Source: Candidatus Moraniibacteriota bacterium (lineage in GTDB: Bacteria; Patescibacteriota; Minisyncoccia; Moranbacterales; UBA1568). Taken from it: a DNA stretch of 64,000 nt. Positions 1 through 64,000 of the stretch are shown piece after piece (position 1 is the stretch's first letter; the number at the start of each line of letters is the position of its first letter). The notes under the pieces were generated by a model. The model was not told where the DNA came from and did not search any database. It worked only from the letters and a program-made list of their open reading frames with translations. The stretch covers positions 279,488 to 343,487 of the forward strand of contig CAVURJ010000001.1 of NCBI GenBank assembly GCA_963743885.1, given 5' to 3'. The position numbers were made by a program, and so were the translations under genes.

Positions 1-116
1 GGAGGCAGTGAAGTAGTTTTCTGCAAAAGGATTCCCAGCCCAAGGCTGGTCCGCCTCAGGCGGAAAAAGATAGGGCCGAGACCCGTCTGCTGTATAGCTG
101 GCGGGTCGCGGCTTTC

Positions 117-187
117 CGGAGCATAGTATAGTGGTAGTACGAGTGGTTTGGGACCATTTAGTCCCGGTTCGATTCCGGGTGCTCCGA
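117..187 (+). tRNA. tRNA-Pro (anticodon TGG)
   Basis: Manual cloverleaf: acceptor CGGAGCA/TGCTCCG, anticodon stem AGTGG/CCATT with loop TTTGGGA (TGG), T-arm CCCGG-TTCGATT-CCGGG. CCA is not encoded. Confidence 0.8.
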
Positions 188-295
188 CAGATGAGTTTGT
201 AAGGTTATAAAGTTGAAAGTTTATCAAGCGGAGACGCTTTACTAAGGCTTCATTAACTTTAGGAGCTTGAAAGACTTTATAAACTCGATTTTTTT

Positions 296-1318
296 GTGAA
301 AAAAATCGTTACCATAGGTGGAGGGACGGGCAGCTTCACGCTCCTGTCCGGACTCAAGAAATATCCGATCGAGTTGTCGGCTATCGTCTCTATGGCAGAT
401 GACGGCGGTTCGACCGGCGTTTTGCGTGATGAGCTCGGCGTCTTGCCACCGGGCGATGTGCGCCAGTGTCTGGTCGCGCTCTCAGATTCTTCTGAGAAGC
501 TCCGTGAGCTTATGAATTACCGTTTCGAGGAAGGCGGTCTCTCAGGACATAGCTTCGGCAATCTTTTTCTCTCGGCGCTCGAGAAGATCGAGGGGAGCTT
601 CGCTTCCGGCGTGTCTGAAGCGGCCAAGATTCTGAATGTGAAAGGAGCGGTCATTCCGGTTACAGCGACGGATACCAATCTCAAGGTGCATCTCAAGGAC
701 GGTAAGACGCTTTCTGGTGAGCATGAGATCAATACGAGCCTCAAGGTGGGGAAGATCGGTGTCAGACGCGTTCTGCTCGAGCCGAAGGCCAAGGCTAATA
801 AGGAGGCGGTGGAGAAGATCCTGGCGGCTGATCTTATCATCATCGGCCCGGGGAATCATTATTGCAGCATCATCCCGAATCTTTTGGTGGAGGGTATCCC
901 ACAGGCAATCCGGAAATCCAAGGCCAAAGTGGTCTATAACTGCAATCTAGTGAACAAGCGCGGCCATACCGATGGCCATACGCTGGATGAGTATGTTTCG
1001 GAGATTGATGGTTTTCTTGGTGGTCCGCGCGTCGACTTTGTGACGTTCAATACGAAGATGCCTGCCAAAAGCATTCTTGAGCGGTATAGCAAGGAGGATG
1101 GGGAGTTGGTGGTATTTGATCCGAAATGCTGTCCGGAACGCCGGTATCGGGTGATCAAGGCCGATCTCCTGAGTCGTCAAAGTGTTCGGTACGGCGCGAC
1201 TGACAAGATTGCCAGTACCCGTTCCTATATCCGCCATGATACGGAAAAGCTTGGTAAGGTGCTTATGATGCTCCTTGAGATTGGTGAGTACGAGAACATT
1301 CTCCGGGATATCGTCTGA
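296..1318 (+). CDS. YvcK/UPF0052 family (gluconeogenesis factor / CofD-like) protein
   Basis: N-terminal GGGTGS and DDGGSTG motifs typical of the UPF0052/YvcK family. GTG start, no close SD. Confidence 0.7.
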   Translation: MKKIVTIGGGTGSFTLLSGLKKYPIELSAIVSMADDGGSTGVLRDELGVLPPGDVRQCLVALSDSSEKLRELMNYRFEEGGLSGHSFGNLFLSALEKIEGSFASGVSEAAKILNVKGAVIPVTATDTNLKVHLKDGKTLSGEHEINTSLKVGKIGVRRVLLEPKAKANKEAVEKILAADLIIIGPGNHYCSIIPNLLVEGIPQAIRKSKAKVVYNCNLVNKRGHTDGHTLDEYVSEIDGFLGGPRVDFVTFNTKMPAKSILERYSKEDGELVVFDPKCCPERRYRVIKADLLSRQSVRYGATDKIASTRSYIRHDTEKLGKVLMMLLEIGEYENILRDIV

Positions 1319-1381
1319 TAGGCCGATATCTGTAAGAGTTTTGACACGGCGCCGACATATAGATATAATTACCATGGCTTA

Positions 1382-1540
1382 AATAACGGGTATTTACTCT
1401 CCAGGGCAAGCCCTGGACCAAAAAACGAACTAGTGTTCGTTTCTTTCCGCGGCAAGCCGCGAGGTATTTGACCCGATTTTACCTGCACTCGCTCAGAAAC
1501 GAAAGTGTACTTTCGTTTCACTCACTTCGTTTGGTAATAA
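1382..1540 (-). repeat. Copy X of a ~170 bp structured intergenic repeat family, inverted relative to copies at 48693-48870 and 58263-58423
   Basis: The reverse complement aligns base-for-base with the other two copies (ttaccaa..gtgagtgaaacga..hairpin..cgaacggagcg.aggtaaaatcgggt..cgcggCTTGccgcg..gggCTTGccc..gtgaatacccgttat). Confidence 0.75.
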
Positions 1541-1551
1541 AAGCTTTTTTT

Positions 1552-2295
1552 ATGGCAAACACATTCCCGATCACTCTGAAAGAGGTCCGCGAGGTCGCTG
1601 ATGGCACGCAGGTGTTTATCTTCGACAAGCCGGAGGGCTACGAGTTCCAGGCGGGGCAGTATGTCGCTCTTTTCGCGCCGAAGCTTGATGGTATCGAGCC
1701 GGATCAGCGCGGGTTGTCGCGTTCACTTTCGATTTCGTCGGCGCCGTGCGAGGATGAGCTTTGGTTTGCGATGCGGAAGAGCGATAGCTATTTCAAGCGG
1801 ACGATGTGGGAGCTCAAGCCGGGTGCAGTAGCGACGATCACCAAGCCAGTGGGACATTTCACGGTTCCAGAGAACGATGATCGGCCAATTGTATTTTTGA
1901 TCGGCGGCATTGGTATCACGCCAGCGAGGGCTATTCTCAAGCAGGCCGAGCATGATCGCGCGACTCGCCGGTTCACACTTTTTTATTCGAATCGTTTTGA
2001 TAAGGACGCGGCTTTCGAGGAAGAGATGCGGGCGTTCAGTCTTCCGGAGTATCGTTTCGTGCGCGTGCTCAGCAAGTCCGATGAACCATGCGCTCCGGAG
2101 AACGACGAACGTGGGTATATCTGTGAGGAAACCATCAAGAAGTACGTCCCGGCTACCGATCAGGTGCTGTATTATATCGTCGGATCGCCGCAGTTCGCGG
2201 GAGCGATGGAAACGATGCTTGATGAGATGGGTATCCCGAAAGAAAGCCGTCACATGGACCCATTCTCGGGCATGGTCGCACAGTCGGTGAGGTAG
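1552..2295 (+). CDS. FAD/NAD(P)-binding oxidoreductase, ferredoxin-NADP reductase-like
   Basis: RSLSISS (RxYS-like FAD motif) and GGIGITP (NAD(P)-binding) in an FNR-like layout. Start chosen at ATG 1552; the upstream extension lies inside the repeat element. Confidence 0.65.
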   Translation: MANTFPITLKEVREVADGTQVFIFDKPEGYEFQAGQYVALFAPKLDGIEPDQRGLSRSLSISSAPCEDELWFAMRKSDSYFKRTMWELKPGAVATITKPVGHFTVPENDDRPIVFLIGGIGITPARAILKQAEHDRATRRFTLFYSNRFDKDAAFEEEMRAFSLPEYRFVRVLSKSDEPCAPENDERGYICEETIKKYVPATDQVLYYIVGSPQFAGAMETMLDEMGIPKESRHMDPFSGMVAQSVR

Positions 2296-2339
2296 ATTTG
2301 AAATCGCGAAGCTGCCACAGAGAGGGGCTTCGCGCAGAA

Positions 2340-2420
2340 GCGGGCGTCGTATAGTGGCTATTATCAGCCCCGCCGGAGGCGGGTAAACTTCCAAGCTGAA
2401 GATGAGGGCTTTCCTTGTAG
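2340..2420 (+). pseudogene. Degenerate tRNA-Gly-like fragment (5' acceptor/D-arm/anticodon-loop-like, no T-arm)
   Basis: GCGGGCG-TCGTATAGTGG...CTTCCAAGCTGAAGATG parallels the tRNA-Gly at 2490 (GCGGGTA-TCGTATAATGG...CTTCCAAGCTGAAGATG). It carries an 18 nt insert (ccgccggaggcgggtaaa) and lacks the GTTCGATTCC T-loop. Confidence 0.4.
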
Positions 2421-2489
2421 GCGGCCGGTCGCTATCAGAGTAGAGTAGACATGTTTCGCCAAGACAGGTAGACTTCCAAAAAGAATAAC

Positions 2490-2561
2490 GCGGGTATCGT
2501 ATAATGGTTCTTATGTCAGCCTTCCAAGCTGAAGATGGGGGTTCGATTCCCCCTACCCGCT
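2490..2561 (+). tRNA. tRNA-Gly (anticodon TCC)
   Basis: Acceptor GCGGGTA/TACCCGC, anticodon stem TCAGC/GCTGA with loop CTTCCAA, T-arm GGGGG-TTCGATT-CCCCC. The D-stem is imperfect. Confidence 0.7.
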
Positions 2562-2566
2562 CTAGT

Positions 2567-2609
2567 AAAGTAAAAAGAATGGTCTCGTGCCATTCTTTTT
2601 ACTTTTTAG
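2567..2609 (+). terminator. Hairpin downstream of tRNA-Gly (terminator-like)
   Basis: aaagtaaaaagaatgg-tctcgtg-ccattctttttacttt is a perfect 16 bp stem followed by T residues. The same structure with compensatory changes follows the second tRNA-Gly (11378-11420). Confidence 0.55.
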
Positions 2610-2729
2610 CGGTAGGGGGGGGAATCGAAGGGCGCGAGGAGGATTTTGGTTGCCCGCCCAATCGATATAACAGTCCATAAGCGGCTGTTTTTTGTTCGCC
2701 CGGCAGTCGGGTATAATGATGGTGCGACT

Positions 2730-3980
2730 ATGTTGTATCTATACTCTCATCGCCGATCAACCAAGCACCGCCGATTCCTGCTCGCGGCCGCTTTGACGGC
2801 GGTTATTTCTGTTGGCTCGTACGTATTCTTCCGCAATCTGCCGCCTGCATCGCAGGATGAGGGGAAAAGAGCCGAAGAGGCGATATCCGAAGAGCAGGTG
2901 CCGCTCATCGAGTGGGTCGACCCAGATCCGGATTTTGGCAAGGATATGCCACAGTATGAGGTGGATGAGTGGCCGACGATTCCGATCCCGCCGGCGCCGG
3001 ATATGGCCCGCATGAAGCGGCAGGGGTGCGTGGCGGACGGTTTCCTTTCGGGCTATGGCGGCGATATCGACAGCTCCATCGCGCTCATCAATCGGTCGAA
3101 GTGTTACTATCTTCACCGGGCGCTCGAGACATGGCTTAAGCCGCCGGATTTCAAGTTGGCGAGGAAGATCCAGTCCAAGGTCACGAAGCCGAATACACTC
3201 TACGGCATGTTCATTGCGGAAGCTATTAGTACGAATGCTGATTACCAGTATCCGGCCGAGGACCGCGATTTCGATTTTAGCGAGATGTGTCGGCCGGGGA
3301 GTAAGAATTATTGGGGCGAACATACCTGCAAGCCGTCGCTTGATCGCAAGGAGTACCGTAAGTACCTGCACTATATCACCGAGCAGGCGATGGACATGGG
3401 TGTTCAGAGTTTCCTCTTCGGCCAGGTATTCTATCAGGATACGACGGAGTTCGAGCGATCAATCATGCCGGAAGTCATCCGAGAGATGCGTGAGTATGCC
3501 GATTTTCGCGGCATGAAGATCGTGATTGGCGCGCAGACGAACGATATCGTGGACGAACGGTATCTCAGGCTTTTCGATTTTATCGAAGGCGGCATCGGCC
3601 TCGGGTCGGATGGAAGCGTGGAAAGCGGGGCGTGCTTCTCGCGCTGGTGGAGCAAGCCCGGCGATTGGTGTTGGGCGCTCCTCTGGCATGACCGGTATGC
3701 CAAGAAGGCGAACAATGTTTTCCTTCACCTCGATTGGAGCGGCAAGATCGGCGATGATATGGACGTCTTCACCAAGATGGACAAGGATGAACGCGCCGCT
3801 GCGCTCAAGAAACTGTATACCTCCTTCACTTCGCGTGATTTCGGTTTCCTCATGCCGATGCTCGCGACACTCCACAAGGATGATGTCGGCTGCCGCGGTC
3901 CCAAGAAGCGCTTCTATTCTGCCAGCCGCAAGTATACGTGCCAGGATGAAGATGCTATCAATGTTATTTTGGGGAAATAG
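2730..3980 (+). CDS. Hypothetical membrane-anchored protein (N-terminal TM helix, large C-terminal domain)
   Basis: Long ORF. TM segment FLLAAALTAVISVGSYVFF just after the start; TATAAT at 2713-2718 precedes ATG 2730. No recognisable family. Confidence 0.55.
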   Translation: MLYLYSHRRSTKHRRFLLAAALTAVISVGSYVFFRNLPPASQDEGKRAEEAISEEQVPLIEWVDPDPDFGKDMPQYEVDEWPTIPIPPAPDMARMKRQGCVADGFLSGYGGDIDSSIALINRSKCYYLHRALETWLKPPDFKLARKIQSKVTKPNTLYGMFIAEAISTNADYQYPAEDRDFDFSEMCRPGSKNYWGEHTCKPSLDRKEYRKYLHYITEQAMDMGVQSFLFGQVFYQDTTEFERSIMPEVIREMREYADFRGMKIVIGAQTNDIVDERYLRLFDFIEGGIGLGSDGSVESGACFSRWWSKPGDWCWALLWHDRYAKKANNVFLHLDWSGKIGDDMDVFTKMDKDERAAALKKLYTSFTSRDFGFLMPMLATLHKDDVGCRGPKKRFYSASRKYTCQDEDAINVILGK

Positions 3981-4036
3981 CGTTAGAAATTAAACGTTTC
4001 GTTTGCTATACTAAGATTATATTTGACTTTAGCATC

Positions 4037-4342
4037 GTGAAGATATTCCAGAGAAAGATTGAAGATTTCGAGTGCGGGAAGTGCGGGTTCGCCGTAAAGG
4101 GGAACGGATATACCAATCATTGTCCGAAGTGCCTCTTTAGTCAGCATGTCGATGTACACCCGGGCGATCGGGCAGCGGAATGCGGCGGGCTCATGGAGCC
4201 GGTTTTCTTGGAACGGGCGGATGGCGAGCAGAAGTTGACGCATCGCTGCGTCGTCTGCGGCCATGAGAAGAAAAATAAGGTGGGTGCTGATGATGGCTTT
4301 GAGGCTTTATTGGAACTAGCCAGGAAAATTTCCAATTTTTGA
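4037..4342 (+). CDS. RNHCP-domain zinc-ribbon protein
   Basis: Contains YTNHCPKC plus additional CxxC pairs. GTG start. Confidence 0.55.
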   Translation: MKIFQRKIEDFECGKCGFAVKGNGYTNHCPKCLFSQHVDVHPGDRAAECGGLMEPVFLERADGEQKLTHRCVVCGHEKKNKVGADDGFEALLELARKISNF

Positions 4343-4560
4343 TAGAAATAAAATCCGAAATCCGAAATTCTAAACACGAAACAAATCCTAATCTTGAAAT
4401 CCAAAACGAAAAACAAGGGTTTGAAATTTCAGTTTTTTGATTTTGAATTTGTTTAGAAATTAGGAATTAGATATTAGAAATTTCAAAAGCGATTGTTTTC
4501 GATAGGATTGTTTGATATCGATAGTGCAGAAGAAAAGAAAAACGGATATAAAAAGCCAAA
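4343..4560. repeat. AT-rich low-complexity intergenic repeat tract (aaatccgaaat / gattttgaattt k-mers)
   Basis: Shares k-mers with tracts at 15186-15326, 43545-43684, 48595-48692 and 48880-48920. Confidence 0.5.
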
Positions 4561-4563
4561 GAT

Positions 4564-7107
4564 ATGTTGTGGAAGAGATTCGCATCGTATGATGCGGAAA
4601 GCTCGCTTGCTGAGCTCCAATCGTCGGTCGATGGGCTGTCGGAGGAATCCGTCCGGAGTCGGTTTTTGACGTTTGGAAAGAATGAGCTGGGCGGTAAGAA
4701 GTCATTCATCTACGAGGCCTTGCGTCGCCGCTTCAAGTCGTCGTTCCTCTACCTCTTGCTCGCTGCTGCCGTACTGGCGCTCTTTCTTGGGGATCGCCTT
4801 GATGCTCTCTTGATCGCCTTGTTCGTGGCAATCAATATTGGTCTCGAGACGTATCAGGAATATCGCTCTGAGCGATCGGCAGAGCTGCTCAAGAAATATC
4901 TCATCGTACGGGTGCGTGTCAGGCGTGATGGCCGTATGGTGATGACGGAAGGGAAGAACATCGTCCCGGGCGATATTGTGCTCGTGGAACCAGGTGACCG
5001 TCTGCCAGCTGATATCCGTTTTATCAAATCTGACGGCATCGAGGTGGATGAGAGCGTTATGACCGGTGAGTCCGTCGCTGTCGCGAAGACCGCCGATTCG
5101 CCGGACGTGCCACCGACAGAGATGTATGAGGCGGTGAATATCGGCTTTGCGGGGACCATCGTGACAGCGGGGCGTGGCGAGGGAGTGGTTTTTGCGACGG
5201 GCAAGGAGATGGCGCTTGGCGATATTGTTACGCTGACCGAGGGGACCGACCGTGAGACGGTTTTTGAGAAGGGTATGGCCCGGTTTAGCCGCTTTCTGGT
5301 GCGTCTGGTACTCCTGACGCTCACGATTATCTTTCTTGCGAATATCTTCATCAAGGGTGATGGGGCCGATCATATCGAACTCCTCGTCTTCTCGATCGCG
5401 CTTGCGGTCTCGGTGGTACCGGAGGCACTGCCGCTCGTCATGACGGTCTCCTTGTCACGCGGAGCTGTTCGTCTGGCGCAGAAGAAGGTCGTCGTGAAAC
5501 GACTCTCGGCTATTGAGGATCTCGGGAGTATCGAAGTGCTCTGTACCGACAAGACAGGGACGCTGACAGAAAACATGCTTTCCGTCGTTGATGTGCTCGC
5601 GCCCGATCGCGCAGCTTGTCTCACGGCAGCGTTTCAGGCTTCTCTTGAGGTGCCTGAGACGCGTGCTCATCTGCATGACGCTTTTGATTTGGCGCTCTTT
5701 CAGTCCTTGTCGGCCGATGAGCGGATGGTGGCGCTCGAGAAAGAGCGGATTGGGAGTATCCCGTTTGATCCGGAGCGTCGGCGCAACAGTGTGTTTGTCC
5801 AAGGCGGAAATGAACGCGCCATTATCGTGCGCGGAGCACCGGAAGAGATATTCCGTCTCTCGCATGGCATGGACCGGTATACCAGGATGCAGGCGACAGA
5901 ATTCGTAGCTGCTGCTGGGCGAAAGGGGCAGCGTGTCATCGCAGTTGCTTCAAGGCAGCTGCATACCGATGAGAAATGTACGGCGTATAGTGAGCAGAAT
6001 CTTGCGTTTCTCGGATTGATTGCTTTTTCTGATACGCTCAAGAAGACGGCCAAGCGGACCATTGCTGAGGCGCGCTCGCTCAACGTCGCGGTCAAGATTT
6101 TGACCGGTGATAGCCGCGAGGTGGCTGGCTCTGTCGGCTACGCCATCGGGCTGATTGATGACCCGGAGAAGGTGTTCACGGGTAAGGAGCTCGATGAGAT
6201 GCCGTACGAGGAGCGTCGCGACGCGGTTTTTTCTGGCTCTGTCTTTGCTCGTGTCTCGCCGCAGCAGAAGCACGATATCATCAAGCTGCTCCAGGAGCGC
6301 TACGGAGTCGGATTTCTTGGGGAGGGGATCAACGATGCGCCGGCGCTCAAGCTGGCGGATGTCGCTATCGTAGTGGATAGTGCTTCCGATATCGCTCGTG
6401 AGACGGCGGATGTCGTGCTGCTCCAAAAGAGCCTTGAGGCGCTCATCGATGGGATCCGGGAGGGGCGTTCTATCTTTGCCAATATTCTCAAGTATCTCAA
6501 GATCACGCTGACATCCAATTTTGGCAATTTCTATTCCGTCGCGCTCGCATCGCTCCTTCTGCCATTCGTGCCGCTTTTGCCGGTGCAGATTCTTCTCCTC
6601 AATCTTCTTTCGGATTTTCCGATGATTGCTATCGCGACCGACACCGTGGACAAGGCCGAGCTTGACCGACCGAAGAGCTACCAGATGCACACAGTGATCT
6701 ACCTGACGACGCTTTTTGGTGTCGTGAGCTCAGTCTTCGACTTTATGCTCTTTGGATATTTCTACCGCATTTCTCCGGAGGCACTCCAGACGGCTTGGTT
6801 TATGCTTTCTGTTATCACCGAGGTTGTGCTCATCTTTTCGCTTCGCACCAGCTTCGCCTTCTTCAAGGCCCGTCGTCCGTCCTTTGCGCTTATGTTCTTT
6901 TCATTCACGGCGCTCCTCATCGCGGTGGTGCTGCCGTTTACGTCGTTGGGCCAGGTGCTCCACTTTGCGCGCCTCGAGACGAGCTCACTCATCTTTATCG
7001 GCTGTTTGGCTGCCGGCTATTTCATGGTGACTGAGCTGGTCAAGCACATGTACGAGCGGCACCTGCGCCAGTCGCGCCGGGACGTTGCCGATCCGGTTGC
7101 CGCGTGA
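4564..7107 (+). CDS. Cation-transporting P-type ATPase (P2/P3-type, Mg2+/Ca2+-like)
   Basis: DKTGTLT phosphorylation motif, TGDS, GEGINDAPALKLADV hinge motif, multiple TM segments. Confidence 0.85.
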   Translation: MLWKRFASYDAESSLAELQSSVDGLSEESVRSRFLTFGKNELGGKKSFIYEALRRRFKSSFLYLLLAAAVLALFLGDRLDALLIALFVAINIGLETYQEYRSERSAELLKKYLIVRVRVRRDGRMVMTEGKNIVPGDIVLVEPGDRLPADIRFIKSDGIEVDESVMTGESVAVAKTADSPDVPPTEMYEAVNIGFAGTIVTAGRGEGVVFATGKEMALGDIVTLTEGTDRETVFEKGMARFSRFLVRLVLLTLTIIFLANIFIKGDGADHIELLVFSIALAVSVVPEALPLVMTVSLSRGAVRLAQKKVVVKRLSAIEDLGSIEVLCTDKTGTLTENMLSVVDVLAPDRAACLTAAFQASLEVPETRAHLHDAFDLALFQSLSADERMVALEKERIGSIPFDPERRRNSVFVQGGNERAIIVRGAPEEIFRLSHGMDRYTRMQATEFVAAAGRKGQRVIAVASRQLHTDEKCTAYSEQNLAFLGLIAFSDTLKKTAKRTIAEARSLNVAVKILTGDSREVAGSVGYAIGLIDDPEKVFTGKELDEMPYEERRDAVFSGSVFARVSPQQKHDIIKLLQERYGVGFLGEGINDAPALKLADVAIVVDSASDIARETADVVLLQKSLEALIDGIREGRSIFANILKYLKITLTSNFGNFYSVALASLLLPFVPLLPVQILLLNLLSDFPMIAIATDTVDKAELDRPKSYQMHTVIYLTTLFGVVSSVFDFMLFGYFYRISPEALQTAWFMLSVITEVVLIFSLRTSFAFFKARRPSFALMFFSFTALLIAVVLPFTSLGQVLHFARLETSSLIFIGCLAAGYFMVTELVKHMYERHLRQSRRDVADPVAA

Positions 7108-7142
7108 TGCCTTGTTCCGGTGGGGCGGAAGTCACTATCAAA

Positions 7143-7176
7143 AAAAGAAAAACCCGGGTCCGGAGACTCGGGTTTT
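7143..7176. terminator. Bidirectional intrinsic terminator between convergent genes
   Basis: aaaaacccgggtccggagactcgggttttt is a GC hairpin flanked by A- and T-runs. Confidence 0.6.
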
Positions 7177-7202
7177 TGGCGCTCATGTTTGAGCTGGCTG
7201 GA

Positions 7203-7682
7203 TCAGCCGAAGGAGTTGAGGCATTGGCCGCAGGCGATGGGCACGTGCCCGCGCGGGATCTTGGGGCGTTCGCTTGAAGACTTTCCATTGCGCGCCTTGA
7301 TGGCGCCGGCGAGCATGCAGGTGCCGGTACGACAGTCGCAGATCTGTCCGCAGGTATTCATTGGCGCAGCTTCATCTGTGTTGCCGATTCCTTCATCTTC
7401 ATCGGGAAGGGCGTTGCCGGGATCTTCCTGGGCTTCCGTGTACATTTCCGCGGCAATACCGAGCGCCCAGAGCGGGTAGGCAGGGCCGCGCGGTGCGCCA
7501 TCGGCAAAGGCTTCGTGTCCATCGCGTTCGAGTGCTTCCTGAAGAGAGGGGTCTTCGGCTTGCTCAATACGCCCCGGGAAGTCTCCGAAGTAGCGGGCGC
7601 CGCCGTTTTGTTCAGGGAAAATGAGGTCTTTTGCTGTCGGAGTGATACAGAGTTCGCCTTTCACATATCTCAATTTCGGCAT
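7203..7682 (-). CDS. Hypothetical cysteine-rich protein
   Basis: ATG at 7682 with AGGAGC SD 7 nt upstream. C-terminal CGQICDCRTGTC...ACGQC cysteine cluster. No family recognised. Confidence 0.5.
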   Translation of the reverse strand: MPKLRYVKGELCITPTAKDLIFPEQNGGARYFGDFPGRIEQAEDPSLQEALERDGHEAFADGAPRGPAYPLWALGIAAEMYTEAQEDPGNALPDEDEGIGNTDEAAPMNTCGQICDCRTGTCMLAGAIKARNGKSSSERPKIPRGHVPIACGQCLNSFG

Positions 7683-7826
7683 TTTTCTTGCTCCTCTTGC
7701 TGTGTTGGAAAGGACTGCTTTGGTTGCGGGGACAGTGTCCAGGCAATGCACATACCATACTACATATGGAGGAAAAAGCAAGTGATGGAAACAAAAAAGA
7801 GGCCGAAGCCTCTTTTTTCGTATGCG

Positions 7827-9566
7827 CTATGCCTTTGAGGCAATCTCTTCTGAGAGGCGCTTGGTGATATCTTCGATCGATAGGGCGCCGACCTTGCCAG
7901 TCCGGCTTTCGAGGGTCGCGGTCCGGTCGGTGACTTCCTGGTCGCCGATGACGAGGGTGTAGGGGGTTTTCGAGACTTTGGCGTTCCGGATACGCTTGCC
8001 GAGGGACTCGTTGTCAGCATCGAGCGTGGCGCGGATGCCGGCAGCCTGGAGTGCTGCGAGGATCTCTTTCGCGAAAGCATGATGTCCTTCGCCGATTGGG
8101 AGGATGGTCGCCTGGACCGGAGAGAGCCAGAGCGGGAAAGCGCCGGCGTAGTGCTCGATGAGGATACCCATGAAGCGCTCGAGCGATCCGGAGATGGCAC
8201 GATGGATGACGACAGGTCGCTCCTTCTCGCCCTTCTCGTTGATGTAAGAGAGCTCGAAGCGTTCTGGTAGGTTGAAATCGCACTGGATGGTGGCGAGCTG
8301 CCATTCCCGTCCGATAGCGTCTTTGAACATGAAGTCGAGTTTCGGACCATAGAAAGCGGCTTCGCCTTCCACTCGGCGGTAATTCAGGCTGTTTTCCTTG
8401 GCAGCCTTCTCGAGAGCGCCTTCAGCAGCATCCCAGGCCTCATCGGTACCGAGGTATTTGCTCTTGTCTTCGCCGCGCACCGAGAGCGAGACCCAGTAGC
8501 CGTCCATCATGCCGAAGATTGTGTAGAACTCCTTGATGATAGAGACGATAGTCGAGACTTCTGATTCGATCTGGGAAACGCGGCAGAAGAGGTGGCCATC
8601 GTCCTGGGTGATGGAACGGACGCGAGTGAGGCCGCCCAATTGTCCGGACTTCTCATCACGGTAGACGGTGGCTGGCTCGAAGTAGCGGACCGGCATGTCG
8701 CGGTAGGAGAACTGGTTGTCCGCGAAGATCTGCATGTGGTGCGGGCAGTTCATCGGCTTCATGATGAACTTCTCTTCTTTACCGGAGACGCGGAAGAGCT
8801 CGTCACCGAACTTGGCAGCGTGGCCGGAGGCGATGTAGAGGTCTTCCTTGGCGATATGAGGTGTCCAGACGCGATCGTAGCCTTTGTCTTGATGCAGGTT
8901 CCAGAGGAGATCCTCAATCTGCTTTCGGATGATCATGCCTTTCGGCTGCATGAGGGGGAGTCCGGCTCCGACCAGGGGTGAAATCGTGAAGAGTCCGAGC
9001 TCGCGACCGAGCTTCTTATGGTCGCGCTTCTTCGCTTCTTCCTGCTGGAGAAGGTAGGCGGCGAGCTCGGCCTTGGTCGCGAAGGCGAGGCCATAGACAC
9101 GGGTGAGCATCGGCTGGTTCTCGTCGCCGCGGAAGTACGCGCCGGCGAGGTGGGTGAGCGTGAAGGCCTGCGGATCGATCTCAGAAGTATTCTCGACGTG
9201 GCGGCCTTCGCAGAGGTCGGCAAATTCGCCGGTCTCATAGAGGCTGACTGCCTCACCAGCCTTTTCGATATCGTCGATGATGGCGAGCTTGTAAGGATTG
9301 CCAGTGTAGCGCTCGCGAGCTTCGCTTATGGAAATCTCTTTCCTGACGAAATCGAGCTTCCGGTGGACGAGGGAACGCATAGCTTTCTCGAACTTCGGCA
9401 GATCCTCTGGTTTCGGAGCCATTCCTTCGGAGAAATCGATGTCGTAGTAGAAGCCATTTTCGGTGACTGGGCCGACGGAAAGCCGGGCCTTTGGATCGTG
9501 CTCGAGGGCGGCAATAGCGAGGAGGTGAGCTAGCGAATGGCGGACATGGTAGAGTTGTTCGTCCAT
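7827..9566 (-). CDS. thrS: Threonyl-tRNA synthetase
   Basis: HSLAHLL editing-domain motif, class II catalytic core and C-terminal anticodon-binding domain. Length 579 aa. Confidence 0.9.
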   Translation of the reverse strand: MDEQLYHVRHSLAHLLAIAALEHDPKARLSVGPVTENGFYYDIDFSEGMAPKPEDLPKFEKAMRSLVHRKLDFVRKEISISEARERYTGNPYKLAIIDDIEKAGEAVSLYETGEFADLCEGRHVENTSEIDPQAFTLTHLAGAYFRGDENQPMLTRVYGLAFATKAELAAYLLQQEEAKKRDHKKLGRELGLFTISPLVGAGLPLMQPKGMIIRKQIEDLLWNLHQDKGYDRVWTPHIAKEDLYIASGHAAKFGDELFRVSGKEEKFIMKPMNCPHHMQIFADNQFSYRDMPVRYFEPATVYRDEKSGQLGGLTRVRSITQDDGHLFCRVSQIESEVSTIVSIIKEFYTIFGMMDGYWVSLSVRGEDKSKYLGTDEAWDAAEGALEKAAKENSLNYRRVEGEAAFYGPKLDFMFKDAIGREWQLATIQCDFNLPERFELSYINEKGEKERPVVIHRAISGSLERFMGILIEHYAGAFPLWLSPVQATILPIGEGHHAFAKEILAALQAAGIRATLDADNESLGKRIRNAKVSKTPYTLVIGDQEVTDRTATLESRTGKVGALSIEDITKRLSEEIASKA

Positions 9567-9780
9567 AGCAGTACTGTCTTTAGGGAATGATTGTCTCCAT
9601 AGTAGCGCAAAAAAGAGGCCTAGGAAAGCCCCGCCCTATTTCCGAATCAGGCCTGTGGCGAGGGAAAATATTTTCCACGGAAACGCCTGCAGCTTTGCAT
9701 GTGGCAGGGGGGTATGAGCAAAGAAAAAGGGCGGGACAAGCCCTCCCTCTATCTTATCGGATCCGATGAGACTTTCAGTC

Positions 9781-11205
9781 TCATTTCTTCTCTTCTACCT
9801 CCTGGATGGAGAGATTGAGGTCTTTCTTGAGTTCGTAGGATTGAGTGTATTCCTTGTCTTTGGTTTTGATGGTCACAGTGACCGGGATGGACCCGACGCC
9901 AGACTGTTTCTGGATGAGGAGGCGGTAATTGTCGGCAGTGATGGTATCCGGGAGGGTATATTCGATGCCGGTCTCGAGCTCGCGGTTCATGAGGGCGTCG
10001 ACCTTGTAGCCGAAGACGGTCTTCTTGAGGTCGGTCGAATCTTGTCCGGTGACGCCGCCCGTGTGCCGGCGGGACTGGTCGATGTACTTCGATCCGAGCG
10101 GAGCCAGGATGCGGGTATAGGTATGGTAGTCGCTTGTCCGCCAGTCTCCATACGTCGCCGTGTGGTTGTAGGTGTAGGAGACGTTCGCTTTCGGATGTTC
10201 GCCAGTGAAGTCGACCGTGTACGCGAGCGAGCGCTTCACGTAGTAGTCGCTCTTGAGCGCGCCCAAGTTGGCATCAACGACCATGAGGTAGTCATTGGTC
10301 CAGTCGTCCGCGACGCCGCCGTCCCAGTGGACGCTCTCAACCTGCGCCTGGAGACTCTCATCATGGAAGTAGAGCATGATGTCCTTGGTGCGAAGCTCAT
10401 TTTGTGCGAATTCAGCAACTTTCGGGATATTTTCGACATGGTTGAGCCGGGTGATCATCTCGGCGGCGATCCGCTTCATGATGTTTTTGCGGTTCTCCTT
10501 GAGTTCGGCCGGTACGTCGTCGCCGAGGTAGTTCTTCTCGACCGCCTCTTCGAGCTTGAGTGCGCCATCCTGGCTCGTGAAGGTGCCGAAGCCAGGCATG
10601 GTGATATCGCCGGTCAGTGTGAGCGCGTGGTTGAAGACGTCGGAGTTGACCGCGATGACGCCATCAAACTTCTCGCGTCCGCCGCCTAAGCGGTAGAAGT
10701 ATTCCGCCTTCCCGGCGTTGTAGGGGAAGTCCGGGGAGAAGTTGGAATCACGGAGCATCCAGCGCTTGATCTGGGCATAGCGGGTGAGCGGCCAGGGCGG
10801 AGTGATCTTGATGTTGGCGTTCTTGATGCGCTGGTCGAGGAGGTTGGCATCTTCGACGACGGTCGAGACGATGGAGCCGTTCTTCACCTTCACGACGGCG
10901 TATTGGCCGAGGAAGCCGCCGCCGGGACGAAGCTCATAGTTGTTCTGGAGGAGCACCATGTAGACCCGCGTCTTGTCGTCCTGCTTGGCGAGTTCTTGGA
11001 CGAGAGCATTCGCGACTTCGATCTCCTTTTTGGTGTCGGCTTCGATCGGGAGGAGCCGGGAGACTTTCTGGAAGACGTTGAGCGACGAGGCGGCAAATTC
11101 CGTCTTGTGATCCTTGGCGTAGAAGAACGTGTAGACACCGCCGCCGATGATGGCGGTCAGTATGACGAAGAGAGCGATGCGGCCTTTGGTGAAGAAGGAA
11201 GACAT
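9781..11205 (-). CDS. DUF4012 domain membrane-anchored protein
   Basis: N-terminal TM helix; ELRPGGGFLGQYAVV is characteristic of DUF4012. Confidence 0.65.
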   Translation of the reverse strand: MSSFFTKGRIALFVILTAIIGGGVYTFFYAKDHKTEFAASSLNVFQKVSRLLPIEADTKKEIEVANALVQELAKQDDKTRVYMVLLQNNYELRPGGGFLGQYAVVKVKNGSIVSTVVEDANLLDQRIKNANIKITPPWPLTRYAQIKRWMLRDSNFSPDFPYNAGKAEYFYRLGGGREKFDGVIAVNSDVFNHALTLTGDITMPGFGTFTSQDGALKLEEAVEKNYLGDDVPAELKENRKNIMKRIAAEMITRLNHVENIPKVAEFAQNELRTKDIMLYFHDESLQAQVESVHWDGGVADDWTNDYLMVVDANLGALKSDYYVKRSLAYTVDFTGEHPKANVSYTYNHTATYGDWRTSDYHTYTRILAPLGSKYIDQSRRHTGGVTGQDSTDLKKTVFGYKVDALMNRELETGIEYTLPDTITADNYRLLIQKQSGVGSIPVTVTIKTKDKEYTQSYELKKDLNLSIQEVEEKK

Positions 11206-11302
11206 GATAGAAAAGATGAATGGTAAGACATTTCCTAGTCTATCATTGAGAGCCTTTACAGGGAAGCCTTCTGGGCGCTACAATGGGTTCCGTCGGATGA
11301 AA

Positions 11303-11373
11303 GCGGGTATAGTATAGTGGTAATACGTGACCTTCCCAAGGTTAAGCGACGGGTTCGATTCCCGTTACCCGCT
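11303..11373 (+). tRNA. tRNA-Gly (anticodon CCC)
   Basis: Acceptor GCGGGTA/TACCCGC, D-stem GTAT/ATAC, anticodon stem TGACC/GGTTA with loop TTCCCAA, T-arm ACGGG-TTCGATT-CCCGT. Confidence 0.85.
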
Positions 11374-11636
11374 CTAGTGAAGCAAAGAGAAGTGGTCTTC
11401 TGCCACTTCCCTTTGCTTTTTAGGGGTAATGGGAATCGAAGGGCGCGAGTCGGATGCGAGTGAACGAGCATCCTGTGTGTAGCGCCCAGGCTCCGAGTCG
11501 GAGCGAGGAGGATTCCCGTATCTCGCTCAAGACTAGTATATCAATGAGGCGGGTTGGATTTTTACCCGCCTCTGGCGGGCCCGTTACCCGCTCATAAGAA
11601 TAAAAGACCCTGGCTTATTCCGGGTCTTTTGTTTTT

Positions 11637-13610
11637 TCATATCCCATTCAACCAGGCGTTGATCTGCGCGTTGATCCGCATGAAGAGATCGCTCGTGGGA
11701 CTTTTTTCGGTTTTGGATGATTCGGTGATGGCTGGCGTGACAGGAACGGAGTCGTGTGGCGTATAGGCGATTGCTCTCGGCATCTTGAGACTGAGACCGT
11801 AGCTCAAGAGATCTGAGAGCTGTGGCCGGTCAGGATCGTCGGTCATCAGATCGTTCCTGATGACAGCGGGATGTGGAACCGACTCTTCTTCTGGGAGCGG
11901 CGCTTCTGGTCCGGTAGGGGAAGCTGTTTCTTCGGTTGGCATCTCTGTCATGGCGCCGGCCACTGCCGCCTCTTGTTCATCATTCTCATTCTCTTGTCTC
12001 CCACTTGTTGTCCCATGTTTCCTGCTCGTTGTTCCTTGTTCACTGATAGTAAGTTTCCACTTCTCGCCTTTCTTCTTGATGTAGACAGCGTCTTCGGGCG
12101 CTGATTTTTCGAGCTTGTACTTGATTTCTTGCAGGACCTCGCCGTCCGGTGCGCGGAGTTCGATCTTGCCTTTCTCATTTGGTAGCGTGAAGAGTGAATA
12201 CTCTCGAGTAAGCCGAGCAGAGGATTTCGGCGGGATGATGAAGCTTTCGCGGACAGGGTGGTTGGCGAGTTTCTTCCAACCGGTCGCGATACCGAAGCCC
12301 TTGAGGTCGGCAGGCTTTTTCTTTTCGCGGTTCTCGATCAAGATCCATTCGCTGTCAGTGTCTTTGCCATCGGGGTTGGGGATGAAGGAGACGATGCGGA
12401 CATCCGGAGCCTCATAGGAGACGATCTTGATCGTGAATGTCTCGAGAGTATCATCACTGCCGTCGGAGACCGTGAGCGTGACGGTGTATTCGCCGTTCTT
12501 CTCGTAGGTATGCGAAGTCTCTGCCTTGTAGCTCTTGTGGCCGTCGCCGAAGTCCCATGTGTATTTGAGCTTGTCCTTGTCGGCATCCTTGCCTTTGGCA
12601 GCCATGGCGACTGGCATACCTTTGTAGCCTTTCTTCGGTACTTTTTCTTTCGTCGTTGGCAGATTGTTCAGGATATTGGCTGCTCCGGGCGTCGGCGTGC
12701 CGCCGCGCCAGCCGGAGGAAGTGTAGTTGAGTGAGACGTTCTCTTTCGTTTTGCTATAGCAGATTTCATGCACGATGACTTTGCTTTTGTCTATGAGAGT
12801 GATTCGATTGCCGCCGTCATCATTGAGTGATATTTCGTCTTTTAAGGCGAAATATCCGTGGCTAGCTATATTCCCGTCAGTTTCGAGAAAGACGTATGTG
12901 TCATTTTTGTCCTTAAGAGTAAATCCCCGTAGAGGGACCGCGTCTTTTCCGGGGTTGTAGAGTTCTACGAATTCCTCGAAGTCTTTTTTGGGGTGGGGCA
13001 GAAATTCGCTGATGCGAATAGTATCTGATTGCGGATTTGTCACGCAGTATGGTCGAGGGGTGTAGAGGATACCTTTGCTGTTGGTTGGAGTTGGAATATC
13101 AGTGATGGACCAGAGTAATGTTGTTATGTCGCGGATTAGGCTTTGGCCATCTCTCGGACTATTTGGAAAATTAAAATAAGAGGTATCGAACGGGGATGTG
13201 CTTTCCCATGATACAGAATCGATGATGGTATCACCCGATTTTTTCGGCGGAAGAAGAGCGAGACTGTATTTTTCAGAGAGGCCGTTTCCGGTCTTCGCAT
13301 CTGACATATCAGCGTAGACGCTATCGCTTCTAGCCCAGAGAAAGTATCCTTTTTCCGGTATGGTTGATCCTGATGTGAATTGGACGAGAGAATCTTCTTT
13401 CCCGGCGCTATTTTTTACGCGCAGGCGATAGCCAGTGATATCTTTTTTAGAATCATCTGGATTGTAAAGCTCAACGAAGTCATCGCTCGAGCTGTCTTCG
13501 CTGCCGATCTGGATCTCACTGATGATGATATCTGGTCCGGAAGCTCTGGCACCGGATGCGGTGAAGGCGATGAGGACCGCGAATGCGAGCAGATTTCTTT
13601 TTGTCTGCAT
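11637..13610 (-). CDS. Secreted surface protein with lamin-tail (LTD) domains and a PKD domain
   Basis: Signal peptide. Two IISEI..VELYNP LTD-like segments; YTWDFGDGHKSYKAETSHTYEKNGEYTVTLTVSD PKD motif. Terminator aagaccctggcttattccgggtctttt downstream. Confidence 0.65.
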   Translation of the reverse strand: MQTKRNLLAFAVLIAFTASGARASGPDIIISEIQIGSEDSSSDDFVELYNPDDSKKDITGYRLRVKNSAGKEDSLVQFTSGSTIPEKGYFLWARSDSVYADMSDAKTGNGLSEKYSLALLPPKKSGDTIIDSVSWESTSPFDTSYFNFPNSPRDGQSLIRDITTLLWSITDIPTPTNSKGILYTPRPYCVTNPQSDTIRISEFLPHPKKDFEEFVELYNPGKDAVPLRGFTLKDKNDTYVFLETDGNIASHGYFALKDEISLNDDGGNRITLIDKSKVIVHEICYSKTKENVSLNYTSSGWRGGTPTPGAANILNNLPTTKEKVPKKGYKGMPVAMAAKGKDADKDKLKYTWDFGDGHKSYKAETSHTYEKNGEYTVTLTVSDGSDDTLETFTIKIVSYEAPDVRIVSFIPNPDGKDTDSEWILIENREKKKPADLKGFGIATGWKKLANHPVRESFIIPPKSSARLTREYSLFTLPNEKGKIELRAPDGEVLQEIKYKLEKSAPEDAVYIKKKGEKWKLTISEQGTTSRKHGTTSGRQENENDEQEAAVAGAMTEMPTEETASPTGPEAPLPEEESVPHPAVIRNDLMTDDPDRPQLSDLLSYGLSLKMPRAIAYTPHDSVPVTPAITESSKTEKSPTSDLFMRINAQINAWLNGI

Positions 13611-13702
13611 ATCCGTTTTTTCTTATCTTACGACAGACTTGAAAAATGTTCTAGAGTGTGCTATACTGTCTATGAAAGGTTGCGAAAACAAAGCAAAAAA
13701 CC

Positions 13703-14026
13703 ATGACTGAAGAGAAAAAGACCGTCCGGGCAAAGAAAGAAAGCGGCCATACCGGACTCTTCCTAGAAATCATCTTTCAGAGCATCCGATCGTTCATTGA
13801 TGGGACGATTGAGAGCATGCATCAGGCCGCACATCGGTTCGCGCGCAATCTGATGCGTCGGACAGCGGCGTTCTTCTTCTGTCTCGTCGGACTCGCGTTC
13901 ATCTTCGCTGGCTTCGCTAAGCTCCTCAATGCTGTGTATCCGCTCCCGGGCGTTGGCGAGGCGACGGTCGGTGTATTCATGCTGCTTCTGGCTTCAGTGC
14001 TCTATGCATTCAGCCGGGAGGAGTAA
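13703..14026 (+). CDS. YqjE-like small inner-membrane protein (DUF1469 / holin-X family)
   Basis: 107 aa, two C-terminal TM helices, basic N-terminus. Adjacent to a DUF883 gene, as in E. coli yqjD-yqjE. Confidence 0.45.
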   Translation: MTEEKKTVRAKKESGHTGLFLEIIFQSIRSFIDGTIESMHQAAHRFARNLMRRTAAFFFCLVGLAFIFAGFAKLLNAVYPLPGVGEATVGVFMLLLASVLYAFSREE

Positions 14027-14048
14027 TAAATAATCTGTCTAGCAGCAT

Positions 14049-14288
14049 ATGCAGAAGAAAAAGACGACGGTGGAGGAAGTGAAGGGGAAGGTGATGGCTG
14101 AGCTTGAGAAGAGCCGCCAGATGGCTGAGAAGGAGATGGCCAAGGTGAAGAAGCATGTTGATTCCTCGATCAAGCAGGTCAACGACTATGTGAAGAAGAA
14201 TCCGAAGGAGGCCGCGGCAATCGCTGCTGGTATCGGTGCTGCGCTCGGCGCCGCCATCGCGCTCCTCGTGAGCAAGAAGAAGAAATAG
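14049..14288 (+). CDS. YqjD/ElaB-like (DUF883) membrane-anchored protein
   Basis: 79 aa, charged coiled-coil N-terminus, C-terminal AAIAAGIGAALGAAIALLV TM anchor. Confidence 0.55.
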   Translation: MQKKKTTVEEVKGKVMAELEKSRQMAEKEMAKVKKHVDSSIKQVNDYVKKNPKEAAAIAAGIGAALGAAIALLVSKKKK

Positions 14289-14375
14289 CCTGAAGCTATA
14301 TCAAGTCCCGCCCGAGAGCGGGACTTTTTCTTTTAGGCTATAATAAGAAGGTGTAAACTACATATCTTTTCCGTT

Positions 14376-15185
14376 ATGGGTCTTGTCGGATTGCTCGCAA
14401 CAGTCGCTCTCATGGCAGTCGCGTCCTGGTATATGCTTGCTGGGCCGTCTTCGCCGAGCGTCGTGGTGGATACTACGGATACGGTACCCGCGGTCGTAGA
14501 GGGTTCGGCTGTTCCGGCGGATACGAATAGTGTCGCGGGAGCGCAGGCGCTCATCGGCCAGGCGACTGGGCTCAAGGCAGCACTTGAAAAGAAGACCGCT
14601 GATGAAGTGGCTATGACTGAAGACAGTCAACAAACAACAAATAACAGTCAACAGGGAGCAACTAACAGTCAGCAGTTAACAGCCAACAGTCAACAGGGAG
14701 TAAAAGATTCAAAGGCTAACGAAGCTCTCTCAATCATCGACAAGAAGGTTTCGTTTGGTTTTTCGGTATCGTCCGGACGGAAGATTGATACAGTCGTGTT
14801 GCATTCGTCCTATGACGCGCTCGGGTCTGAGCCGTATTCTGTATCGGGCACCATCAAGGAGTACGGGGAATACGGCGTCGCGCCGCATTATCTGATTGAT
14901 CGGAAGGGGAATATCTATCGTCTCGTGGATGACAAGAATATCGCCTATCATGCCGGCGAGAGCCAGATGAAGGATGGCCGGACAGGAGTGAATGGCTTTT
15001 CAATCGGTATCGAGCTTTTGAATAAGGAAGATGATCAGTATACGGATGCCCAATATGCGGCTGTGAATAGTCTGATCGCGTACCTCAAGGACTTGTATCC
15101 GATCAAGTCTGTCGTTGGCCATGACGATATCGCTCCTGGCCGTAAGACTGACCCTTGGAACTTCGAGTGGAAGAGAGTGAAATGA
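14376..15185 (+). CDS. N-acetylmuramoyl-L-alanine amidase (Amidase_2/PGRP family)
   Basis: AYHAG..FSIGIEL..GHDDIAPGRKTDP motifs. N-terminal TM/signal and a Q/N/T-rich repetitive linker. Confidence 0.75.
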   Translation: MGLVGLLATVALMAVASWYMLAGPSSPSVVVDTTDTVPAVVEGSAVPADTNSVAGAQALIGQATGLKAALEKKTADEVAMTEDSQQTTNNSQQGATNSQQLTANSQQGVKDSKANEALSIIDKKVSFGFSVSSGRKIDTVVLHSSYDALGSEPYSVSGTIKEYGEYGVAPHYLIDRKGNIYRLVDDKNIAYHAGESQMKDGRTGVNGFSIGIELLNKEDDQYTDAQYAAVNSLIAYLKDLYPIKSVVGHDDIAPGRKTDPWNFEWKRVK

Positions 15186-15326
15186 ATTGAAGAAATTCAA
15201 AATTTAAAATCACAAGCTCCAAATAAATTCAAAAACTATAATTTTAAAAATAAGATGCCCTTAAGATACTCTGAGTTTTGATATTGCAATTTATTTGATA
15301 TTTGTAATTTTGAATTTGGTGCTTTT
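15186..15326. repeat. AT-rich intergenic repeat (shares ~130 bp of motifs with 43545-43684)
   Basis: cacaagctccaaataaattcaaaa ... ttttgaatttggtgctttt versus tacaagctccaaataaacttcaaa ... ttttgaatttggtgctttc. Confidence 0.55.
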
Positions 15327-15626
15327 ATGACGTATGTATTCAGACTGAAAATAGAGAAAGACAAATCATCGCTTGCATTGGTTAAGGATGGAGCAGTGCG
15401 GGCGGCACGTGAGTGGTCTGAGACCCGCGATATGGGACAGCGGCTGTTCCAGGCGATCGATGAGCTACTCTCTGAACAGGGGATCAAGCCGGAAGATGTG
15501 GCTGATTTTGAGATTGATTCGGATATGCCGGACGGGTATATGTCGATGCGTATTGCAGAAACAGTCAAAAAGACGTATACTTTCGGTGTAGCTTCTCTCC
15601 GCTCCGATGGAGCGGTTGGCGGCTGA
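15327..15626 (+). CDS. TsaB/YeaZ-like N-terminal domain protein (truncated, 99 aa)
   Basis: LALVKDGAVRAAREWSETRDMGQRLFQAIDELLSEQGIKPEDV matches the TsaB N-terminal half (ALL.DG.VLAER.W..R.HSERLLPMIDELL..AGI...DLDA). The C-terminal half is absent. Confidence 0.4.
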   Translation: MTYVFRLKIEKDKSSLALVKDGAVRAAREWSETRDMGQRLFQAIDELLSEQGIKPEDVADFEIDSDMPDGYMSMRIAETVKKTYTFGVASLRSDGAVGG

Positions 15627-15959
15627 GTACCGGGATGAAGAACCAAAAGCAATAGATTTTTTTCATACGAAAGGCTCCAAAAGGCCATTTTTTGGTTTCT
15701 ATTTGACAGGGAAAACAAAGCTTGTTATAGTGAACGGTATTGTTTCGGAAAAGTAGTCGACTTTCGTCTCGAATCGCCTCTTGGGTGCAAGGTCTGTGGC
15801 GAGACCGAGTTGGAATCGTTGCTTGGAGCAGCTAACATTTCCAACAGAATGGAGCGCGCAACCGCCCCGTCCATAATCAAATAGTTTATCCGATAAACTC
15901 ATTTGCCCTACTTGTTTCGTCCCTATCACGAGACAAGGAGTGCGCGTGAGCGTCTTTTT

Positions 15960-19370
<3,411 letters not shown>

Positions 19371-19385
19371 CTCCTCACTCACATA

Positions 19386-23003
<3,618 letters not shown>

Positions 23004-23126
23004 GAGCCCGCACCTCTCTTTTCTTCGCAAAACGCCCCTTCTGGGGCGTTTTCGCTTTTTGAGCGGAAGGGCGGTTCCGTGATATACTGCGGAAACAAGG
23101 TGATAACCTATGTCTTTTTCGTATAT

Positions 23127-25490
23127 ATGGGACGGAAAAAAAAGGTAGAAGAACCAGCGGAAGAAGAGTCTATCATCGAGGAGATCCTTCATAGCGATGC
23201 GAAGCGAAGCATCGCGGCGGTGTTTCTGTTCGCGTTCGCGCTCCTGTTTCTGCTCGCGTATTTCGATGCAGCCGGCATGTTCGGCGGCTGGCTCGATACC
23301 GGCCTCGGTATGGCGCTCGGCTATGGCAAGTGGCTGTTTCCGATTCTTCTCTTCGCGGCTGGCATCATGTTTCTCCGCCACCGGGAGACGACGCTGGCGG
23401 ACAAGATCCGCTTCGCTGGGCTGGTCCTCGGCTTCTTCTCGATCCTCGGGCTGCTCCATCTCTATAGCGGTGATGGGACGGATGAGCTCATGAAGGTGGC
23501 ACGCGCTGGCCACGGTGGGGGATTCATCGGCTTCGGCTTTGCGTATGTCCTCGGTACGTTCACTGGTACAGTCGCGGGGACTATCATCCTTTTGGCACTC
23601 TTCGCTTCAGGCATCATCGCTGCGTTCAATGTCTCGCTTGTGAGGGCCGCAGAGCGTCTGCGTGAGAAATTCCGGCGTGCACCTGCACCGGAGGAAGCAG
23701 CTATTCCGGAAGGAGAGGCAGCAGAGGAAGCGCCGGCAGAGACACCTACTATCGAAGAGGTCTTCCAGGATGTGCCGATCGTATCAGCCAATGCGCTCGA
23801 GGCGAACAATATCCGCAATTTGCAGTTCAATGATGACACCGCTCCGAAGGAGATCGAGGAGACCGGTGATGATGATGCATCCGAAGATGATGAACCGGAA
23901 GAGCAGCCAGTGAAGCGCCGCAGGCGCCGGAGCGGCTACCGCTGGGAGCTGCCGTCGATCGATCTGCTTGAATCGACGACTGGCCAGGCGGTTGGCGGCG
24001 ATACGGAGCGCAACAAACATATTATCCAGAGCACGCTCAAGTATTTCGGTATCGAGGTGGATCCAGGAGAGGTGCGCGTTGGTCCGACCGTGACGCAGTA
24101 TACGTTCCGGCCGGCTTTCGGCGTGAAGCTTTCCCGCATCACAGCGCTTTCCGATGACTTGGCGCTCGCACTTGCAGCCCAGTCTATCCGTATCGAGGCG
24201 CCGATCCCGGGCCAGTCGCTCATCGGCATTGAGATACCGAACAAATCCGTCGCGACGGTGCGGCTCAAAGAGATTCTCGGAAGCCGGGAGTTTAAAGAAC
24301 GCAAGTCGCAGCTTCTGACGCTCGTGCTCGGCCAGGATGTGGCCGGCAAGCATGTCTTCGGCGATCTGCGCAAGATGCCGCACGTCCTCATCGCCGGCCG
24401 TACCGGCTCCGGCAAGAGCGTGTGCATCAATACACTTATCCTCTCGCTCCTGTATCAGTCGTCGCCTGAGGACCTCAAGCTCATTCTAGTCGACCCAAAG
24501 CGTGTCGAGCTTTCCGCTTACAAAGGTATCCCACACCTGAAGACCGACGTCATCGTCGATAACAAGAAGGTGGTGAATGTGCTCCGTTGGGCCGTGGGCG
24601 AGATGGAACGCCGGTACAAGTTGCTCGAAGCCGTGCATGCGCGCGATCTCCTGACGTATCGTGAAAAGTGCGCTCAGGGCGAGATGCGGACGCTCGTGGA
24701 CGCTGAGACTGGTAAGGTGACCGAAGAGAATCTCGAGCCGCTCCCGTACATCGTGATCATCATCGACGAGATGGCGGACCTCATGGTGGCGCATGGCAAG
24801 GAAGTGGAAGCGCTTATCATTCGTCTCGCGCAGATGTCCCGCGCTATCGGTGTCCACCTCGTCTTGGCGACGCAGCGTCCGAGCGTTGAGGTCATCACCG
24901 GTCTCATCAAGGCCAACATTCCGACCCGCGTAGCCTTCCAGGTGACGACGCAGATCGATTCGCGCACCATCCTCGATACGGGCGGCGCGGAGAAGCTCCT
25001 TGGGAACGGCGATATGCTGTATTCTTCCTCCGATGGCGGCGATATCAAACGTCTTCAGGGTGTGTTTGTCTCTGACGATGAGGTGAAGCGCGTGACAGCA
25101 TTCCTCCGCAAGCAGAAGGAAGAGGCCGGCGAGGACGAGATCGGCGAAGATTTCGGCGGTGAGGGCGAGCAGACGAGCATCACCGAAGCTATAGACTCGC
25201 TTGATGAGGGTGCAGGCAAGGACGATCTCTACGAGAAGGCGAAACTCCTGGTTGTCTCTACCGGGCGTGCTTCGACGACGTATCTCCAGACAGCCCTCGG
25301 CGTGGGCTATCCGCGCGGCGCGCGTCTCATGCATCTCCTTGAGGAGAACGGCGTGGTCGGCATGATTGATGGCAAGAAGCGCGTGCTTATGAGCGCGGCA
25401 GCAGTGCCAGCCGAAGATGATGAAGACGTGAAGAAATATGGCGATGACCATCTCGCTGAGCAGCAGGATCGGGATAAGTGGCAGATGTAA
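23127..25490 (+). CDS. ftsK: DNA translocase FtsK/SpoIIIE
   Basis: N-terminal TM helices, Walker A GRTGSGKS, LATQRPSV, C-terminal gamma winged-helix (TYLQTALGVGYPRGARLMHLLEENGVV). Confidence 0.9.
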   Translation: MGRKKKVEEPAEEESIIEEILHSDAKRSIAAVFLFAFALLFLLAYFDAAGMFGGWLDTGLGMALGYGKWLFPILLFAAGIMFLRHRETTLADKIRFAGLVLGFFSILGLLHLYSGDGTDELMKVARAGHGGGFIGFGFAYVLGTFTGTVAGTIILLALFASGIIAAFNVSLVRAAERLREKFRRAPAPEEAAIPEGEAAEEAPAETPTIEEVFQDVPIVSANALEANNIRNLQFNDDTAPKEIEETGDDDASEDDEPEEQPVKRRRRRSGYRWELPSIDLLESTTGQAVGGDTERNKHIIQSTLKYFGIEVDPGEVRVGPTVTQYTFRPAFGVKLSRITALSDDLALALAAQSIRIEAPIPGQSLIGIEIPNKSVATVRLKEILGSREFKERKSQLLTLVLGQDVAGKHVFGDLRKMPHVLIAGRTGSGKSVCINTLILSLLYQSSPEDLKLILVDPKRVELSAYKGIPHLKTDVIVDNKKVVNVLRWAVGEMERRYKLLEAVHARDLLTYREKCAQGEMRTLVDAETGKVTEENLEPLPYIVIIIDEMADLMVAHGKEVEALIIRLAQMSRAIGVHLVLATQRPSVEVITGLIKANIPTRVAFQVTTQIDSRTILDTGGAEKLLGNGDMLYSSSDGGDIKRLQGVFVSDDEVKRVTAFLRKQKEEAGEDEIGEDFGGEGEQTSITEAIDSLDEGAGKDDLYEKAKLLVVSTGRASTTYLQTALGVGYPRGARLMHLLEENGVVGMIDGKKRVLMSAAAVPAEDDEDVKKYGDDHLAEQQDRDKWQM

Positions 25491-25566
25491 GAGTGCGGTT
25501 GAATCCACCCGTATCCTACTGATCCTTTGTTCTGTTGTTTGAAATTATCCGGATGCTGACCTAAAG

Positions 25567-25596
25567 AAAAGAGCCTCCTGTTTCGGAGGCTTTTCT
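25567..25596 (+). terminator. Intrinsic terminator after ftsK
   Basis: aaaagagcctcc-tgtttc-ggaggcttttctg. Confidence 0.6.
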
Positions 25597-25629
25597 GTAT
25601 TCTCGGATTTTTTATGTGGATTATGCTGA

Positions 25630-25665
25630 CTCTGCACAATATACAGCGGTCGTGGTATATTATGC
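25630..25665. promoter_or_regulatory. Palindromic operator-like site overlapping the -10 of the PaaX-like gene
   Basis: TGCACAATATAC-agcggtcgtg-GTATATTATGCA has inverted 12-mers matching 11/12. A near-identical copy is at 26390-26430. Confidence 0.5.
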
Positions 25666-25690
25666 ATAGGTGAATAGTGATACAAAAAAT

Positions 25691-26296
25691 ATGAAAAGAA
25701 AGAAAATTACAGAGAGTAAAAAGGAGGATGCGGAGAAGAAGCGGGAGCGTCGTGCAGATATCCAGCGCGTACTTCTCGGGGTCGTGGGTGCAGCGGGACT
25801 GCTCAGCCTCGTATTACTGGCGCCCAATGCTGTCCAGGTGCTCAAGCTATTCAAGAGGAGGAATCCGCGGTATCGTTCTCCTCGCTATATCAACGGTGTG
25901 GCCGGAAAGCTGCAAAAGAAAGGTTGGCTTCGGGTTGAGAGGCGTGGTGGCAAATCGTTTTTGCGGCTGACGGAAAAGGGTGAATGGGAGCTTCTGAAAT
26001 ACAAGTTGCAGGAAAAGACGCTTCAGAAGAAAAAATGGGACGGAAAGTGGCGATTGGTTATCTTTGACATCAAAGAATCGAAACGGCTGCTTCGTGATCG
26101 GATCCGAACGGATATCGTCACGTTCGGATTCGTGCGTTTGCAGGATAGTGTATGGGTCTATCCGCATGATTGTGAAGATCTCATCGTGCTATTGAAGGCT
26201 CACTGTAAGATCGGCAAAGAAGTTTTGTATGTGATATCCGAGAAGATTGAGAATGACGGTTGGCTTAAGAAAAAGTTCAGTCTTGTTTCAGAATAA
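25691..26296 (+). CDS. PaaX-family-like transcriptional regulator (wHTH plus PaaX_C-like domain)
   Basis: WDGKWRLVIFDIKESKRLLRDRIRTDIVTFGFVRLQDSVWVYPHD matches PaaX_C (WDGRWHLV..R..LR..L.W.GFG.L.DGLWVSP). wHTH-like LQKKGWLRVERRGGKSFLRLTEKG precedes it. Confidence 0.5.
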   Translation: MKRKKITESKKEDAEKKRERRADIQRVLLGVVGAAGLLSLVLLAPNAVQVLKLFKRRNPRYRSPRYINGVAGKLQKKGWLRVERRGGKSFLRLTEKGEWELLKYKLQEKTLQKKKWDGKWRLVIFDIKESKRLLRDRIRTDIVTFGFVRLQDSVWVYPHDCEDLIVLLKAHCKIGKEVLYVISEKIENDGWLKKKFSLVSE

Positions 26297-26389
26297 TAGA
26301 ATGCTCAGCACTCAACGGTCGTTGTAGAGTATGCAGCTGTTATGGCGACCAGGATAGAAAGTTAGTGAAAAAGTATGGTGGTGTGGTTG

Positions 26390-26430
26390 CTCTGCATAAT
26401 ACTTAGCGGTCGTGGTATGTTATGCAGTGG
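26390..26430. promoter_or_regulatory. Second copy of the palindromic operator-like site (with a half-site at 26318-26340)
   Basis: ctctgcataatacttaGCGGTCGTGGTATgTTATGCAgtggtg is near-identical to ctctgcacaatatacaGCGGTCGTGGTATaTTATGCAtaggtg upstream of the regulator. Confidence 0.5.
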
Positions 26431-26502
26431 TGTGGAGAATGGGAGAGTGGAAAAGAAACGGGAGGGAGAGAGGAAAATGGGAATTGTAGAGGGGCACGGT
26501 TT

Positions 26503-26532
26503 TTGACAAAAGCATCGGGGGGGGGTGATAAT
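26503..26532 (+). promoter_or_regulatory. Sigma70-type promoter (TTGACA-18-GATAAT) for the gene at 26561
   Basis: TTGACA at 26503-26508, 18 nt spacer, tGATAAT at 26526-26532. Confidence 0.5.
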
Positions 26533-26560
26533 GGGGGTATAATCCGTAGATTATCGAGAT

Positions 26561-27508
26561 ATGCCAGGATTTGAAGTCAGACAGAAGAATGATCCGAAAG
26601 CGGAACAGCGAGTAGATACGAGCTTTATCGATCTAGTTGAGGGGAGATTGGATAAGTCATCGGAACAGCCGTCTGATATGAAGGAAGCGGCACGGCAGGC
26701 AGAAGCTGCGCGTGCGGAAGTCGCCGAGCAGGCGGCAGCCCAAGAGTCGGCGGATGCGGCCGCGGCACAGGAGATACTCGCACGAATTAAGAGTACGCCG
26801 GATATGCGGTTGGATGTGGTTCCAGAAGATGGTCGCGTAGCTGATGGTGAAAAGGCTCTTGCTGAAGCATCTTTGATTAACCAGTATGTAGATAGGAGAA
26901 GCGCTGATGGTAAGCCGCTTGATGCTGAGGCATTGAGGAATCTAGGCCAGATGCAATCGGAAGAAGTCGATAAGAGAATCGCAGGCTTGAACACGGAAGC
27001 GGGAAAGAAATATCTGTCTGGTGAGTTATCGCCGGCTGTCGAGGTAACAGAACAGGTGGTCGAAGTCAAGACTGAGTCATTGCAGGAGTTGCCACAGGAC
27101 CCTGAAAGTATACAGGCTGGCGAGGAAGCGCTTGAATATGTCTCTGTAATCCCGGAGTCATGGAAAGGGGAAAATACGCGCAATCTTTCCATATCTGATA
27201 GGCGCGGGTTTGAAGCCGCCCTGGAGACGAAGAAATTTTCAAACAAGAATGTCCGGAGAAAGATTGCTTTGGCATCGGCTTCCGGCGCTTTAGCGTCTTT
27301 CGGCGGTGGCGCAGCGACTATGATTTTTCAAGGATCGGGTGCAGCGGCAGTAGCTGGTAATCTTACGCTCGGTGGTGCAATGATGCTCGGTGGAGCTGGC
27401 GGATTCCTCATTTTGGGGGCTGCTGGGTATGGTGCCAAGAAGCTTTGGGATAGGTATAAGGAACGGAAGGCGCGGAAGAATTTCGAAAAAGCTTCTGGAC
27501 GCGCGTAG
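26561..27508 (+). CDS. Hypothetical acidic protein with C-terminal glycine-zipper hydrophobic segment
   Basis: Long ORF. E/A/Q-rich N-terminal part; ASFGGGAATMIFQGSGAAAVAGNLTLGGAMMLGGAGGFLILGAAGYG Gly-zipper; basic tail. Confidence 0.5.
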   Translation: MPGFEVRQKNDPKAEQRVDTSFIDLVEGRLDKSSEQPSDMKEAARQAEAARAEVAEQAAAQESADAAAAQEILARIKSTPDMRLDVVPEDGRVADGEKALAEASLINQYVDRRSADGKPLDAEALRNLGQMQSEEVDKRIAGLNTEAGKKYLSGELSPAVEVTEQVVEVKTESLQELPQDPESIQAGEEALEYVSVIPESWKGENTRNLSISDRRGFEAALETKKFSNKNVRRKIALASASGALASFGGGAATMIFQGSGAAAVAGNLTLGGAMMLGGAGGFLILGAAGYGAKKLWDRYKERKARKNFEKASGRA

Positions 27509-27733
27509 AATAAGCTGGAGCGTTCGCATAGAGAGAGCATTACGAAAGTGATGTTCTTTTGCTTTTCTAAAAGGCTTTTCTGGTAGCGGAATATATGGTA
27601 CAGTGAAGGCAAATGTAACAGCTGTTTAGCTTGTAGTTGCATTGGCTTCGTTAGCTTTTTTACTCAAGAAAGCGGTGCGAACGGCTGGCTAATGAAGCTG
27701 ACGAAGCTAGAGAAGCTAATGAAGCTGATAACT

Positions 27734-28720
27734 ATGGTTGATTCCGGTTTTACCAGGAAAAAAGTTGAGTCGCTGACACTCGGGGAGAAGCTTCGGAAGC
27801 TCCGGAATGATTCTCGGACGAGTCTTCAGGAAGTCTCCAAGGCGACGCGCATCCAGGCGAAATATCTCGAGTCTCTCGAGAACGGCGAGTACGGCAAATT
27901 GCCGGCGGATGTCTATGTGCGCGGATTCCTTAGGAGCTATGCCCGCTATCTCAATATTGATGAGCAGGTCTTCATCCGGCTCTATGAGCGTGAGCGCAAT
28001 ATCCAAGCCAATCTCGGCCGCGATACAGGATCCGTTCATGCGAAGCGGGAAGTTTCCATCTCCTCGATTGTCATTACGCCGCGCGCCGTTGCCATAGTAC
28101 TGATCGCCTGTATGGTTGGCGGAGCTTTTTTCTATCTGTACCGAGAGTTCCGGAGCTTCACTTCAGCGCCATACCTCATCATTACTGAACCTGCGCAGAG
28201 TAGCACGGTCGCTTCCGGCGAAGTGGTGGTGCGCGGCAAGACCGATCGTGGCGCGCGGCTCTCCATCAACGGACAGTCGGTTTTCGTAGGCGATGACGGT
28301 AGTTTTTCCGAGGCGCTCCTCTTACAGCCTGGGCTCAATATGGTCTCTGTGGTGTCGGTCAATCGTTTCGACAAGGAACGGACCGAGACGATCGCGATCG
28401 AAGCCGAGTATATTCCGGTTCCGGCGGACCAGTCATCTGAAGGGGCAGTTGTTTCTGGAGAGACATTTTTCATCGAGATTTCTGTCGAAGGGGAGGCGGC
28501 GAATGTGTCGGTCCTGGCTGATGGCGTGGCGGTTTTTTCCGGCCAGGTCCGGACGGGCGAGATGAAGCGCATCGAGGGGAAGGAGAGAATTGAAGTGACG
28601 TCCGATCATGGAGAGCGCACGTTTGTCACTGATGCTACTGGCAAGCGGCAGGTCTTGTCGGAAACTGCCGGATTGGCTAAGGATAAAGCTTTTTTCCCGA
28701 CAGAGAAAAAAGAAGAATAG
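27734..28720 (+). CDS. RodZ-like cytoskeleton protein (XRE-type HTH, TM, DUF4115-like C-terminus)
   Basis: LGEKLRKLRNDSRTSLQEVSKATRIQAKYLESLENGEY HTH, a single TM, and a beta-rich C-terminal domain. Start set at ATG 27734 because 27690-27733 is a GAAGCT tandem motif also found in 5' UTRs elsewhere. Confidence 0.6.
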   Translation: MVDSGFTRKKVESLTLGEKLRKLRNDSRTSLQEVSKATRIQAKYLESLENGEYGKLPADVYVRGFLRSYARYLNIDEQVFIRLYERERNIQANLGRDTGSVHAKREVSISSIVITPRAVAIVLIACMVGGAFFYLYREFRSFTSAPYLIITEPAQSSTVASGEVVVRGKTDRGARLSINGQSVFVGDDGSFSEALLLQPGLNMVSVVSVNRFDKERTETIAIEAEYIPVPADQSSEGAVVSGETFFIEISVEGEAANVSVLADGVAVFSGQVRTGEMKRIEGKERIEVTSDHGERTFVTDATGKRQVLSETAGLAKDKAFFPTEKKEE

Positions 28721-28888
28721 GCTTTTGTGCTTGAGGTATAGACAGGATTTCAGCATGTATGTTACTATGTAAGTGAAGTAAACAAGAGAGTTTATAAAGT
28801 TTTTCAAGTTCCTAAAGTTTATAAAGTCCTCACACTCTCTACAAACTTGATAGACTTTATAACTTTATAAACTTATAAATAAAATACT

Positions 28889-29926
28889 ATGGCCAAGGAA
28901 ACAAAGCCGGCGGCAGGGGAGAAGAACAAGATCGATAGCGTGCTCGATGCTATCCAAGAGAAGTACGGCGAGGGGATGATGATGAAGCTCGGCGATGTCC
29001 GCAAGGTGGACGTGGAGGTGATCCCGTCCGGCTCGATCTCGCTCGATATCGCGCTCGGGATCGGCGGCGTGCCACGTGGTCGCGTCATCGAAGTGTACGG
29101 TCCGGAGTCATCCGGCAAGACGACGCTTTCGCTCCATATCGTAGCCAATGCTCAGCGAGCAGGCGGCGTAGCGGCGTTTGTGGATGCCGAGCACGCGCTT
29201 GATCCGGAGTACGCCAAGCGTATTGGTGTGAATATCAATGATCTGCTCATCTCGCAGCCGGACAACGGCGAGCAGGCGCTCGATATCGTCGAGACGCTCG
29301 TACGTTCCAATATGGTGGATGTGATCGTCGTCGACTCGGTGGCGGCACTTGTACCGAAGGCGGAAATCGAGGGTGAGATGGGGGACCAGCATGTCGGCCG
29401 CCAGGCGCGGCTCATGTCGCAGGCGCTCAGGAAGCTCACGGCGATCATCGCCCGTTCCAACTCGACGGTCATCTTCATCAATCAGATCCGTATGAAGATC
29501 GGCGTCATGTTTGGCAACCCGGAGACGACGACCGGCGGCAACGCACTCAAGTTCTATTCGTCCGTTCGTCTCGAGGTGCGCCGCAGTGCGCAGATTAAGC
29601 GCGGCGAGGAAATTGTCGGCAACCGCACCAAAGTGAAGGTGGTCAAGAACAAGGTAGCAGCCCCGTTCCGCACCGCGGAATTTGATATCATGTATAACGA
29701 GGGTATCTCGCATGCGGGTGACACGCTCGATACAGGTGTCCAGTATGAAGTCGTCAAAAAATCAGGAAACTCGTTCGCATATGGCGAGGTGAAGCTCGGC
29801 GTGGGTCGCGAGAACGCCAAGAAGTTCCTCAAGGAGAACCCGAAGATCGAGAAGGAGATTGAGAAGGGGATCTTGAAGCAGGTGAAGGACGGCGTCGTGA
29901 AGGTGAAAGCCGAAGTCGCTGAATAA
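28889..29926 (+). CDS. recA: Recombinase RecA
   Basis: [10 protein letters not shown] Walker A and full-length RecA conservation. Confidence 0.95.
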
Positions 29927-30112
29927 TAGTTTTGAATTACGAAACCCCGTTCTTAGTTGTCATTCCCGCCCGCCTAGACGTCGAGGCTGGCGTAGGCGGG
30001 AATCCAGGTTCCCTCTGATAAGCTATACCTCTGGATCCCGGGTCAAGCCCGGGATGACAGAAAAAAGAGTTTCATAATTCAAAGTAATCAAGGGAATCAA
30101 GACGATTGTAAA

Positions 30113-30156
30113 AAAAGAGACGCCTCAGGCTTGCCGAGAGGCGTCTTTTTCGTGCC
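30113..30156. terminator. Bidirectional terminator between recA and the convergent gene
   Basis: aaaaaaagagacgcctc-aggcttgccg-agaggcgtctttttcg. Confidence 0.6.
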
Positions 30157-30168
30157 AGCTGATCGCTG

Positions 30169-30678
30169 TCAGCAAGCACAAACACTGCCGCGATGTTCTT
30201 CGCAGTGGTGCAGATGGTGGAGATCTGACGGGAGGAGGCCGAGTGCCTCATTGAGCGTCACGATGCGCCGTTCCGGGGTGAGGATGATGCGGGCATCGAG
30301 GTCGATTTCCTGTTTGGGAAACGTCGAACGCAGGTGCTTTGCAGCACCATCTAGCACCCGCTTGAGGGTTTTGATCTGGTAGGCAAGGTCATGTTCCGGA
30401 CTTTCGCCGATTCGCTGCCATTGCTTCAACTTGTTGAATTGGCAGTCGGTATGCGGAAAGACGTGGATATGCGTTGCCCGGGCGATCATGACGAGTCCGT
30501 CGAGCTGTTCATAGAAGAATGCCCGGCAGCTGCCCATGGTCATGGCGTGGACCCCGCCGATAGGGCGGTCAGACTCGAGGACGGTATGGCCCTCGTCGAG
30601 AATTTTTTGTTCGAAGGCTTGAAGTATCGGGGTTAGCCGACTATCGTAGCAAGTGATGATGACGTGCCGTTCTCCCAC
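30169..30678 (-). CDS. Beta-class carbonic anhydrase-like protein (CxDxR / HxxC zinc ligands)
   Basis: ITCYDSR and PHTDCQ resemble the beta-CA zinc-binding motifs. 169 aa is similar to the Cab-type. Weak assignment. Confidence 0.35.
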   Translation of the reverse strand: MGERHVIITCYDSRLTPILQAFEQKILDEGHTVLESDRPIGGVHAMTMGSCRAFFYEQLDGLVMIARATHIHVFPHTDCQFNKLKQWQRIGESPEHDLAYQIKTLKRVLDGAAKHLRSTFPKQEIDLDARIILTPERRIVTLNEALGLLPSDLHHLHHCEEHRGSVCAC

Positions 30679-30852
30679 GGTAAATCTCCTTGTTTGAGGA
30701 AGTTGTTAAATGACGCTATAGAAAACAAAAAAGTGATAATGCCACGGGATGTTCCCTACGGATGGGACCGAAAAGAAAATCAGGTAACACTACCAACCGA
30801 CTTATGATACTGAAGAGTGCTTTTTGTGTCAACCCCGCGCTATTCTAGCGTA

Positions 30853-30861
30853 TGCTATAAT
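30853..30861 (+). promoter_or_regulatory. Extended -10 (TGcTATAAT), 9 nt before the start codon (near-leaderless mRNA)
   Basis: TGCTATAAT at 30853-30861, ATG at 30871. Confidence 0.4.
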
Positions 30862-30870
30862 GTCTTTGCT

Positions 30871-32154
30871 ATGGGAAAACACATATCCAAAGTATCTTTT
30901 GTTGTCTGTTTCGGCGCCGCGATTGCGTTCGCTGGGTTTTTGTTCATGGGGAGTCGGCCGGCGTATGCCGTAGAGAGTGCGGATGAGATCGAAAACGATA
31001 TCAGCAAGATCGAGAAGAAGTATGAAAAGGAGATGGCCGAACTCAAGGCGCTCCAGAAGGATCTCGGTCAGATCAATTCTTCGCTGACATCGACGCAACA
31101 GCTGATCCAGCGTACTCAGACGCTCCTCAATCAGACGGCTCAGACGATCAGTCAGAAGGAAGCGGAGATCGTCAATCTGGAGAACCAACTCCGGCTCGAG
31201 AAGAGCGTGCTCAAGGGGCTGATCCAAGAGCTGTACTTCGCCGAGACTGTACCGCTTGCGGAAGTGATGCTTGATCATGCCGAGCTCATCAGTCTCCTCC
31301 AGGGGAAGGATAATCTGCTTTCCACCCAAGAGAGGATGCAGGAGGTTATCCGGAGCATCAATGAGATGAGAGGGAAGGTCCTGGGCGAGAAGGCGTCTCT
31401 TGAGGATGTGAAGCAGGATCATGAAGAGTTGATCATCCTCAAGAACAAGCAGAAGCAGTCTCTAGCAGCGCAGAAAGTCGATGTGCAGGCGGATGTCAAC
31501 GAGCAGGAAGCGACTGTTGCGGAACTCCAGGAGAAGCTCGCCGAATTGAAGAGTGATCTCTCTGTGCTCACCGGAAAGTCGTACAATGCGAAGGATATCA
31601 AGGAAGCGGTTGAATTTGCGAGCGGTAAGACCGGCGTTCCGAAAGGGGTTCTCTACGGATTTTTGAAGATGGAGACCAATCTCGGTGCCAATACTGGCCA
31701 GTGTACATACAAGGATGTCGAGAAGGTCGCCGTGGCGCGGTACAAGAAGTACGGGAGTAAATACAAGTCATCTATTGCGCTCCTCTACAAGCGTCAGGAC
31801 ATCTTCTATAGTCTTGTCGATGACCTCGGCTACAGCAAGGACAAGAAGGTCTCGTGTTCGCCGAGCGGCTATGTGGGTCAAGGCGGGGCAATGGGCGTAT
31901 CGCAGTTCATGTCTGATGTATGGAGCGGGTATGCGTCGCAGATCCGGTCGTATACCGGACACAAGACGCCTGATCCATGGAATCTGACCGATGGCGTGAT
32001 GGCGATGTCACTCAAGCTCAAGAAGGCGGGAGCGACATCTGATAGCGCGGCCGCTATCAAGAAGGCCTCGATCAATTATCTAGGGACCTACTACGCGAAT
32101 TATTACAATGGCATCGTCTACTGGTCCAAGAATTACAAGAAGCTGTTCGAATAA
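30871..32154 (+). CDS. Secreted coiled-coil protein with C-terminal lytic-transglycosylase (SLT)-like domain
   Basis: Signal/TM. Long coiled coil. GAMGVSQFMSDVW resembles the SLT/MltB motif GAMGQMQFMPSTW. Confidence 0.5.
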   Translation: MGKHISKVSFVVCFGAAIAFAGFLFMGSRPAYAVESADEIENDISKIEKKYEKEMAELKALQKDLGQINSSLTSTQQLIQRTQTLLNQTAQTISQKEAEIVNLENQLRLEKSVLKGLIQELYFAETVPLAEVMLDHAELISLLQGKDNLLSTQERMQEVIRSINEMRGKVLGEKASLEDVKQDHEELIILKNKQKQSLAAQKVDVQADVNEQEATVAELQEKLAELKSDLSVLTGKSYNAKDIKEAVEFASGKTGVPKGVLYGFLKMETNLGANTGQCTYKDVEKVAVARYKKYGSKYKSSIALLYKRQDIFYSLVDDLGYSKDKKVSCSPSGYVGQGGAMGVSQFMSDVWSGYASQIRSYTGHKTPDPWNLTDGVMAMSLKLKKAGATSDSAAAIKKASINYLGTYYANYYNGIVYWSKNYKKLFE

Positions 32155-32159
32155 GGAGG

Positions 32160-32610
32160 CAGCTAGAGTCGATTCTTGACCAGAAAGCGTGTTTTCCCTA
32201 TACTGGGCCTAATTGTTCTTTGAGCAGGAAACGGTACCGAAGGCAGCGATGAGAGCGGGAATATCCTTTTCTCTTCACTGTCCTCGGCATCTATGAGGCA
32301 GTAAGCCGGTTGGGCCATCGGTCGTCGTGTCGCCATCAAGATGGACACGAACCGAAAGCTCCGCCACTTTTCATCGGTCACTACGGAGGAATCCAGACCA
32401 TGAAGAAACATGCCATCCCCGCGCCCCGGGGTTCTCCTGCGATCGCCCCCGCCTCGTTCGTCGCCAACAGTCTGGCCGCCGACGGTTCCTAGTACGACAC
32501 GCAAGGAACCAAGTCCCCTCCGTAACGGCACGGAGGGCAACCAATCTGCTCCCGGAACATCGGGACCCCCTGCCCTGTGGACTTCACGTTCACAGGGCAC
32601 TTACTTTTTG
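32160..32610 (+). ncRNA. Unidentified non-coding unit, GC-rich, ended by an intrinsic terminator
   Basis: No ORF of protein-like composition on either strand across 32155-32807. Terminator gccctgtg-gacttcacgttc-acagggc + ttactttttg at 32572-32610. Contains RNase-P-like (GAAACGGTACCG, GTCAGGCTTATC, GAAAGTCCG) and SRP-like (AAGGCAGCGATGAG) k-mers, but not in canonical order. Confidence 0.3.
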
Positions 32611-32807
32611 CGGCGATATTTAGGGTCTTGCCAAAGTCAGGCTTATCTGGTAGACTCTTTAAACAACTGAGAAAGTCCGACATCCGTCCCGCTTGCGCCC
32701 TTGTGGCAGAGACCAGGAAGGATACGCTCCCGTAGCAGAGGATTTTCTTTGTTGACGGGGTTTTTGTACCATAATTCATAAATCGTAAATCATAATTCAT
32801 CATATCT

Positions 32808-33320
32808 ATGGTTGAATACGAGCTGTTTTATCTCGTCGGTGAGTCGAAGGACGCGGAGCTGCCGCGCATCCGGACCGCAGTCGAGGAGGTTGTTACATCG
32901 AACGGAGGCACGTTCCTTCCGCCGATGACTGAAGAGAAGCGCAAGATGGCGTACGAAGTGAAGAAGGAAGTGCGTGGCACATACATCGCCCGCCGCTTCA
33001 CGTTGCCGGATGTCGATGAACGCGAGGCTGCTGGTACGGAGCTCGACGGGGAGGGGATGTACCCGATCGCTGCGATGAACCGCACGCTTCAGTTGTCGAA
33101 GGATGTGCTTCGTTCCATCATCGTCCGCGCGGACGATATGCCGGAACTCAAGGCTATCGAGCGCGTTGAGCGCCCGAAGACGGAGAATCGGAGCGGACGC
33201 TATGAGCGCCGTGGCGCAGTGCGTCCGATGCCGCAGGCCCCGATCGCCCCGAAGGAAGAGGCCAAGCCGGTCAGCCAGGAGCAGATCGATGCCCAGCTCA
33301 AGGAGAAGTTGGATATCTAG
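32808..33320 (+). CDS. rpsF: 30S ribosomal protein S6 (bS6) with C-terminal extension
   Basis: YELFYLV...EKRKMAYEVKKEVRGTYI matches the bS6 pattern. First gene of the rpsF-ssb-rpsR arrangement. Confidence 0.65.
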   Translation: MVEYELFYLVGESKDAELPRIRTAVEEVVTSNGGTFLPPMTEEKRKMAYEVKKEVRGTYIARRFTLPDVDEREAAGTELDGEGMYPIAAMNRTLQLSKDVLRSIIVRADDMPELKAIERVERPKTENRSGRYERRGAVRPMPQAPIAPKEEAKPVSQEQIDAQLKEKLDI

Positions 33321-33359
33321 CCGGTCCTTTCAGAAGCTACACGCTAAAAGTTCAAATAT

Positions 33360-33860
33360 ATGAACGTCAACAAGGCAATCATCGTCGGCAGGCTGACTCG
33401 TGATCCGGAGATGCGTTCGACGCCTTCTGGTCAGTCGGTCACGACGCTTTCGCTCGCAACCAACAACTTCTGGACCGATAAGGGTGGTCAGAAGCAGGAG
33501 AAGACTGAGTTCCACAATATCGTCCTGTGGGGACGTCTCGCCGAAGTCGCATCGCAGTACCTGACCAAGGGCCAGGAGTGTTATGTAGAGGGCAGGCTCC
33601 AGACCCGCGAGTATACCGCGAAGGATGGTACGCAGAAGAAGACGACTGAGATTGTCGGTGAGGCGATGCAACTCGGCAGCCGTGCGCAAGGGGCGCAGAG
33701 CGGAAGCCAGGGTGGTAGCTATGCCCGTCCAGCCGCTGCCGCAGCCGCTCCGGCCGCTGCTACGAGGCCGCAGGCTCAGGCGCCGATCGAAGAGGAGATC
33801 CCAACCATCAATCTCGATGACGAGAAGGATGAGGTCAGGATCGAGGACGTCCCGTTTTAA
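33360..33860 (+). CDS. ssb: Single-stranded DNA-binding protein
   Basis: OB-fold N-terminus (NKAIIVGRLTRDPEMR...FHNIVLWGRLAE), G/Q/A-rich linker, acidic DDEKDEVRIEDVPF tail. Confidence 0.9.
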   Translation: MNVNKAIIVGRLTRDPEMRSTPSGQSVTTLSLATNNFWTDKGGQKQEKTEFHNIVLWGRLAEVASQYLTKGQECYVEGRLQTREYTAKDGTQKKTTEIVGEAMQLGSRAQGAQSGSQGGSYARPAAAAAAPAAATRPQAQAPIEEEIPTINLDDEKDEVRIEDVPF

Positions 33861-33897
33861 AGAACTAATGAAGCTAATAAGCTAAGAAGCTAGTACT

Positions 33898-34092
33898 ATG
33901 GATTCATCGATGAGCAAGAAGCTCGCCAAGCTCGACTATAAGGATGCGTATTTTCTTCGCAAGTTCCTGAACTCGCAGGGCAAGCTGTATCCGCCGAAGC
34001 GCTACGGTCTTTCGGCCAAGGAGCAGCGTGGATTGGCGAACGCCGTCAAGCGCGCCCGGTTCATGGCGCTTATCCCGTACGTAGTAAAGTAA
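33898..34092 (+). CDS. rpsR: 30S ribosomal protein S18 (bS18)
   Basis: DYKDAYFLRKFLNSQGKLYPPKRYGLSAKEQRGLANAVKRARFMALIPY. Confidence 0.9.
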   Translation: MDSSMSKKLAKLDYKDAYFLRKFLNSQGKLYPPKRYGLSAKEQRGLANAVKRARFMALIPYVVK

Positions 34093-34192
34093 GTCCATAA
34101 AGTCCATAAAGTTTTTAAAGTTATAAAGTTCGTGGTTTCGGTGGAGTAGCCGGCTTTGTGAACTTTACAAACTTTCAACTTTACAAACTTAT

Positions 34193-34750
34193 ATGTTGGG
34201 AATCACAGAAATCAAGACTGGCAAGAAGATCATCTTCAATAACGAGCCGTACATCGTGCTCGAGTATCAGCATTCGAAGATCGGCCGCGGTGGTGCGGTG
34301 ATGCGGACCAAGATGAAGAACCTCCTTTCTGGCGCTATCATCGACTACGCCTATCAGGGCGCCGACAAGATCGAGGAAGCGGAGATATCGAAGTCCAAGG
34401 CACAGTATCTCTACCACGATGGTGATGAGTATCTGTTCATGGATACCGAGAGCTATGATCAGTTCTCTCTTTCCAAGGGCGTCCTGGGCGATTTTGCCAA
34501 CTATCTCGTTGATGGGACGGAAGTCTCTGTGCTCAATTGGAATAGCCAGCCGATCAACGTCGAGATCCCGGTCAAAGTGACGCTCACAGTGATCGATGCG
34601 CCTCCGGGTATCCGCGGTGATTCGGTGTCGGCCGGCGACAAGGTTGTCACTATGGAAACCGGTCTTACCGTGACGACGCCGCTCTTCATAAAGACAGGAG
34701 ACAAGCTCATCATCAATACCGAGAAAGGCACGTATGTCTCTCGCGCGTAG
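34193..34750 (+). CDS. efp: Elongation factor P
   Basis: KIGRGGAVMRTKMKNL (KPGKG loop region) and three-domain EF-P length. Confidence 0.9.
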   Translation: MLGITEIKTGKKIIFNNEPYIVLEYQHSKIGRGGAVMRTKMKNLLSGAIIDYAYQGADKIEEAEISKSKAQYLYHDGDEYLFMDTESYDQFSLSKGVLGDFANYLVDGTEVSVLNWNSQPINVEIPVKVTLTVIDAPPGIRGDSVSAGDKVVTMETGLTVTTPLFIKTGDKLIINTEKGTYVSRA

Positions 34751-34911
34751 GCCAAGAAAACGGGCGGTTTATCCGCCTGTTTTTTTGTCTGAAAAATCCC
34801 TTGGAAAAGGCAGAATAGAGCCATCCGAGAGGGTTGCTCTTTTCCAGAAAAACAGCTAGAATAAGGAAGGAGAAATATATCGGCAGAAGGCTGTTTTTTT
34901 ACTTTCCGCGT

Positions 34912-35289
34912 ATGTCGTTTTCCGCCTATCTCTGGGGGATACGCCTCCTGACGCTTCTCGCGTCGGCTGCTTGGATCGGGATCATAGTATCCATTGATCC
35001 GGAGCGGGGAGGCTCGGTCGGTGCGGCGCTTTTCTTCGTCAGCTTCTTCGCGATGCTGCTCGGAGTCATGACGCTTTCCGTCATCTGGGCGTATCGTAAG
35101 GCGCTCGGCGATGCCGGGGCCGCCCAGTATTCCGGAGGAGCATTCCGTCAAGCGCTTTTGCTTGCGGTTTTCGTTTCCGGCGCGGCGTTTCTGCAGTATA
35201 TGCGGCTCCTCACGTGGTGGGATGCAGCACTCCTTTTTTCGGCAGTGCTCGCTCTGGAATTCACCGCGAGACGGATGTTTCGGGCATGA
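34912..35289 (+). CDS. Hypothetical integral membrane protein
   Basis: Four predicted TM helices. ATG 34912 lacks an SD; a strong AAGGAAGGAG at 34863-34872 sits before an in-frame ATC, so the start is ambiguous. Confidence 0.45.
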   Translation: MSFSAYLWGIRLLTLLASAAWIGIIVSIDPERGGSVGAALFFVSFFAMLLGVMTLSVIWAYRKALGDAGAAQYSGGAFRQALLLAVFVSGAAFLQYMRLLTWWDAALLFSAVLALEFTARRMFRA

Positions 35290-35373
35290 TGATAAGCACA
35301 AGAAAAATCGTATGGCTCCCCGCCTCGATTCCGAATCACGAAGAATCAGATAGTGGGGTATAAGACACGGAAA

Positions 35374-35412
35374 CCCTGCCCGAATCGCTACGCGAAACGT
35401 TGCGGGCGGGGC
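35374..35412 (-). repeat. Single copy of the GC-rich ~40 nt unit that is tandemly duplicated inside pth
   Basis: The reverse complement ggccccgcccgcaacgtttcgcgtagcgattcgggcagg matches 43084-43122 almost exactly. Confidence 0.7.
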
Positions 35413-35504
35413 CTTACGGCTCTGCACGAATCAATATCAGGTATAACCAAGAATCGAAGCGGGATGCTCATAATCGTAGCTACTCGCTTCACTCATAGAC
35501 GATT

Positions 35505-37556
35505 ATGGCAAACAAGAAAACCGATCAGGGAGGGTATAGTGCCAAATCCATCCAGGTGCTCGAAGGGCTCGACCCGGTGCGCAAGCGCCCGGGCATGTAT
35601 ATTGGCGGCACGTCGACGGAAGGGCTTCATCATCTTATCTGGGAAGTGGTCAACAACTCGATCGATGAGTCGATGGCTGGTCATTGTGATGAGATCATCA
35701 TCCGCATGCTGCCGGACAACTGGATTGAGGTCGTCGATAACGGCCGCGGCATCCCGGTAGAGATCCATCCACAGACCAAAAAGTCGACGCTTGAGACTGT
35801 ACTTACCATCCTTCATGCCGGCGGCAAGTTCGGTGGTGACGGCTACAAGATTTCCGGCGGTCTTCATGGCGTCGGTGTGTCTGTCGTAAACGCTTTGTCG
35901 GCCCATACGATCGCGACGGTAGGACGCGATGGCAAGATCTGGCGACAGGAGTTCAAGCAGGGCAAGTCCCAGGGAAACGTGAAGGCTATCGGCAAGTCCG
36001 ATAAGACCGGGACGACGATCGCATTCCAGGCTGATCCGGAAATCTTTCCGGAGATCGCTTATTCCTGGTCCAAGATCCTTGAATACGTCCGCTATCAGGC
36101 ATTCCTTACGAAGGGCGTGCGCATCCTCGTCGAGGATCGTCGCGAGGTGATGAGCGAAGAGGAAGCTTACAAGGCGAAGCGCCACGGCTTCTATTTCGAT
36201 TCGGGTATCATCTCCTTCGTGAAGCACTTGAACCGCAAGAAGGAAGTAAAGAACCAGACCCCGGTCTATATCGAGAAAACCATCGATGATATCTATGTCG
36301 AGGTGTCGTTCCAGTTCACGGATGGCTTCAAGGAGCATTTGTTCTCGTTTGCCAACAACATCCTCAATCCGGGCGGTGGTACGCATGTGACCGGCTTCAA
36401 GATGGCACTGACCCGCGTGCTGAATGATTATGCCAAGAAGAACAACCTCATCAAGGAGAAGGAAGGGTCCTTCACGTCCGATGACTTGCAGGAAGGTCTG
36501 ACAGCGGTCGTCTCGGTCAAGCTCGCCAATCCGCAGTTCGAAGGCCAGACCAAGGATAAGCTGAACAATGTCGAGGCACGCGGCGCCGTATCATCTGCGA
36601 CGACTGCCGGCTTGAACGAATTCCTTGAGACGCACCCGACCGATGCGCGTGCGATGATCGACAAGTGCCTTCTCACGGTGCGTGCCCGTATCGCGGCTCG
36701 TGCTGCCAAGGACGCTGTGCTCCGCAAAGGCGCGCTCGAGGGCATGACGCTTCCGGGCAAGCTCGCTGATTGCACGACTCGCGATGTCGAGCGCTCAGAG
36801 GTCTACATCGTCGAGGGCGATTCTGCAGGTGGCTCGGCCAAGCAGGGGCGCAACCGTGAGTTCCAGGCGATATTGCCGCTCCGTGGTAAGCTGGTGAACG
36901 TCGAAAAGACTTCGCTCGATAAGGTTGTGAAGTCCGATACCCTGAAGCCAATCATTATCGCACTCGGCGTAGGCATTGGCGAGACGTTCGATATCGCGAA
37001 GCTCCGCTATGGCAAGGTCATCATCATGGCCGACGCCGACGTCGACGGTTCGCACATCCGTACGCTGCTTCTCACGTTCTTCTACCGCTACTACGAGGCG
37101 CTCGTGCGTGGTGGTCATATCTATATCGCCCAGCCGCCGCTCTATCGTCTCCAGAGGGGCAAGGATGTCCGCTATGCCTATACCGATGATGAGAAGCTCC
37201 GTATTCTCGAAGAGATGAAGCAGCTCGTCGCTGAGAAGTCTGCTGCCAAGAAGGCAAAGAAAGCCAAGGAAGAACCAGCGGAAGAGCCGGTAGCCGAAGT
37301 CTCGGCCGAGGGAAATGATGGATCAGAAACGATCGCCGGTGTAGTCATCCAGCGTTACAAAGGTCTCGGTGAGATGAACCCGGAGCAGCTCTGGGAAACG
37401 ACCATGAACCCTGACAACCGCGTGATGCTCAAGGTGAATATCGAGGATGCCGAGGAGGCTGATGAGCTTTTCGATATCCTCATGGGTAACGAAGTCGAGC
37501 CGCGCCGCCGCTTCATCCAGACGCACGCCAAGATGGTGAAGAATCTGGATGTCTAG
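35505..37556 (+). CDS. gyrB: DNA gyrase subunit B
   Basis: GHKL ATPase motifs (EVVNNSIDE, GLHGVG), TOPRIM, C-terminal K/E-rich insert. Could be ParE, but the size and context fit gyrB. Confidence 0.8.
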   Translation: MANKKTDQGGYSAKSIQVLEGLDPVRKRPGMYIGGTSTEGLHHLIWEVVNNSIDESMAGHCDEIIIRMLPDNWIEVVDNGRGIPVEIHPQTKKSTLETVLTILHAGGKFGGDGYKISGGLHGVGVSVVNALSAHTIATVGRDGKIWRQEFKQGKSQGNVKAIGKSDKTGTTIAFQADPEIFPEIAYSWSKILEYVRYQAFLTKGVRILVEDRREVMSEEEAYKAKRHGFYFDSGIISFVKHLNRKKEVKNQTPVYIEKTIDDIYVEVSFQFTDGFKEHLFSFANNILNPGGGTHVTGFKMALTRVLNDYAKKNNLIKEKEGSFTSDDLQEGLTAVVSVKLANPQFEGQTKDKLNNVEARGAVSSATTAGLNEFLETHPTDARAMIDKCLLTVRARIAARAAKDAVLRKGALEGMTLPGKLADCTTRDVERSEVYIVEGDSAGGSAKQGRNREFQAILPLRGKLVNVEKTSLDKVVKSDTLKPIIIALGVGIGETFDIAKLRYGKVIIMADADVDGSHIRTLLLTFFYRYYEALVRGGHIYIAQPPLYRLQRGKDVRYAYTDDEKLRILEEMKQLVAEKSAAKKAKKAKEEPAEEPVAEVSAEGNDGSETIAGVVIQRYKGLGEMNPEQLWETTMNPDNRVMLKVNIEDAEEADELFDILMGNEVEPRRRFIQTHAKMVKNLDV

Positions 37557-37754
37557 TTTGCAGAAGACGTATGAGATATGAGGCAAGAGGTAAGAAGGTG
37601 AAGTGAGAAGGAATTTTTGTTTCACTCATGCCTCATGCCTCGTTCCTCTTATCTCATCAGTGAGCCGGCTTGACGAAGCCTATTTTCCGTGATAATCTGC
37701 CGAAACTGGTTTCTATATATCTATCATCGCATAATCAGCATCTCGTAAACGAAT

Positions 37755-38453
37755 ATGTCAGAAGAACTTTCACTCAAGGCGGTAGTCCGCGAGAAGATGA
37801 GCGGCAAGGCGCTCGCCAAGGCCCGTAAGGATGGTCGTATCCCGGCTATTCTCTATGGCCACGGTGTCGAGCCGAAGATGCTTTGGATCGATGCTATCGC
37901 ATTCTCGAAGATGTACGCCAAGGCCGGCGAGTCGAGCATTCTTTCGCTCGCGCTCGAGGGCGGCAAGCCGGTGAACGCGCTCATTCATGATGTCGAGACC
38001 GATGCACTCTCGCACCGCTTCGCGCATGCTGATTTCTTCCAGGTACGTATGGATGAGAAGCTCGAGACGCACGTGCCGTTCGAGTTCGTCGGCGAGGCGC
38101 CGGCTGTCCGTGAGAATGGTGGTATCCTCGTGAAGCCGCTCGAAGAGCTCCATATCAGCTGTCTCCCGAAGGATCTCCCGCACGCGATTTCCGTTGATAT
38201 TTCCGCTCTCGCGACGTTTGATAGCCAGATCCAGGTGAAGGACATCAAGATGCCGCAGGGTGTCGAAGTGCTCGCTGATCCGAATGCGATGGTCGCGTTC
38301 GTCGAGGCGCCGCGCACTGATGCTCAGATGGCTGCACTTGATGAGAAGCCGGAAGGCGATGTCACCAAGGTGGAGGGCGTCGTGAAGGAAGAGGCTCCGG
38401 CTGCCGCTGATGAAAAGGCAGGCAAGCCAGAGAAGAAGGAAGAGAAGAAGTGA
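37755..38453 (+). CDS. rplY: 50S ribosomal protein L25 / general stress protein Ctc
   Basis: GKALAKARKDGRIPAILYGHG and a two-domain Ctc-like length with acidic/K-rich tail. Confidence 0.8.
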   Translation: MSEELSLKAVVREKMSGKALAKARKDGRIPAILYGHGVEPKMLWIDAIAFSKMYAKAGESSILSLALEGGKPVNALIHDVETDALSHRFAHADFFQVRMDEKLETHVPFEFVGEAPAVRENGGILVKPLEELHISCLPKDLPHAISVDISALATFDSQIQVKDIKMPQGVEVLADPNAMVAFVEAPRTDAQMAALDEKPEGDVTKVEGVVKEEAPAAADEKAGKPEKKEEKK

Positions 38454-38521
38454 CCCGCAGGGTCATCCTGATCCGCCAGCTGGCGGACGAAGGATCTCAA
38501 CCAGAAGCACCTAGATTCCAA

Positions 38522-38552
38522 AAAGCCCTCTGCTCTCAGAGGGCTTTTTTGT
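38522..38552 (+). terminator. Intrinsic terminator after rplY
   Basis: aaaaagccctctg-ctct-cagagggctttttt. Confidence 0.7.
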
Positions 38553-38889
38553 ACATTCCCTTACCCGTTATTTGGCTTAAAAAAATCTCGCCCAGCCGTT
38601 CAGTCGCTGTTTTCGGATCATCCGGCAAACTCGAAGGCTTCTCTGAAAGCGAAAGAAATCCCTGCCTACCGGCAGGCAGGCATCTCTCTTTACGGCCCCA
38701 GTCTTTCTTTCGATCAGAGAAGCCTTCTCAAACAATGCCGGATGACCGAGAAACACGTCTGCGGGGGCGGGATTTTTTGCACATCCATTCTAGGTTATTC
38801 TTTACTTAGAGGTTAAGCCTCTAAGTAAGGGAGAAGATGTTAAAAGAGGCTTTGTAGGGCATTTTTTATCGTATTTACCACACCGATGA

Positions 38890-38918
38890 TGGACAGAATG
38901 GTGAAAAAGTGCTATAAT
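38890..38918 (+). promoter_or_regulatory. Sigma70 promoter TGGACA-17-(TG)TATAAT for the gene at 39005
   Basis: TGGACA at 38890-38895, 17 nt spacer ending in TG, TATAAT at 38913-38918. Confidence 0.5.
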
Positions 38919-39004
38919 TGATTGTTTTGAGCTGCCACTGTGGCATGACTTGAATCCGCCATCTTCCCGGGCGCAATGGGAATGTACCTTATCAGGAGAG
39001 AAAC

Positions 39005-39628
39005 ATGGCTGCTCAAAAAGTGGTCGTCGATGGGTCGACTGTCTCGGCTCGTCAGATGAAGGATTTCTGGCGTCAGGTCGACGACGGATCGATTACGGGC
39101 GAGATACTCCAAGCAGTTCTTGAACATCGTAACCCGTTCGAGAAAGTGATCAACAATGCGATGTTCACCGTCACCTCCGATGGTCGCACCGGCGAAGAGT
39201 TCATTCGTGATTTCAAGCGGAACGACTACCGCGTCGGTGACTATGCATCGGATGTGATGCGGAAGCCCGCCTTCGTCGCCACGAACGACAAGACGTACCG
39301 ACTTGGCCTCATCAAGGGAGAAGAATTCTCCGATGCCGAGCGGTCGACGAAGAATATCTGTGCTGAAGCAGCTCGTCGAGGTTGGCTCACGCCACCGGCG
39401 GAAGTCGCGCCGCTCCTTCGGGAGACGGTCTCCGATGAAGAGATCAAGCATCTCGGTCTGTGGTGGCTCGTCGTTATGCACGAACCGATTATCGATTCCG
39501 ATGGCGGTGCGCGCTTGCTCGGCCTCCACCGCCACGGTGGTGGCCAGTGGCTCGACACGCGCTACGGCAAGCCAGGCCGTCGGTGGGGTCGTGAGGATGG
39601 GTTCCTGTTCCTTCTCCCGCAAGATTAG
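39005..39628 (+). CDS. Hypothetical protein (C-terminal ~40 aa duplicated downstream)
   Basis: 207 aa ORF with AGGAGAG SD. No family recognised. Confidence 0.55.
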   Translation: MAAQKVVVDGSTVSARQMKDFWRQVDDGSITGEILQAVLEHRNPFEKVINNAMFTVTSDGRTGEEFIRDFKRNDYRVGDYASDVMRKPAFVATNDKTYRLGLIKGEEFSDAERSTKNICAEAARRGWLTPPAEVAPLLRETVSDEEIKHLGLWWLVVMHEPIIDSDGGARLLGLHRHGGGQWLDTRYGKPGRRWGREDGFLFLLPQD

Positions 39629-39921
39629 ATCTTGGCGCTTGTATTTTTACTCTAGCGCTTTGATCCTTTGCCCTTTGGGACTTTGTACATGTACGAAGTC
39701 CCTTTTCTTTTGCTATACTTCGGATGGTAGTAGGCGAATCTGTGAGCGGTTACGGCTGCTTGCGGCCGAATCCAGTATCCATACATCGAGTGTATCCGCG
39801 ATTATGGTTTCGGATAGGGTGATGTATGTAGACACTTCATAAAAAATGAAGATACTTGGTGCGGTTTTCTGGGTGATTTCAATCACAAATCAGATTCAGC
39901 CCTGAGAGTTCGCTCCCGCCA

Positions 39922-40098
39922 TTGGTGGGTGGCGAATCGAAGGGTGGTGGCAAAGATGGAAAGCCGTACGTTTCCGATGGCGATGCGAACTTGCTCAACC
40001 TCAACCGCAACGATGATGGCCAGTGGCTCGACACGAACTACGACAAGCCAGACAATCGGTGGAATCGTGAGAATGGGTTCCTGTTCCTTCTCCCGCAA
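39922..40098 (+). pseudogene. Partial duplicate of the 3' end of the gene at 39005
   Basis: DNA 40015-40098 is ~85% identical to 39540-39622 (…GQWLDT.Y.KP..RW.RE.GFLFLLPQ). It has only a TTG start and no N-terminal domain. Confidence 0.5.
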
Positions 40099-40104
40099 CT
40101 CTCT

Positions 40105-40305
40105 TCATTTCTCTCCCTTCCTTGCGCTGGGAGAGTTTTGTTTCGAGAGCTGCCCGTTCCAGCCGCCGAGCATCCGACCGATTTCGTCGATTTTCTCGGA
40201 GAGAGCGATGTATTTCTTGGTATCGACTGATTTCGTTTCCCACAGAACGAGGAGAAGGACCTTGAGTGTGTCGACTTTTCGTATCGCATGGCGGACATAG
40301 GGCAT
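40105..40305 (-). CDS. Four-helix-bundle (23S rRNA IVS-type) family protein, C-terminal half or diverged
   Basis: ATG 40305 with AGGAAAAG SD. ETKSVDTKKYIALSEKIDEIGRMLGGW resembles DLGYISEEEYEELNEKLEEILKMLNGL of TIGR02436 proteins. The upstream in-frame region has a diverged N-half (VLDRPGFPRLSQ); the start is uncertain and may extend to TTG 40458. Confidence 0.4.
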   Translation of the reverse strand: MPYVRHAIRKVDTLKVLLLVLWETKSVDTKKYIALSEKIDEIGRMLGGWNGQLSKQNSPSARKGEK

Positions 40306-40563
40306 CTTTTCCTGCGGCGAGAGGAAAGCGGTTATGCCAGGCCAGCCGGCCTGACTAAGCCGTGGGAAACCAGGTCGATCGAGTACCTCGCAAACGAGGA
40401 AAAGATCAGCGACATCCAGTACTGGGATTTCGTGGCTACTGCCGACGACGGGAAGCAACTGTTCTACTTCATTGAAATGGATACATCTACGGGCTGGTTC
40501 CAGACGTTCTCTGGGACCAGGATCAATCCCGAGCAGGTGGACTTCCTGACGATGAAGGGGTGA
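40288..40563 (+). CDS. Hypothetical protein; the upstream extension of the 4HB gene (40306-40458) would be antisense to it
   Basis: 91 aa ORF with normal amino-acid composition and no SD. It overlaps the minus-strand gene by 18 nt. Only one of the two extents is likely correct. Confidence 0.3.
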   Translation: MADIGHLFLRREESGYARPAGLTKPWETRSIEYLANEEKISDIQYWDFVATADDGKQLFYFIEMDTSTGWFQTFSGTRINPEQVDFLTMKG

Positions 40564-40762
40564 TGAACCATATCGCCCAACAAGCCGCAGCGCACTCTCG
40601 TGCTCTGCGGTTTTTTCTATCCTTTGTTCTATTGACAAAAAAACTGAAAAATGCTACAGTTTTTTGTTGCATTAAATGCAACAAGTTTGTTGTTAGGCTC
40701 AATCTTATGAGCCAGCCAGCCGTCGGCTTTGGCGGTAGAGTTACTTAAAAACGAGGGCAGTC

Positions 40763-40999
40763 ATGGTTAAGATTCTGCTGGTTGTCTTTGAACTGATCGC
40801 TATAGGGGTAGGTTTCATTTTTGCTTATTCCCAAGTGATCCTTCCGATTGTTCGGAAAATGCCGCTGTTTCCGATGTTCCGTCGCCGGCCTGCAATTGAG
40901 CGGGAGCTCGATGCGGTCAATGAGCAATTGGAAGATAAGGCGCTTCAACGCGAATTGGAGACGAAGCGGAGGCGGCTTGGCAAGACGAGCGGTAACTGA
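40763..40999 (+). CDS. NfeD-like small membrane protein (partner of the SPFH protein)
   Basis: 78 aa, N-terminal TM helices, GAGGG SD. Immediately upstream of an SPFH-domain gene. Confidence 0.5.
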   Translation: MVKILLVVFELIAIGVGFIFAYSQVILPIVRKMPLFPMFRRRPAIERELDAVNEQLEDKALQRELETKRRRLGKTSGN

Positions 41000-41025
41000 A
41001 GTTCACTTAAACAAGGAGAGGTTCC

Positions 41026-42396
41026 ATGAATAGCGATTTTCGTAGTGATAGCAGTGACCGTTTCTCTGGTCTCAAGGATTTGCTTCCTTCGGGGCGTAGA
41101 GTTGCACAGGTTTTCTTCGGGTTCATCTTTGTTGTCACGGTCTTGTTTTCCAAGGGGATGATCGAGACGAAGGAGGCAGACGATATTCTGGGTATCCAAT
41201 CGATTTGGGATGGCAAGATTACCTGGTATACCGGGACCGAAACGTGGGCCTGGCAGAGCTGGGGGAACACGGTGGTGTTCAAGAAGCGTGCCATTTTCAA
41301 CTTCGACACGCCTGACACATCGCCCGAGGGTATAAAAAAAGGCAGGTGTACTGATGGCATCGAAGTGCGCTTCAACGACGGTGGTCACGGCACTATCTGC
41401 GGCTCCGTTCAATTTGAAATGCCGCTGGATGATGAACACCTGACAGCCATCTTCACCAAGTACAAGAGTCAACCAGCCGTGCAGAGCGCACTGATCGAGA
41501 CAGTGACCGGCAAGTCGGTCTATCTAGCCGGCCCTATGATGTCATCCCGGGAATCGTATGCTGAAAAGCGTAACGACCTCCTTTTCTACATCGAGGATCA
41601 AATCCAGAACGGTGTCTACAAGACACGCCAGCGCGAAGAGCACGTGAAGGACTCGATTACTGGTGTGGAAAAGACGGCGACTATTGCCGAAATCGTCATG
41701 GGCAAGGATGGAAAACCGGAACGTCAGGAAGCGGTATCAGTGCTCGGTTCGTTCGGTATCAAGGTTTTTAACTTCGCTATCAAGCGGTTGCCCTACGATG
41801 ACAAGGTCGAGGAGCAGATTCGTGCGCAACAGGAAATTGCAATGGGCGTGCAAACGTCAATTGCGAATGCGAAGAAGGCCGAGCAGCGCGCAATCACTGT
41901 CGCTGAAGAAGGCAAGGCCAATGCCGCGGAAGCCAAGTGGAAGCAGGAAACCATCAAGGCGACCGAGGTCACCAAGGCTGAGCAGGAAAAAGCAGTGGCC
42001 ATTACAGCCGCCGAGAAAGATCGTGACGTCAACAAGCTTCAAAAGGATGCTGCTGAGTACTACAAACAGCAGCAGATACTGAGAGGCGAAGGTGACGCTG
42101 CCTATCGGCGCAAGGTGATGGAGGCTGACGGGGCACTTGAGAAGAAGCTTGCCACATACGAGACTGTCATGGGCAAGTTCGCTGAAGAGTTCGGCAAGCA
42201 AAAGTGGGTGCCCGAAGTTCAGATGGGCGGAGCCGGGGCTTCTGGTGCAAATTCCGCTCAGACAATGATCGACGTTCTGTCGACCAAGGCCCTTCGTGAT
42301 CTCGGGCTCGATATGAAGATGGAGGCTGGTCGTCGTACTGCTGCGGAGGAATCCGCACCAACGTCAACTCAGGCTAAGCCTGCAGCCAAGAAGTAA
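41026..42396 (+). CDS. SPFH/band-7 (flotillin-like) domain protein
   Basis: N-terminal TM, SPFH-like core, long A/E/K coiled-coil C-terminus similar to flotillin/YqiK. Confidence 0.55.
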   Translation: MNSDFRSDSSDRFSGLKDLLPSGRRVAQVFFGFIFVVTVLFSKGMIETKEADDILGIQSIWDGKITWYTGTETWAWQSWGNTVVFKKRAIFNFDTPDTSPEGIKKGRCTDGIEVRFNDGGHGTICGSVQFEMPLDDEHLTAIFTKYKSQPAVQSALIETVTGKSVYLAGPMMSSRESYAEKRNDLLFYIEDQIQNGVYKTRQREEHVKDSITGVEKTATIAEIVMGKDGKPERQEAVSVLGSFGIKVFNFAIKRLPYDDKVEEQIRAQQEIAMGVQTSIANAKKAEQRAITVAEEGKANAAEAKWKQETIKATEVTKAEQEKAVAITAAEKDRDVNKLQKDAAEYYKQQQILRGEGDAAYRRKVMEADGALEKKLATYETVMGKFAEEFGKQKWVPEVQMGGAGASGANSAQTMIDVLSTKALRDLGLDMKMEAGRRTAAEESAPTSTQAKPAAKK

Positions 42397-42572
42397 TTCG
42401 CTTTAGCGGCAACGCCGTGTGAAGCAAGGGGTTCTACCTACGGGTGGGACCTCTTTTTCTTTTTCTATTGATAAGGAGAGGTTTTTTGCTACCCCGTTAG
42501 AAATACGAATGAGTGCGGAGATGGTTGGTTCAAAAAAAGTGCTTAAAATAAGGTATTCTTCGGTATTTTCTG

Positions 42573-42601
42573 TTGACAAATTTCTAACGGGGTGCTATAC
42601 T
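42573..42601 (+). promoter_or_regulatory. Near-consensus sigma70 promoter TTGACA-17-(TG)TATACT
   Basis: TTGACA at 42573-42578, 17 nt spacer with TG at -15/-14, TATACT at 42596-42601. Confidence 0.6.
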
Positions 42602-42607
42602 GGGATT

Positions 42608-42848
42608 TCTCCGATGAAGGAGAAACGGTTTCGGGTTTCTACCGCCAGGGTAAAAGAGGGCACCCCTCCTAGCGCTTTTTTGCTGAAATGTACGAGAGGC
42701 CGGCTTGCTGGAATCTCGTCGGCTCGCGGTAGAAACCCGAGATCGTGAATCTCAAAAAATATACCAGGTCCGAAATGGAAATAGGACGGCGGTCTAATAA
42801 TCCGCAAAAAGCCCGGGTTCCACATGACTCTCCCGGGCCTTTTTTATT
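42608..42848 (+). ncRNA. Candidate small RNA or leaderless 44-aa basic peptide transcript
   Basis: Strong promoter, ATG 3-5 nt after the predicted TSS, long-range pairing gggtttctaccgc (42630) / gcggtagaaaccc (42733), terminator aaaaagcccggg..cccgggcctttttt at 42806-42848. Confidence 0.35.
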
Positions 42849-42908
42849 TTTTACATACTATACATCCTCAAGTGGTCGTGGAGAGATGTGTAATTTTTTT
42901 GTATATCT

Positions 42909-43532
42909 CTAGTGTTTCGTAGAGAGCCAGGTGAGAATCTCATCTTTCGCTTTCGGGAAGATTCCAGAAAGTTGCGCGAGCTCGTCGGAAGAGAGTTTGC
43001 CGAGGACGTAGTCGTGCGAAGGCCCGCCCACACCGCTTCGCGGAGTGCTTCGGGCAGGTTGGCAGGCGCCGAGGACCTCGGTCGGCCCGCCCGCAACGTT
43101 TCGCGTAGCGATTCGGGCAGGCCGGCCGATACCGAGACGGATGCGGAAGAAATCCTGGAGCCCGAGTTTGTCGATGATATCTTGCACGCCGTTGTGTCCG
43201 GCAGCGCGAGACGAGTCCGTCGTGCGGAGCGTGCCTGGGGCGATGTCGAGGTCATCATGGACGATAGTGATGTCGGACGGGGAGAGCTTATAGAAATGCA
43301 TGATCGATTGGACGGGTGTGCCGGATGTGTTCATGAAGGTTTCTGGTTTCATGATGATGACTTTTTCGGAGCCGATCATACCAGAGGAGAGCTCAGCCGA
43401 CAGCTTCTTGTCGGATCTGAACTCTTCGAAGCCGAGCTCCTTGCGGAGGAAGTCGACGAAGAGGAAGCCGGCGTTGTGCCGAGTCATGGAGTACTTTTCC
43501 CCTGGATTACCTAACCCTATAATTAATTTCAT
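42909..43532 (-). CDS. pth: Peptidyl-tRNA hydrolase with a ~33 aa in-frame insertion
   Basis: GLGNPG..Y..TRHNAGF, HDDLD, RLGIGRP...HDYVLGK. The inserted stretch between GIGRP and HDYVLGK is encoded by the tandem GC-rich repeats at 43021-43132. Confidence 0.85.
   Translation of the reverse strand: MKLIIGLGNPGEKYSMTRHNAGFLFVDFLRKELGFEEFRSDKKLSAELSSGMIGSEKVIIMKPETFMNTSGTPVQSIMHFYKLSPSDITIVHDDLDIAPGTLRTTDSSRAAGHNGVQDIIDKLGLQDFFRIRLGIGRPARIATRNVAGGPTEVLGACQPARSTPRSGVGGPSHDYVLGKLSSDELAQLSGIFPKAKDEILTWLSTKH
43021..43132. repeat. Tandem GC-rich repeat (two diverged ~50-60 nt units) lying in frame inside the pth coding sequence
   Basis: ggcccgcccacaccgcttcgcggagtgcttcgggcagg... followed by ggcccgcccgcaacgtttcgcgtagcgattcgggcagg... 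. The second unit is nearly identical to 35374-35412. Confidence 0.7.
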
Positions 43533-43544
43533 ATTTAAATTCAA

Positions 43545-43684
43545 AACTCAAAATTACAAGCTCCAAATAAACTTCAAATTTCAAATACAAAACCTAGAAC
43601 GTTTTGAATGTTTGGATTTTGATATTGTGATTTATTTGGAAATTGGGATTTTGAATTTGGTGCTTTCGGAGAGTATTTCATGTG
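43545..43684. repeat. AT-rich intergenic repeat, paralogous to 15186-15326
   Basis: Shared blocks tacaagctccaaataaacttcaaa and gattttgaatttggtgcttt. Confidence 0.55.
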
Positions 43685-45265
43685 TTATTTCTTCTTCCGG
43701 GGTTGTGGGGCGAGTGGTTCAGAGAAGGTCGTGTCTTCTGGTTCGGCGGCTTCGGTGGCGTTTTCATCGAAGTCGAGCCGGTCGGCTATATCGGCGCCGA
43801 TCACGATCACAAAATCGGCTCCTGCTGGTGAGGCGATGCCCGCCGGAAGGGAGGGAGAGAGTCCGAGTCCGAAGCGCTTCATGAGTTCGTCGAGCGAGTA
43901 CGGTTTCTGCCCGCCGCTCCTGTCGACTATGATACTCCGTCCAGAGCGGTTTTCCAATGCGCCGGATTTTGAGAGGGAAATGTCTTCGAAGGGGAGGTCG
44001 CTCTGGATGATACTTGAAAGCTTGCGTGCGGTCGTAGTGTCGTCTGCGGCGGAGAGGATGGTGAGCGACGGTTCCTCGCTTCCAATCTTGGCCTGGCGCT
44101 CCCGGATGGCGCCGAGGTCGAAGACGTGCTCCGAGACATCGTGGATCTCGCTCCAGTCGCCGACGCGCGGTACGAGGATGAAAGCGGCGACTGGGCCGAC
44201 CTGGACGTGTGAGACGCGGAGCAGACTATCCTTCTTCCAGGCATCGATGACGGCCGTGGAGATATTCTTTGTGTCGATGGTCCTAGAAAGCTCGATGAAG
44301 CTCTTCATCTCGTCGAGGCTCATATCAGTCCGGACGCTTTCGCCGAGCGCATCGAGGAGGCCGCTTATGGCGAAGGCATTGAGGAGTGTGCCGGTCGAAA
44401 AGGCTTTGTCGCGGACGGCCTGGATCACCTGCTGCTGGCGTTTGGCACGGCCGAAGTCGCCTTCCGGATCATTGTGCCGTTCGCGGACGTATTTGAGTGC
44501 CGTCGCGCCGTCGAGTGTCTGCCAGCCTTTCTTGATATCGAAGGTTTCGTAGCTGTAGTTCTTGCCTGGGTAGCGTTCGTCGTGGAAGTCGCGCACGACA
44601 TCGACTGATACGCCGCCGATCGCGTCGATCGCTTTCTCGAAGCCATCGAAGTCGAGTGTGGCAAAGTAATGTATTTTCTGCCCGGTCATCTCCTCGACGG
44701 AAGCCCTGACTACGGAGGCGCCATCTCCGCCGCTTAGTCCGTACTGGTAGAGTGAGTTGAGCTTGGTATAGAGGTCGGAGCCAGGGATCGGGGCGTAGAG
44801 GTCGCGTGGCAAGGAAAGGAGGGCGACGCGCTTCTTCTCGGTGTCGATGCTCATGAGCATGACGGTATCGGTGAGTTCGCGTCCCGGATAGCGTGCGCCG
44901 GCCCGGCCCAGGAGGAGGATATTGATGCGGCCGCTGTCTTCGCCGAGGAGCTCTGCTCGATCATCATGGATGACCGATCCAGCGATGCTTCTGATCTGCG
45001 AGAGGAATCCGGCGTGGTTCTCAATCTGGATGCCGCTGCCTGTCTGGAGCCCTTTGCCGACGATGAAGAGAAATGCCCCCGCGATGCCGAGGAGGATAAT
45101 ACCGGAAACGATGAGGAGTATTTTACTGATTCGTCGTTTCGGGTGGTTCGTGGTGCGTGGCGCTGCTCTCTCCGGCGCGGGCGTTTCCGGGGCAGCCTGA
45201 AGCGGCGCCGGTGGGTAGCTGGGGGTCGGGATCCCTGTTGGTGTTGGCTTGCGGAGTCCGTCCAT
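43685..45265 (-). CDS. LytR-CpsA-Psr (LCP) family cell-envelope glycopolymer transferase
   Basis: N-terminal TM. DTVMLMSIDTEKKRVALLSLPRDLY LCP core. C-terminal LytR_C-like domain. Confidence 0.75.
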   Translation of the reverse strand: MDGLRKPTPTGIPTPSYPPAPLQAAPETPAPERAAPRTTNHPKRRISKILLIVSGIILLGIAGAFLFIVGKGLQTGSGIQIENHAGFLSQIRSIAGSVIHDDRAELLGEDSGRINILLLGRAGARYPGRELTDTVMLMSIDTEKKRVALLSLPRDLYAPIPGSDLYTKLNSLYQYGLSGGDGASVVRASVEEMTGQKIHYFATLDFDGFEKAIDAIGGVSVDVVRDFHDERYPGKNYSYETFDIKKGWQTLDGATALKYVRERHNDPEGDFGRAKRQQQVIQAVRDKAFSTGTLLNAFAISGLLDALGESVRTDMSLDEMKSFIELSRTIDTKNISTAVIDAWKKDSLLRVSHVQVGPVAAFILVPRVGDWSEIHDVSEHVFDLGAIRERQAKIGSEEPSLTILSAADDTTTARKLSSIIQSDLPFEDISLSKSGALENRSGRSIIVDRSGGQKPYSLDELMKRFGLGLSPSLPAGIASPAGADFVIVIGADIADRLDFDENATEAAEPEDTTFSEPLAPQPRKKK

Positions 45266-45388
45266 GATTGGTGGTTCGTTTCTGGCTTTCTAGAGGGGAA
45301 ATATGACCCTTGCCAAAGCGCAGAAAACCTGTTAGAATACTGATGTTTTTACGCTTTTTTTCTGAGTATTTCTCCTAAATCTTACCGT

Positions 45389-46024
45389 ATGATGGAAGAC
45401 CCGAAAAAAGAGGCTGGCCAGCTGCCGCCGGAAGAGGAGTATCTGAGCATTGGCGGGCTGCTTTTGGAGATGGTCAAAGTGTTTCTCCTGGCCGTAGTTA
45501 TCATTATACCGGTCAGGGTCTTTTTGTTCCAGCCGTTCTTCGTCCAGGGCTCGAGCATGGAGCCGAACTTCGAAGACGGGCAGTATCTCGTCATCAGCGA
45601 GTTCGGCTACAAGCAGACGACCGTCGATGCTATCGAGAAGCTCGGCTTCACTGTTCGACCGTTCAAAGAGATTACGCGCCAGGACGTGGCGGTCTTCCGG
45701 TATCCGAAGCATCCGGAGCAGTACTTCATCAAGCGTGTCATCGGGCTTCCAGGCGAAGCCGTGGAGATCAAGAAGGGTAAGGTCATCATCTACAACGGCA
45801 TACATCCAGAGGGCTTTGCTCTCGATGAGAGCGCGTACCTGAGCCCGGCCGTCGTGACGCAGGATATGCCGCGCACCGAGGTTGGTGAGAATGAATACTT
45901 CATGATGGGTGATAACCGGACCCAGAGTTATGATTCCCGTTCTATCGGCCCGGTCAACAAGGACAAGATCATCGGACGCGTGCTCATGCGTGCCTGGCCG
46001 ATCGGATATTTCTCGGTTTACTAA
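45389..46024 (+). CDS. lepB: Signal peptidase I
   Basis: GSSMEP (catalytic Ser box), KRVIGLPGE, GDNRTQSYDSR. Confidence 0.85.
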   Translation: MMEDPKKEAGQLPPEEEYLSIGGLLLEMVKVFLLAVVIIIPVRVFLFQPFFVQGSSMEPNFEDGQYLVISEFGYKQTTVDAIEKLGFTVRPFKEITRQDVAVFRYPKHPEQYFIKRVIGLPGEAVEIKKGKVIIYNGIHPEGFALDESAYLSPAVVTQDMPRTEVGENEYFMMGDNRTQSYDSRSIGPVNKDKIIGRVLMRAWPIGYFSVY

Positions 46025-46061
46025 TCAATCGTTTCCTATTGTTATAACTAACGCTCGTGCT

Positions 46062-47540
46062 ATGGCTCAGAAGAAAACCGCCGCGAAGGCTGTGAAGAAG
46101 GCTCCAGCGAAGAAGAACAATCTGCCAGCTGGCGGAAAGAAGGATTCGACGAAGAAGACGGCCACCTCTGGTAAGCTGACAGCTCCGGCTGCCGCCCAGG
46201 AAGAGATGCTGCTCCAGGCGCTTCGCGGGATGCGCGATATCCTGCCGGATGAGCAGCCACATTGGGAGCGCGTGCGCCGGACGCTTACGCATGCCCAGCA
46301 GGAGTACGGCTTCCAGCGTATCGATCTGCCGACGGTGGAGTATGCGCACCTCTATCTGCGTACCATCGGCGAGGGTACTGATATTGTCGACAAGGAGATC
46401 TATCTCTTCAATACCCGTGGCGGCGACCGCGTGGCGCTCCGGCCTGAAATGACGGCTGGTCTCTGTCGCGCGTATATTGAGCACGGCATGAGCGTGCTTC
46501 CGAAGCCGATCAAGCTTTTCACGATGGGCCCGGTGTTCCGTTATGACCGTCCGCAGGAGGGGCGCTACCGTGAGCACTGGCAGGCCAATTTCGATATGTT
46601 CGGCGAGAGCGACCCGATCCTCGATGCGCAGGCGATCCAGCTTGCTTATCGCGTAGTGAGCCAGCTTGGCCTCAAGAATATCGAGTTCCAGGTCAATTCC
46701 ATTGGCACGCCGGAATCCCGCAAGGAGTATTCCAAGGCGCTGGTCCGCTATCTGGAATCCCAGAAGCACAAGCTCTGCCAGAACTGCCGTGAACGCCTGG
46801 TCACGAATCCGATGCGTGTGATCGACTGCAAGGAGGACAAGTGCATCCAGCTGACAGCTCAGGCACCGCAGTCTCTCGACTATCTCGACCAGGATTCCCG
46901 CAACCACTTTAAGCGCCTGCTTGAGTACCTCGATGAGCTCGAGCTGCCGTACACCATCAATACCCGGCTCGTGCGCGGCCTCGACTACTATACCAATACG
47001 GTCTTCGAGATTCGCTCGACTGACAAGGAGGGCCGCAACTACTCGCTCGGCGGCGGCGGACGCTATGATCGTCTCATAGAGCAGTTGGGCGGCGAGCCGA
47101 CCCCGGCTATCGGATTTGGTCTTGGTCTCGACCGCATCGTGCTCGAGATGAAGCGTACTCAGGTCAAGCCGTACGAGCAGCCGAAGGCCAAAGTCTTCCT
47201 CGCACAGCTTGGTGATATGGCCAAGAAGAAGAGTCTCCGATTGTTCGCTGATCTCGAGAAGAGCGGCATCATCATCGCTGAATCATTCGGCCGTGGCAGC
47301 CTCAAGTCGCAGCTCCGCGTGGCCAACCGGCTCGGCGTCGAAGTGACGATCATCATCGGCCAGAAGGAGGCGCTCGATGGTACAGCAATCATGAAGGACA
47401 TGGTCTCCGGTACGCAGGAAACGGTCATCCAAGAGAAGCTCGTTGATGCTGTGAAGAAGATCTTGAAGAGCAATCAGGCGCTCGGCCCGGTCGTACCGCT
47501 CCAGAAGCCGACCGATGAAGACGAAGCTGAAGGAGAGTAA
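46062..47540 (+). CDS. hisS: Histidyl-tRNA synthetase with a K/A/P-rich N-terminal extension
   Basis: ALRGMRDILP (HisRS motif 1 region), class II core, C-terminal anticodon-binding domain. ~40 aa basic extension AQKKTAAKAVKKAPAKK... precedes it. Confidence 0.85.
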   Translation: MAQKKTAAKAVKKAPAKKNNLPAGGKKDSTKKTATSGKLTAPAAAQEEMLLQALRGMRDILPDEQPHWERVRRTLTHAQQEYGFQRIDLPTVEYAHLYLRTIGEGTDIVDKEIYLFNTRGGDRVALRPEMTAGLCRAYIEHGMSVLPKPIKLFTMGPVFRYDRPQEGRYREHWQANFDMFGESDPILDAQAIQLAYRVVSQLGLKNIEFQVNSIGTPESRKEYSKALVRYLESQKHKLCQNCRERLVTNPMRVIDCKEDKCIQLTAQAPQSLDYLDQDSRNHFKRLLEYLDELELPYTINTRLVRGLDYYTNTVFEIRSTDKEGRNYSLGGGGRYDRLIEQLGGEPTPAIGFGLGLDRIVLEMKRTQVKPYEQPKAKVFLAQLGDMAKKKSLRLFADLEKSGIIIAESFGRGSLKSQLRVANRLGVEVTIIIGQKEALDGTAIMKDMVSGTQETVIQEKLVDAVKKILKSNQALGPVVPLQKPTDEDEAEGE

Positions 47541-47562
47541 TGGATATTCTGTAAGTTTTTCC

Positions 47563-47712
47563 GTTCCACGGTCTCCGTCGAACATCCCTGACTCGCTCTG
47601 CCGAACAGGGGGCTGTCCGCTCTGAGGCCCGAAACGGTCCCGAGCGTCACGCCCGACCGTTGCCGGCTCGCTCATCACGGATGTGGCCGCCGTCATCCGA
47701 AGGAAGGAAAAA
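47563..47712. repeat. Copy P of a ~150 bp intergenic repeat (second copy Q at 54307-54456)
   Basis: ttccacggtctccgtcgaacatccctgactcgctctgccgaacagggggctg... versus ttccacgatcttcgtcgaacatttctgactcgctctgtcgaacggggagctg... are ~80% identical over ~140 nt. Confidence 0.7.
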
Positions 47713-47755
47713 CATCACAGAAATCCATTATGAGGTAAGATGAAAGAAGGAGAGT

Positions 47756-48106
47756 ATGGCAGACACTGTTTTCGGAAAAATCATCAGGAAGGAGATTCCG
47801 GCAGATATCGTCTACGAGGATGACGAGATTCTGGCGTTCAAGGATATCCATCCGATCGCTCCAGTGCATATCCTCATCATTCCCAAGAAGCCGATCGAGA
47901 GCATCGCGCTTATGGAGGATGAGGATGCGCTGGTGGTAGGGAGGATGTTCCTGGTAGCCCGCAATATCGCCCAGGACTTGAACATTTCGGAAAAAGGGTA
48001 TAAGCTGCTCATCCGGGTCGGGAAGGGCGGCGGGCAGGAAGTGCCACATCTCCACCTGCATCTTCTGGGAGGAGCGAGGCTTACAGAGGACATTCACCCT
48101 GTGTAA
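47756..48106 (+). CDS. HIT family (histidine triad) protein
   Basis: HLHLHLL histidine triad. Hint-like length (116 aa). Confidence 0.9.
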   Translation: MADTVFGKIIRKEIPADIVYEDDEILAFKDIHPIAPVHILIIPKKPIESIALMEDEDALVVGRMFLVARNIAQDLNISEKGYKLLIRVGKGGGQEVPHLHLHLLGGARLTEDIHPV

Positions 48107-48271
48107 TTCCGCCATAGGCGGACCGGCGAAGCCGGATTACACAGGGTAAATCCAGTGTAATTGTATCTTTGCTGTCATTTTGAGCAGATTGAAGAATCCC
48201 GAGATCCTTCGCTTTGCTCAGGATGACAGAAACAATATCATTCTGAATATCTAGGAAAGGAGGTCGTTTTT

Positions 48272-48520
48272 ATGATCCAAGTGAAAAGAAAAGAGCGCGA
48301 GACAGCCGAAAGCCTGATCCGTCGTTTTTCCCGTCGTGTCCAGCAGAGCGGTGTGCTTCGTCGCGTCCGCAAACTGCGCTTCCGCCAGGAGGAGCAGAGC
48401 CGCGATGTACGACGTTCCGAAGCTCTCTACAAGGTCAAGATCCGCAAGGAGATCAATCGCCTGAAGAAGCTCGGCAAGTTCGATGAAGACGCGCTTCGCG
48501 ATATCAAGAAGAAGATGTAA
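48272..48520 (+). CDS. rpsU: 30S ribosomal protein S21 (bS21)
   Basis: Short basic protein. KRKERETAESLIRRFSRRVQQSGVLRRVRKLRFRQ matches the bS21 pattern. GGAAAGGAGG SD. Confidence 0.75.
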   Translation: MIQVKRKERETAESLIRRFSRRVQQSGVLRRVRKLRFRQEEQSRDVRRSEALYKVKIRKEINRLKKLGKFDEDALRDIKKKM

Positions 48521-48692
48521 TATCGGCTGTTTTTCAGTGCGATTGCCAGGCCATCGAGATGTCTTTTGTGGGACATGGCGGTGGCCTGGTTGTGTTTTTG
48601 AAATCCAAAAATCAAAATCACAAATCCCAAACAAGTTCCAATGACCGAAATTCAAAATCCGAAACGTTTTGAGTTTTGATGGTTGGGATTTA

Positions 48693-48870
48693 TTACCAAG
48701 TGTAGTGAGTGAAACGAGAGTTTACTCTCGTTTCCGAACGGAGCGCAGGTAAAATCGGGTTGAATACCTCGCGGCTTGCCCGCCTAGCCGGCGAGGCTGG
48801 CCGCAGAATAAAACGAACATCAGTTCGTTTTTAGGGTCCAGGGCTTGCCCTGGGGTGAATACCCGTTATA
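48693..48870 (+). repeat. Copy Y of the ~170 bp structured repeat family (with a 21 nt internal insert)
   Basis: Aligns with 58263-58423 and with the reverse complement of 1382-1540. Hairpins with CUUG loops and compensatory stem changes. Confidence 0.75.
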
Positions 48871-48920
48871 ATTTATTTGTGAATTGTGATTTTGAATTTT
48901 GTATTTTTAAGGAAAAAGAT

Positions 48921-49373
48921 ATGGCTTTATACGAAACCATTGGCAACCATCTCAAGGAGGCTATGAAGTCGGGCGATACGTTCCGTCGTGATACACTCCG
49001 CCTCGTTCAGAGCGCCGTGAAGAACGTCGCGATTGACAAGTTGAAGAGTCCGGTTGATTTGTCTGATAGTGAGATAGAGGAGGTGCTCCGCCGTTTGGTG
49101 AAGCAGCGCAAGGATAGCGTCGAGCAGTACCGCGCCGGCGGCCGCGAGGATCTGGCGTCGGGCGAGGAAGCTGAGCTTAATCTGCTCGCGACCTATCTGC
49201 CGCAGGCGATGCCGGAAGCTGAGCTTCGGACGCTTGTCGAGGAAGCGCTTAAGGAATCAGGAATCGCGGAGAAGTCCAAGATGGGCCAGGCGATGGGTGT
49301 CGTCATGAAGAAAGTCGCTGGTCGCGCTTCGGGCGATGATGTTCGCAAGATGGTGGAGTCGCTGCTCGCATAG
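48921..49373 (+). CDS. GatB/YqeY domain-containing protein
   Basis: YETIGNHLKEAMKSGDTFRRDTLRLVQSAVKN...LATYLPQ matches the YqeY family. Confidence 0.75.
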   Translation: MALYETIGNHLKEAMKSGDTFRRDTLRLVQSAVKNVAIDKLKSPVDLSDSEIEEVLRRLVKQRKDSVEQYRAGGREDLASGEEAELNLLATYLPQAMPEAELRTLVEEALKESGIAEKSKMGQAMGVVMKKVAGRASGDDVRKMVESLLA

Positions 49374-49379
49374 GCTGTT

Positions 49380-49832
49380 ATGGATGTAGCATTCGAATAT
49401 ACTGCAGAGGAAGATGCCGGGTTGCCGGAGGAGTTTTTTCGTACAGTGGCGATCCGAACCTTGGAGGCCGCCGCTTTCCCGTCGTTTTTGGAGAAGCGGA
49501 TTGAGTTGAATGCGGTTGCTGTTTCGGAGGAGAAGATCCGCGAGCTCAATCGGACCTATCGCAGCAAGGATAGCGTGACCGATATTCTTTCATTTGGTGA
49601 GTATCAGGACGCTTCGGCGATTCAGTCTGAGACGGCGTCCGAAATCTTCATCGGCGAATTGTTCTTCTGTCCTGGATTTATCCGTGGCGCTGCGGCGGAG
49701 GATGGTGTATCATTGGAGAAGGAGATGGCATATGTCTTCTCGCATGGCGTGCTACATCTTCTCGGATTCGACCACACTGATGAGATGTTCGCGATTCAGG
49801 ATGGTATTGCCGAGAAGTTTTCGGCAGCATAA
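49380..49832 (+). CDS. ybeY: Endoribonuclease YbeY (rRNA maturation)
   Basis: HGVLHLLGFDH zinc-binding motif. Confidence 0.85.
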   Translation: MDVAFEYTAEEDAGLPEEFFRTVAIRTLEAAAFPSFLEKRIELNAVAVSEEKIRELNRTYRSKDSVTDILSFGEYQDASAIQSETASEIFIGELFFCPGFIRGAAAEDGVSLEKEMAYVFSHGVLHLLGFDHTDEMFAIQDGIAEKFSAA

Positions 49833-49854
49833 CACCAATACACATTTGTTTGAT

Positions 49855-50199
49855 ATGAGACGTACCGTAAGGAGCATCTATCATGCGCTTCGGGGGATAT
49901 TGTTTGCGCTCCGGAAGGAGCCGAACTTTCTGATCGAAAGCGTCGCCGCCGGCACGGTGATGATGCTCATGATCATCCTGCCGCTTTCTGGTCTCGAGCG
50001 AGCGGTGCTCGCACTGACGATTGCCCTCGTGCTCAGTCTCGAGCTCGCCAATACGGCGGCCGAGCGAGTCATGGACATCCTGAAGCCGCGGGTGCATCCA
50101 TATGCCAGGGTCGTGAAAGATGCCATGGCGGGAGCGGTCCTCATCGCTTCGCTAGGCGCTGTTTTCATCGGTATTTGCATTCTGTTTCCATATTTTTAG
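49855..50199 (+). CDS. dgkA: Diacylglycerol/undecaprenol kinase (DgkA family)
   Basis: 114 aa, three TM, LELANTAAERVMDIL...KDAMAGAVLIA matches the prokaryotic DAGK family. Overlapping longer ORF 49594.. rejected. Confidence 0.75.
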   Translation: MRRTVRSIYHALRGILFALRKEPNFLIESVAAGTVMMLMIILPLSGLERAVLALTIALVLSLELANTAAERVMDILKPRVHPYARVVKDAMAGAVLIASLGAVFIGICILFPYF

Positions 50200-50338
50200 G
50201 GATTTCGGCCGGGTTCCGGCCGGTTTTTGACCGCTTGGGCGGTTTTTTCTTTTGTTGGGCTCTTTGCAGGGAAGGGCTTGGGAGGGTATAATGATAGCCA
50301 CAGTGTACCGTCACGCATCCAACGGATTTTTTTCTTTT

Positions 50339-50524
50339 GGTAACCCTCTCAAATCTCACCGCCTGTTATGACTCAAAAAGAGCTTGTCCGAAAAAACCAT
50401 CTCCGTTCCGGCTGCAAAATCCGAAAAGCTTGTCGGGTTATCACTGATAGCCCTTTGCGTTTTTCGACTTTTTCGCTCGAAACGGAGATGGTTTTTTCTG
50501 GACATGAGATTTGAGAGAGTTACC
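50339..50524 (+). repeat. 186 bp element with ~20 bp terminal inverted repeats, directly upstream of ftsA (copy 1)
   Basis: Termini ggtaaccctctcaaatctca ... tgagatttgagagagttacc. Internal inverted repeat aaaaccatctccgtt / aacggagatggtttt. 85-90% identical to 51790-51975. Confidence 0.8.
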
Positions 50525-50528
50525 ACCT

Positions 50529-51788
50529 ATGGCCAAAGGGCATTATCACATCGGTCTGGATATCGGATCAGCCAACACCCGTGCCGTCATCGCGCAAGAG
50601 ATTGCCGATGATGAGCTTTTGCGTGTCGTTGGTGTCGGTACCGCGCCTTCGTCCGGGATGCGTCGCGGCGCGGTCGTTGATGCTGAAGCAGTCGCTAAGG
50701 TCTGCAATGAAGTGCTCGAGCATGCGGAGCGCATGGCGGGACATCCGGCTGAGAGCGTGACCGTGAGCGTGACTGGGGCCGAGATCGCCTGTCAGGATGC
50801 GCTTGGTGTCGTCGCGGTTGGCCGCGCCGATGGCGAGGTGACCGAAGACGATATGTCGCGTGCCTTCGAGGAAGTGCAGGCGCGGCTCGTCCTGCCGCTC
50901 AATCAGGAGATCATCCATGTCGTGCCGAAGGATTATCGGCTCGATGACCAGAAGAATATCAAGGATCCGCTCGGCATGCGCGGTGTCCGGCTCGAGATGA
51001 ACGCGTTCGTCGTGACAGGGAGCGCTTCGCACCTCAAGAATCTTTCACGCAGTCTGGAACAGGCCGGCACGTCACCGGATAGCTTCGTTGTTGAGCCGCT
51101 CGCTTGCGCGGAATCAGTGCTCCATCGCAAGCAGAAGGAGCTTGGGACAGCGATCATCAATATCGGCGGTGCCACGACATCACTTGCGGTATATGAGGAT
51201 GGCGATTTGCTCCATCTGGCGGTTTTCCCGGTCGGTGGCGACCACATCACGAACGATATCGCCATCGGACTCCGCACGTCGATCGAGGTAGCGGAAGCGG
51301 TCAAGCTGCAGTATGGCAGTGCGATCTCTGATGATATCGCTAAGAAGGAAGAGATCGACCTCAACCTCTTTGATACGCACGAGGAAGGATCTGTTTCCCG
51401 TCGACACGTCGCGGAGATCATCGAGGCGCGCCTCGAGGAGATTTTCCTCTTCGTCAATGCGTCGCTCAAGGAAATCGGCCGCGAAGGTTTGCTTCCGGGC
51501 GGTGTCATCCTGACGGGTGGGGGTGCACTTCTGCCAGGTATCGTTGAGCTCGCGAAGGATACGCTCAGACTGCCGGCGCAGATCGGATATCCGAAGCCAC
51601 TGGGTGGCATCCTGGACCAGGTGGACAGCCCGTCATTCGCGACCGTGATTGGTCTTGTACTGCTCGCAAGAAATACCCATGTCTCTTCGAAAGGATTCTC
51701 GTCCCAGAAGGTCTGGAACAAGATGCCAGAGGGGATGCAGGGTGCGATCGAGAAGCTGAAGCACTGGTCAAAACGGTTCCTGCCGTGA
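50529..51788 (+). CDS. ftsA: Cell division protein FtsA
   Basis: Actin-like ATPase. HIGLDIGSANTRAVIA phosphate-1 motif and FtsA-specific domain architecture. Start set at ATG 50529, outside the repeat. Confidence 0.85.
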   Translation: MAKGHYHIGLDIGSANTRAVIAQEIADDELLRVVGVGTAPSSGMRRGAVVDAEAVAKVCNEVLEHAERMAGHPAESVTVSVTGAEIACQDALGVVAVGRADGEVTEDDMSRAFEEVQARLVLPLNQEIIHVVPKDYRLDDQKNIKDPLGMRGVRLEMNAFVVTGSASHLKNLSRSLEQAGTSPDSFVVEPLACAESVLHRKQKELGTAIINIGGATTSLAVYEDGDLLHLAVFPVGGDHITNDIAIGLRTSIEVAEAVKLQYGSAISDDIAKKEEIDLNLFDTHEEGSVSRRHVAEIIEARLEEIFLFVNASLKEIGREGLLPGGVILTGGGALLPGIVELAKDTLRLPAQIGYPKPLGGILDQVDSPSFATVIGLVLLARNTHVSSKGFSSQKVWNKMPEGMQGAIEKLKHWSKRFLP

Positions 51789-51789
51789 G

Positions 51790-51975
51790 TAACTCTCTCA
51801 AAATCTCACCGCCAGTTACAAGTCGAAGAATGCTTGTCTGTAAAAATCACTCCCGTTCCGGCTGCAAAATCCGAAAAGCTTGTCGGGTTATTGCTAATAG
51901 CCCTTCGCACTTTTCGACTTTTTCGCTCGAAACGTGAATGATTTTTTCTAGACATGAGATTTTGAGAGAGTTACC
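51790..51975 (+). repeat. 186 bp element with terminal inverted repeats (copy 2), between ftsA and ftsZ
   Basis: gtaactctctcaaaatctca ... tgagattttgagagagttacc. Same orientation and length as copy 1. Confidence 0.8.
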
Positions 51976-52184
51976 GAGCGGATTTTTCCAAACACAGAAA
52001 CAGACACTTTTCCCTTATCAGAGCCTCGTTTCTTGACGAGAGGACTTTTTCGCTGCCATTGACATCGTATCTCCGCGTATGATACAGTGGACAGTCAAGA
52101 AGGCCTGGAGCTTTGTCAGAGCTTCGCGGTGGATGTAGAATAGCTGTACGGCATTTTTTTGTAACCAACCTTAAGGGGACACAT

Positions 52185-53414
52185 ATGGCGGAGATCAAGC
52201 CTGATATCGAGACGTTTGCGAAGATCAAGGTGGTCGGTGTCGGCGGATCAGGCGGCAACGGCGTAGCGCGGATGGTGGATGCCAAGATCAAGGGCGTCGA
52301 GTTCGTCGCTATCAACACGGATGCGCAGGCACTCCACAATTCGAAGGCACAGGAGAAGATCCATATCGGTAAGAACCTGACGAAGGGTCTTGGTGCTGGT
52401 ATGAATCCGGAGATCGGACGTCAGGCAGCCGAAGAGAATCGCGATGAGATCCAGGAAGTACTGAAGGGTGCTGATATGGTATTCGTCACCTGCGGTCTCG
52501 GTGGTGGTACTGGATCTGGTGCGGCTCCGATCGTTGCAGAGACAGCCAAGGAGCTCGGCGCACTCACCGTTGGTGTCGTGACCAAGCCGTTCGCATTTGA
52601 AGGTTCGCAGCGTCGCGCGATCGCCGAAGAAGCGCTCGAGAATCTCAAGGACCGCGTCGACACGCTCATCACTATTCCGAACGACAAACTGCTTTCCATC
52701 ATCGATCGCAAGACAACCCTCGTGAATGCCTTCCGCATCGTCGATGATGTGCTCCGCCAGGGCGTGCAGGGCATCTCTGACCTCATCACTAAGCCGGGCA
52801 TCGTCAATGTCGACTTTGCTGACGTGCGTGCCATCATGGAAGATAGCGGCAGCGCTCTTATGGGCATCGGCATCGCAGCTGGTGAGAACCGTGCAGTCGA
52901 GGCGGCCAAGGCGGCCATCAACAGCCCGCTTCTTGAGCTTTCGATCGATGGTGCGAAGGGTGTCCTCTTCAATATCTCCGGTTCGAGCGACCTCACGATG
53001 CTTGAGATCAACGAAGCGGCCAATATCATCACTGAGAATATCGATCCAAATGCCAAGGTTATCTTCGGTGCTGTGACCGACGACCAGATCCGCAAGGGCG
53101 AGGTCCAGATCACAGTTGTCGCGACTGGTTTCGACCTGCCGCGCGCGAAGGAGCCGGTCGGGCTCATCAACCGCTCGACGACGGTCGCACACACGCGGAC
53201 AGTCTCGACCCCGATGGCTGATGAGATGATTCGCGATGAGGAGATCTTCGAGGAGACAATCGCTTTCCCGTCGAGGAAGATGGAACAGCCGGCGATGATC
53301 ATCGAGGAGAAGATCCAGCCGCGCACCGCCGCTTCGCGTGTCGAGACAAAGGAGCTCGCCGAAGAGGACGATCTCGAGATTCCGGCGTTCATCCGCCGCA
53401 AGATGAAGAAGTAA
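52185..53414 (+). CDS. ftsZ: Cell division protein FtsZ
   Basis: GGGTGSG tubulin signature, NTDAQAL, T7 loop. AAGGGGAC SD before ATG 52185. Confidence 0.95.
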
Positions 53415-53581
53415 TCTTCCTAAGATCACAAAGGCGCCCTTTTCGGGCGCTTTTCCTTTACCGGGCGTTCCGAGGGAGTATAATAGGGGGCAGGATGCAA
53501 GAGGTAAGAGACATGATATCGTTTCTTAGCCCGTATCTTCCTTTCTTATCTCTTGTTTCATATCTCTTATCTCATCTGCTT

Positions 53582-54028
53582 ATGCGCTGTCCGTTCTGCA
53601 ATTTTGAAGACACCAAAGTGATCGATTCGCGCGAGACCCAGGAGGGGCGCGCTATTCGCCGTCGCCGTGAGTGCGAGAAGTGCCAGGCACGTTTTAGCAC
53701 GTATGAGGAAGTGGAGATCTTCCGTCTGCAGATCGTGAAGAAGGATGGCAGCCGGGAGGAGTATGATCGGACTAAGATCGAAGACGGCCTGAAGCGAGCG
53801 TTTGTGAAGCGGCCGAATGCCGAAGAAAGGATTGAGAAGATCTTAGGCGAGATAGAGTACGCGCTCCACGAGAAGCATGTGAGTGAGATCCAGAGCCGCG
53901 AGATTGGTACGCTCGTTATGCGCAAGCTCAAGGAGGCTGATGAGGTCGCTTATATCCGCTTTGCGTCCGTCTACAAATCGTTCGGCAGTGCCAAGAGCTT
54001 CCTCAAGGCGCTGGAGACCTTGGAGTAG
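53582..54028 (+). CDS. nrdR: Transcriptional repressor NrdR
   Basis: MRCPFCN...CEKCQARF zinc ribbon plus ATP-cone. Confidence 0.9.
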   Translation: MRCPFCNFEDTKVIDSRETQEGRAIRRRRECEKCQARFSTYEEVEIFRLQIVKKDGSREEYDRTKIEDGLKRAFVKRPNAEERIEKILGEIEYALHEKHVSEIQSREIGTLVMRKLKEADEVAYIRFASVYKSFGSAKSFLKALETLE

Positions 54029-54032
54029 TCTT

Positions 54033-54251
54033 ATGAAAATCTCTGTCAGGGTCATTCCGAAAGCTTCGAAGACTTCAGTGGAAAGAATTTCTGAGACGGA
54101 GTATCGCGTGCGATTGACGAAGGCGCCGGCTGACGGCGAGGCCAATGAACAGCTCATAAAACTGCTCAGCAAGCATCTTGGTGTCGCGAAGAGTCTCGTC
54201 CGTATTGTTTCCGGCGCCACGAGCCGGAACAAGATTGTAGAGATTTTGTAG
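54033..54251 (+). CDS. DUF167 (YggU/UPF0235) family protein
   Basis: 72 aa. KISVRVIPKASKTSVERI...LIKLLSKHLGVAKSLVRIVSGATSRNKIVEI matches YggU. Confidence 0.65.
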   Translation: MKISVRVIPKASKTSVERISETEYRVRLTKAPADGEANEQLIKLLSKHLGVAKSLVRIVSGATSRNKIVEIL

Positions 54252-54306
54252 TTTTTAGCATTTACATTCGTTTGTTTTTTACACTCCTCCTCCTTTTCAT
54301 TTTTTC

Positions 54307-54456
54307 TTCCACGATCTTCGTCGAACATTTCTGACTCGCTCTGTCGAACGGGGAGCTGTTTGTTCTGAGGGCTGAAACAGCCCCGAACGCCACGCTCGAC
54401 CGTTACCGACTCGCTCATCAGAAATGTTACCGCCGAGAGACCGGAGGAAGAAAAAA
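54307..54456. repeat. Copy Q of the ~150 bp intergenic repeat
   Basis: See 47563-47712. Confidence 0.7.
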
Positions 54457-54544
54457 TGAAAAGGAGGAGATGTTTAGAACGAATAGACGAGCGTGAGTAT
54501 GGTATTCTGTGTAGGTCGGCGTTAAGTTTGCATGAGTCCGCATT

Positions 54545-56044
54545 ATGCGCGGCGATCAGATATTATTGTGGGGGATCATCAGTTTTATCGGGGGAGTCGG
54601 CCTTGGCTCCTTTTTTGCTGTCCGTTTGGAAATCGTTCTTGTAGTAGTGGCGCTCTGGATCGCGGCAGCGTCTGTGTTTCAGAAAAGGGATGTCCTCGTG
54701 TGTGGGGTGTTTCTTCTCTTATGTGCAGCTGGGGCACTGCAGGCGCATCATGCTGCCGATCGTTTCCGTCTCGAGTATATGCGCGGAGGGGAATATGTCG
54801 GCACGGTACGGATCGTCGCTGATCCGGAGGAGAGAGGCTTTTATCGCAGAGTCATCCTTCGGGCCAAGGATTGTTCAGGGTCCTTTTGTCCAGAGGAGGA
54901 TATCCTCTGGCAAGCGCCGCTCGCGTTTTCTGCTGAAGCCGGGACGCTCCTCGATCTCTCATGCGTGCTCGCTTTGCCGGAGAATTTTGATCCGGCATTC
55001 GATTATCGGATGTTCCTTGCGAAGGATGGCATCGGATATGTGTGTCAGAAAGCAGAGCGTGCGGAAGTGTTCGTGGGAAACGATATTGAAGGCTTTCTAC
55101 GCTCGTGGCTCTATCGTCCCAAACATGCGCTTGAGGACGCACTCAGCCGGAGCATTTCTGATCCGGAAGCGGCTCTCGGCAAGGGGCTTATCTTAGGCGG
55201 TGACCGGCATCTGCCGGAGCGGCTTCAGGATCTCTTCGCGCGCATCGGGCTCTCGCATATCGTCGCGGTGTCCGGCTATAATATCGCCATCATTGCCCAG
55301 GGCGTCCTCGTCCTTGGAATCGGGGCGGGACTGTGGCGTCGCCGGGCCGTGTGGGTATCGCTCATCGGCATCATCCTCTTCGTCCTCATGATCGGCGCTC
55401 CGTCGTCAGCTGTCCGGGCGGCGGTCATGGCGGGGATCGCATTTCTTGCAGCACAGTCGGGCCGGTTGTCGCGACCGGTCGTCACGCTCTTCTTCGCGGC
55501 GGCGATCATGCTTATGATCAACCCGCTGCTTCTCCGCTACGATATCGGCTTCCAGCTTTCGTTTCTCGCGACGCTTGCCATCATCATCGCTTCGTCATGG
55601 GAGGCGGAGTTTCTACCGCACGGATTCCCTGGGAAGTGGTTCGCCGAAACGATCTGGTTCAGCCTGATGGCGGAATTTTTCGTCCTGCCGGTCATCCTCT
55701 TCCAGTTCCATGCGTTCTCGCCGCTCATGCTCTTCTCGAATGTGCTCATCCTGCCGCTTGTGCCGTACGCGATGCTCTTCTCGTTCCTCTCTGCGCTTGC
55801 GTTCCTCATCGTGCCAGGAGCTCATCTCATCTTCGCGTGGATCGCCTATCCCATACTCACCGCTATCACGCGCATTCCGGAGATGCTCGCAACGTTCTCC
55901 TGGGCCAGTCTGCCGGTCCAGGATTTCGGCATTGCCGCATTCGCGCTTTGGTATCTCGTCCTTTTTTCTGGTATCGTAGGAATCGAACACTATGCCGGGA
56001 AAAAACGTCGTACCGAAGCGCTTTCTCTTCCTCGCCGTCGCTAG
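54545..56044 (+). CDS. comEC: ComEC/Rec2 DNA internalization channel protein, N-terminal (competence domain) part; frame ends at the A6 run
   Basis: Polytopic membrane protein. RIGLSHIVAVSGYNIAII competence-domain motif. The C-terminal 17 aa of this frame are Arg-rich, as expected for an out-of-frame read. Confidence 0.75.
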   Translation: MRGDQILLWGIISFIGGVGLGSFFAVRLEIVLVVVALWIAAASVFQKRDVLVCGVFLLLCAAGALQAHHAADRFRLEYMRGGEYVGTVRIVADPEERGFYRRVILRAKDCSGSFCPEEDILWQAPLAFSAEAGTLLDLSCVLALPENFDPAFDYRMFLAKDGIGYVCQKAERAEVFVGNDIEGFLRSWLYRPKHALEDALSRSISDPEAALGKGLILGGDRHLPERLQDLFARIGLSHIVAVSGYNIAIIAQGVLVLGIGAGLWRRRAVWVSLIGIILFVLMIGAPSSAVRAAVMAGIAFLAAQSGRLSRPVVTLFFAAAIMLMINPLLLRYDIGFQLSFLATLAIIIASSWEAEFLPHGFPGKWFAETIWFSLMAEFFVLPVILFQFHAFSPLMLFSNVLILPLVPYAMLFSFLSALAFLIVPGAHLIFAWIAYPILTAITRIPEMLATFSWASLPVQDFGIAAFALWYLVLFSGIVGIEHYAGKKRRTEALSLPRRR

Positions 56045-56855
56045 CCTGGCGATAGCGGTTCTTTTGCTGTGGTCGCTTTCGTCTCTCATCGCCGAGCAAA
56101 GCGACGTCACGGAGATAACCTTCCTTGATGTTGGCGAGGGCGATGCGATTCTCATCTCTCAGGGAGCGCATCAGATCTTGATCGACGGCGGCCGTGACGG
56201 CCGCGATCTGCTCTACCGTCTCGGTCGGCACGTGCCGTTCTGGGACCGCCGGATCGAAGTCGTCATCGCGACGCATCCGGATGCGGACCATATTGGAGGA
56301 TTGGTCACGCTCATGAGGACGTATCGGATCGGGCAGGTGCTCACGACGGGGGCTGAGAGTGATACCGATATATCGCGGCTGTTCCGCAAAGCGGCGGATC
56401 AATCAGCACCGGACCGGCAGGAGAAGATCTTCCGCGGAGCGATTATTCGTCTGCCTCGCGGCGGAGAGATCGTTGCTGAGTATCCACTGGCGCCTGTCGA
56501 GGGCATGCCGGAGAATACCAATGCGAGCAGTCTGGTGCTGCGGTTCACCTACGGAGAAACGAGCTTCCTTTTGACGGGCGATCTGCCGCAGGAAGAAGCG
56601 GCGCTGCCAGGCGAGCAGCCGGTGACGGTGCTCAAAGTCTCGCATCATGGATCGAAGTATTCGACGAGCGACGCTTTCCTTGATCTGGTTCAGCCGAAGG
56701 AAGCAGTCATCTCGGTCGGGGAGAACAAATACGGGCATCCGGGAGTCGAAGTGCTTGAGAGGCTCGCGCGCCGCGGTACCGCCATCTATCGTACTGATCT
56801 TGACGGGGATGTCACGTATACCTGTCGTGAGGAGCAGTGCCAGAAGGCAGAGTAG
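55992..56855 (+). CDS. comEC: ComEC C-terminal metallo-beta-lactamase domain (continuation of comEC after a +1 shift at A6 56000-56005)
   Basis: TM helix FLFLAVASLAIAVLLLW then ITFLDVGEGDAILISQG...HHGSKYSTS MBL-fold motifs. Removing one A from the 6-A run fuses it in frame to 54545... Confidence 0.7.
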   Translation: MPGKNVVPKRFLFLAVASLAIAVLLLWSLSSLIAEQSDVTEITFLDVGEGDAILISQGAHQILIDGGRDGRDLLYRLGRHVPFWDRRIEVVIATHPDADHIGGLVTLMRTYRIGQVLTTGAESDTDISRLFRKAADQSAPDRQEKIFRGAIIRLPRGGEIVAEYPLAPVEGMPENTNASSLVLRFTYGETSFLLTGDLPQEEAALPGEQPVTVLKVSHHGSKYSTSDAFLDLVQPKEAVISVGENKYGHPGVEVLERLARRGTAIYRTDLDGDVTYTCREEQCQKAE

Positions 56856-56935
56856 CGGCTGGGTATTGCCTTTTCCTTCATTTCGTGTTACCATTGCTAC
56901 GTAGTGATAATTTTTGCATAACAGAGCGTACATAT

Positions 56936-57541
56936 ATGGAGATGCATCCGAAGAAAGAGCGATCGCTCGTCATCATCAAGCCGGACGGAGTCCAGCGCGC
57001 CCTTATGGGGGAGATTATTTCTCGCTTTGAGCGTACCGGTCTCAAGTTCATCTCGATGAAGCTCATCGTTCCGAAGGCGGAACAGTGCTGGGCGCACTAC
57101 AACAAGGACGATGAATGGTTCATGAAGAAGGGGACGCGCGTCGTCGAAGACCGCAAGACCCATGGCTTGCCGATCGAGAAGGAAGCGATGGAGTACGGCA
57201 AGGACATCATCCAGTCGAACGTTGATTTCTTCACATCCGGTCCAGTGCTCGCGATGGTCATCGAGGGCAACCAGTCGGTCGCTATCGTGAAGAAGATCGT
57301 GGGCGGCACTGAGCCGACGACGTCGGATGTCGGTACGATCCGCGGCGATTTGACCGTCGATTCCTACGCACTCTCGAGCCTCGACAACCGTGCGGTCCGC
57401 AATCTCATCCATTGCTCGGATAGCCCGGAGGAAGCTGAGCGCGAACTCCAGATCTGGTTTACCAAGGAAGAGCTCATCGGCTACCGTTTGGTGCAGGAGC
57501 AGATTCTCTACGATGTGAACCTCGACGGTATCTTGGAATAG
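56936..57541 (+). CDS. ndk: Nucleoside diphosphate kinase with a ~30 aa internal insertion and a C-terminal extension
   Basis: LVIIKPDGVQRALMGEIISRFE, NHYKE-like AHYNKD, FFTSGPVLAMVIEG, HCSDS active-site His region. Confidence 0.8.
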   Translation: MEMHPKKERSLVIIKPDGVQRALMGEIISRFERTGLKFISMKLIVPKAEQCWAHYNKDDEWFMKKGTRVVEDRKTHGLPIEKEAMEYGKDIIQSNVDFFTSGPVLAMVIEGNQSVAIVKKIVGGTEPTTSDVGTIRGDLTVDSYALSSLDNRAVRNLIHCSDSPEEAERELQIWFTKEELIGYRLVQEQILYDVNLDGILE

Positions 57542-57654
57542 TTTTCCGAATATCACAGAAAGAGCCCGCTATCGGGCTCTTTCTTTTTTGCCTTGACTTT
57601 TTCATGGAAATCAGTATAATGGCTGAATCAAGGTTTTTTGATAAGGAGAATCAG

Positions 57655-57852
57655 ATGTCGGGGTCGGAGAAGAAGTCATTCAGAATGCAGCATATTGCCG
57701 AAGAGCAGCGTGGATGCGGAATTGATCGGAAATGCACTCACGTGTTCGATGGGGTCAACTGCATGCGTTCCTGTCGGCCGGGCGGAAAATGTTTCGAGGG
57801 AAATGGGGAACATCCTGACCATCCGTCCAAGAGGAAGAAAAAAACAAAGTGA
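57655..57852 (+). CDS. Small cysteine-rich hypothetical protein (65 aa)
   Basis: AAGGAGA SD 5 nt before ATG. Six Cys (CGIDRKC...CMRSC...C). Terminator 57885-57918 follows. Confidence 0.45.
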   Translation: MSGSEKKSFRMQHIAEEQRGCGIDRKCTHVFDGVNCMRSCRPGGKCFEGNGEHPDHPSKRKKKTK

Positions 57853-58003
57853 AAGAGTGATGCCGTAACAACGGCAAAGATACGAGGGGTCTTCCACGAG
57901 AAGGCCCCTTTCGCTTTTTTTGGAACGTGGTATACTATCGCGTATGCATGGCTGCATGCATGGTTTGTCTCATACACTGTCGCGAAGAAGAGGAGGAACA
58001 AAC

Positions 58004-58210
58004 ATGGGACAGAAAGAAGGTGATGGTCTGGGCGCTCTTGGCTCCGCAATGACCGGAGATGGCGCGGCTCGAGATCTGGATATCGCGGCTCGTCTCGCGA
58101 TCGTTCAGGGACGTCTTGATGACGGACAGACTGGTAATCCAAATCTTTCCGATACGCCTTACAACAAGGTGGCGCATGGGTTTTGGTTTGATGATCGGAT
58201 CAGGGCATAG
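58004..58210 (+). CDS. Small hypothetical protein (68 aa)
   Basis: GAGGAGG SD before ATG 58004. Extended -10 TGgTATACT at 57928-57936. Confidence 0.4.
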   Translation: MGQKEGDGLGALGSAMTGDGAARDLDIAARLAIVQGRLDDGQTGNPNLSDTPYNKVAHGFWFDDRIRA

Positions 58211-58262
58211 CCGCAACAGCGGCGACAAGAAAGGGGCTTTCCACAAGAGAGCTCCTTTTCAA

Positions 58263-58423
58263 TTACCAAGCGGAGTGAGTGAAACGAAAACTTGTTTTCG
58301 TTTCCGAACGGAGCGCTGGTAAAATCGGGTCAGATACCCCGCGTCTTGCCGCGGAACAGGACAATCCGACGAAAGGAGGATTGTACGGGGTGCGGGGCTT
58401 GCCCCGCGGTGAATACCCGTTAT
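58263..58423 (+). repeat. Copy Z of the ~170 bp structured repeat family, upstream of tRNA-Pro(GGG)
   Basis: ttaccaagcggagtgagtgaaacgaaaacttgttttcgtttccgaacggagcgctggtaaaatcgggtcagatacc...gggcttgccccgcggtgaatacccgttat. Confidence 0.75.
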
Positions 58424-58483
58424 TTTTTGAAAACCATGAGCATTGTCGAATGGCCGGAATTTTGCTACGGTTAGAGATGTTTT

Positions 58484-58554
58484 CGGGTTGTAGTATACTG
58501 GTAGTACGCGTCCATGGGGTGGATGTAGACCGGGTTCGATTCCCGGCAGCCCGA
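58484..58554 (+). tRNA. tRNA-Pro (anticodon GGG)
   Basis: Acceptor CGGGTTG/CAGCCCG, D-stem GTAT/GTAC, anticodon stem CGTCC/GGATG with loop ATGGGGT, T-arm CCGGG-TTCGATT-CCCGG. Confidence 0.75.
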
Positions 58555-58639
58555 CTTGGTATAAATGCCAAAAAGGAGTTCAAGGCTGGGGGGCGAAAAG
58601 TGAACTGCTTCACTTTTTGCGGGTATCCCCGCAAGACGT

Positions 58640-58695
58640 CCTTGTCTTGCGGAAAGAGGATACCCCGGAACTTGTAGTTCGGGTTCGATTCCCGA
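58640..58695 (+). other. tRNA 3'-half-like fragment (T-arm plus acceptor 3' strand), with no 5' half
   Basis: gtagttcgggttcgattcccgataccccgac parallels the tRNA-Pro 3' end gtagaccgggttcgattcccggcagcccgac. No matching 5' acceptor strand upstream. Confidence 0.45.
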
Positions 58696-58743
58696 TACCC
58701 CGACAAAAAGAAGAACAAGAAAACCGAAACAAAAGATGTTTTT

Positions 58744-60459
58744 ATGCAGAATATAACGATCCGGATAAACGGAGTGACGTTTCCGGTTGAACCAGGCAAA
58801 ACGGTCCTTGATGCGGCTCGTGAGAACGGCATCAAGATACCGGCGCTCTGCTTTCATCCGGATGTCGAGACGAGGAATCATTGCGGTATGTGCGTCGTGG
58901 AGGTCAGGGGCGAGGGAAATCTTCGACATGCCTGCGCGACAACCGTAGAGGAGGGGATGGAGATTACGACTGTTTCCGATCGGATTACTGAGGAACGGAA
59001 GAAGAATCTGGACCGCGTGCTCAAGAAGCATGTGATGGAATGCGACGACTGCGTATGGATGGGACGTTGCCAACTTCTGGAGCTCGTCAAAGAGATCAAG
59101 GCGAAGCCGATAGCGGCGAAACACGAGGAAGATAGGGTGCTCCAGGTGGGTACGATGGTCTTCGACCAGACCAAGTGCATTGGTTGCGAGCATTGCGTGA
59201 GCGTCTGTCCGACGGGATTTCTTGATATGAATGACCGTGGGCGAGTCTGCCCTTCGGCGGATGGCGAGAAGGACTGTGTGAACTGCGGCCAGTGCATCCT
59301 CCATTGCCCGGTCGGCGCCATCGAGGGTGTCGGGGAATTCGAGGAATTGGAGAAGATCTTTGCGGACAAGGAAAAGACGGTCGTAGTGCAGTTCGCACCG
59401 GCAATCCGCGCGAGCATCGGGGACGAGTTCGGCATGCCGGAGGGCACGGTCGCTACGGGCCAGCTGGTAGCCGGTCTCAAGAAGCTCGGGTTCAGTTTCG
59501 TCTTTGATATGGCGTCTGCGGCTGATTTTACGACGATGGAAGAGGCTGGCGAAGTCGTCGAGCGGGTGACGAGTGGAGAGCGCCTGCCAATCATGACGTC
59601 ATGCTGCCCGGCCTGGGTGAAATTCGTAGAGTTCAATTATCCGGAATTCATCCCGAACCTTGCGACGTCACGGTCGCCGCAAATCATGCTCGGTGGCATC
59701 GTCAAGAATTACTGGAGTCAGAAGAATGGTATCGATCCGAAGAATGTCTTCGTAGTGTCCATCATGCCGTGTGTGGCCAAGAAATTCGAAATCAGGCGGG
59801 AGGAGCTCATGATAGACGGCTATCGCCCGGTGGATATGGTGCTCACGACGCGCGAGCTGGCGCGGCTTTTCAAGAAGAAGGGGATCGATTTGAAGGAGGT
59901 CGGCGAAGCGGATGCGGATGGTCCACTCGGTAGTCCGTCGGGGGCGGGTGTGATCTATGGTGCGAGCGGCGGCGTCTTCGAATCGGCACTCCGCACGGTC
60001 TATTACAAGATGACCGGAGAGAATCTTCCAGAGGGAGCAGTTGAGGAGATCCGCGGTCAGGAAGGCATCAAGGGGAAGAAACTTACGATCAGCGGAAAGA
60101 CAGTGAAGGTCTGCGTGGTAAGCGGCATTCGAAATGCCAAGAAGGCGCTTGATATGCTCAAGGAACACCCGGGACTTTTTGATGCGCTCGAAGTGATGGC
60201 CTGTCCAGGTGGATGCATCGCCGGTGGTGGCCAGCCGGTGCCGATAAGTCGCTCTATCGTCAAGGAGCGGGCGCGGTCGCTTTACGCTATTGATAGCGGA
60301 AAGGAGATCCGGTATGCCCATGAGAATCCGGCGGTGAAGGAGGCCTATGAGGAGTTCTTCGTGAATGAGGAGATACGGAAGAAGATCCTGCATACGCGGT
60401 TCGCGCCGAGGGAAAAATCCGATATACAGACGCTAAAAAACTCAAAAGAAACGCTATGA
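58744..60459 (+). CDS. hydA: [FeFe]-hydrogenase catalytic subunit (2Fe-2S and 4Fe-4S N-terminal domains plus H-cluster domain)
   Basis: H-cluster motifs L1 TSCCPAW, L2 MPCVAKKFE, L3 EVMACPGGCIAGGGQP. N-terminal CFHPDVETRNHCGMC ferredoxin-like and CIGCEHCVSVCP / CVNCGQCILHCP 4Fe-4S motifs. Confidence 0.9.
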   Translation: MQNITIRINGVTFPVEPGKTVLDAARENGIKIPALCFHPDVETRNHCGMCVVEVRGEGNLRHACATTVEEGMEITTVSDRITEERKKNLDRVLKKHVMECDDCVWMGRCQLLELVKEIKAKPIAAKHEEDRVLQVGTMVFDQTKCIGCEHCVSVCPTGFLDMNDRGRVCPSADGEKDCVNCGQCILHCPVGAIEGVGEFEELEKIFADKEKTVVVQFAPAIRASIGDEFGMPEGTVATGQLVAGLKKLGFSFVFDMASAADFTTMEEAGEVVERVTSGERLPIMTSCCPAWVKFVEFNYPEFIPNLATSRSPQIMLGGIVKNYWSQKNGIDPKNVFVVSIMPCVAKKFEIRREELMIDGYRPVDMVLTTRELARLFKKKGIDLKEVGEADADGPLGSPSGAGVIYGASGGVFESALRTVYYKMTGENLPEGAVEEIRGQEGIKGKKLTISGKTVKVCVVSGIRNAKKALDMLKEHPGLFDALEVMACPGGCIAGGGQPVPISRSIVKERARSLYAIDSGKEIRYAHENPAVKEAYEEFFVNEEIRKKILHTRFAPREKSDIQTLKNSKETL

Positions 60460-60968
60460 GCAACGAGAACGTTTTTGCATTCGATCGGAGCAAAGCTCTT
60501 CTTCTGACGCAGTTCGCGGCGCTCGTCGGCATCGCGACGGTCGTGCCGCTCTTCCATCAGCAGATGATCACGGGACCAGTCGTCAATGCGACGCTTTTCG
60601 TGGCAGCTGTCCTCTTGGGAACGCAGATGGGAGTGTTCGTCGGGCTCATCCCGAGCATCATCGCGCTTTCGGTCGGCACGCTGCCGGCTCCGCTTGCTCC
60701 GATGGTGCCGTATATCATGCTCTCGAACGCGATCCTCATCCTCGCGTTCAACGCGTTCCGTGAGAGGAATTATTGGCTGGCGGTCGGCATTGCGAGCGCG
60801 CTCAAGTTCGCGTTTCTGTGGGCGACAAGCTCGGTCGTCATCGGGTTGCTCATGAAGAAGGAACTTGCTGAGAGTGTGGCGCTTATGATGAGCTGGCCGC
60901 AGCTCCTGACGGCGCTTCTCGGCGGCGCGTTGGCGAGTTTGTTTTTGCGCATGTATAAGGCGGAATAG
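60456..60968 (+). CDS. Hypothetical polytopic membrane protein (possibly a small-molecule transporter S-component-like)
   Basis: 170 aa, five predicted TM helices. Start overlaps the hydA stop by 4 nt. Confidence 0.4.
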   Translation: MSNENVFAFDRSKALLLTQFAALVGIATVVPLFHQQMITGPVVNATLFVAAVLLGTQMGVFVGLIPSIIALSVGTLPAPLAPMVPYIMLSNAILILAFNAFRERNYWLAVGIASALKFAFLWATSSVVIGLLMKKELAESVALMMSWPQLLTALLGGALASLFLRMYKAE

Positions 60969-61182
60969 GAGCGTGTTACGTTTCCGACAAGAAACTCTTT
61001 TTGAAGAAAAAGAAAAACTCACCGCTCTTGTTTCTATCGAAACATTTCCCTCCCTCTTCACGACCTGAGGAAATCTTTCGAGAAACAAGAGCGTCTCAGA
61101 CAGTTTCTTTTTCTCAAAAAGACATCTTGCCGGAAACAGTCTTGCCCACCGATTTGTGAGTATCCGATTTTTTACGAACTAA

Positions 61183-61217
61183 AAAACCACCCTTCGATAA
61201 GTTCGGGGTGGTTTTTT
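61183..61217. terminator. Bidirectional terminator between convergent genes
   Basis: aaaaaaccaccc-ttcgataagttc-ggggtggtttttt. Confidence 0.65.
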
Positions 61218-61220
61218 CTG

Positions 61221-61397
61221 CTACTTCGCGTCTTTAGCGAGAGTGCGGATGGCCTTGGTCGAAAGGCGGAGCTTGACGCCACCTACGCGCTTGGTCTGAA
61301 CATTGACCTTGAAAGTGCGGCGGCTGGCGATGTTGGAGTGGCTCCGGGAATTGCCGGTGGCGGTTCCGCGTCCGGTGAGCTGGCATGTACGGCTCAT
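61221..61397 (-). CDS. rpmB: 50S ribosomal protein L28 (bL28)
   Basis: MSRTCQLTGRGTATGNSRSHSNIASRRTFKVNVQTKRV matches bL28. Start at the internal Met, giving 58 aa. Confidence 0.85.
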   Translation of the reverse strand: MSRTCQLTGRGTATGNSRSHSNIASRRTFKVNVQTKRVGGVKLRLSTKAIRTLAKDAK

Positions 61398-61514
61398 AGA
61401 ATCCTGTTGAACAGTTACAAAAATGAGAGTATCATATCTTTGCTCCCTTGGCAAGGCTCCGCTCGGGAATCCGCCAAGAAGCTAAAAAGCTAATGAAGCT
61501 AAAAAGCTGTTTCT

Positions 61515-62237
61515 ATGGCCAATGAAATCGTCCTGGTCGGCTTCTATCTCCTGACGCTCGTCTACTCGGTCATCATCCATGAGGTCTCGCATGGCGTCGT
61601 GGCGCTGTGGCTTGGCGACCTGACGGCCAAATACGCCGATCGACTCAATCTCAATCCGTGGAAGCATATCGATCCGTTCGGATCGATCATCCTGCCGGCG
61701 CTCATGTTTGTGAGCACGGGGTTCGCGTTCGGCTGGGCCAAGCCGGTGCCGTACAACCCGTACAATCTGCGCGACCAGAAGTGGGGGCCGGTCCTCGTGG
61801 CGCTCGCTGGTCCGATCTCCAATCTACTCCTCGCGCTTGTGGCTGCTCTTACCGCTGCTGTGCTGCCGCTCTCATCGCTTGCCCGAATGGACATTATGGA
61901 CCGTTTCATTGGTGTCATCGCCGGCCGCGGGGATTTCATGGATCGTTTCGGATTGCTCGCCGAGGCGCTTTCCGGATCGTTTTCTGCTATCCTGTTTGGG
62001 CTTCTGCTCTTGGTCATCTTCTGGAATGTCGTCCTGGCTTGCTTCAATCTGCTACCTATCCCGCCGCTCGACGGTTCGAAGCTTCTCTATGCGCTCGTGC
62101 CGCTCCGTGAGCGGACCATGTTCCTGCTCGAGCAATATGGCCTTTTCTTCCTTATTTTCGCCATATTCTTCCTGGCTGGCCCGATCAGCTGGTTCATCAA
62201 TACAGTCCTCGGATTCTTCCTAGCGATTGCTGCATGA
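61515..62237 (+). CDS. Site-2 protease family (peptidase M50) membrane metalloprotease
   Basis: HEVSHG (HExxH) in the first TM, NLLPIPPLDGSK second zinc-ligand motif. Polytopic. Confidence 0.8.
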   Translation: MANEIVLVGFYLLTLVYSVIIHEVSHGVVALWLGDLTAKYADRLNLNPWKHIDPFGSIILPALMFVSTGFAFGWAKPVPYNPYNLRDQKWGPVLVALAGPISNLLLALVAALTAAVLPLSSLARMDIMDRFIGVIAGRGDFMDRFGLLAEALSGSFSAILFGLLLLVIFWNVVLACFNLLPIPPLDGSKLLYALVPLRERTMFLLEQYGLFFLIFAIFFLAGPISWFINTVLGFFLAIAA

Positions 62238-62291
62238 GCCGGTAGGAGAGGACGGCGAATGCCGTCATTTTTCCCGGTATTTGCAATAGGG

Positions 62292-62321
62292 TTGACAGGA
62301 ATCCTGGAAATAGGGTAGTAT
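62292..62321 (+). promoter_or_regulatory. Sigma70 promoter TTGACA-18-TAGTAT upstream of rpsL
   Basis: TTGACA at 62292-62297, TAGTAT at 62316-62321. Confidence 0.45.
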
Positions 62322-62406
62322 GGCCTACACGGAAAGCCTCGGCTTTTCTGTTTTTTCTGAAACTGTTTTCGTATCGTTTTTTCGGACAATCCTTAACGTC
62401 ACCGCT

Positions 62407-62823
62407 GTGGCCACTATCAACCAGCTCATCAAGCGTCCTCGCAAGTCCGGGGCCAGGAAGTCGAAGTCTCCAGCAATGGGGTATTCGACCAACACTGTGA
62501 AGAACCGCAATACCTATCACGACAGCCCGTTCAAGCGCGGCGTCTGCATCAAGGTGTCGACCACTACGCCGAAGAAGCCGAACTCCGCTCTCCGCAAGAT
62601 CGCTCGCGTGCGTTTGACGAACGGCATGGAAGTGACGGCCTATATCCCGGGTGAGGGACACAACCTTCAGGAGCACTCGATCGTCATGATCCGCGGTGGC
62701 CGCGTGAAGGACCTTCCGGGCGTGCGCTATCACATCGTCCGTGGCACGTTTGATGCCGCCGGCGTAGCGCGCAAGCAGAGCCGCTCGAAGTACGGTGCGA
62801 AGAAGGATAAGAAGAAGGACTAA
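62407..62823 (+). CDS. rpsL: 30S ribosomal protein S12 (uS12)
   Basis: GTG start giving (M)[13 protein letters not shown]. Full uS12 conservation including the [10 protein letters not shown] loop. The upstream in-frame extension lacks homology. Confidence 0.85.
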
Positions 62824-62931
62824 TCTGGACAGGGCGCAGGGTATAGGAAAAATGGTATAGAGGCTGAATATATCGTTTTCCTGAAATTTTCCCTAACTCC
62901 CTAAACCCTTACCCCCTAAAACCTGTTATCT

Positions 62932-63399
62932 ATGCCACGAAGAAAGCGTAATTATCAGCGCGAATGGAAGCCGGATGCGGTCTATGACAATCCGCTGGTA
63001 GGTCATTTCATCGGCATGATCATGTGGAACGGCAAGAAGAGCGTCGCCCAGAAGATCATCTACGATGCATTTGATATCATCCACGAGCGCACCAAGAAGG
63101 GCGGGCTCAATACTTTCGAGCAGGCGATCAAGAACGTTTCCCCACTCCTCCAGCTTAAGAGCCGCCGTGTCGGCGGAGCCAACTACCAGGTGCCGGTCCC
63201 GGTGTCGAGTGAACGCCGCCAGGTGCTCGCGATGCGCTGGATCCGCGAGGCATGCCGCAACAAGAAGGGCAAGCCGATGTCTGAGAAGCTGGCCGATGAG
63301 CTGCTTGATGCTTCGAACAAGATCGGTGTCGCCATGAAGAAGCGCGACGAGACCCACCGCATGGCCGAGGCGAACAAGGCGTTTGCGCACTTTGCCTAA
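62932..63399 (+). CDS. rpsG: 30S ribosomal protein S7 (uS7)
   Basis: MPRRKRNYQRE..., VPVPVSSERRQVLAMRWIREA. Confidence 0.95.
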   Translation: MPRRKRNYQREWKPDAVYDNPLVGHFIGMIMWNGKKSVAQKIIYDAFDIIHERTKKGGLNTFEQAIKNVSPLLQLKSRRVGGANYQVPVPVSSERRQVLAMRWIREACRNKKGKPMSEKLADELLDASNKIGVAMKKRDETHRMAEANKAFAHFA

Positions 63400-63529
63400 A
63401 AAAAGTTTAAAATCATGTTCACGAGTTAACGAGTTAACGGGTTGTTTTTTCAAAGAGCAACCTGTTTACTTTTCCGTTTTAAACGCGTTAACACGTGAAC
63501 CCGTTAACTGATAAATATTCAATAATCTT

Positions 63530-64000
63530 ATGTCCCGCAAGACTTCCATCGATCATTATCGCAATATCGGCATCATCGCCCATATCGACGCCGGCAAGAC
63601 GACGACGACTGAGCGCATCCTTTTCTATACCGGCATTACGCACAAGATCGGCGAGGTGCACGAAGGTGCAGCGACCATGGACTGGATGGAACAGGAACAG
63701 GAGCGCGGTATCACCATCACATCGGCTGCGACGACCTGTTACTGGAAGGGTCATCATATCAACATCATCGATACCCCTGGACACGTGGACTTCACCGTAG
63801 AAGTGGAGCGTTCTTTGCGCGTGCTTGATGGTGGTGTTGTCGTTTTTGATGGCAAGGAAGGCGTAGAACCGCAGTCTGAGACCGTGTGGCGCCAGGCGGA
63901 GAAGTATTCCGTTCCGCGCATGTGCTTTATCAACAAGATCGATAAGGAAGGCGCTGTCTTTGAAGATGCTATCGCTTCTATCTGGAACCGCCTGACTCCG
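63530..64000 (+). CDS. fusA: Elongation factor G (5' part; runs off the window end)
   Basis: [35 protein letters not shown] is the G1 motif. Third gene of the str operon after rpsL and rpsG. Confidence 0.9.

What the first reader, a model, noticed from the sequence alone, without database searches (positions are those of the whole stretch)
43021..43132. GC-rich tandem repeat inserted in frame inside peptidyl-tRNA hydrolase; the same unit is intergenic upstream of gyrB
Pth reads RLGIGRPA[RIATRNVAGGPTEVLGACQPARSTPRSGVGGPS]HDYVLGK. The bracketed ~33 aa have no counterpart in canonical Pth (E. coli ...[20 protein letters not shown]). They are encoded by two diverged tandem units, ggcccgccc(a/g)ca..g.ttcgcg.ag.g.ttcgggcagg. 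One unit recurs, reverse-complemented and nearly identical, at 35374-35412, 90 nt upstream of gyrB. The insertion looks like a small mobile or recombinogenic GC-rich element that landed in an essential gene without breaking the frame.
Basis: partly seen in the sequence, partly recalled or inferred. Interest (0 to 1): 0.68.

Follow-up and report, generated by a model that had tools for sequence, protein, structure and literature searches.

The report
Tiny hairpin element inserted twice in Pth
The essential enzyme peptidyl-tRNA hydrolase of this ultra-small (Moranbacteria-like) bacterium carries two separate in-frame copies of a 36-base hairpin-forming repeat. The same repeat sits inside many other housekeeping genes of related uncultured bacteria, so it is a mobile mini-element that adds 12-residue loops to proteins.

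Summary
There is no tandem repeat. Two separate 36-nt (12-codon) insertions (43086-43121 and 43023-43058, read on the minus strand) flank 9 native codons (PTEVLGACQ) of the Pth loop after GIGRP. The closest orthologues (about 78% identical) have the empty loop GIGH-PTEVLGACM-PSHDY.

Copy 1 is 36/36 identical to an intergenic copy at 35375-35410, 94 nt upstream of gyrB. Copy 2 belongs to a subfamily with compensatory stem changes.

One metagenome scan returned about 50 copies of the same 36-mer, many identical or 1-3 nt different, in unrelated contexts. These include in-frame insertions, in either orientation, in TatD, PolA, KsgA, RlmN-like, PurL-like, RecO, Fpg, ArgRS, TypA, PrfB and a P-type ATPase of Moranbacteria- and Nomurabacteria-type contigs. 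A nested 72-nt composite recurs in at least 8 sites.

The Pth loop was hit independently in at least 8 lineages. AlphaFold places the insert in a disordered surface loop on an intact Pth core.

Best reading: a REP/RPE-like non-autonomous palindromic mobile element. It lacks the GTAG/CGTC tags, no transposase was found, and I found no description in Rfam or the searched literature. I rate it a new variant of a known kind.

The parts
43086..43121 (-). Element copy 1 (Pth site 1). Sequence CCTGCCCGAATCGCTACGCGAAACGTTGCGGGCGGG, 36 nt, encoding PARIATRNVAGG. It is inserted between the codons for R142 and P155, i.e. ...GIGR|..|PTEV...
   Evidence: It is 36/36 identical to 35375-35410 (I8). The covariance model scores it 64.3 bits, E 2e-11. 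The empty site in orthologue L003 reads GGT CAT|CCG ACT.
43023..43058 (-). Element copy 2 (Pth site 2), subfamily B. Sequence CCTGCCCGAAGCACTCCGCGAAGCGGTGTGGGCGGG, 36 nt, encoding PARSTPRSGVGG. It is inserted between ...GACQ and PSHDY.
   Evidence: The covariance model scores it 60.0 bits, E 1.6e-10. It differs from copy 1 at 10 positions, including the compensatory pairs 13-29 (G-C to A-U) and 16-26 (A-U to C-G). The empty site in L003 reads TGT ATG|CCG TCA.
43059..43085 (-). Native Pth loop codons (PTEVLGACQ) lying between the two insertions. They are not part of any repeat.
   Evidence: The segment is conserved as PTEVLGACM in the closest orthologues, and as xEVxGxC in 100 of 120 relatives.
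42909..43544 (-). Peptidyl-tRNA hydrolase gene (host of both insertions). The ORF runs from TTG at 43544; orthologues start at the MKLIIGLGNPG that corresponds to the ATG at 43532.
   Evidence: PF01195, E 6.9e-53. Residues that are invariant across the orthologue alignment are kept: H23, N72, D97/D98, N118, R134/R136. The AlphaFold core has pLDDT above 90 and TM 0.8-0.89 to solved Pth structures.
35375..35410 (+). Intergenic copy of the element, identical to copy 1. It lies between an unannotated ORF (34834-35289) downstream of efp and gyrB, 94 nt upstream of the gyrB start.
   Evidence: No promoter-like or terminator-like signal was found around it.
35505..37556 (+). gyrB. Given as context only; it is not part of the element.
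   Evidence: Pfam domains DNA_gyraseB, Toprim and HATPase_c.

Best explanation
The two GC-rich units in pth are two independent insertions of a very small (36 nt = 12 codons) non-autonomous palindromic mobile element. It behaves like REP elements and Rickettsia palindromic elements.

Anatomy of the element:
- One strand folds into a hairpin.
- The hairpin has a 6-bp outer stem with a conserved T.G pair, then a CGAAU bulge.
- A 7-bp inner stem follows, with a conserved U.U mismatch, and then a CGAAN loop.
- The conserved termini are CCYGCCCGAAUCG...GCGGGCGGG.

Behaviour:
- It adds exactly its own length. No target duplication is consistent across copies.
- It has no stop codon in five of six frames, so insertions into tolerant surface loops survive as 12-residue Pro/Ala/Arg/Ser/Gly-rich loops.
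- In Pth both copies landed in the flexible loop after the GIG(R/H)P motif, next to helix HDYVL. The catalytic core is intact, so the enzyme most likely still works with an enlarged, disordered loop.

What is shown: the insertions, the empty sites, family membership, hairpin covariation, spread to many genes and lineages, and recurrent hits in the same Pth loop.

What is inferred: that the insert is translated and tolerated, and that the element is selfish rather than functional.

What is speculative: that it moves as single-stranded hairpin DNA through a trans-acting HUH/Y1-type or other enzyme that has not been identified.
For: Filled versus empty sites:
- Orthologues about 78% identical have GIGH-PTEVLGACM-PSHDY. 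The window has exactly +36 nt at each of two codon boundaries.
- 100 of 120 relatives have the basal 18-residue loop. Insert-bearing ones are scattered, and their nearest neighbours, up to 96% identical, are empty.

Repetition:
- There are 3 copies in the window, with 0 expected by chance.
- Copy 1 equals the intergenic copy, 36/36.
- The covariance model finds only these three copies, at E <= 1.6e-10; the next best hit is E 0.75.

Spread:
- One capped metagenome scan gave 80 loci. About 45 of them carry the same 36-mer, or 1-3-nt variants, in contigs of GC 0.32-0.59 with unrelated flanks.
- The 14 positions the search pattern left free are nevertheless near-identical across these copies.

In-frame copies in real genes (Pfam-confirmed except the three marked):
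- TatD (two genomes, same site, opposite orientation; 64% aa identity between hosts).
- PolA, KsgA, a radical-SAM RlmN-like protein, RecO, Fpg, ArgRS, TypA, PrfB and a glycosyltransferase.
- PurL-like protein, P-type ATPase and DEAD-box helicase: assigned from the ORF translations only, not run through Pfam (helicase ORF).

Hosts include Candidatus Nomurabacteria and Candidatus Moranbacteria proteins deposited at NCBI. The same insert-bearing proteins are seen in JGI, ENA, NCBI and Logan assemblies.

Structure of the element: three stem pairs show double (compensatory) changes, and 99% of cells are paired against 41-53% when the partners are slid.

Other signs of mobility:
- A 72-nt composite, with one copy inside the centre of an inverted diverged copy, recurs in at least 8 different sites.
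- The element is also nested in other hairpins.
- Other Pth lineages carry family members of 42-45 nt at site 1, and at site 2 in a different frame or position.

Tolerance in Pth: the AlphaFold2 core has pLDDT above 90, residues 145-174 are below 50, and the fold matches solved Pth structures.

Indications that the insert is translated: all genic copies are multiples of 3 nt (36, 42, 45, 72). The 37-nt variants were seen only in intergenic context. No genic copy uses the one frame that contains TAG.
Against: - No transposase or other candidate mobilising gene was found in the window (Pfam on about 50 of 61 greedy-called ORFs).
- None was found in 660 kb of held DNA either, but that search used TnpA probes recalled from memory and is weak.
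- No target-site consensus or duplication could be defined.
- Enrichment of insertions in hairpin loops is only marginal (p about 0.03) and is driven by the nested composite.
- Copy number in the source genome outside the 64-kb window is unknown.
- There is no population or read-level presence/absence data for this pth allele. The exact Pth protein is on record from one assembly only.
- Translation of the insert and activity of the enzyme are inferred, not shown.
- Near-identity of the 36-mer across hosts whose RpoC is only 54% identical could also mean functional constraint rather than recent movement.
Confidence: 0.78

Rival explanations
1. The extra residues are a lineage-specific loop expansion of Pth, made by local tandem duplication or slippage. 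On this view there is no mobile element.
For: The two units lie 63 nt apart in the same orientation and frame, and they share their termini.
Against: - TRF finds no array there.
- The 27 nt between the units is native orthologue sequence.
- Copy 1 is identical to an intergenic copy 7.7 kb away, not to copy 2 (26/36).
- The same 36-mer is in dozens of unrelated loci and genes.
Confidence: 0.02
2. The hairpin is a recruited functional motif, such as a binding site for a nucleoid, replication or RNA-binding factor, or an mRNA structure. It would be kept by selection, and its spread would be secondary.
For: - The nucleotide sequence is extremely conserved across very divergent hosts, including loop, bulge, U.U mismatch and T.G pair.
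- Compensatory changes keep the stem even in copies inside genes.
Against: - Genic copies occur in both orientations, about 10 with the complement in the mRNA against 5. The complementary strand scores only about 33 bits against 64 bits. An mRNA-level role is therefore unlikely.
- Positions are unrelated: loops of many enzymes, and intergenic sites with no promoter or terminator signal.
- There is no Rfam match.
Confidence: 0.1
3. The blocks are removed after transcription as a mini-intron or RNA-processing hairpin, so the Pth protein is canonical.
For: The element is a stable hairpin. Patescibacteria are known for many introns in rRNA and tRNA genes (literature hit, 10.1101/2025.07.03.662931).
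Against: - All genic copies are multiples of three, and none lies in the stop-containing frame, whereas the 37-nt variants are intergenic.
- Both orientations occur in genes.
- There is no ribozyme or intron model match.
- 36 nt is too small for a self-splicing intron (general knowledge).
Confidence: 0.04
4. The insertions are assembly or chimera artefacts of a repeat that is longer than the k-mer.
For: This exact Pth protein is on record from a single assembly only. Short repeats can mislead assemblers.
Against: - Two insertions of exactly 36 nt at codon boundaries, both keeping the frame, would be a remarkable accident.
- Analogous insert-bearing proteins (TypA, PrfB, Fpg, RecO, ArgRS) recur identically in JGI, ENA, NCBI and Logan assemblies, on up to 8 contigs.
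- Other Pth genes carry related inserts at the same sites.
Confidence: 0.03
5. The Pth inserts are ancient. They were inherited from a common ancestor of the insert-bearing Pth lineages and lost precisely elsewhere, rather than being recent independent hits.
For: Site 1 is occupied at the very same codon boundary (R|P), in the same orientation and frame, in the window, L005, L006 and L087.
Against: - Insert-bearing sequences are scattered, and their nearest neighbours (88-96% identical) are empty.
- Insert sizes and cores differ: 36, 42 and 45 nt, plus a different family in L087.
- Site 2 differs in position and frame between the window and the other lineages.
- Copy 1 equals the family consensus and the intergenic copy.
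Confidence: 0.05

Closest known systems
Rickettsia palindromic elements (RPE; Ogata et al. 2000, as summarised in PMC10969869 and PMC3733652)
   Same: Both are palindromic repeats of a reduced-genome bacterium. Both insert in frame into many unrelated housekeeping genes, add a peptide segment to proteins that are probably still functional, and also occur intergenically.
   Different: - RPEs are about 100-150 bp and restricted to Rickettsia. According to PMC3733652 they end in a CGTC tag.
- This element is 36 nt (72 nt as a composite) and has no CGTC or GTAG tag.
- It is found in Moranbacteria- and Nomurabacteria-type (Patescibacteria) contigs.
- It is nearly sequence-identical across hosts whose RpoC is only 54% identical.
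REP / REPIN elements mobilised by RAYT (IS200/IS605-type Y1 transposases); GTAG- and CGTC-tagged REP superfamilies (PMC3733652, PMC3116915)
   Same: - It is a 20-40-nt imperfect palindrome with conserved mismatches.
- It has multiple subfamilies with compensatory changes.
- No target duplication is consistent across copies.
- Intragenic copies are known for REPs, including copies in repair and replication genes and at similar sites in orthologues (PMC3733652).
   Different: - The defining terminal GTAG or CGTC tetranucleotide is absent.
- No RAYT-like gene was found.
- Copies are mostly single, not inverted pairs (REPINs/BIMEs).
- Density is low: 3 copies per 64 kb here.
- A large share of the copies seen are inside genes.
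Bacterial MITEs (e.g. Correia, ERIC, Nezha; review PMC10969869)
   Same: It is non-autonomous. It has conserved terminal inverted repeats (CCYGCCCGAA...GGGCGGG) around a variable core of 36-45 nt. It occasionally makes in-frame fusions.
   Different: - MITEs are typically 70-500 bp and AT-rich, and they are flanked by target-site duplications.
- This element is half the size of the smallest and about 70% GC, with no duplication consistent across copies.
Small dispersed repeats (SDR) of cyanobacteria (Elhai et al. 2008, Genome Res.; recalled from memory, cited only indirectly in PMC3116915)
   Same: Both are very small (about 21-27 nt) palindromic mobile repeats. Both nest inside one another and are found inside genes.
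   Different: The sequence, size and hosts differ. I could not read that paper here, so this comparison is a lead, not a test.

Membership tests
Peptidyl-tRNA hydrolase Pth1 (host gene) | PF01195 domain with conserved catalytic His/Asp/Asn residues and the Pth fold | tested here: met
   PF01195 at E 6.9e-53. H23, N72, D97/98 and N118 are invariant in the alignment. Foldseek TM 0.8-0.89 to solved Pth structures.
REP (repetitive extragenic palindromes), GTAG/CGTC superfamilies | A 20-40-nt imperfect palindrome repeated in the genome | tested here: met
   The hairpin is 36 nt, with 3 copies in the window and about 50 in metagenome loci, and its stems covary.
REP (repetitive extragenic palindromes), GTAG/CGTC superfamilies | Conserved GTAG or CGTC tetranucleotide at one end (PMC3733652) | tested here: not met
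   The ends are CCTG... and ...CGGG, and the flanks show no conserved tetranucleotide. An internal CTAC (GTAG on the other strand) is not conserved; it varies to CTTC or CTCC.
REP (repetitive extragenic palindromes), GTAG/CGTC superfamilies | Associated RAYT (Y1/HUH transposase) gene, often flanked by REPs | tested here: inconclusive
   No transposase Pfam domain among about 50 window ORFs. tblastn with from-memory IS200/IS608 TnpA sequences found nothing in 660 kb. The rest of the 652-kb genome could not be read.
Rickettsia palindromic elements | In-frame insertion of a palindromic repeat into many unrelated ORFs | tested here: met
   Pth (twice) in the window, and at least 12 other gene families in other loci.
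Rickettsia palindromic elements | About 100-150-bp unit of the described RPE families, in the genus Rickettsia | tested here: not met
   The unit is 36 nt. The hosts are Moranbacteria and Nomurabacteria.
MITE | Terminal inverted repeats plus a flanking target-site duplication; length 70-500 bp | tested here: not met
   Inverted termini are present. However, the added length equals the shared 36-nt core, and no direct repeat is consistent across copies.
CRISPR repeat | Regularly spaced array of repeats with unique spacers | tested here: not met
   Nearly all loci carry single copies. TRF finds no array.
Any Rfam RNA family | Match reaching the family's gathering score | tested here: not met
   Only sub-threshold microRNA-like hairpin hits; the best is 22 bits against a gathering score of 83.
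DNA uptake sequences (USS/DUS) | Short motif at very high density (about 1 per kb) that arises by substitution rather than insertion | tested here: not met
   There are 3 copies in 64 kb, and the copies are clean 36-nt insertions relative to orthologues. The definition of the family comes from general knowledge.

The most novel reading that the evidence does not exclude
This is a previously undescribed, currently active family of 36-nt hairpin mobile elements. It crosses phylum-level lineages of Patescibacteria, and possibly reaches unrelated soil bacteria. It is moved by machinery that is not a recognisable transposase, for example a new HUH-type enzyme, a host replication or repair activity acting on hairpins, or uptake of foreign DNA through the competence system. 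It is a general source of new surface loops in the essential proteins of ultra-small genomes.
Probability: 0.35. Interest if true: 0.8.

Novelty: new variant of a known kind. Interest (0 to 1): 0.64.

Why it matters
Patescibacteria (CPR) have some of the smallest and most gene-dense bacterial genomes, and they are thought to carry little selfish DNA. This work shows a 36-nt element that survives by hiding inside essential genes as 12-residue loops. It hits the same protein loops repeatedly in different lineages, and it keeps an almost invariant sequence across very divergent hosts.

Three consequences follow:
- It explains odd lineage-specific inserts in CPR proteins. These affect alignments, phylogenies, structure prediction and annotation.
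- It gives a natural map of insertion-tolerant loops in essential enzymes such as Pth, PolA, aminoacyl-tRNA synthetases and release factor.
- It poses a concrete question: what moves a 36-nt hairpin in genomes with no obvious transposase?

The kind of phenomenon is already known from Rickettsia RPEs and intragenic REPs. The advance is a new family, size class and host range, not a new principle.

Tried and rejected
1. My single genome-contig scan used a mis-counted pattern (8 N instead of 7). It still found a 37-nt variant in another Moraniibacteriota MAG.
2. A peptide search for the element's translations failed. A 48-aa concatenated query found only 11 word-sharing candidates and none scored. 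I therefore have no protein-space census.
3. I tried to extend the source genome beyond the window through terminal genes. Only short Logan contigs without DNA were returned.
4. There were no matches in Rfam, viral contigs, PLSDB plasmids or GenBank phages.
5. Nine literature searches were run. Seven looked for a prior description, including the DNA and peptide strings themselves, and found none. Two fetched background on RPEs and REPs.
6. Transposase hunt: Pfam on about 50 window ORFs, and tblastn with IS200/IS608 TnpA sequences recalled from memory, both negative. The second test is weak.
7. Target-site analysis found no consensus. Flank complementarity is only marginally above permuted flanks.
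8. A scan of the window for other GC-rich hairpins inside genes found no further family with in-frame copies.
9. The tandem-repeat, CRISPR-repeat, terminator or promoter, mini-intron and DNA-uptake-sequence readings were considered and rejected. The reasons are given under rivals and membership.
Full report
**What is in the window**

The ORF 42909..43544 (minus strand) is a peptidyl-tRNA hydrolase: PF01195, E 6.9e-53, protein residues 7-208 on profile positions 1-172. Alignments to solved Pth structures run smoothly to residue 143-145 and then stop.

The repeat finder shows that 35375-35410 and 43086-43121 are 100% complementary over exactly 36 nt, and identity ends there on both sides (I8). 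Tandem Repeats Finder reports no array at 43021-43132.

**Two insertions, not a tandem repeat**

The 119 closest Pth proteins come from Moranbacteria-like Patescibacteria, and most are about 180 aa. The alignment shows that the nearest ones (75-78% identical in the core) read GIGH-PTEVLGACM-PSHDYVLQ. The window reads GIGR-[PARIATRNVAGG]-PTEVLGACQ-[PARSTPRSGVGG]-PSHDYVLG.

At the DNA level:
- The orthologue L003 has GGT CAT|CCG ACT GAA GTC CTT GGC GCG TGT ATG|CCG TCA CAT.
- The window has GGC CGG|36 nt|CCG ACC GAG GTC CTC GGC GCC TGC CAA|36 nt|CCT TCG CAC.

So two blocks of exactly 36 nt (12 codons) were added at two codon boundaries 27 nt apart. The 27 nt between them is native sequence. The added length equals the 36-nt core shared with the intergenic copy, and the bases next to the core differ between copies. 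No target duplication is consistent across copies.

**The element**

Read on the pth coding strand, copy 1 is CCTGCCCGAATCGCTACGCGAAACGTTGCGGGCGGG. Copy 2 is CCTGCCCGAAGCACTCCGCGAAGCGGTGTGGGCGGG.

I aligned eleven distinct 36-nt variants, from the window and from metagenomes. They support this hairpin:
- a 6-bp outer stem (with T.G at pair 3-34 in 10 of 11);
- a 5-nt bulge (CGAAU);
- a 7-bp inner stem with a conserved U.U at 15-27;
- a CGAAN loop.

Three inner-stem pairs show changes on both sides (13-29, 16-26, 17-25). 99% of cells are paired, against 41-53% when the partners are slid, and the covariation score exceeded all 500 shuffles. The termini and the GCGAA were fixed by my search pattern, so only the inner positions are informative.

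A covariance model built from this alignment finds only the three copies in the window (E 2e-11, 2e-11 and 1.6e-10; next best 0.75). It scores the complementary strand much lower, 33 against 64 bits, so the element is asymmetric. Copy 2 is not a decayed copy 1. It belongs to a subfamily (CAC...GTG inner stem) also seen in L081 and L078.

**The same element elsewhere**

One metagenome scan with a pattern fixing about 21 of 36 positions returned 80 loci, which is the cap. About 45 of them carry the same 36-mer or variants 1-3 nt away, in contigs of GC 0.32-0.59 with unrelated flanks. The remainder are an unrelated 38-nt repeat from gut metagenomes and a few chance matches in high-GC DNA.

Many copies lie in long ORFs. 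I confirmed ten host ORFs with Pfam, with domain matches running across the insert. The hosts are:
- a radical-SAM RlmN-like protein, RecO, Fpg/MutM;
- ArgRS, TypA/BipA, PrfB;
- KsgA/RsmA, TatD, DNA polymerase I (right after DPNLQNI-P) and a glycosyltransferase;
- a PurL-like protein, a P-type ATPase and a DEAD-box helicase. I did not run these three through Pfam. Their assignments rest on the ORF translations and, for the helicase, on the ORF found and recovered as a called protein.

The frames used are:
- forward 0 (PARIATRNVAGG): Pth twice, TatD, PolA;
- reverse 0 (PARN[DV]SRSDSGR): the commonest;
- forward +2 (CPNRFANRSGR): KsgA;
- reverse +1 (PPAPFRGAIRAG): the glycosyltransferase.

The one frame with a stop codon is never used in a gene. 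All genic copies are multiples of three (36, 42, 45, 72 nt). The 37-nt variants were seen only between genes.

**Host taxonomy and independent assemblies**

Exact-sequence look-ups tie the hosts to named genomes:
- TypA of L052 is OGI64636.1 of Candidatus Nomurabacteria RIFCSPHIGHO2_01_FULL_39_10.
- The PrfB cluster is Nomurabacteria.
- The neighbours of the L085 and L007 copies are Candidatus Moranbacteria proteins.

The look-ups also show the insert-bearing proteins recurring in JGI, ENA, NCBI and Logan assemblies. That argues against assembly artefacts as a class.

Host divergence is large. RpoC of L008 is 54% identical to the window's RpoC. The two TatD hosts share 64% (TatD) and 44% (MetRS) identity, yet both carry a near-consensus copy at the same TatD codon boundary in opposite orientations.

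**Nesting and composites**

In Nomurabacteria-type loci, one copy sits exactly in the centre (18|18) of an inverted, diverged copy. This gives a 72-nt unit that encodes PARNA[AST]-PARNDSRSDSGRH-[SN][VD]AGG. The composite recurs in at least 8 different sites, including TypA, ArgRS, RecO, PrfB and the ATPase, so it spreads as a unit. Copies also sit inside other small hairpins (L001, L041/L048, L046).

**The Pth loop is a recurrent target**

Of 120 Pth sequences, 100 have the basal 18-residue loop. Roughly 17 have inserts of 8-30 residues at site 1, at site 2 or between them. The insert-bearing sequences are scattered, and their nearest neighbours (88-96% identical) are empty.

DNA of several relatives shows members of the family with the same termini but larger cores:
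- L005: 42 nt at site 1.
- L006: 45 nt at site 1 and 45 nt at site 2.
- L089: 45 nt at site 2.
- L091: 42 nt at site 2.
- L090: about 36 nt, decayed, at site 2.

In all of these, site 2 lies directly after the Cys codon and in frame +1 (C-PPE...RAG-[MI]). In the window, site 2 lies one codon later and in frame 0. L087 carries a different palindrome at site 1, while a relative whose Pth core is 96% identical is empty. This points to at least 8 independent events, not one old insertion.

**Effect on Pth**

AlphaFold2 with the orthologue alignment gives a confident core: 141 residues at pLDDT 90 or above, pTM 0.80. Residues 145-174 fall below 50. They lie between strand 133-138 (RLGIG) and helix 176-181 (HDYVL). 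The model superposes on solved Pth structures with target-normalised TM scores of 0.8-0.89. Catalytic-site residues are invariant.

From general knowledge of Pth1 structures (for example M. tuberculosis 2Z2I), this segment is the flexible lid loop beside the substrate cleft. I infer, but have not shown, that the enzyme tolerates the enlarged loop.

**How it probably works**

Shown: it is an insertion, it is repeated, it is structured, and it has spread to many sites, genes and lineages without disrupting frames.

Inferred: it is a selfish, non-autonomous element. In these gene-dense genomes, selection removes every copy except those in intergenic DNA or in permissive protein loops. Its length (12 codons), its five open frames and its Pro/Gly/Arg/Ser-rich translations favour survival there.

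Speculative: transposition as a single-stranded hairpin by a trans-acting enzyme, as with REP/RAYT or IS200/IS605 elements, which also leave no target duplication. No such gene was found in the window or in 660 kb of held sequence using from-memory probes. No target motif emerged. Strong sequence conservation across distant hosts fits recognition by a conserved protein, but it could equally indicate a host function. That rival cannot be excluded.

**Comparison with the known**

- Rickettsia palindromic elements are the classic case of in-frame palindromic insertions (PMC10969869, PMC3733652), but they are 100-150 bp.
- REPs are 20-40 nt and are known to occur inside genes, even at similar sites in orthologues (PMC3733652). 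However, they are defined by GTAG or CGTC end tags and, for GTAG REPs, by RAYT genes. The tags are absent here and no RAYT gene was found in the sequence I could read.
- MITEs are larger and leave target duplications.
- No Rfam family matches. There are no copies in viral contigs, plasmids or phages. No paper in the searchable library mentions the sequence, its peptides or such elements in Patescibacteria.

I therefore class it as a new variant of a known kind.

**Limits**

- The genome-contig scan was wasted on a mis-typed pattern.
- The rest of the source genome could not be read.
- The pth allele itself rests on one assembly.
- Translation and enzyme activity are untested.
- Two soil contigs (L058, L074; GC 0.57-0.59) carry exact intergenic copies. 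Their gene content does not look like Patescibacteria, and their taxonomy is unresolved.

Noticed in passing
window 39493-39622 and 39969-40098 (with ORFs 39005-39628 + and 40105-40638 -): This looks like a diversity-generating retroelement. Two repeats of about 130 nt differ only where the second copy (template repeat) has A and the first (variable repeat, at the 3' end of a 207-aa ORF with no Pfam hit) has G or C. The neighbouring ORF has a weak bAvd-like hit (E 7e-5, below the cut-off). No reverse transcriptase gene was located (D3, 65, 66).
   Followed up: partly
window 29960-30005, just downstream of recA (28889-29926): A different GC-rich palindrome, ATTCCCGCCCGCCTA...TAGGCGGGAAT. Hairpins of the ATTCCCG...CGGGAAT type flank the 36-mer in L041/L048. 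A related ATCCCCGCC...GGCGGGGAT palindrome sits in frame in the LeuRS of L008 (peptide IPARFAGAIARRAQAGI). This suggests further families of in-frame palindromes.
   Followed up: partly
window 1401-1541, 48689-48853, 58262-58356: A composite repeat of about 90-150 nt, made of several hairpins, is present three times in the window at 80-93% identity and in both orientations. It was not characterised (D6, I1, I2, I5-I7, I19).
   Followed up: no
window 4351-4484, 15193-15325, 43537-43666, 48601-48907: AT-rich intergenic repeat pairs (AAATTCAAAA... / TTTTGATATTG...) occur at four places. One lies immediately upstream of the pth start. They could be shared promoter or regulatory regions (D4, D5, I10, I14, I17).
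   Followed up: no
L001 6000-6110 and L002 310-360: A second small palindromic family, GCGGTCGCACCGCTCCAAAAGCGGAACGACCGC, occurs in a Moraniibacteriota MAG. In L001 the 37-nt variant of the main element is inserted in its loop.
   Followed up: no
L087 2033-2689 versus L088 395-937: Two Pth genes with 96% identical cores differ by a 12-residue insert at site 1 (PDHSPLHAGSETGT...). Its DNA is a different GC-rich palindrome. P0040 has a similar peptide (...AGSETGRP) between the two sites. So at least two element families use this loop.
   Followed up: partly
L074 1754-1789, 3762-3797, 3914-3949; L058 726-761: Exact copies of the 36-mer lie between genes in rhizosphere-soil contigs of GC 0.57-0.59. 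The genes there (DoxX-like, cupin-like, a beta-propeller-like protein) do not look like Patescibacteria genes. This may be cross-phylum spread, but the taxonomy was not resolved.
   Followed up: partly
L012, L015, L018, L020-L022, L024, L028, L031, L032, L039, L042, L047, L056, L059, L060, L065, L066, L068, L070, L080, L082: An unrelated, abundant repeat, AGGGGCAGGGTTTGCCTGCCCGAATACA...TTTTCGGGCGGGCAAACCCCGCCCCT, occurs in gut, fermentation and other metagenome contigs of GC 0.40-0.48. It matched the search pattern only through its palindromic ends.
   Followed up: no
window 56837-57541 and 45909-47540: The longest ORFs give NDK as 234 aa with a 33-residue leader before the likely start and two Pfam stretches, and HisRS with an N-terminal extension of about 106 residues. 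These may reflect start-codon choice or lineage-specific extensions. No palindromic repeat was seen there.
   Followed up: partly

Follow-up and report, generated by a model that had tools for sequence, protein, structure and literature searches.

The intergenic repeat shown above probably belongs to a new family of non-autonomous palindromic insertion elements, restricted to one lineage and of the MITE/ERIC/REPIN kind. The element would be co-transcribed with the operons that carry it, and its hairpin is the part that is maintained. We recognised two copies, P and Q, in the 64-kb stretch of DNA that was analysed (the window), and two more in relatives, giving a host range that so far comprises only a small subclade of Candidatus Moranbacteria (Patescibacteria/CPR). 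These results support the interpretation offered by the initial annotation and show an element that is more structured and more widespread than it appears from a single window.

P and Q lie 6.7 kb apart in the same orientation, each between genes identified by Pfam, P between hisS (46062–47540) and HIT (47756–48106), and Q between NrdR/DUF167 (YggU, ending at 54251) and ComEC (54545–56044). The initial annotation described a two-copy intergenic repeat of about 150 bp with about 80% identity, which was borne out both by repeat detection, pairing 47557–47692 with 54300–54435 (80% identity, ungapped), and by blastn, aligning 47556–47712 with 54300–54456 (79.7% over 158 nt). Overall, the copies are 76–80% identical without gaps and, over the 156-nt core, transitions make up 28 of their 37 differences. 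The two cores, and the internal direct repeat (GACTCGCTC / GRCTCGCTC) that had also been described and that is indeed present in both copies, are located as follows:

47557–47712, plus strand: core of P, the 156-nt part kept in 4/4 known copies; terminal inverted repeat TTTTTCCGTTCC (47556–47567) / GGAAGGAAAAA (47702–47712); covariance-model score 189 bits
54300–54455, plus strand: core of Q; terminal inverted repeat TTTTTTCTTCC / GGAAGAAAAAA; covariance-model score 182 bits
47590–47598, plus strand: GACTCGCTC motif in the left arm of P, a conserved internal loop around a 2-bp GC helix, facing 47665–47673
47665–47673, plus strand: GGCTCGCTC motif in the right arm of P
54333–54341, plus strand: GACTCGCTC motif in the left arm of Q
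54408–54416, plus strand: GACTCGCTC motif in the right arm of Q

Within the window, conserved sub-patterns of 19 and 23 nt match only the P and Q sites when up to 3 mismatches are allowed (chance expectation 0.10 and 0.01, respectively), and neither nhmmer nor two covariance models detected a third copy. A weak nhmmer match at 8552–8661, inside a thrS-like gene, was attributed to chance.

Closer relatives (loci L014–L017) were found through a ComEC search and their DNA was scanned with covariance model R1, which returned two full-length cores, bringing the known copies to four, at two loci, in the 64-kb window and the relatives' loci:

L017, 7399–7554, plus strand: core in the DUF167–comEC spacer, 160 bits
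L016, 9755–9910, minus strand: core in the DUF167–comEC spacer, 165 bits

A scan of genome and metagenome contigs with the pattern GACTCGCTCTG-N(55–80)-CTCGCTCATCA had given chance matches only (L001–L003, located in coding sequence of Frankia, of a Clostridia MAG and of an unrelated contig). This pattern was one mismatch too strict and missed L016 and L017 because both read GACTTGCTCTG. A relaxed pattern gave four chance matches on viral contigs, all lacking nhmmer support; blastn of the element against plasmids and phages found no match.

The element is a non-coding repeat and not a gene. Two minus-strand open reading frames run through it:

47283–47696, minus strand: spurious ORF through P, antisense to the 3' end of hisS
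53843–54418, minus strand: spurious ORF through Q, antisense to DUF167 and NrdR

The peptides across the repeat read ..PPVRQSESGMFDGDRG.. in the P ORF and ..LPVRQSESEMFDEDRG.. in the Q ORF. The initial annotation gave their common part as LPVRQSES(G/E)MFD(G/E)DRG; both ORFs and the shared ..VRQSES(G/E)MFD(G/E)DRG were confirmed, whereas the first residue was not, since the P copy has P, not L. The same annotation regarded the resemblance between the peptides as an artefact of the DNA repeat, and we concur: neither ORF has a Pfam match, the differences between P and Q lack codon periodicity in any frame (15/10/12), and a search of 5.8 billion proteins with the six-frame peptides, designed to pick up ORFs wrongly called over other copies, returned no protein.

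The proposed size of about 150 bp turned out to be too small, each copy being a hairpin of 190–225 nt. P is the centre of an imperfect palindrome of 193 nt (47538–47730) that starts on the hisS stop codon, and Q is the centre of a palindrome of 224 nt (54264–54487). In 4/4 copies the core ends in an inverted repeat of 11–12 bp (TTTTTYCNTTCC / GGAAGRAAAAA), and pairing runs 18–35 nt past it into arms that are unrelated between P and Q:

47538–47556, plus strand: left outer stem arm of P, TAATGGATATTCTGTAAGT; starts on the hisS stop codon, pairs with 47713–47730 and is non-homologous to the Q arm
47713–47730, plus strand: right outer stem arm of P, CATCACAGAAATCCATTA
54264–54299, plus strand: left outer stem arm of Q, ..ATTCGTTTGTTTTTTACACTCCTCCTCCTTTTCA; shares homology with the arms in L017 and L016, but not with those of P
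54456–54487, plus strand: right outer stem arm of Q, TGAAAAGGAGGAGATGTTTAGAACGAAT

These outer 18–35 nt have no relationship between P and Q (5/19 identical), yet they are paired within each copy, and they gave no significant match to an AT-rich hairpin family also present in the window (see below) or to the rest of the window. Sequence conservation is highest at the centre and lowest at the ends. The conserved unit is an imperfect palindrome of about 157 bp, flanked by additional stem-forming arms that are peculiar to each copy or locus, and therefore either DNA strand, or RNA from either, folds into a rod-like hairpin of 190–230 nt. The RNA minimum free energies calculated for the four copies range from −78 to −107 kcal/mol (z from −3.1 to −9.8), with plus/minus-strand values of −78/−94 kcal/mol for P and −98/−105 kcal/mol for Q, while folding with DNA parameters gave −42 kcal/mol for P and −62 kcal/mol for Q (z −4.5 and −11.6).

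A further motif, which we called R, lies beyond the right arm of Q:

54495–54510, plus strand: R motif GAGTATGGTATTCTGT in the right tail of Q, kept in the tails of L016 and L017

In the tail of Q this motif (GAGT-ATGG-TATTCTGT) agrees at 16/18 positions with the left terminus of P at 47535–47552 (GAGTAATGGATATTCTGT; shuffle P ~5e-4). The presence of a near-copy of the left end of P in the tails of Q, L016 and L017 therefore indicates that the family includes one more module, which is placed differently with respect to the core from locus to locus. It is possible that this variation reflects a permuted or tandem donor, or extension of the palindrome by template switching.

Homologues of hisS assign the window to Candidatus Moranbacteria/Moraniibacteriota. 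Comparison with relatives showed that the element entered spacers between adjacent co-directional genes which in the relatives almost abut. The hisS–HIT spacer measures 215 nt in the window versus 11 nt in L004 and L016 and 17 nt in L005 and L007, and the DUF167–comEC spacer measures 293 nt versus 1 nt in L006, L014 and L015 (TAA-t-ATG or TGA-t-ATG), while gene order from S6 to the M50 peptidase is the same in the window and in the relatives. Given these near-zero spacers, both copies are therefore insertions, of about 200 nt (P) and 290 nt (Q):

47541–47743 (approximate): stretch at the P site with no counterpart in the empty hisS–HIT sites of relatives
54252–54544: whole inserted spacer at the Q site, 293 nt, comprising a left flank of 12 nt, the hairpin and a right tail of 57 nt

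We saw no clear target-site duplication at P or Q. P is flanked by a direct repeat of 14/15 nt (GAAGGAGAGTAATGG / GAAGGAGAGT-ATGG), the halves of which match ancestral sequence of the hisS end and the HIT start, and the best candidate at Q is GAGATT / GAGT.

At the DUF167–comEC locus, a single insertion is common to three genomes (window, L016 and L017), was flipped in the L016 lineage and does not occur in the two nearest relatives. Q is colinear with the L017 copy, and this colinearity takes in the left flank and the arms (84% over 254 nt), whereas in L016 the whole palindrome of about 207 nt is inverted relative to the window and L017, with the outer flanks still direct. The distribution is patchy, as L014, the nearest relative (ComEC 88% identical, 4-fold divergence 0.25–0.30), and L015 are empty, while the more distant L016 and L017 are filled. 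Furthermore, the empty alleles have an outgroup-like DUF167 ending in ..CCA TGA t ATG, while all filled alleles end in ..TTG/TTA TAG. The history of this site therefore needs either seamless loss or recombination spreading the filled allele. The Q-site copy is old and orthologous in three genomes, and so gives no sign of recent activity.

The identities between cores (P–Q 0.76; P–L016 0.83; P–L017 0.77; Q–L016 0.79; Q–L017 0.81; L016–L017 0.90) place P nearer to the copy in L016 (83%) than to Q in its own genome (76%), and P is thus not simply a recent copy of Q. The hisS genes of L016 and L004 are 99.9% identical at the nucleotide level, these loci belonging to the same organism, in which the hisS–HIT site is empty. 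In L017 the core is surrounded by a 57-nt inverted repeat (7363–7419 / 7800–7856). In sample ERR12035942, two Logan contigs terminate or begin within the Q core (at about 54390–54411), and these breaks may reflect extra near-identical copies or population heterogeneity.

The feature maintained in these copies is the hairpin, as seen from compensatory double substitutions and from the constancy of unpaired loop nucleotides. In the comparison of P and Q only, 48 of 53 predicted pairs are kept in the other copy, versus 40 expected under random placement of substitutions (P ~0.001), and there are 6 compensatory double changes versus 1.7–2 expected (P ~0.002–0.005). The four-sequence consensus is a rod of 57 pairs, 12 of which changed on both sides (17 cells), with 96.5% of cells paired; none of 500 shuffles reached the observed value, and sliding the partners by 1–3 columns left at most 3 double-changed pairs. 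The helix 26–35/119–128, for example, occurs as ACAUCC/GGAUGU, ACAUUU/AAAUGU and ACAGAU/AUCUGU. The GC-rich central stem noticed in the initial annotation is therefore real, and it covaries.

One-sided G-U changes are scarce (3 cells versus 17 double-change cells) and show no strand asymmetry, with 3 G-U on the plus strand versus 4 A-C on the plus strand (equivalent to G-U on the minus strand). The lack of a G-U strand preference, together with the intact inverted copy, would fit a DNA-level or orientation-independent constraint better than an RNA of fixed strand. In the central part, 21 of 27 unpaired columns are invariant, compared with 56 of 76 paired columns. Unpaired positions thus vary no more than paired ones, which implies sequence constraint on the loops, the facing CTCGCTC motifs among them. 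Internal mismatches common to P, Q, L016 and L017 (e.g. CTCGCTC facing CTCGCTC) rule out an independent fold-back (snap-back) origin of each core, and the ancestor was therefore already an imperfect hairpin. Between genomes, the core diverges by 0.10–0.21 versus 0.33–0.64 at 4-fold synonymous sites, i.e. 2–4 times more slowly, but this rate argument is only moderate evidence of constraint because other intergenic spacers in the window and relatives are similarly conserved (66–86% identical), and a claim of strong purifying selection was tempered for this reason.

Searches for known RNAs and signals were negative at the element. Rfam at gathering thresholds reported only 4 tRNAs in the whole window, and scans of both copies with E-values up to 10 gave noise only. 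No promoter-like site was found inside or beside the element on either strand, and an intrinsic-terminator scan found none at the element. On both strands a T-run lies 5' and an A-run 3' of the hairpin, which therefore never resembles an intrinsic terminator. The idea of a 6S RNA, suggested by the long rod with an internal bubble and two paralogues, was ruled out by the lack of an Rfam signal, by the insertion status and by the inversion in L016.

As for mobility genes, the ORFs scanned (most of those predicted in the window, including every large one) contain no transposase, recombinase or reverse transcriptase, and the precomputed annotations of the relatives' loci list none except an RVT_1 gene in L017. 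No match to a RAYT/Y1 gene was found among the scanned window ORFs or the relatives' loci. A link to a diversity-generating retroelement repeat pair 8 kb upstream was discarded, because the two are unrelated in sequence and the scanned window ORFs include no reverse transcriptase.

The copies could alternatively constitute a structured RNA with a host function, either a cis-acting stem-loop of the hisS–HIT and nrdR–DUF167–comEC mRNAs (for processing, stability or translation-uncoupling) or a small RNA gene, in which case host selection would maintain them and mobility would be only historical. Strong covariation, conserved loop nucleotides and a core that diverges more slowly than 4-fold sites are what such an RNA would show, as are orthologous retention in three genomes and the co-orientation of 3/4 copies with the flanking genes; the minus-strand fold is moreover the more stable one, with internal loops that are purine-rich on that strand. 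Nevertheless, we regard a host RNA as rather unlikely, given that neither locus carries the element in the nearest relatives or in any of the more distant ones, that the inverted L016 copy is equally intact, that G-U pairs favour neither strand and G-U intermediates are few next to double changes, that no promoter, terminator or Rfam match was found, and that other spacers are about equally conserved. Some of the same evidence can be read in another way, as an alternative to a decaying MITE: an orientation-independent hairpin module under continuing purifying selection on pairs and unpaired nucleotides, pointing to a DNA-level hairpin or cruciform recognised by a putative dedicated CPR protein. 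Such a module could be either a novel way of transposing that needs neither terminal inverted repeats nor a target duplication, with copies that extend their stems by template switching and can flip in place, or a domesticated structural signal between essential genes; we consider this a speculative and improbable account. A Rho-independent terminator or attenuator between genes, suggested by a GC-rich stem-loop just after a stop codon, can hardly be entertained, because on both strands the order is T-run, hairpin, A-run and never a stem followed by a U-tract, the scan found no terminator at the element, the hairpin is about 10 times longer than a terminator stem, and it is absent in relatives with the same operon.

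The inversion in L016 raises the question of an inverton, in which the arms would let the core flip and so alter expression of the downstream gene (comEC at Q). The palindrome is inverted in L016 versus the window and L017 with both flanks unchanged, the L017 core lies within a 57-nt inverted repeat, and the ERR12035942 contig ends in the Q core would fit population heterogeneity. However, the two orientations were found between genomes only (L016 versus the window and L017), and a single inversion between species needs just one rare recombination between arms; there is no invertase or recombinase gene among the scanned window ORFs or the relatives' loci and no promoter-like site on either strand, the contigs break away from the arm boundaries, and a flip of so nearly palindromic an element alters very little sequence, all of which makes an inverton very unlikely. 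Even less probable is a one-off local duplication of spacer DNA devoid of mobility or function, with an incidental hairpin. The presence of just two copies in 64 kb, 6.7 kb apart in the same orientation, would agree with it, as would a P–Q divergence (0.20–0.24) that does not exceed the neutral divergence accumulated since the window separated from its nearest sampled relatives. It is contradicted by the copies in two other genomes, by the greater similarity of P to the L016 copy than to Q, by pairing kept through compensatory changes and through outer stems unrelated from copy to copy, and by the placement of each copy exactly between intact genes with no duplication of the flanking ones. The initial annotation had reserved the simple-duplication reading for a repeat restricted to these two sites with no conserved structure; instead, we found two further copies in relatives, and compensatory changes.

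We therefore favour the non-autonomous palindromic insertion element. Such an element could spread or be retained as a DNA hairpin recognised by a putative protein that is encoded elsewhere and acts in trans, in the manner of MITEs, REPINs and IS200/IS605-type elements, and its extra outer stems would arise by extension or remodelling of the palindrome at each site. Once inserted, it would be passively co-transcribed inside the operon mRNA, where the arrangement of a T-run before and an A-run after the hairpin would avoid intrinsic termination in both orientations and the hairpin may serve in processing or stability of the message. In this scheme, we infer the trans-acting mobiliser, the DNA-level recognition, the stem extension at each site and any effect on mRNA processing.

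Other hairpin-repeat families are present in the same genomes, at differing loci:

50339–50523 and 51791–51976: D1, the element of about 170 bp, with conserved terminal inverted repeats GTAACYCTCTCAAA..TCTCA
four copies in the window, with relatives in L015: AT-rich hairpin family
60990–61127 in the window and 7623–7760 in L017: H2
9514–9696 in L016: H3

The initial annotation rightly kept the repeat studied here apart from D1, which has conserved terminal inverted repeats of its own and gave only noise or a weak match with the P/Q covariance models (8.8 bits, E=2; 19.3 bits, E=0.031). In the DUF167–comEC spacers of both L016 and L017 two hairpin elements are stacked. We found no intergenic long inverted repeats in the more distant relatives L005–L007 (53 kb).

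Several families of small repeats resemble the element in part. Like ERIC/IRU (an imperfect palindrome of about 127 bp), it is a small non-coding imperfect palindrome located in the presumably transcribed spacers of co-directional genes, which forms a long hairpin, occurs in either orientation and occupies orthologous sites in some relatives but not in others; ERIC sequences in mRNA can alter mRNA decay (PMC3184786). However, there is no sequence similarity, as a distant-mode blastn search of 5,426 complete E. coli genomes gave no match, and homology with ERIC is excluded on this basis. The two also differ in phylum, the present host belonging to the CPR, and in length, the element being longer (157-bp core, 190–230 nt with arms). 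Furthermore, ERIC-type elements are reported to have conserved terminal inverted repeats and a TA flanking motif (PMC3184786), whereas the element has different extreme ends at its two loci and showed no TA duplication.

In REPINs, which are REP doublets mobilised by RAYT Y1 transposases whose genes the repeats usually flank, the replicating unit is likewise a hairpin-forming palindrome. Compensatory changes across the REPIN hairpin are common (PMC3116915), comparable with the 12/57 pairs found here, and REPINs have no classical target duplication, just as no clear one was seen here. Clusters in which REPINs insert next to or into one another also resemble the stacked hairpins of the L016 and L017 DUF167–comEC spacers. 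In contrast, a REPIN consists of two short conserved REP ends and a variable spacer, an architecture that is reversed here, with a conserved 157-nt centre and variable ends, and REPINs reach tens to hundreds of copies versus the four known here in the 64-kb window and the relatives' loci.

The element shares with MITEs (Correia/NEMIS, Nezha, RUP) its size (a class of about 50–800 bp; here a 157-bp core, 193–224 with arms), the lack of coding capacity, a terminal inverted repeat on the conserved core, location at the 3' ends of genes with presumed co-transcription, and filled versus empty sites in close relatives, the latter argument having been used for Nezha (PMC3184786). MITEs are defined by terminal inverted repeats of at least 10–15 bp and a target duplication of 2–10 bp (PMC11602168). 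Here a target duplication is not demonstrable, P and Q are unlike at their extreme ends, and each copy has outer stems of its own. MITEs also typically occur in many copies per genome beside a cognate autonomous insertion sequence with the same ends; no such parent is known for the present element. With neither a clear target duplication nor definable true termini, the element can be placed among the MITEs only tentatively.

Palindrome-associated elements derived from IS200/IS605 lack terminal inverted repeats at their extreme ends and a target duplication, as the present element may, and hairpin DNA is their recognised form. In the IS608 mechanism excision is seamless, which would explain the ancestral-looking empty sites in L014 and L015. 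Unlike the single long rod described here, IS200/IS605 elements have two separate small subterminal hairpins on one strand; moreover, no TnpA gene was seen in the scanned window ORFs or the relatives' loci, and no conserved target tetranucleotide emerged from the two loci. A parallel with IS200/IS605-type elements has been drawn in PMC3116915.

At a practical level, elements of this type cause spurious ORF calls and coincide with the ends of short-read contigs, and they can be used as presence/absence and orientation markers for strain tracking. The genomes of CPR/Patescibacteria are small and tightly packed, and the genes affected here are 1–17 nt apart in relatives. A sub-lineage that tolerates several families of hairpin insertions of 130–230 nt in conserved operons (hisS–HIT, ftsA–ftsZ, nrdR–comEC) therefore offers a good system in which to examine the invasion of streamlined genomes by selfish or structural DNA. 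Should a specific binding protein underlie the constraint on the loops, the element would point to a mobilisation or nucleic-acid-binding activity as yet unrecognised in this uncultured phylum.

Besides the main hairpin element, present as copies P and Q in the hisS-HIT and DUF167-comEC spacers respectively, the following repeats and hairpins were found in the window and in related genomes:

50339-50523 and 51791-51976: D1, the '170-bp element', two copies of ~185 bp
39493-39622 and 39969-40098: 130-nt repeat pair, with ORFs at 39005-39628 (plus strand) and 40105-40638 (minus strand)
4351-4487, 15193-15325, 43537-43666 and 48601-48907: AT-rich hairpin family, four copies
48692-48874 and 58262-58428, with L005:5741-5811 and L006:8635-8668 in more distant relatives: D6/D12 conserved non-coding unit
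60990-61127 and L017:7608-7775: H2 palindromic element family
L016:9514-9696: H3, a ~180-nt palindrome

D1 is a MITE-like family separate from the P/Q element. Its terminal inverted repeats, GTAACYCTCTCAAA(A)TCTCA, are conserved, and it has an internal palindrome with 54-nt arms. One copy lies in the 5' leader of ftsA and the other just past the ftsA stop codon, and a weak relative was found at L016:5211-5303, in a related metagenomic genome.

H2 and H3 were both found together with Q-type elements in related genomes. In L017 the H2 element is nested beside a Q-type element and is 76% identical to the window sequence, which lies between an ECF-transporter gene and rpmB (L28), so the two genomes carry the element at different loci. 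We also observed that L017 encodes an RVT_1 reverse transcriptase followed by a 704-aa VWA-domain protein (L017:47-3101), upstream of the DAGK-ftsA-ftsZ block; the window has no counterpart. H3 shares a spacer in L016 with the inverted Q-type core and lies stacked beside it. Its score on the covariance model of the P/Q element is weak (15.4 bits, E=0.014), and it has the short motifs CGTTACCGA and GACTC in common with that element. H3 may represent a distantly related sister family. Another long hairpin, at 2543-2628 directly after the tRNA at 2490-2561, came to light only because its structure weakly matches the rod-shaped model (20.7 bits, E=0.015).

The fourth copy of the AT-rich hairpin family encloses a D6/D12 unit between arms 232 nt apart. 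The third copy fills the Pth-LytR spacer, which is 8 nt long in the distant relative L007, and related sequences occur at L015:2891-2983 and 3429-3485, in a near relative. The D6/D12 unit starts with D6, which includes a hairpin that shows covariation (AAACGAGAGT..ACTCTCGTTT vs AAACGAAAAC..GTTTTCGTTT); the promoter-like D12 (CTTGCCC-N16-TATAAT) follows. D6 is 89% identical between the window and L005, despite near-saturated synonymous sites, and the second window copy of the unit lies just upstream of a tRNA at 58484. A scan of the window gave no Rfam match for the unit, which may represent a small RNA or a leader that has escaped annotation.

The 130-nt pair bears the signature of a diversity-generating retroelement, as 18 of its 19 mismatches pair an A in the second copy, the putative template repeat, with a G or C in the first, which lies at the 3' end of an ORF. 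The adjoining ORF has a weak bAvd-like match. The window was also searched for a reverse transcriptase, and none was detected. L007 lacks the 4.5-kb block that holds the pair.

Independent short-read Logan contigs of the same organism (sample ERR12035942) end inside the D1b repeat and the Q core, at inferred window positions ~51908 and ~54390-54411, respectively, and in these contigs the spurious minus-strand ORF over Q was called as a gene. The D1 and P/Q elements break up assemblies.

Follow-up and report, generated by a model that had tools for sequence, protein, structure and literature searches.

A structured, dispersed repeat of Moranbacteria, best read as a new non-autonomous and single-strand-folded mobile element

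CPR bacteria (Patescibacteria) have very small genomes, in which mobile DNA is generally held to be scarce. The question raised by the structured repeat that occurs three times in a 64,000-nucleotide stretch of a Moranbacteria genome (the window) is whether it is an RNA gene, a regulatory cassette or an element that moves. A preliminary description had placed three copies in the window and quoted their 5' hairpins, linker and tail; the coordinates were correct within 1 to 3 nt, the hairpins are as quoted, with two compensatory pairs differing among the three copies (A-U to G-C and G-C to A-U), and the linker and tail are conserved as described. The CUUG-capped hairpins are also present, but the simple cgcggCTTGccgcg given for the first hairpin of copy B does not hold, as a 22-nt expansion lies there that is common to a copy in another genome (L013); in copy C the stem of the first CUUG hairpin carries a G-to-U change. 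The copies and their left flanks are as follows.

48689 to 48693, + strand: flank pentamer TTTAT, a TAM-like target motif at the left end of copy B, read directly from the sequence
48694 to 48869, + strand: copy B, element proper (TACC...CCCGTTAT), 176 nt, long form with three extra hairpins and an H1 longer by 22 nt
58259 to 58263, + strand: flank pentamer TCAAT at the left end of copy C; identical pentamer in the empty orthologous site of L122
58264 to 58423, + strand: copy C, element proper, 160 nt, from nhmmer, covariance model and folding; site empty in L122
1383 to 1536, - strand: copy A, element proper, 154 nt, from nhmmer, covariance model and folding; site empty in L080, L081 and L082
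1537 to 1541, - strand: flank pentamer TTTAT at the left end of copy A; TTTAT present once in the empty sites of L080 and L081

The three copies were recovered by nhmmer with E-values of 1e-48 to 1e-50, our covariance model R1 returned exactly these three from the window (80 to 86 bits), and the 13-mer GGTAAAATCGGGT and 12-mer AATACCCGTTAT each occur three times, once per copy. Pairwise identity among copies A, B and C is 79 to 85%, and they are therefore not assembly duplications, the possibility that the preliminary description had raised against itself. More broadly, we give a negligible probability to chance similarity, neutral segmental duplication or assembly artefact: we found no support for such an origin, though the repeats do break assemblies (the L078 contig ends within copies), while the differences among window copies are compensatory and dozens of copies, with E-values to 1e-50, come from independent assemblies and samples. 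That contig, 1.6 kb long, both begins and ends within copies, and an element that breaks metagenomic assemblies could confound binning.

The preliminary description had proposed a search for further copies, and at least 35 distinct ones were found beyond the window's three, in MAGs of Moranbacteria and other Patescibacteria (CPR) and in metagenomes; copies also occur in MAGs labelled Bdellovibrionales and Oscillospiraceae. Window copies are 88 to 93% identical to copies in other genomes, which exceeds their identity to one another. Three patterns scanned against viral contigs returned no true copies, their 38 chance 15-mer matches being discarded by the covariance model. The proposed Rfam check matched no family to any copy: at gathering scores the whole window gave nothing but four tRNAs, permissive Rfam 15 scans of copies B, C and A and one minimal copy gave only chance-level overlaps (E at least 0.35), and the copies had no covariance-model match to IS605-orfB-I/II, HEARO, self-cleaving ribozymes or riboswitches. 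Within the literature on CPR motifs and repeats we found no description of the element, nor of PATE-like elements in CPR bacteria or Moranbacteria. Our overall reading is that it is an undescribed, protein-less jumping element of Moranbacteria-type (CPR) bacteria, and model R1 can be used at once to annotate loci that otherwise resemble candidate riboswitches or sRNAs.

At the core of the element is a unit of about 82 nt with two hairpins, one long and irregular (P1-P2, containing tandem G.A) and one short (P3). Domain 1 comprises P1 (UUACC with GGUAA), purine-rich internal loops containing the tandem G.A and a 10-bp P2, and domain 2 is the short P3 (CGGGU with ACCCG), which accepts 0 to 3 extra hairpins. 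Members with 0, 1, 2 and 3 of these optional hairpins are known, and length across the family ranges from 82 to 195 nt; the element is asymmetric, with two unlike domains. All window copies have three optional hairpins inside P3, and in copy B this module is placed in the P3 loop between two AAUACC motifs. The predicted fold of copy B (MFE, -80 kcal/mol) agrees with the model, and its parts are listed here.

48711 to 48734, + strand: P2 hairpin of copy B, GAAACGAGAG-UUUA-CUCUCGUUUC, 10 bp, from sequence and family covariation
48748 to 48760, + strand: central GGUAAAAUCGGGU of copy B, pairing partner of both termini: UUACC at the 5' end (P1) and ACCCG at the 3' end (P3)
48769 to 48853, + strand: optional three-hairpin module of copy B (H1 with CUUG, H2, H3 with CUUG), with covariation in all three hairpins

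Because the central GGUAAAAUCGGGU pairs with both termini, the fold would bring the flanking TTTAT and the terminal GTTAT to equivalent positions, with the AAAU of the central segment facing both TTAT boundary motifs. The element thus offers a compact natural case of one internal segment pairing with both transposon ends. A long-range AACG/CGUU pairing was dropped because those 5' bases belong to P1b, which covaries, and an internal small ORF or type I toxin was dropped because the minimal form has no ATG on either strand.

Statistics from the three window copies alone are weak, but covariation is clear with 31 distinct members. In the core, 97.8% of cells pair, against 42 to 48% with slid partners, and 11 of the 25 pairs are compensatory, with both sides changed, a value reached by 0 of 500 shuffles. 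Both sides have changed in 6 of the 10 P2 pairs across the family, and P1 and P3 are preserved through compensatory changes in a divergent copy (L011:3942-4029); for the long form, compensatory pairs number 17 of 52 and extend to H1, H2 and H3. Selection on single-strand secondary structure, which the preliminary description had proposed, is supported by this family-wide covariation. The strands are not equivalent, as G.U cells outnumber A.C cells by 24 to 6 and the strand given here is the more stable one in 25 of 33 copies by MFE.

Selection could act on RNA, since the CUUG tetraloops, the tandem G.A and the T-loop-like form of the P3 loop are all motifs well known from RNA. The element may accordingly be, or also encode, a functional structured RNA, whether an sRNA family, a protein-binding RNA or an in-trans guide scaffold (omega/reRNA-like, with the 3' flank as guide), whose genes spread by duplication or hitch-hiking. 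Covariation and G.U asymmetry that point to one strand are consistent with such an RNA, as are the G-C closure of the CUUG tetraloops, the tandem sheared G.A, the modular hairpins, the U-run that follows several copies and the near-invariance of unpaired junction nucleotides among species whose neutral intergenic DNA is unalignable. In IS605-family elements the guide-RNA scaffold and the transposition hairpins share one strand, with the scaffold located at the right end (PMC10055086). We nevertheless regard this reading as possible but unlikely, since no conserved promoter accompanies the copies, their 5' flanks are unrelated beyond TTTAT, other small palindromes have replaced the pairing strands in copies L006, L014 and L027, Rfam (IS605-orfB and HEARO included) matches nothing and the screened loci contained no TnpB or IscB candidate. 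An independent sRNA gene family does not fit the finding that nothing upstream is conserved beyond TTTAT and that the sites are empty in relatives; the trans-acting sRNA that the preliminary description had offered as an alternative gained no direct support and is a possible but less likely reading.

The genomic surroundings of the copies also weigh against an RNA gene. All-versus-all BLAST of immediate neighbours and of 342 ORFs showed no homology between genomes in the ORFs flanking the copies, and this comparison found no copy kept at an orthologous site. The copies are solitary and occur in both orientations without forming arrays, and the four gene-orientation classes are about equal in frequency. 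A cis-regulatory leader or riboswitch was rejected on the same evidence of unrelated neighbours and random orientation, which upholds the earlier preference for a dispersed element over a 5' leader. Integron attC sites are imperfect palindromes of the form R''/L''...L'/R' (RYYYAAC...GTTRRRY) in cassette arrays of one orientation; that identity was rejected because the 5' domain is a self-contained hairpin and the copies are solitary, in both orientations. It was dropped, together with tRNA-like, 5S-like, K-turn, hammerhead and group II fragment readings, because the defining motifs are absent.

Within the window, copy B lies between rpsU (48272 to 48520) and yqeY (48921 to 49373), nested inside an unrelated AT-rich palindromic repeat whose uninterrupted paralogs are at 4351 to 4484, 15193 to 15325 and 43537 to 43666. 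Copy C lies just past a terminator-like hairpin, 60 nt upstream of tRNA-Pro(GGG) (58484 to 58555). Copy A sits between a TTGACA-17-TATAAT motif and the ATG at 1551 and is thus antisense in the 5'UTR of an oxidoreductase gene, downstream of a conserved putative promoter, a placement that also argues against an RNA gene.

48601 to 48642, + strand: left arm of the AT-rich palindromic repeat in which copy B is nested
48858 to 48907, + strand: right arm of the same repeat, overlapping the last 12 nt of copy B
48845 to 48872, + strand: promoter-like hybrid facing yqeY, found by consensus scan: -35 TTGCCC (H3 loop), 16 nt, -10 TATAAT
1341 to 1369, + strand: promoter-like TTGACA-17-TATAAT of the downstream oxidoreductase gene, conserved in the alignment of relatives; putative promoter

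Family-wide, insertions lie in AT-rich intergenic DNA beside stop codons, terminator U-tracts, -10 boxes, promoters and 5'UTRs, and six convergent ORFs end at a TAA within GTTAY. Core genes (rpsU-yqeY, ftsA, tRNA-Pro) are among the neighbours, with insertions at their promoters, 5'UTRs, terminators and stop codons. Such placement could suggest a domesticated cis-acting cassette (promoter, terminator, mRNA-stability element or insulator; compare REP, ERIC and BOX) that tunes expression of its neighbours. In the long form TTGCCC stands 16 nt upstream of the terminal TAT, which can make a -10-like box with the flank; at copy B the element's TAT and the flank's AAT yield a perfect TATAAT facing yqeY, and copy C faces tRNA-Pro. 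We find a cassette of this kind very improbable: orientation is random, no gene association is conserved, minimal forms have no -35-like hairpin, close relatives lack an insertion in the corresponding spacer and show no compensation, and a regulatory effect would leave conservation of the whole fold unexplained.

Evidence for movement comes from comparison with close relatives, whose flanking proteins at the polymorphic sites are 81 to 93% identical. Presence or absence was scored at four sites, three filled in the window and one empty. At site A the window is filled while L080 and L081/L082 are empty; at site B it is filled while L075, L077 and L079 are empty and L078 is filled at another point; and at site C it is filled while L122 is empty. 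The fourth site shows the reverse.

50287 to 50293, + strand: empty site in the window, GGTATAAT^GATAGCC (caret, insertion point), in the DAGK-ftsA spacer; a copy is inserted there in L078, a 93%-identity relative

Empty sites read TTTAT, TCAAT or ATCAT at the insertion point, and the empty spacers of close relatives show no sign of compensation. Taken with non-orthologous flanking genes and random orientation, the four filled and empty sites support the dispersed mobile element of the preliminary description. They point to activity in CPR bacteria, over short spans of evolution, of an element that is structured and conserved yet encodes no protein.

The flank logo of 30 distinct copies is tTTTAT^TACC ... 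CCCGTTAY^T, with counts of T23 T26 T28 A30 T30 before TACC on the left and, after CCCG on the right, T28 T30 A30 T27; AT is found at the left junction in 30 of 30 copies and at the right in 27 of 30. Site C affords the cleanest comparison, the left flank being identical through ...CTCCTTTTCAAT in the filled and empty forms. The empty site of L122 then continues with TTCTTTC (...TTTTCAAT^TTCTTTC), where the window reads ...TTTTCAAT, the element (TACC...CCCGTTAT) and TTTTTG. This alignment indicates that the left pentamer is borne by the target and GTTAT by the element, with no duplication. Site A is compatible with no duplication save for 1-nt T-run indels; the L075/L078 comparison, with a shared junction TTAC and a left junction that is not visible, fits the geometry less simply. 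Duplication of TTAT, TTA, TA or AT at the target was rejected as a model because of site C and of copies whose ends differ; three copies that have TTAC at the 3' end carry TTAT at the 5' end. There are no terminal inverted repeats, the 5' end TACCAAACG being unrelated to the reverse complement of the 3' end (ATAACGGGTA).

These features recall the IS200/IS605 family, in which insertion takes place 3' of a motif of four or five nucleotides and the subterminal regions hold imperfect palindromes rather than inverted repeats (PMC3597680). In ISGst elements the motif abutting the left end is TTTAT or TTCAT, the right-end motif differs only slightly, internal DNA serves as guide and ORF-less, PATE-like derivatives exist (PMC10055086). 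We compared the element with PATEs, taking ISGst of Geobacillus stearothermophilus as the reference and IS608 as the mechanistic model. Both lack terminal inverted repeats and target duplication; in both a T-rich pentamer abuts the left end (TTTAT here, TTTAT/TTCAT for ISGst2/5), the right end closes in a near-copy of that motif (GTTAT here), hairpins lie near both ends on one strand and an internal sequence faces the boundary motifs. Both are also small, multi-copy, intergenic and non-coding.

On our best reading, each repeat is a copy of a new mobile DNA element, non-autonomous and single-strand-folded, which is widespread among Moranbacteria and in related Patescibacteria and is most likely moved by a trans-encoded HUH (Y1) transposase of IS200/IS605 type; we favour this combination with moderate confidence. 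The element would be a PATE-like derivative that inserts directly 3' of a TTTAT-like pentamer without target duplication, by single-strand "peel-and-paste" transposition with the transposase supplied in trans. Its single-stranded DNA intermediate would adopt the fold described above, the central AAAU may act as guide, and the fold would be conserved because only correctly folding copies are recognised and copied.

Several observations run counter to this PATE-like reading. The window and about 580 kb of loci that carry the element, screened by Y1-motif regular expression, ORF clustering and TnpB-like C-terminal zinc-finger searches rather than by full HMM annotation, yielded no Y1 transposase, TnpB or recurrent neighbour protein, whereas a PATE would be expected to share its genome with a cognate Y1 HUH transposase, often with TnpB or IscB, on an element that has the same ends. 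P2 lies 18 nt from the left boundary and P3 4 nt from the right, and the two are unlike in sequence and length, in contrast to the left- and right-end hairpins of IS608; optional H2 is the only hairpin resembling P2. A single central segment that pairs with both termini would be a guide shared by both ends, which departs from the known arrangement, and here the fold extends over the full length of the element and contains tandem G.A and optional modules of several hairpins. For a PATE the folded (top) strand would be expected mostly on the lagging-strand template. Orientation here is not clearly tied to the replication strand: the window is one replichore, its GC skew positive from end to end, and within it copy A points the opposite way to B and C, while the folded strand is on the G-rich strand at only 24 of 35 loci.

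The same junctions could reflect a different enzyme that leaves no duplication, namely a DEDD recombinase of IS110/IS1111 type (AT-core crossover, possibly RNA-guided), a serine or tyrosine recombinase, or a rolling-circle HUH-Y2 protein. A 2-nt crossover core would leave AT at the junctions, as is seen at nearly all of them; those of site C fit exchange within AT, the replication-strand bias is not strong, and 11 of 13 positions in the central segment are complementary to the joined ends ACCCGUUAU^UACC, in the manner of a donor-binding guide. We judge this quite unlikely, as no known bridge RNA, with its two guide loops, would fit in a unit of about 82 nt, the loci showed no recombinase next to the element, the target consensus is only a T-rich pentamer, and the similarity of flank and terminal motifs, together with the subterminal hairpins, is specifically IS200/IS605-like. 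In IS110/IS1111 elements a DEDD recombinase lies alongside, and the RNA binds target and donor through separate loops; identity with such a bridge-RNA element was rejected, there being no adjacent ORF family and a single segment complementary to the ends, although the repeat may be a mini-derivative served by a distant recombinase.

A more speculative proposal, which we hold to be distinctly unlikely, is that the fold is a compact RNA or ssDNA device with an internal splint that aligns its own ends, either as a minimal in-trans guide-RNA scaffold (TnpB/IscB/IS110-like homing, with the 3' flank as guide) or as a self-processing nucleic acid that excises or circularises at TTAT^. TnpB reRNA/omegaRNA, IscB omegaRNA and IS110 bridge RNA are structured RNAs that a transposon encodes at one end, on the strand active in transposition, and that are complementary to the element's own ends. 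The repeat resembles them in these respects but has no Rfam match and no adjacent nuclease or recombinase gene, its minimal unit is much shorter, and any guide function would be speculative. Either form of this proposal, if true, would mean that ultra-small CPR genomes harbour structured nucleic acids of a new mobile class. Should the partner in the favoured transposase reading prove to be an IS200/IS605 TnpA, alone or together with TnpB, the known range of that system and of its guide logic would grow to include CPR bacteria; any other partner would make the mechanism new.

The preliminary description had called the repeats MITE- or REP-like, which holds as far as a dispersed element is concerned but not for either class itself. 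REP/BIME sequences with their RAYT (TnpA-REP) are likewise dispersed, intergenic, structured repeats found across species at non-orthologous sites, with presumed recognition of single-strand hairpins by a trans-acting HUH enzyme. REPs, though, are simple imperfect palindromes of 20 to 40 nt with a 5' GTAG-type tetranucleotide, often in inverted pairs, whereas the element is 82 to 195 nt long, two-domained, solitary and bounded by TTTAT and GTTAT. Classical MITEs and palindromic repeats (Correia, RUP, ERIC, Nezha) share with it a short, non-coding, multi-copy, intergenic and foldable nature and the formation of hybrid promoters; they have terminal inverted repeats, target duplications (often TA) and one long hairpin. 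The element is not a classical MITE because it has neither terminal inverted repeats nor target-site duplication, both of which were tested. The window also holds palindromic repeats of the MITE-like kind.

Three structured repeats had been reported in the preliminary description, and all three (A, 1383-1536, minus strand; B, 48694-48869, plus strand; C, 58264-58423, plus strand) are present and align over their full length. An nhmmer profile built from them recovered each copy with an E value of 1e-48 to 1e-50, the best-conserved 12-mer and 13-mer each have exactly three matches in the window, one per copy, and a search of the window with the covariance model returned copies A, B, and C only. 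The copies are not assembly duplicates, since they are only 79-85% identical in the core. The CUUG hairpins described earlier are also present, except that the first one in copy B holds a 22-nt expansion, which is found as well in L013, a copy from another genome.

Further copies were found beyond the window, in other genomes and metagenomes. A pattern scan with GGTAAAATCGGGTNNNATACC returned 30 loci from a set of one genome per species and 44 from JGI metagenomes; because ~18 specified bases against 596 Gb predict ~17 chance hits, true copies were sorted from these by nhmmer and the covariance model. The true copies belong to Candidatus Moranbacteria/Moraniibacteriota, other Patescibacteria, and one Minisyncoccota MAG, while the viral contigs scanned hold none; the window itself is placed among Moraniibacteriota by its YqeY and YvcK homologues. 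A few copy-bearing MAGs are labeled Bdellovibrionales (L013, L015, L017) or Oscillospiraceae (L016), and we suspect that these represent mis-binned CPR contigs; the element may mark mis-binned Patescibacteria contigs, or alternatively may have been transferred horizontally. Genes on these four contigs are CPR-like in appearance; L013, for instance, has lgt and encodes small cell-wall proteins. Two or three copies lie within 4-12 kb at loci L036, L011, L058, and L068. The 1599-bp contig L078, from a close relative (93% YqeY identity), starts inside one copy (1-80) and ends inside another (1487-1599), indicating that short-read assemblies of these genomes are broken up by the element.

The key to the architecture is a minimal form of ~82 nt, seen in L007, L009, L015, L028, L035, L036, and L051, which reads UACCAAACGAAGYGAGY-[GAAACGAAAG UUUA CUUUCGUUUC]-CGAGCGCAGUGCC-GGUAAAAUCGGGU-UUAAU-ACCCGUUAU. 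Minimum-free-energy folds agree with the family alignment on two domains, and the window copies are long forms with three additional hairpins (H1 to H3) in the P3 loop:

Domain 1: P1 (UUACC/GGUAA), P1b, P1c (GYGAG/CGARC around a tandem G.A/A.G), and P2 of 10 bp
Domain 2: P3 (CGGGU/ACCCG)
H1 and H3, long form: G-C-closed CUUG loops
H2, long form: similar to P2

The hairpin module is flanked by two AAUACC motifs and closed by UACC/GGUA, and intermediate forms with one or two extra hairpins also occur. As read from the sequences, a central GGUA-AAAU-CGGGU segment pairs with both the left terminus (P1, including the last T of the flanking pentamer) and the right terminus (P3). Its AAAU lies opposite each TTAT motif in an identical register, and either alignment contains two Watson-Crick pairs and two mismatches. 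Were the ends joined, ACCCGUUAU followed by UACC would pair with the central segment at 11 of 13 positions in an almost continuous 13-bp duplex, and the two cleavage points would therefore be structurally equivalent.

The compensatory substitutions previously quoted for the 5' hairpin proved genuine, and covariation across the family supports the suggestion that selection acts on single-strand pairing. When 31 distinct sequences were aligned to R1, the covariance model of the family, 97.8% of pair cells held standard pairs, compared with 42-48% in a control with the 3' partners slid by 1-3 columns; both-sided changes affected 11 of 25 core pairs (35 cells), and none of 500 shuffles reached the observed values. 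Aligning the sequences to the model gives the structure some advantage here. When 15 long forms were analyzed independently with MAFFT and RNAalifold, the same helices were predicted, with compensatory changes in 17 of 52 pairs, H1, H2, and H3 included. Within P2, GAAACG/CGUUUC is replaced by GUAGUG/CACUAC in four copies and one position runs through the series A-U, G.U, and G-C; P1b shows an A-U to G-C change, and P1 and P3 are both preserved, in altered sequence, in the divergent copy L011:3942-4029. The fold is strand-specific: G.U cells number 24 versus 6 for A.C, and in 25 of 33 copies the complement folds less stably than this strand, with a mean difference of 4.5 kcal/mol. Because CUUG tetraloops, like tandem G.A, are typically found in RNA, the element may act as RNA, for example as the guide scaffold of a transposon right end.

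The genomic context bears out the earlier view that a 5' leader is unlikely. We found no homology between the flanking ORFs of distinct copies, and sense, antisense, convergent-spacer, and divergent-spacer positions are about equally frequent; a riboswitch or leader was rejected on these grounds. An independent sRNA gene likewise fits poorly, given that nothing upstream is conserved across copies beyond a T-rich pentamer and that sites are empty in relatives. Small palindromes unrelated to the element have disrupted several copies: CCCTGCCTGCCGGYAGGCAGGG takes the place of the 5' end in L014 and interrupts L011 and L033 as an insertion, and GATCCGCCAGCTGGCGGAC stands in for the P1b/P1c 3' strands in L006, L014, and L027. 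Two tiny GC-rich palindromes, CCTGCCTRCCGGYAGGCAGG and CCGCCAGCTGGCGG, recur across Moranbacteria loci (window 38661-38680 and 38473-38486; L075 3915-3935; L014, L011, L033, L068, L006, and L027), where they are inserted in, or substitute for parts of, element copies in several genomes, and seem to be miniature palindromic insertions forming a family of their own. At copy B (window 48845-48872), a perfect TATAAT that faces yqeY-ybeY and is composed of the element-terminal TAT plus AAT from the flank follows 16 nt downstream of the H3 loop TTGCCC; long forms in general contribute a -35-like box together with one half of a -10 box.

Presence or absence of the element differs from close relatives at each of the four sites compared:

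Site A, yvcK/oxidoreductase spacer: filled in the window; empty in L080 and L081/L082 (89% YvcK identity)
Site B, rpsU/yqeY spacer: filled in the window; empty in L075, L077, and L079 (92-88% YqeY identity)
Site C, upstream of tRNA-Pro: filled in the window; empty in L122
DAGK/ftsA spacer: empty in the window (GGTATAAT followed by GATAGCC); filled in L078 (GGTATAAT followed by AACGGGTAC...)

Copy A, antisense to the oxidoreductase gene, separates the start codon from a conserved TTGACA-17-TATAAT, and copy B interrupts an AT-rich palindromic repeat of which the window holds three uninterrupted paralogs. The rpsU-yqeY spacer of L078 (93%) carries a two-hairpin variant at a different point from copy B. 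The closest relative of each window copy is found in another genome (88-93%) rather than within the window, and several element lineages therefore persist across species while positions turn over. The element is a clean, previously unannotated, and apparently active mobile element of reduced CPR genomes.

Site C is decisive for the insertion geometry because its two junction motifs differ. The filled (window) and empty (L122) sites are identical through GGGGCTTTCCACA(A/G)GAGAGCTCCTTTTCAAT, after which the empty site continues with TTCTTTCGG and the filled site with TACC...CCCGTTAT and then TTTTTG; the left pentamer is therefore target-borne and GTTAT element-borne, with no duplication. Over 30 distinct copies, the left junction is tTTTAT followed by TACC and the right is CCCGTTAY followed by T. 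Duplication is further disfavored because the three copies with a TTAC right end have TTAT at the left. Other empty sites have TTTAT (site A) or ATCAT (ftsA site) at the insertion point. Six convergent ORFs stop exactly at the TAA within GTTAY, as expected if insertion occurred after a TTAT overlapping an opposite-strand stop that the right end regenerates. A recombinase of another class, crossing over in the shared AT core, would give the same junctions. The earlier proposal of a structured, dispersed MITE/REP-like element is supported and refined. A classical MITE was rejected for lack of terminal inverted repeats and target duplication; a REP, a simple palindrome of 20-40 nt, was rejected because the copies are solitary units of 82-195 nt with two unlike domains; and an attC site was rejected because the 5' domain is a hairpin complete in itself and the copies, which occur in either orientation, form no array.

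Single-strand transposition of the IS200/IS605 type has four hallmarks: elements insert 3' of a particular pentanucleotide, duplicate nothing, lack inverted repeats, and carry subterminal hairpins on a single strand (PMC3597680). In the ISGst elements of Geobacillus, TTTAT or TTCAT abuts the left end and a slightly different motif marks the right boundary, both being read by internal DNA "guide" sequences; ORF-less PATE-like derivatives exist, and excision has been reported on either strand (PMC10055086). We infer that our element fits this pattern, with one distinctive feature, a central segment that pairs with both ends. The fold would be the substrate recognized by a trans-encoded HUH transposase, and the covariation would reflect selection for transposition competence among element lineages rather than host function. 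Crude screens of the window and ~580 kb of loci found no transposase, TnpB, or other recurrent gene. The dissimilarity of P2 and P3 weakens an IS200/IS605-type reading; the window is one replichore, yet copy A is inverted, and the folded strand coincides with the G-rich strand at 24 of 35 loci, which is not significant. Rfam contains no matching family, and literature searches found no published description. PATEs, ORF-less derivatives of the IS200/IS605 family, are the closest known system, but our element differs in folding over its whole length, in pairing both ends with a single central segment, and in its optional hairpin module. This end-pairing architecture is unusual.

Other repeats are also present in the window, within intergenic regions or close to them. 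One is an AT-rich imperfect palindrome (~130 nt, with arms AAATTCAAAAYTCAAAATYACAAG... and ...TTGTRATTTTGAATTTGGTGC) that has four intergenic copies, and copy B is inserted near the apex of the last; in L075, a similar hairpin occupies the orthologous spacer and bears a small GC palindrome at the apex. A near-perfect hairpin of ~165 nt, CTCTCAAATCTCA...TGAGATTTGAGAGAG, has two copies (85% identical), one just upstream of ftsA and the other just upstream of ftsZ, and may represent either a palindromic MITE of the classical type or a leader common to the division genes.

4351-4484, 15193-15325, 43537-43666, and 48601-48642 + 48858-48907: AT-rich palindrome
50351-50512 and 51801-51962: ~165-nt hairpins, MFE -80 and -62 kcal/mol
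47557-47692 + 54300-54435: direct repeat, 80-85% identity, minus-strand fold more stable
39493-39622 + 39969-40098: direct repeat, 80-85% identity
25630-25672, 26299-26341, and 26390-26432: three-copy direct repeat, 80-85% identity

The window is otherwise gene-dense, and a simple greedy ORF call gave no convincing long ORF in 33860-35505, 38809-41026, and 53414-54545, intervals that also lack Rfam hits at the gathering score. A decayed tRNA-like remnant at 58620-58706 (T-arm-like at 58673-58704), called by neither ARAGORN nor Rfam, lies downstream of tRNA-Pro(GGG) at 58484-58555. The arrangement is reversed in L122, where the first copy (300-345) is decayed and the second (420-491) is an intact tRNA-Pro(GGG), which suggests an ancestral tandem tRNA-Pro pair with reciprocal loss.

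Follow-up and report, generated by a model that had tools for sequence, protein, structure and literature searches.

The 186-nt element immediately upstream of ftsA is most probably a non-autonomous, non-coding, palindromic repeat of the MITE type, belonging to a previously undescribed Moranbacteria family, that inserted twice around this gene. Its known members are 186–188 nt long with terminal inverted repeats, have no conserved coding capacity, and show presence/absence polymorphism at orthologous sites. Judged from the sequence comparisons, the mobile hairpin repeats at ftsA are lineage-specific insertions and not a conserved regulatory leader. The window, by which we mean the whole 64-kb stretch of DNA that was analysed, is placed by its FtsA homologues in Candidatus Moranbacteria (CPR/Patescibacteria), with the nearest relatives at 76–80% FtsA identity.

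Two copies of the element bracket ftsA

The coordinates of the element, its parts and the surrounding features are collected in Table 1. The sequence confirms the 186-nt unit of the preliminary description (copy A) with its 20-nt terminal inverted repeats. The internal inverted repeat and the core that had been described within it were also found; a 33-nt core occurs exactly twice in the 64-kb window and in none of 100 shuffles. The second copy (copy B) does lie in the same orientation, and is 84.6% identical to copy A, 29 of the 188 alignment columns being different; a 37-nt block, at 50404–50441 in copy A, is identical in the two. Its start, however, had been put at 51790 and is better placed at 51788/9. 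The element is AT-rich, with a GC content of 37–45%.

Table 1. Positions of the repeat copies, genes, predicted signals and other hairpin families in the window
Feature	Position (strand)	Length or sequence	Description
Copy A	50339..50524 (+)	186 nt	Imperfect hairpin in predicted ftsA 5′UTR; covariance-model score 215 bits
Left terminal inverted repeat, copy A	50339..50358 (+)	GGTAACCCTCTCAAATCTCA	Partner is 50505–50524
One-sided bulge, copy A	50359..50384 (+)	26 nt	No partner on 3′ arm
Middle stem, upper stem and apical hairpin, copy A	50385..50504 (+)		
Apical hairpin, copy A	50435–50453	GGGTTATC-ACT-GATAGCCC	
Right terminal inverted repeat, copy A	50505..50524 (+)	TGAGATTTGAGAGAGTTACC	−24 to −5 of ftsA AUG
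Copy B	51788..51975 (+)	188 nt	Orientation as copy A; covariance-model score 216 bits
ftsA CDS	50529..51788 (+)	419 aa	100% match to 419-aa database protein; FtsA/SHS2 Pfam domains
ftsZ CDS	52185..53414 (+)	409 aa	Conserved AAGGGG ribosome-binding site
Predicted ftsA promoter	50263..50292 (+)	TTTGCA-18-TATAAT	Promoter scan
Predicted ftsZ promoter	52059..52088 (+)	TTGACA ... TATGATACAGT	84 nt downstream of copy B
Two terminator-like hairpins	50205..50250 (+)		After upstream diacylglycerol-kinase gene (stop at 50199)
Other hairpin family 1	~47545–47715 and 54277–54479	170–200 nt	Palindrome
Other hairpin family 2		150 nt	Multi-hairpin unit; 3 copies
Other hairpin family 3		130 nt	AT-rich palindrome; 4 copies, one split by nested insertion

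The two copies bracket ftsA; they do not precede ftsA and ftsZ respectively. The 3′ end of copy A falls 4 nt short of the ftsA ATG (50529), and copy B shares its first base with the end of the ftsA stop codon (TGA, 51786–51788). Copy B, which had been placed upstream of ftsZ as a possible leader, thus abuts the end of ftsA and finishes 209 nt before the ftsZ ATG (52185). The predicted ftsZ promoter is nearly invariant in four genomes (TTGACAC and TATGATA[G/C]AGT), and because this conserved promoter lies downstream of copy B, copy B is outside the ftsZ leader.

The element had also been thought to supply an ATG at 50511 as the start of ftsA. The codon at 50511 is in fact a TTG within the right terminal repeat, and although it is in frame with ftsA it is a spurious, purely mechanical ORF start. 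The true start is the ATG at 50529, which lies beyond the element; the protein read from there is collinear with those of relatives, which start MSKGHY.... There is an ATG inside the element, at 50504, and it is out of frame with ftsA.

The predicted ftsA promoter lies upstream of copy A. The pair TTTGCAG...GGTATAAT/TATACT, with a spacing of 17/18, is kept in L001, L002, L004 and L017, the remainder of the spacer having diverged. Counted from this promoter, copy A would span roughly nucleotides +40 to +225 of the transcript. Further upstream, the terminator-like hairpins are predicted to separate the diacylglycerol-kinase gene from the ftsA transcription unit. The promoter scan found no promoter-like site within the element itself.

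The element folds as one hairpin whose stems covary

RNA folding had been proposed in the preliminary description, and both window copies were indeed found to fold as long hairpins. The minimum free energy is −87.5 kcal/mol for copy A (z −10.9) and −68.5 kcal/mol for copy B (z −8.5), and for each copy none of 200 shuffles folded as well. The entire element, beyond its ends alone, forms one long imperfect hairpin, made up of a 20-bp terminal stem, a 26-nt bulge on the 5′ arm only, a long middle stem with small internal loops and an 8-bp apical hairpin. The same asymmetric bulge is present in the minimum free energy structures of all four copies, namely A, B and the two copies from other loci (L005 and L006) that are described below, and its first bases (CACCGCC/CAACGCT) are conserved in the alignment of the copies. 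Folded independently, the L005 and L006 copies give the same architecture, at −73.7 and −73.0 kcal/mol (z −9.4 and −9.9).

When the four copies were aligned with plain MAFFT, the middle stem was mis-registered and the covariation reported by RNAalifold was thus low. We therefore used the covariance-model alignment, which leans towards the structure of the model, though the single-sequence folds agree with it independently. Standard pairs make up 90.7% of the pair cells in this model-guided four-copy alignment, and the columns of the terminal stem are 97% paired. Changes on both sides are seen in 14 of the 69 pairs (in the middle stem, 10 of 40), and no shuffle out of 500 reached 90.7% together with 14. 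When the partners were slid by 1–3 columns as a control, only 0–3 pairs had changed on both sides. The outermost GTAAC/GTTAC becomes GTGTC/GACAC in L006, which indicates that the terminal bases are part of the element and change in concert. Even between copies A and B alone there are five compensatory pairs (four C-G to T-A and one T-A to C-G), together with a matched compensatory A/T indel.

Since the stems covary across the four copies, the hairpin must be preserved by something. This may be selection acting on a single-stranded form, as DNA or as RNA, or conversion of one arm by the other; the covariation could instead reflect selection for an RNA function, and not mobility. In the MITE-like interpretation the family would propagate or persist as a hairpin, compensatory changes maintaining its ∼70 bp as the primary sequence drifts. 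As to strand, the RNA complementary to the plus strand of the window is the one that folds more stably in all four copies. Three of the four copies are sense relative to their flanking genes, the L006 copy being antisense. Summed over the four copies, which are not independent, there are 12 A.C against 5 G.T mismatches.

Both ftsA sites are empty in relatives

The relatives have a common gene order around this locus: S26 peptidase, HisRS, (HIT, S21), YqeY, YbeY, DAGK, ftsA, ftsZ, NrdR and ComEC. The element is absent from both ftsA sites in five syntenic relatives (L001, L002/L003, L004, L016 and L017). This can be seen in the lengths of the spacers. Between DAGK and ftsA there are 329 nt in the window, against 118 nt in L001, 143 nt in L002, 111 nt in L004 and 148 nt in L017; between ftsA and ftsZ there are 396 nt, against 216, 278, 202 and 252 nt in the same order. 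The excess in the window is about the length of the element, while the gene order is identical. In the alignments the element appears as a single block missing in every relative, and the covariance model gave no match in the ftsA loci of the relatives.

The contig of L016 begins 98 nt before ftsA and does not span the DAGK–ftsA spacer, but these 98 nt are likewise without the element. Its ftsA–ftsZ spacer is 380 nt long and includes an unrelated element of 131 nt with terminal inverted repeats. Because such an unrelated element occupies this spacer, the spacers flanking ftsA can be regarded as permissive landing sites.

Copies of the family at other loci

The exact 21-nt core had no match in the GTDB species genomes, among which the source genome is not included, or in IMG/VR, and three more scans of viral contigs with the apical and terminal patterns also gave no match. 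A pattern made of the two termini matched one contig (L005, the same locus as L010), and a pattern of the apical hairpin matched one metagenome contig (L006). These copies are 187–188 nt long, 62–72% identical to the window copies and 79% identical to each other. A covariance model built from copies A and B only scores the L005/L010 copy at 99 bits and the L006 copy at 88 bits, whereas its best match in the window outside the element scores 13 bits.

The L005/L010 copy sits between nrdD and a small glycyl-radical ORF. This site is empty in L007 and L009 (93–95% NrdD identity), where the spacers are 34 and 25 nt, compared with 224 nt. The neighbours of the L006 copy are a glyoxalase-family gene and a small membrane-protein gene, to both of which it is antisense; these genes overlap by ATGA in L015, which has no element there. 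An empty-site counterpart therefore exists for each of the four copies. The possibility that the element disrupts nrdD in L005 was rejected, since a 704-aa protein with a separate small glycyl-radical ORF is the norm in the clade. A Shine–Dalgarno role for the terminal GAGAGAG, which stands 8–9 nt before an ATG in copy A and in L006, was considered and rejected as too weak: GAGAG pairs poorly with a CCUCC anti-Shine–Dalgarno sequence, and for the L005 copy the distance to the following ATG is 32 nt.

In all, four independent copies were found, two of them in the 64-kb window, adjacent and both at ftsA; L010 has one copy in 22 kb. The copies are 62–85% identical, and hence old. In two Logan contigs from two runs (L011 and L012) the nrdD-site copy is cut off at an identical base. 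A repeat-induced break would account for this, which suggests that the organism has further copies. The ‘Bdellovibrionales’ label of L005 would imply spread across phyla, but this was discarded, as its NrdD is 78–95% identical to Moranbacteria proteins; the label is likely to be a misbinning. Going by this NrdD identity, the family appears so far to be confined to Moranbacteria.

Coding capacity and Rfam matches

Each of the six reading frames is broken in at least some of the copies, and none is conserved from copy to copy. A six-frame pseudo-protein search with the four copies against 5.8 billion proteins gave no match at E ≤ 1. The 50 window ORFs that were scanned are all housekeeping genes, with no transposase, Y1 enzyme/RAYT, reverse transcriptase or integrase among them, and no autonomous insertion sequence with matching terminal repeats was found in the window. 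With Rfam 15, only tRNAs reach the gathering threshold in the window; at E ≤ 10 the element matches only generic hairpins (miRNA models) at 26–31 bits, compared with gathering scores of 100–249.

Junctions and target site

No consistent target-site duplication is seen across the junctions of the four copies, the comparators for the window being distant (77–80% FtsA identity). At nrdD, the empty site reads TAG-CA-TACT-ACAAAAT and the filled site TAG-AA-TACT-C-[AGTAAC...GAGAGAGT-TACT]-ACAAAAT, so that TACT is present on both sides together with one extra C. In the filled site of L006 the element is preceded by 16 extra bases (CGCTTTAGCGCGTCAA, which give a new stop codon), and TAT separates it from the ATG; judged against L015, there is no duplication. 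None is seen for window copies A and B either. The nearest comparators of the window have TACC at the position of the right end of the element (L001 CCGTAAGTTACC, L004 TATACC). More generally, TACC or TACT is already present in the empty site at the right end (GTTACY) in L001/L004 for copy B, in L004 for copy A and in L007 for the nrdD site. The TACY at the right end may reflect a preferred target, chance, or a short duplication that subsequent changes have blurred.

These junctions bear on how the element moved. One possibility is that the hairpin was mobilised as single-stranded DNA by an HUH/Y1 enzyme, in the style of REPIN–RAYT or IS200/IS605, and inserted beside TACY without duplication. 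This would be a variant of mechanism within mobility, and not an alternative to it. The lack of a consistent duplication would be expected from such a route; the TACC/TACT that pre-exists in the nearest empty sequences of three sites is also consistent with it, as is the full length, beyond the ends, being held as a hairpin by covariation. However, the ends of IS200/IS605 elements are subterminal hairpins, while perfect terminal repeats, here of 20 bp and at the very termini, are typical of DDE-type elements. Moreover, REP heads (GTAG/CGTC tags) are absent, there is no Y1/RAYT gene among the 50 window ORFs, and the terminal bases GTGTC/GACAC in L006 mean that TACY is not universal. There are only four pairs of junctions to judge by, some with distant comparators, and we consider this route doubtful.

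As regards the MITE-like interpretation as a whole, the preliminary description had offered a MITE inserted twice as one of two readings. The empty sites, the copies at unrelated loci, the terminal inverted repeats and the lack of conserved coding capacity all support it; no consistent target-site duplication was seen, and the copies found number just four.

Possible effects on ftsA mRNA

On the MITE-like interpretation, copy A would have inserted into the 5′UTR of ftsA, 4 nt upstream of the start codon, and copy B directly after the stop codon. Transcription from the conserved promoter would then carry both copies into the ftsA mRNA. There, copy A would form a hairpin of about −87 kcal/mol with its 3′ arm over the region just before the AUG, and ribosomes would be expected to load less readily unless the hairpin melts or a double-strand-specific RNase, e.g. 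RNase III, cuts it. The hairpin of copy B at the 3′ end may be a determinant of processing or stability. By analogy with known repeats, ribosome occlusion, RNase III cleavage or a changed stability of ftsA mRNA is plausible. Such effects would probably be side-effects of a selfish insertion tolerated in permissive spacers, and not an ancestral regulatory design.

It is also conceivable, though we think it unlikely, that elements of mobile origin are now kept in order to regulate ftsA, with the 5′ hairpin gating translation and both hairpins serving as RNase III sites at which a monocistronic ftsA mRNA is trimmed, so as to set the FtsA:FtsZ ratio. The position of the 3′ arm of copy A, at −24 to −5 of the AUG, would suit such a role, and both copies are on the ftsA sense strand within the predicted transcription unit. 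Copies A and B have diverged by 15%, yet the five compensatory pairs and the compensatory indel keep the stems; these differences may, however, predate insertion and have been present in the source copies. A pair bracketing one gene is somewhat unlikely by chance, and we estimate the probability of two insertions bracketing one essential gene at ∼3%, assuming random placement among ∼65 spacers. The precedents of CREE and ERIC for RNase-mediated effects also point in this direction. On the other hand, the same family is found at unrelated genes and in either orientation to transcription (antisense in L006), and in all four copies it is the strand complementary to ftsA sense that folds more stably as RNA. 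In addition, relatives manage without the element, and the unrelated element in the same spacer of L016 argues for permissiveness rather than function.

The two preceding ideas can be combined. The repeat would then be a hairpin-dependent element that spreads among reduced CPR genomes by a single-stranded DNA or RNA route, docks beside TACY and leaves no duplication, and the pair at ftsA would have been recruited for double-stranded RNA processing and for gating translation, thereby setting the dosage of FtsA versus FtsZ. We give this only a slim chance. If it were true, a division gene in the candidate phyla radiation would for the first time be seen to be under post-transcriptional control derived from a mobile element.

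Other explanations

The second reading in the preliminary description was a conserved cis-regulatory leader common to ftsA and ftsZ. What recommended it was that the copies have the same orientation in a division-gene cluster and that copy A abuts the start of ftsA. A position between promoter and start codon, however, is true of copy A only; copy B follows the ftsA stop codon directly and lies 84 nt upstream of the −35 box of the conserved ftsZ promoter. The comparison with relatives, which had also been proposed, told against conservation, in that all five syntenic relatives lack the element in the ftsA and ftsZ spacers. Homologues of the element adjoin other genes, one of the glyoxalase family and nrdD, and no Rfam family matches it. 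A shared leader is thus very improbable.

Hardly credible are a structured small-RNA gene, such as a 6S-like RNA, or integron attC-type sites flanking a cassette. The size of ∼185 nt and the rod-like fold with an internal bulge do resemble 6S RNA, but there is no match to 6S or any other Rfam family, no internal promoter-like site, and no synteny of the element in relatives. Integron attC sites have an inverse core RYYYAAC and a core GTTRRRY and flank mobile cassettes. Palindromic sites around a single gene recall this arrangement, but ftsA is a core gene at a conserved locus, syntenic in all relatives, and the ends TGGTAAC/GTTACCA of copy A and AGTGTC/GACACT of L006 do not fit these cores. 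A template or variable repeat of a diversity-generating retroelement (DGR) and a retron were both rejected, as there is no reverse transcriptase or integrase among the nearby ORFs of the window and no Rfam match.

Comparison with known repeats

Known MITEs have terminal inverted repeats, form RNA stem-loops, are co-transcribed with neighbouring genes and can affect RNase III cleavage or mRNA stability, and compensatory changes have been described for bcr1 (PMC3184786; PMC2649163). The closest parallels in form are the Correia elements (CREE/NEMIS) of Neisseria, which are non-coding, intergenic and 100–160 bp long with terminal inverted repeats of ∼26 bp, are often co-transcribed with their neighbours, and vary in presence or absence between related genomes (PMC2649163; PMC3184786). 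The RNA of CREE forms a long hairpin, and expression can be altered through its binding and cleavage by RNase III (PMC2649163; PMC3184786); for the Moranbacteria element this would be expected only by extension. There is no sequence similarity between the two. CREE also has a TA target duplication, an IHF site and promoter-creating ends, none of which were found in the Moranbacteria element, and it is present in hundreds of copies per genome as against two in the 64 kb searched here.

Similar points can be made for ERIC/IRU of enterobacteria and bcr1 of the Bacillus cereus group, which are imperfect palindromes of ∼127–155 bp in transcribed intergenic regions and form RNA stem-loops (PMC3184786). 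In bcr1 the structure is likewise kept by compensatory base changes, and ERIC has effects on mRNA stability that depend on its orientation (PMC3184786). The Moranbacteria element differs from both in sequence, in host phylum and in length (187 nt), and the 26-nt one-sided bulge is characteristic of the family. TA flanks are found with ERIC and 5-bp direct repeats with bcr1, whereas no consistent duplication accompanies the present element.

REPINs are also hairpin-forming, non-autonomous elements without target duplication, with the hairpin kept by selection, and they too are found in short intergenic spacers beside stop codons. They are, however, ∼70–110 nt long and consist of two short GC-rich REPs with GTAG/CGTC heads, co-occurring with a RAYT gene. 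The Moranbacteria element is instead a single AT-rich hairpin of 187 nt with long perfect terminal repeats and ends of (A/G)GTAAC or AGTGTC, and no RAYT gene was found among the 50 window ORFs.

Significance

Genomes of CPR/Patescibacteria are small and tightly packed. A full-text literature search for non-autonomous mobile repeats in CPR/Patescibacteria found nothing relevant. The main value of the present case would lie in the corrected annotation and in such repeats being described for the first time from a CPR lineage; it does not reveal a new kind of system. With regard to annotation, the start of ftsA is corrected, and repeats of this type break short-read contigs and create spurious ORF starts. 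One repeat family leaves a gap of 4 nt to the start codon of an essential division gene and of 0 nt to its stop codon, and copy A offers a natural test case for the tolerance of a hairpin of about −87 kcal/mol over the ribosome-binding region.

Finally, the element is not the only hairpin repeat in this stretch of DNA. At least three further families are present in the same 64 kb and absent from the corresponding loci of the relatives (Table 1). The window thus represents a Moranbacteria genome with several hairpin-repeat families of 130–200 nt that its relatives are without, and by this sequence comparison it appears repeat-rich relative to them.

Insertions of MITE-like elements between genes

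One insertion, at the site between the glyoxalase-family and small membrane-protein genes, can be read by setting L006 3640-3960, which carries a homologue of the ftsA element, against positions 1520-1650 of its empty-site relative L015. The two genes overlap by ATGA in L015 and are apart in L006, with the element homologue between them; its insertion parted two overlapping genes. At the filled site, 16 additional bases provide the upstream gene with a new stop codon (TAG), and the hairpin ends 3 nt before the downstream ATG.

A second case is found in L016, a relative with the window's gene order at ftsA (FtsA 79% identity). Here a 131-nt element, unrelated to the ftsA element of the window, begins 16 nt after the ftsA stop codon. 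Its terminal repeats (~19 nt, ACCCCGCACTAA.TCTGC) are flanked on each side by TTG. Another MITE-like family has independently struck the same ftsA–ftsZ spacer.

Locations of repeated elements and split reductase loci
Feature	Location	Remarks
Second palindromic family	47545-47715	
Second palindromic family	54277-54479	
Multi-hairpin unit, ~150 nt	1401-1541	- strand
Multi-hairpin unit, ~150 nt	48689-48853	+ strand
Multi-hairpin unit, ~150 nt	58262-58400	+ strand
AT-rich palindrome, ~130 nt	4351-4484	
AT-rich palindrome, ~130 nt	15193-15325	
AT-rich palindrome, ~130 nt	43537-43666	
AT-rich palindrome, ~130 nt	48601-48907	Arms split
GC-rich hairpin, 36 nt	35375-35410 and 43086-43121	Identical, opposite orientation
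Direct repeat, 130 nt	39493-39622 and 39969-40098	85% identical
131-nt element, ftsA–ftsZ spacer	L016 1375-1505	~19-nt terminal repeats
Split reductase locus	L010 10001-12525	
Split reductase locus	L007 10001-12338	
Split reductase locus	L009 3698-6035	

Further repeat families in the window

The two copies of a second palindromic family share 80% identity and are missing from the relatives' loci. The longer copy has 34-nt terminal repeats and is predicted to fold as a single hairpin (−96.7 kcal/mol, z −10.7). One copy lies downstream of HisRS and the other downstream of NrdR.

The three copies of the multi-hairpin unit follow the pattern ATTACCAAG..AGTGAGTGAAACGA...TCGTTTCCGAACGGAGCGCAGGTAAAATCGGGT..., with compensatory changes between copies in the first hairpin. 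No Rfam family matches the unit, which could be one more family of repeats or else a structured RNA not described so far. Because one copy stands between, and so splits, the two arms of the fourth AT-rich palindrome, this locus indicates a nested insertion of the multi-hairpin unit inside the palindrome.

The ORFs around the 130-nt direct repeat, whose copies are spaced by 476 nt, are without Pfam hits. The 36-nt hairpin sequences lie 7.7 kb apart and are 100% complementary.

Effects on short-read assembly

Hairpin repeats of the ftsA-element type break up short-read assemblies of these genomes. Both ends of the Logan ftsA contig (ERR12035942, 1471 nt) fall within a 37-nt block common to the two copies bracketing ftsA, and the Logan contigs from two runs at the nrdD-site copy (L011 and L012) each terminate 83 nt past nrdD, inside the element.

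Expression signals and the nrdD locus

Each of ftsA and ftsZ has a conserved predicted promoter of its own. An invariant AAGGGG lies 6-7 nt upstream of the ftsZ ATG in the window (52170-52187) and in relatives; no recognisable Shine-Dalgarno sequence was found for ftsA, either in the window (50505-50531) or in relatives.

The source MAG of the contig with the nrdD-site copy, L005/L010 (CAZBFG010000009.1), is labelled 'uncultured Bdellovibrionales'. Its NrdD shares 78-95% identity with Moranbacteria proteins and the genes adjoining nrdD match Moranbacteria contigs; the contig is probably misbinned or mislabelled. In the clade of L010 and its empty-site relatives L007 and L009, the anaerobic ribonucleotide reductase is split into a 704-705-aa NrdD and a separate 61-65-aa ORF bearing the glycyl-radical motif CEVWTRVMGY, followed by the activase. 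A NrdD length of ~704 aa is shared by all 120 homologues listed.
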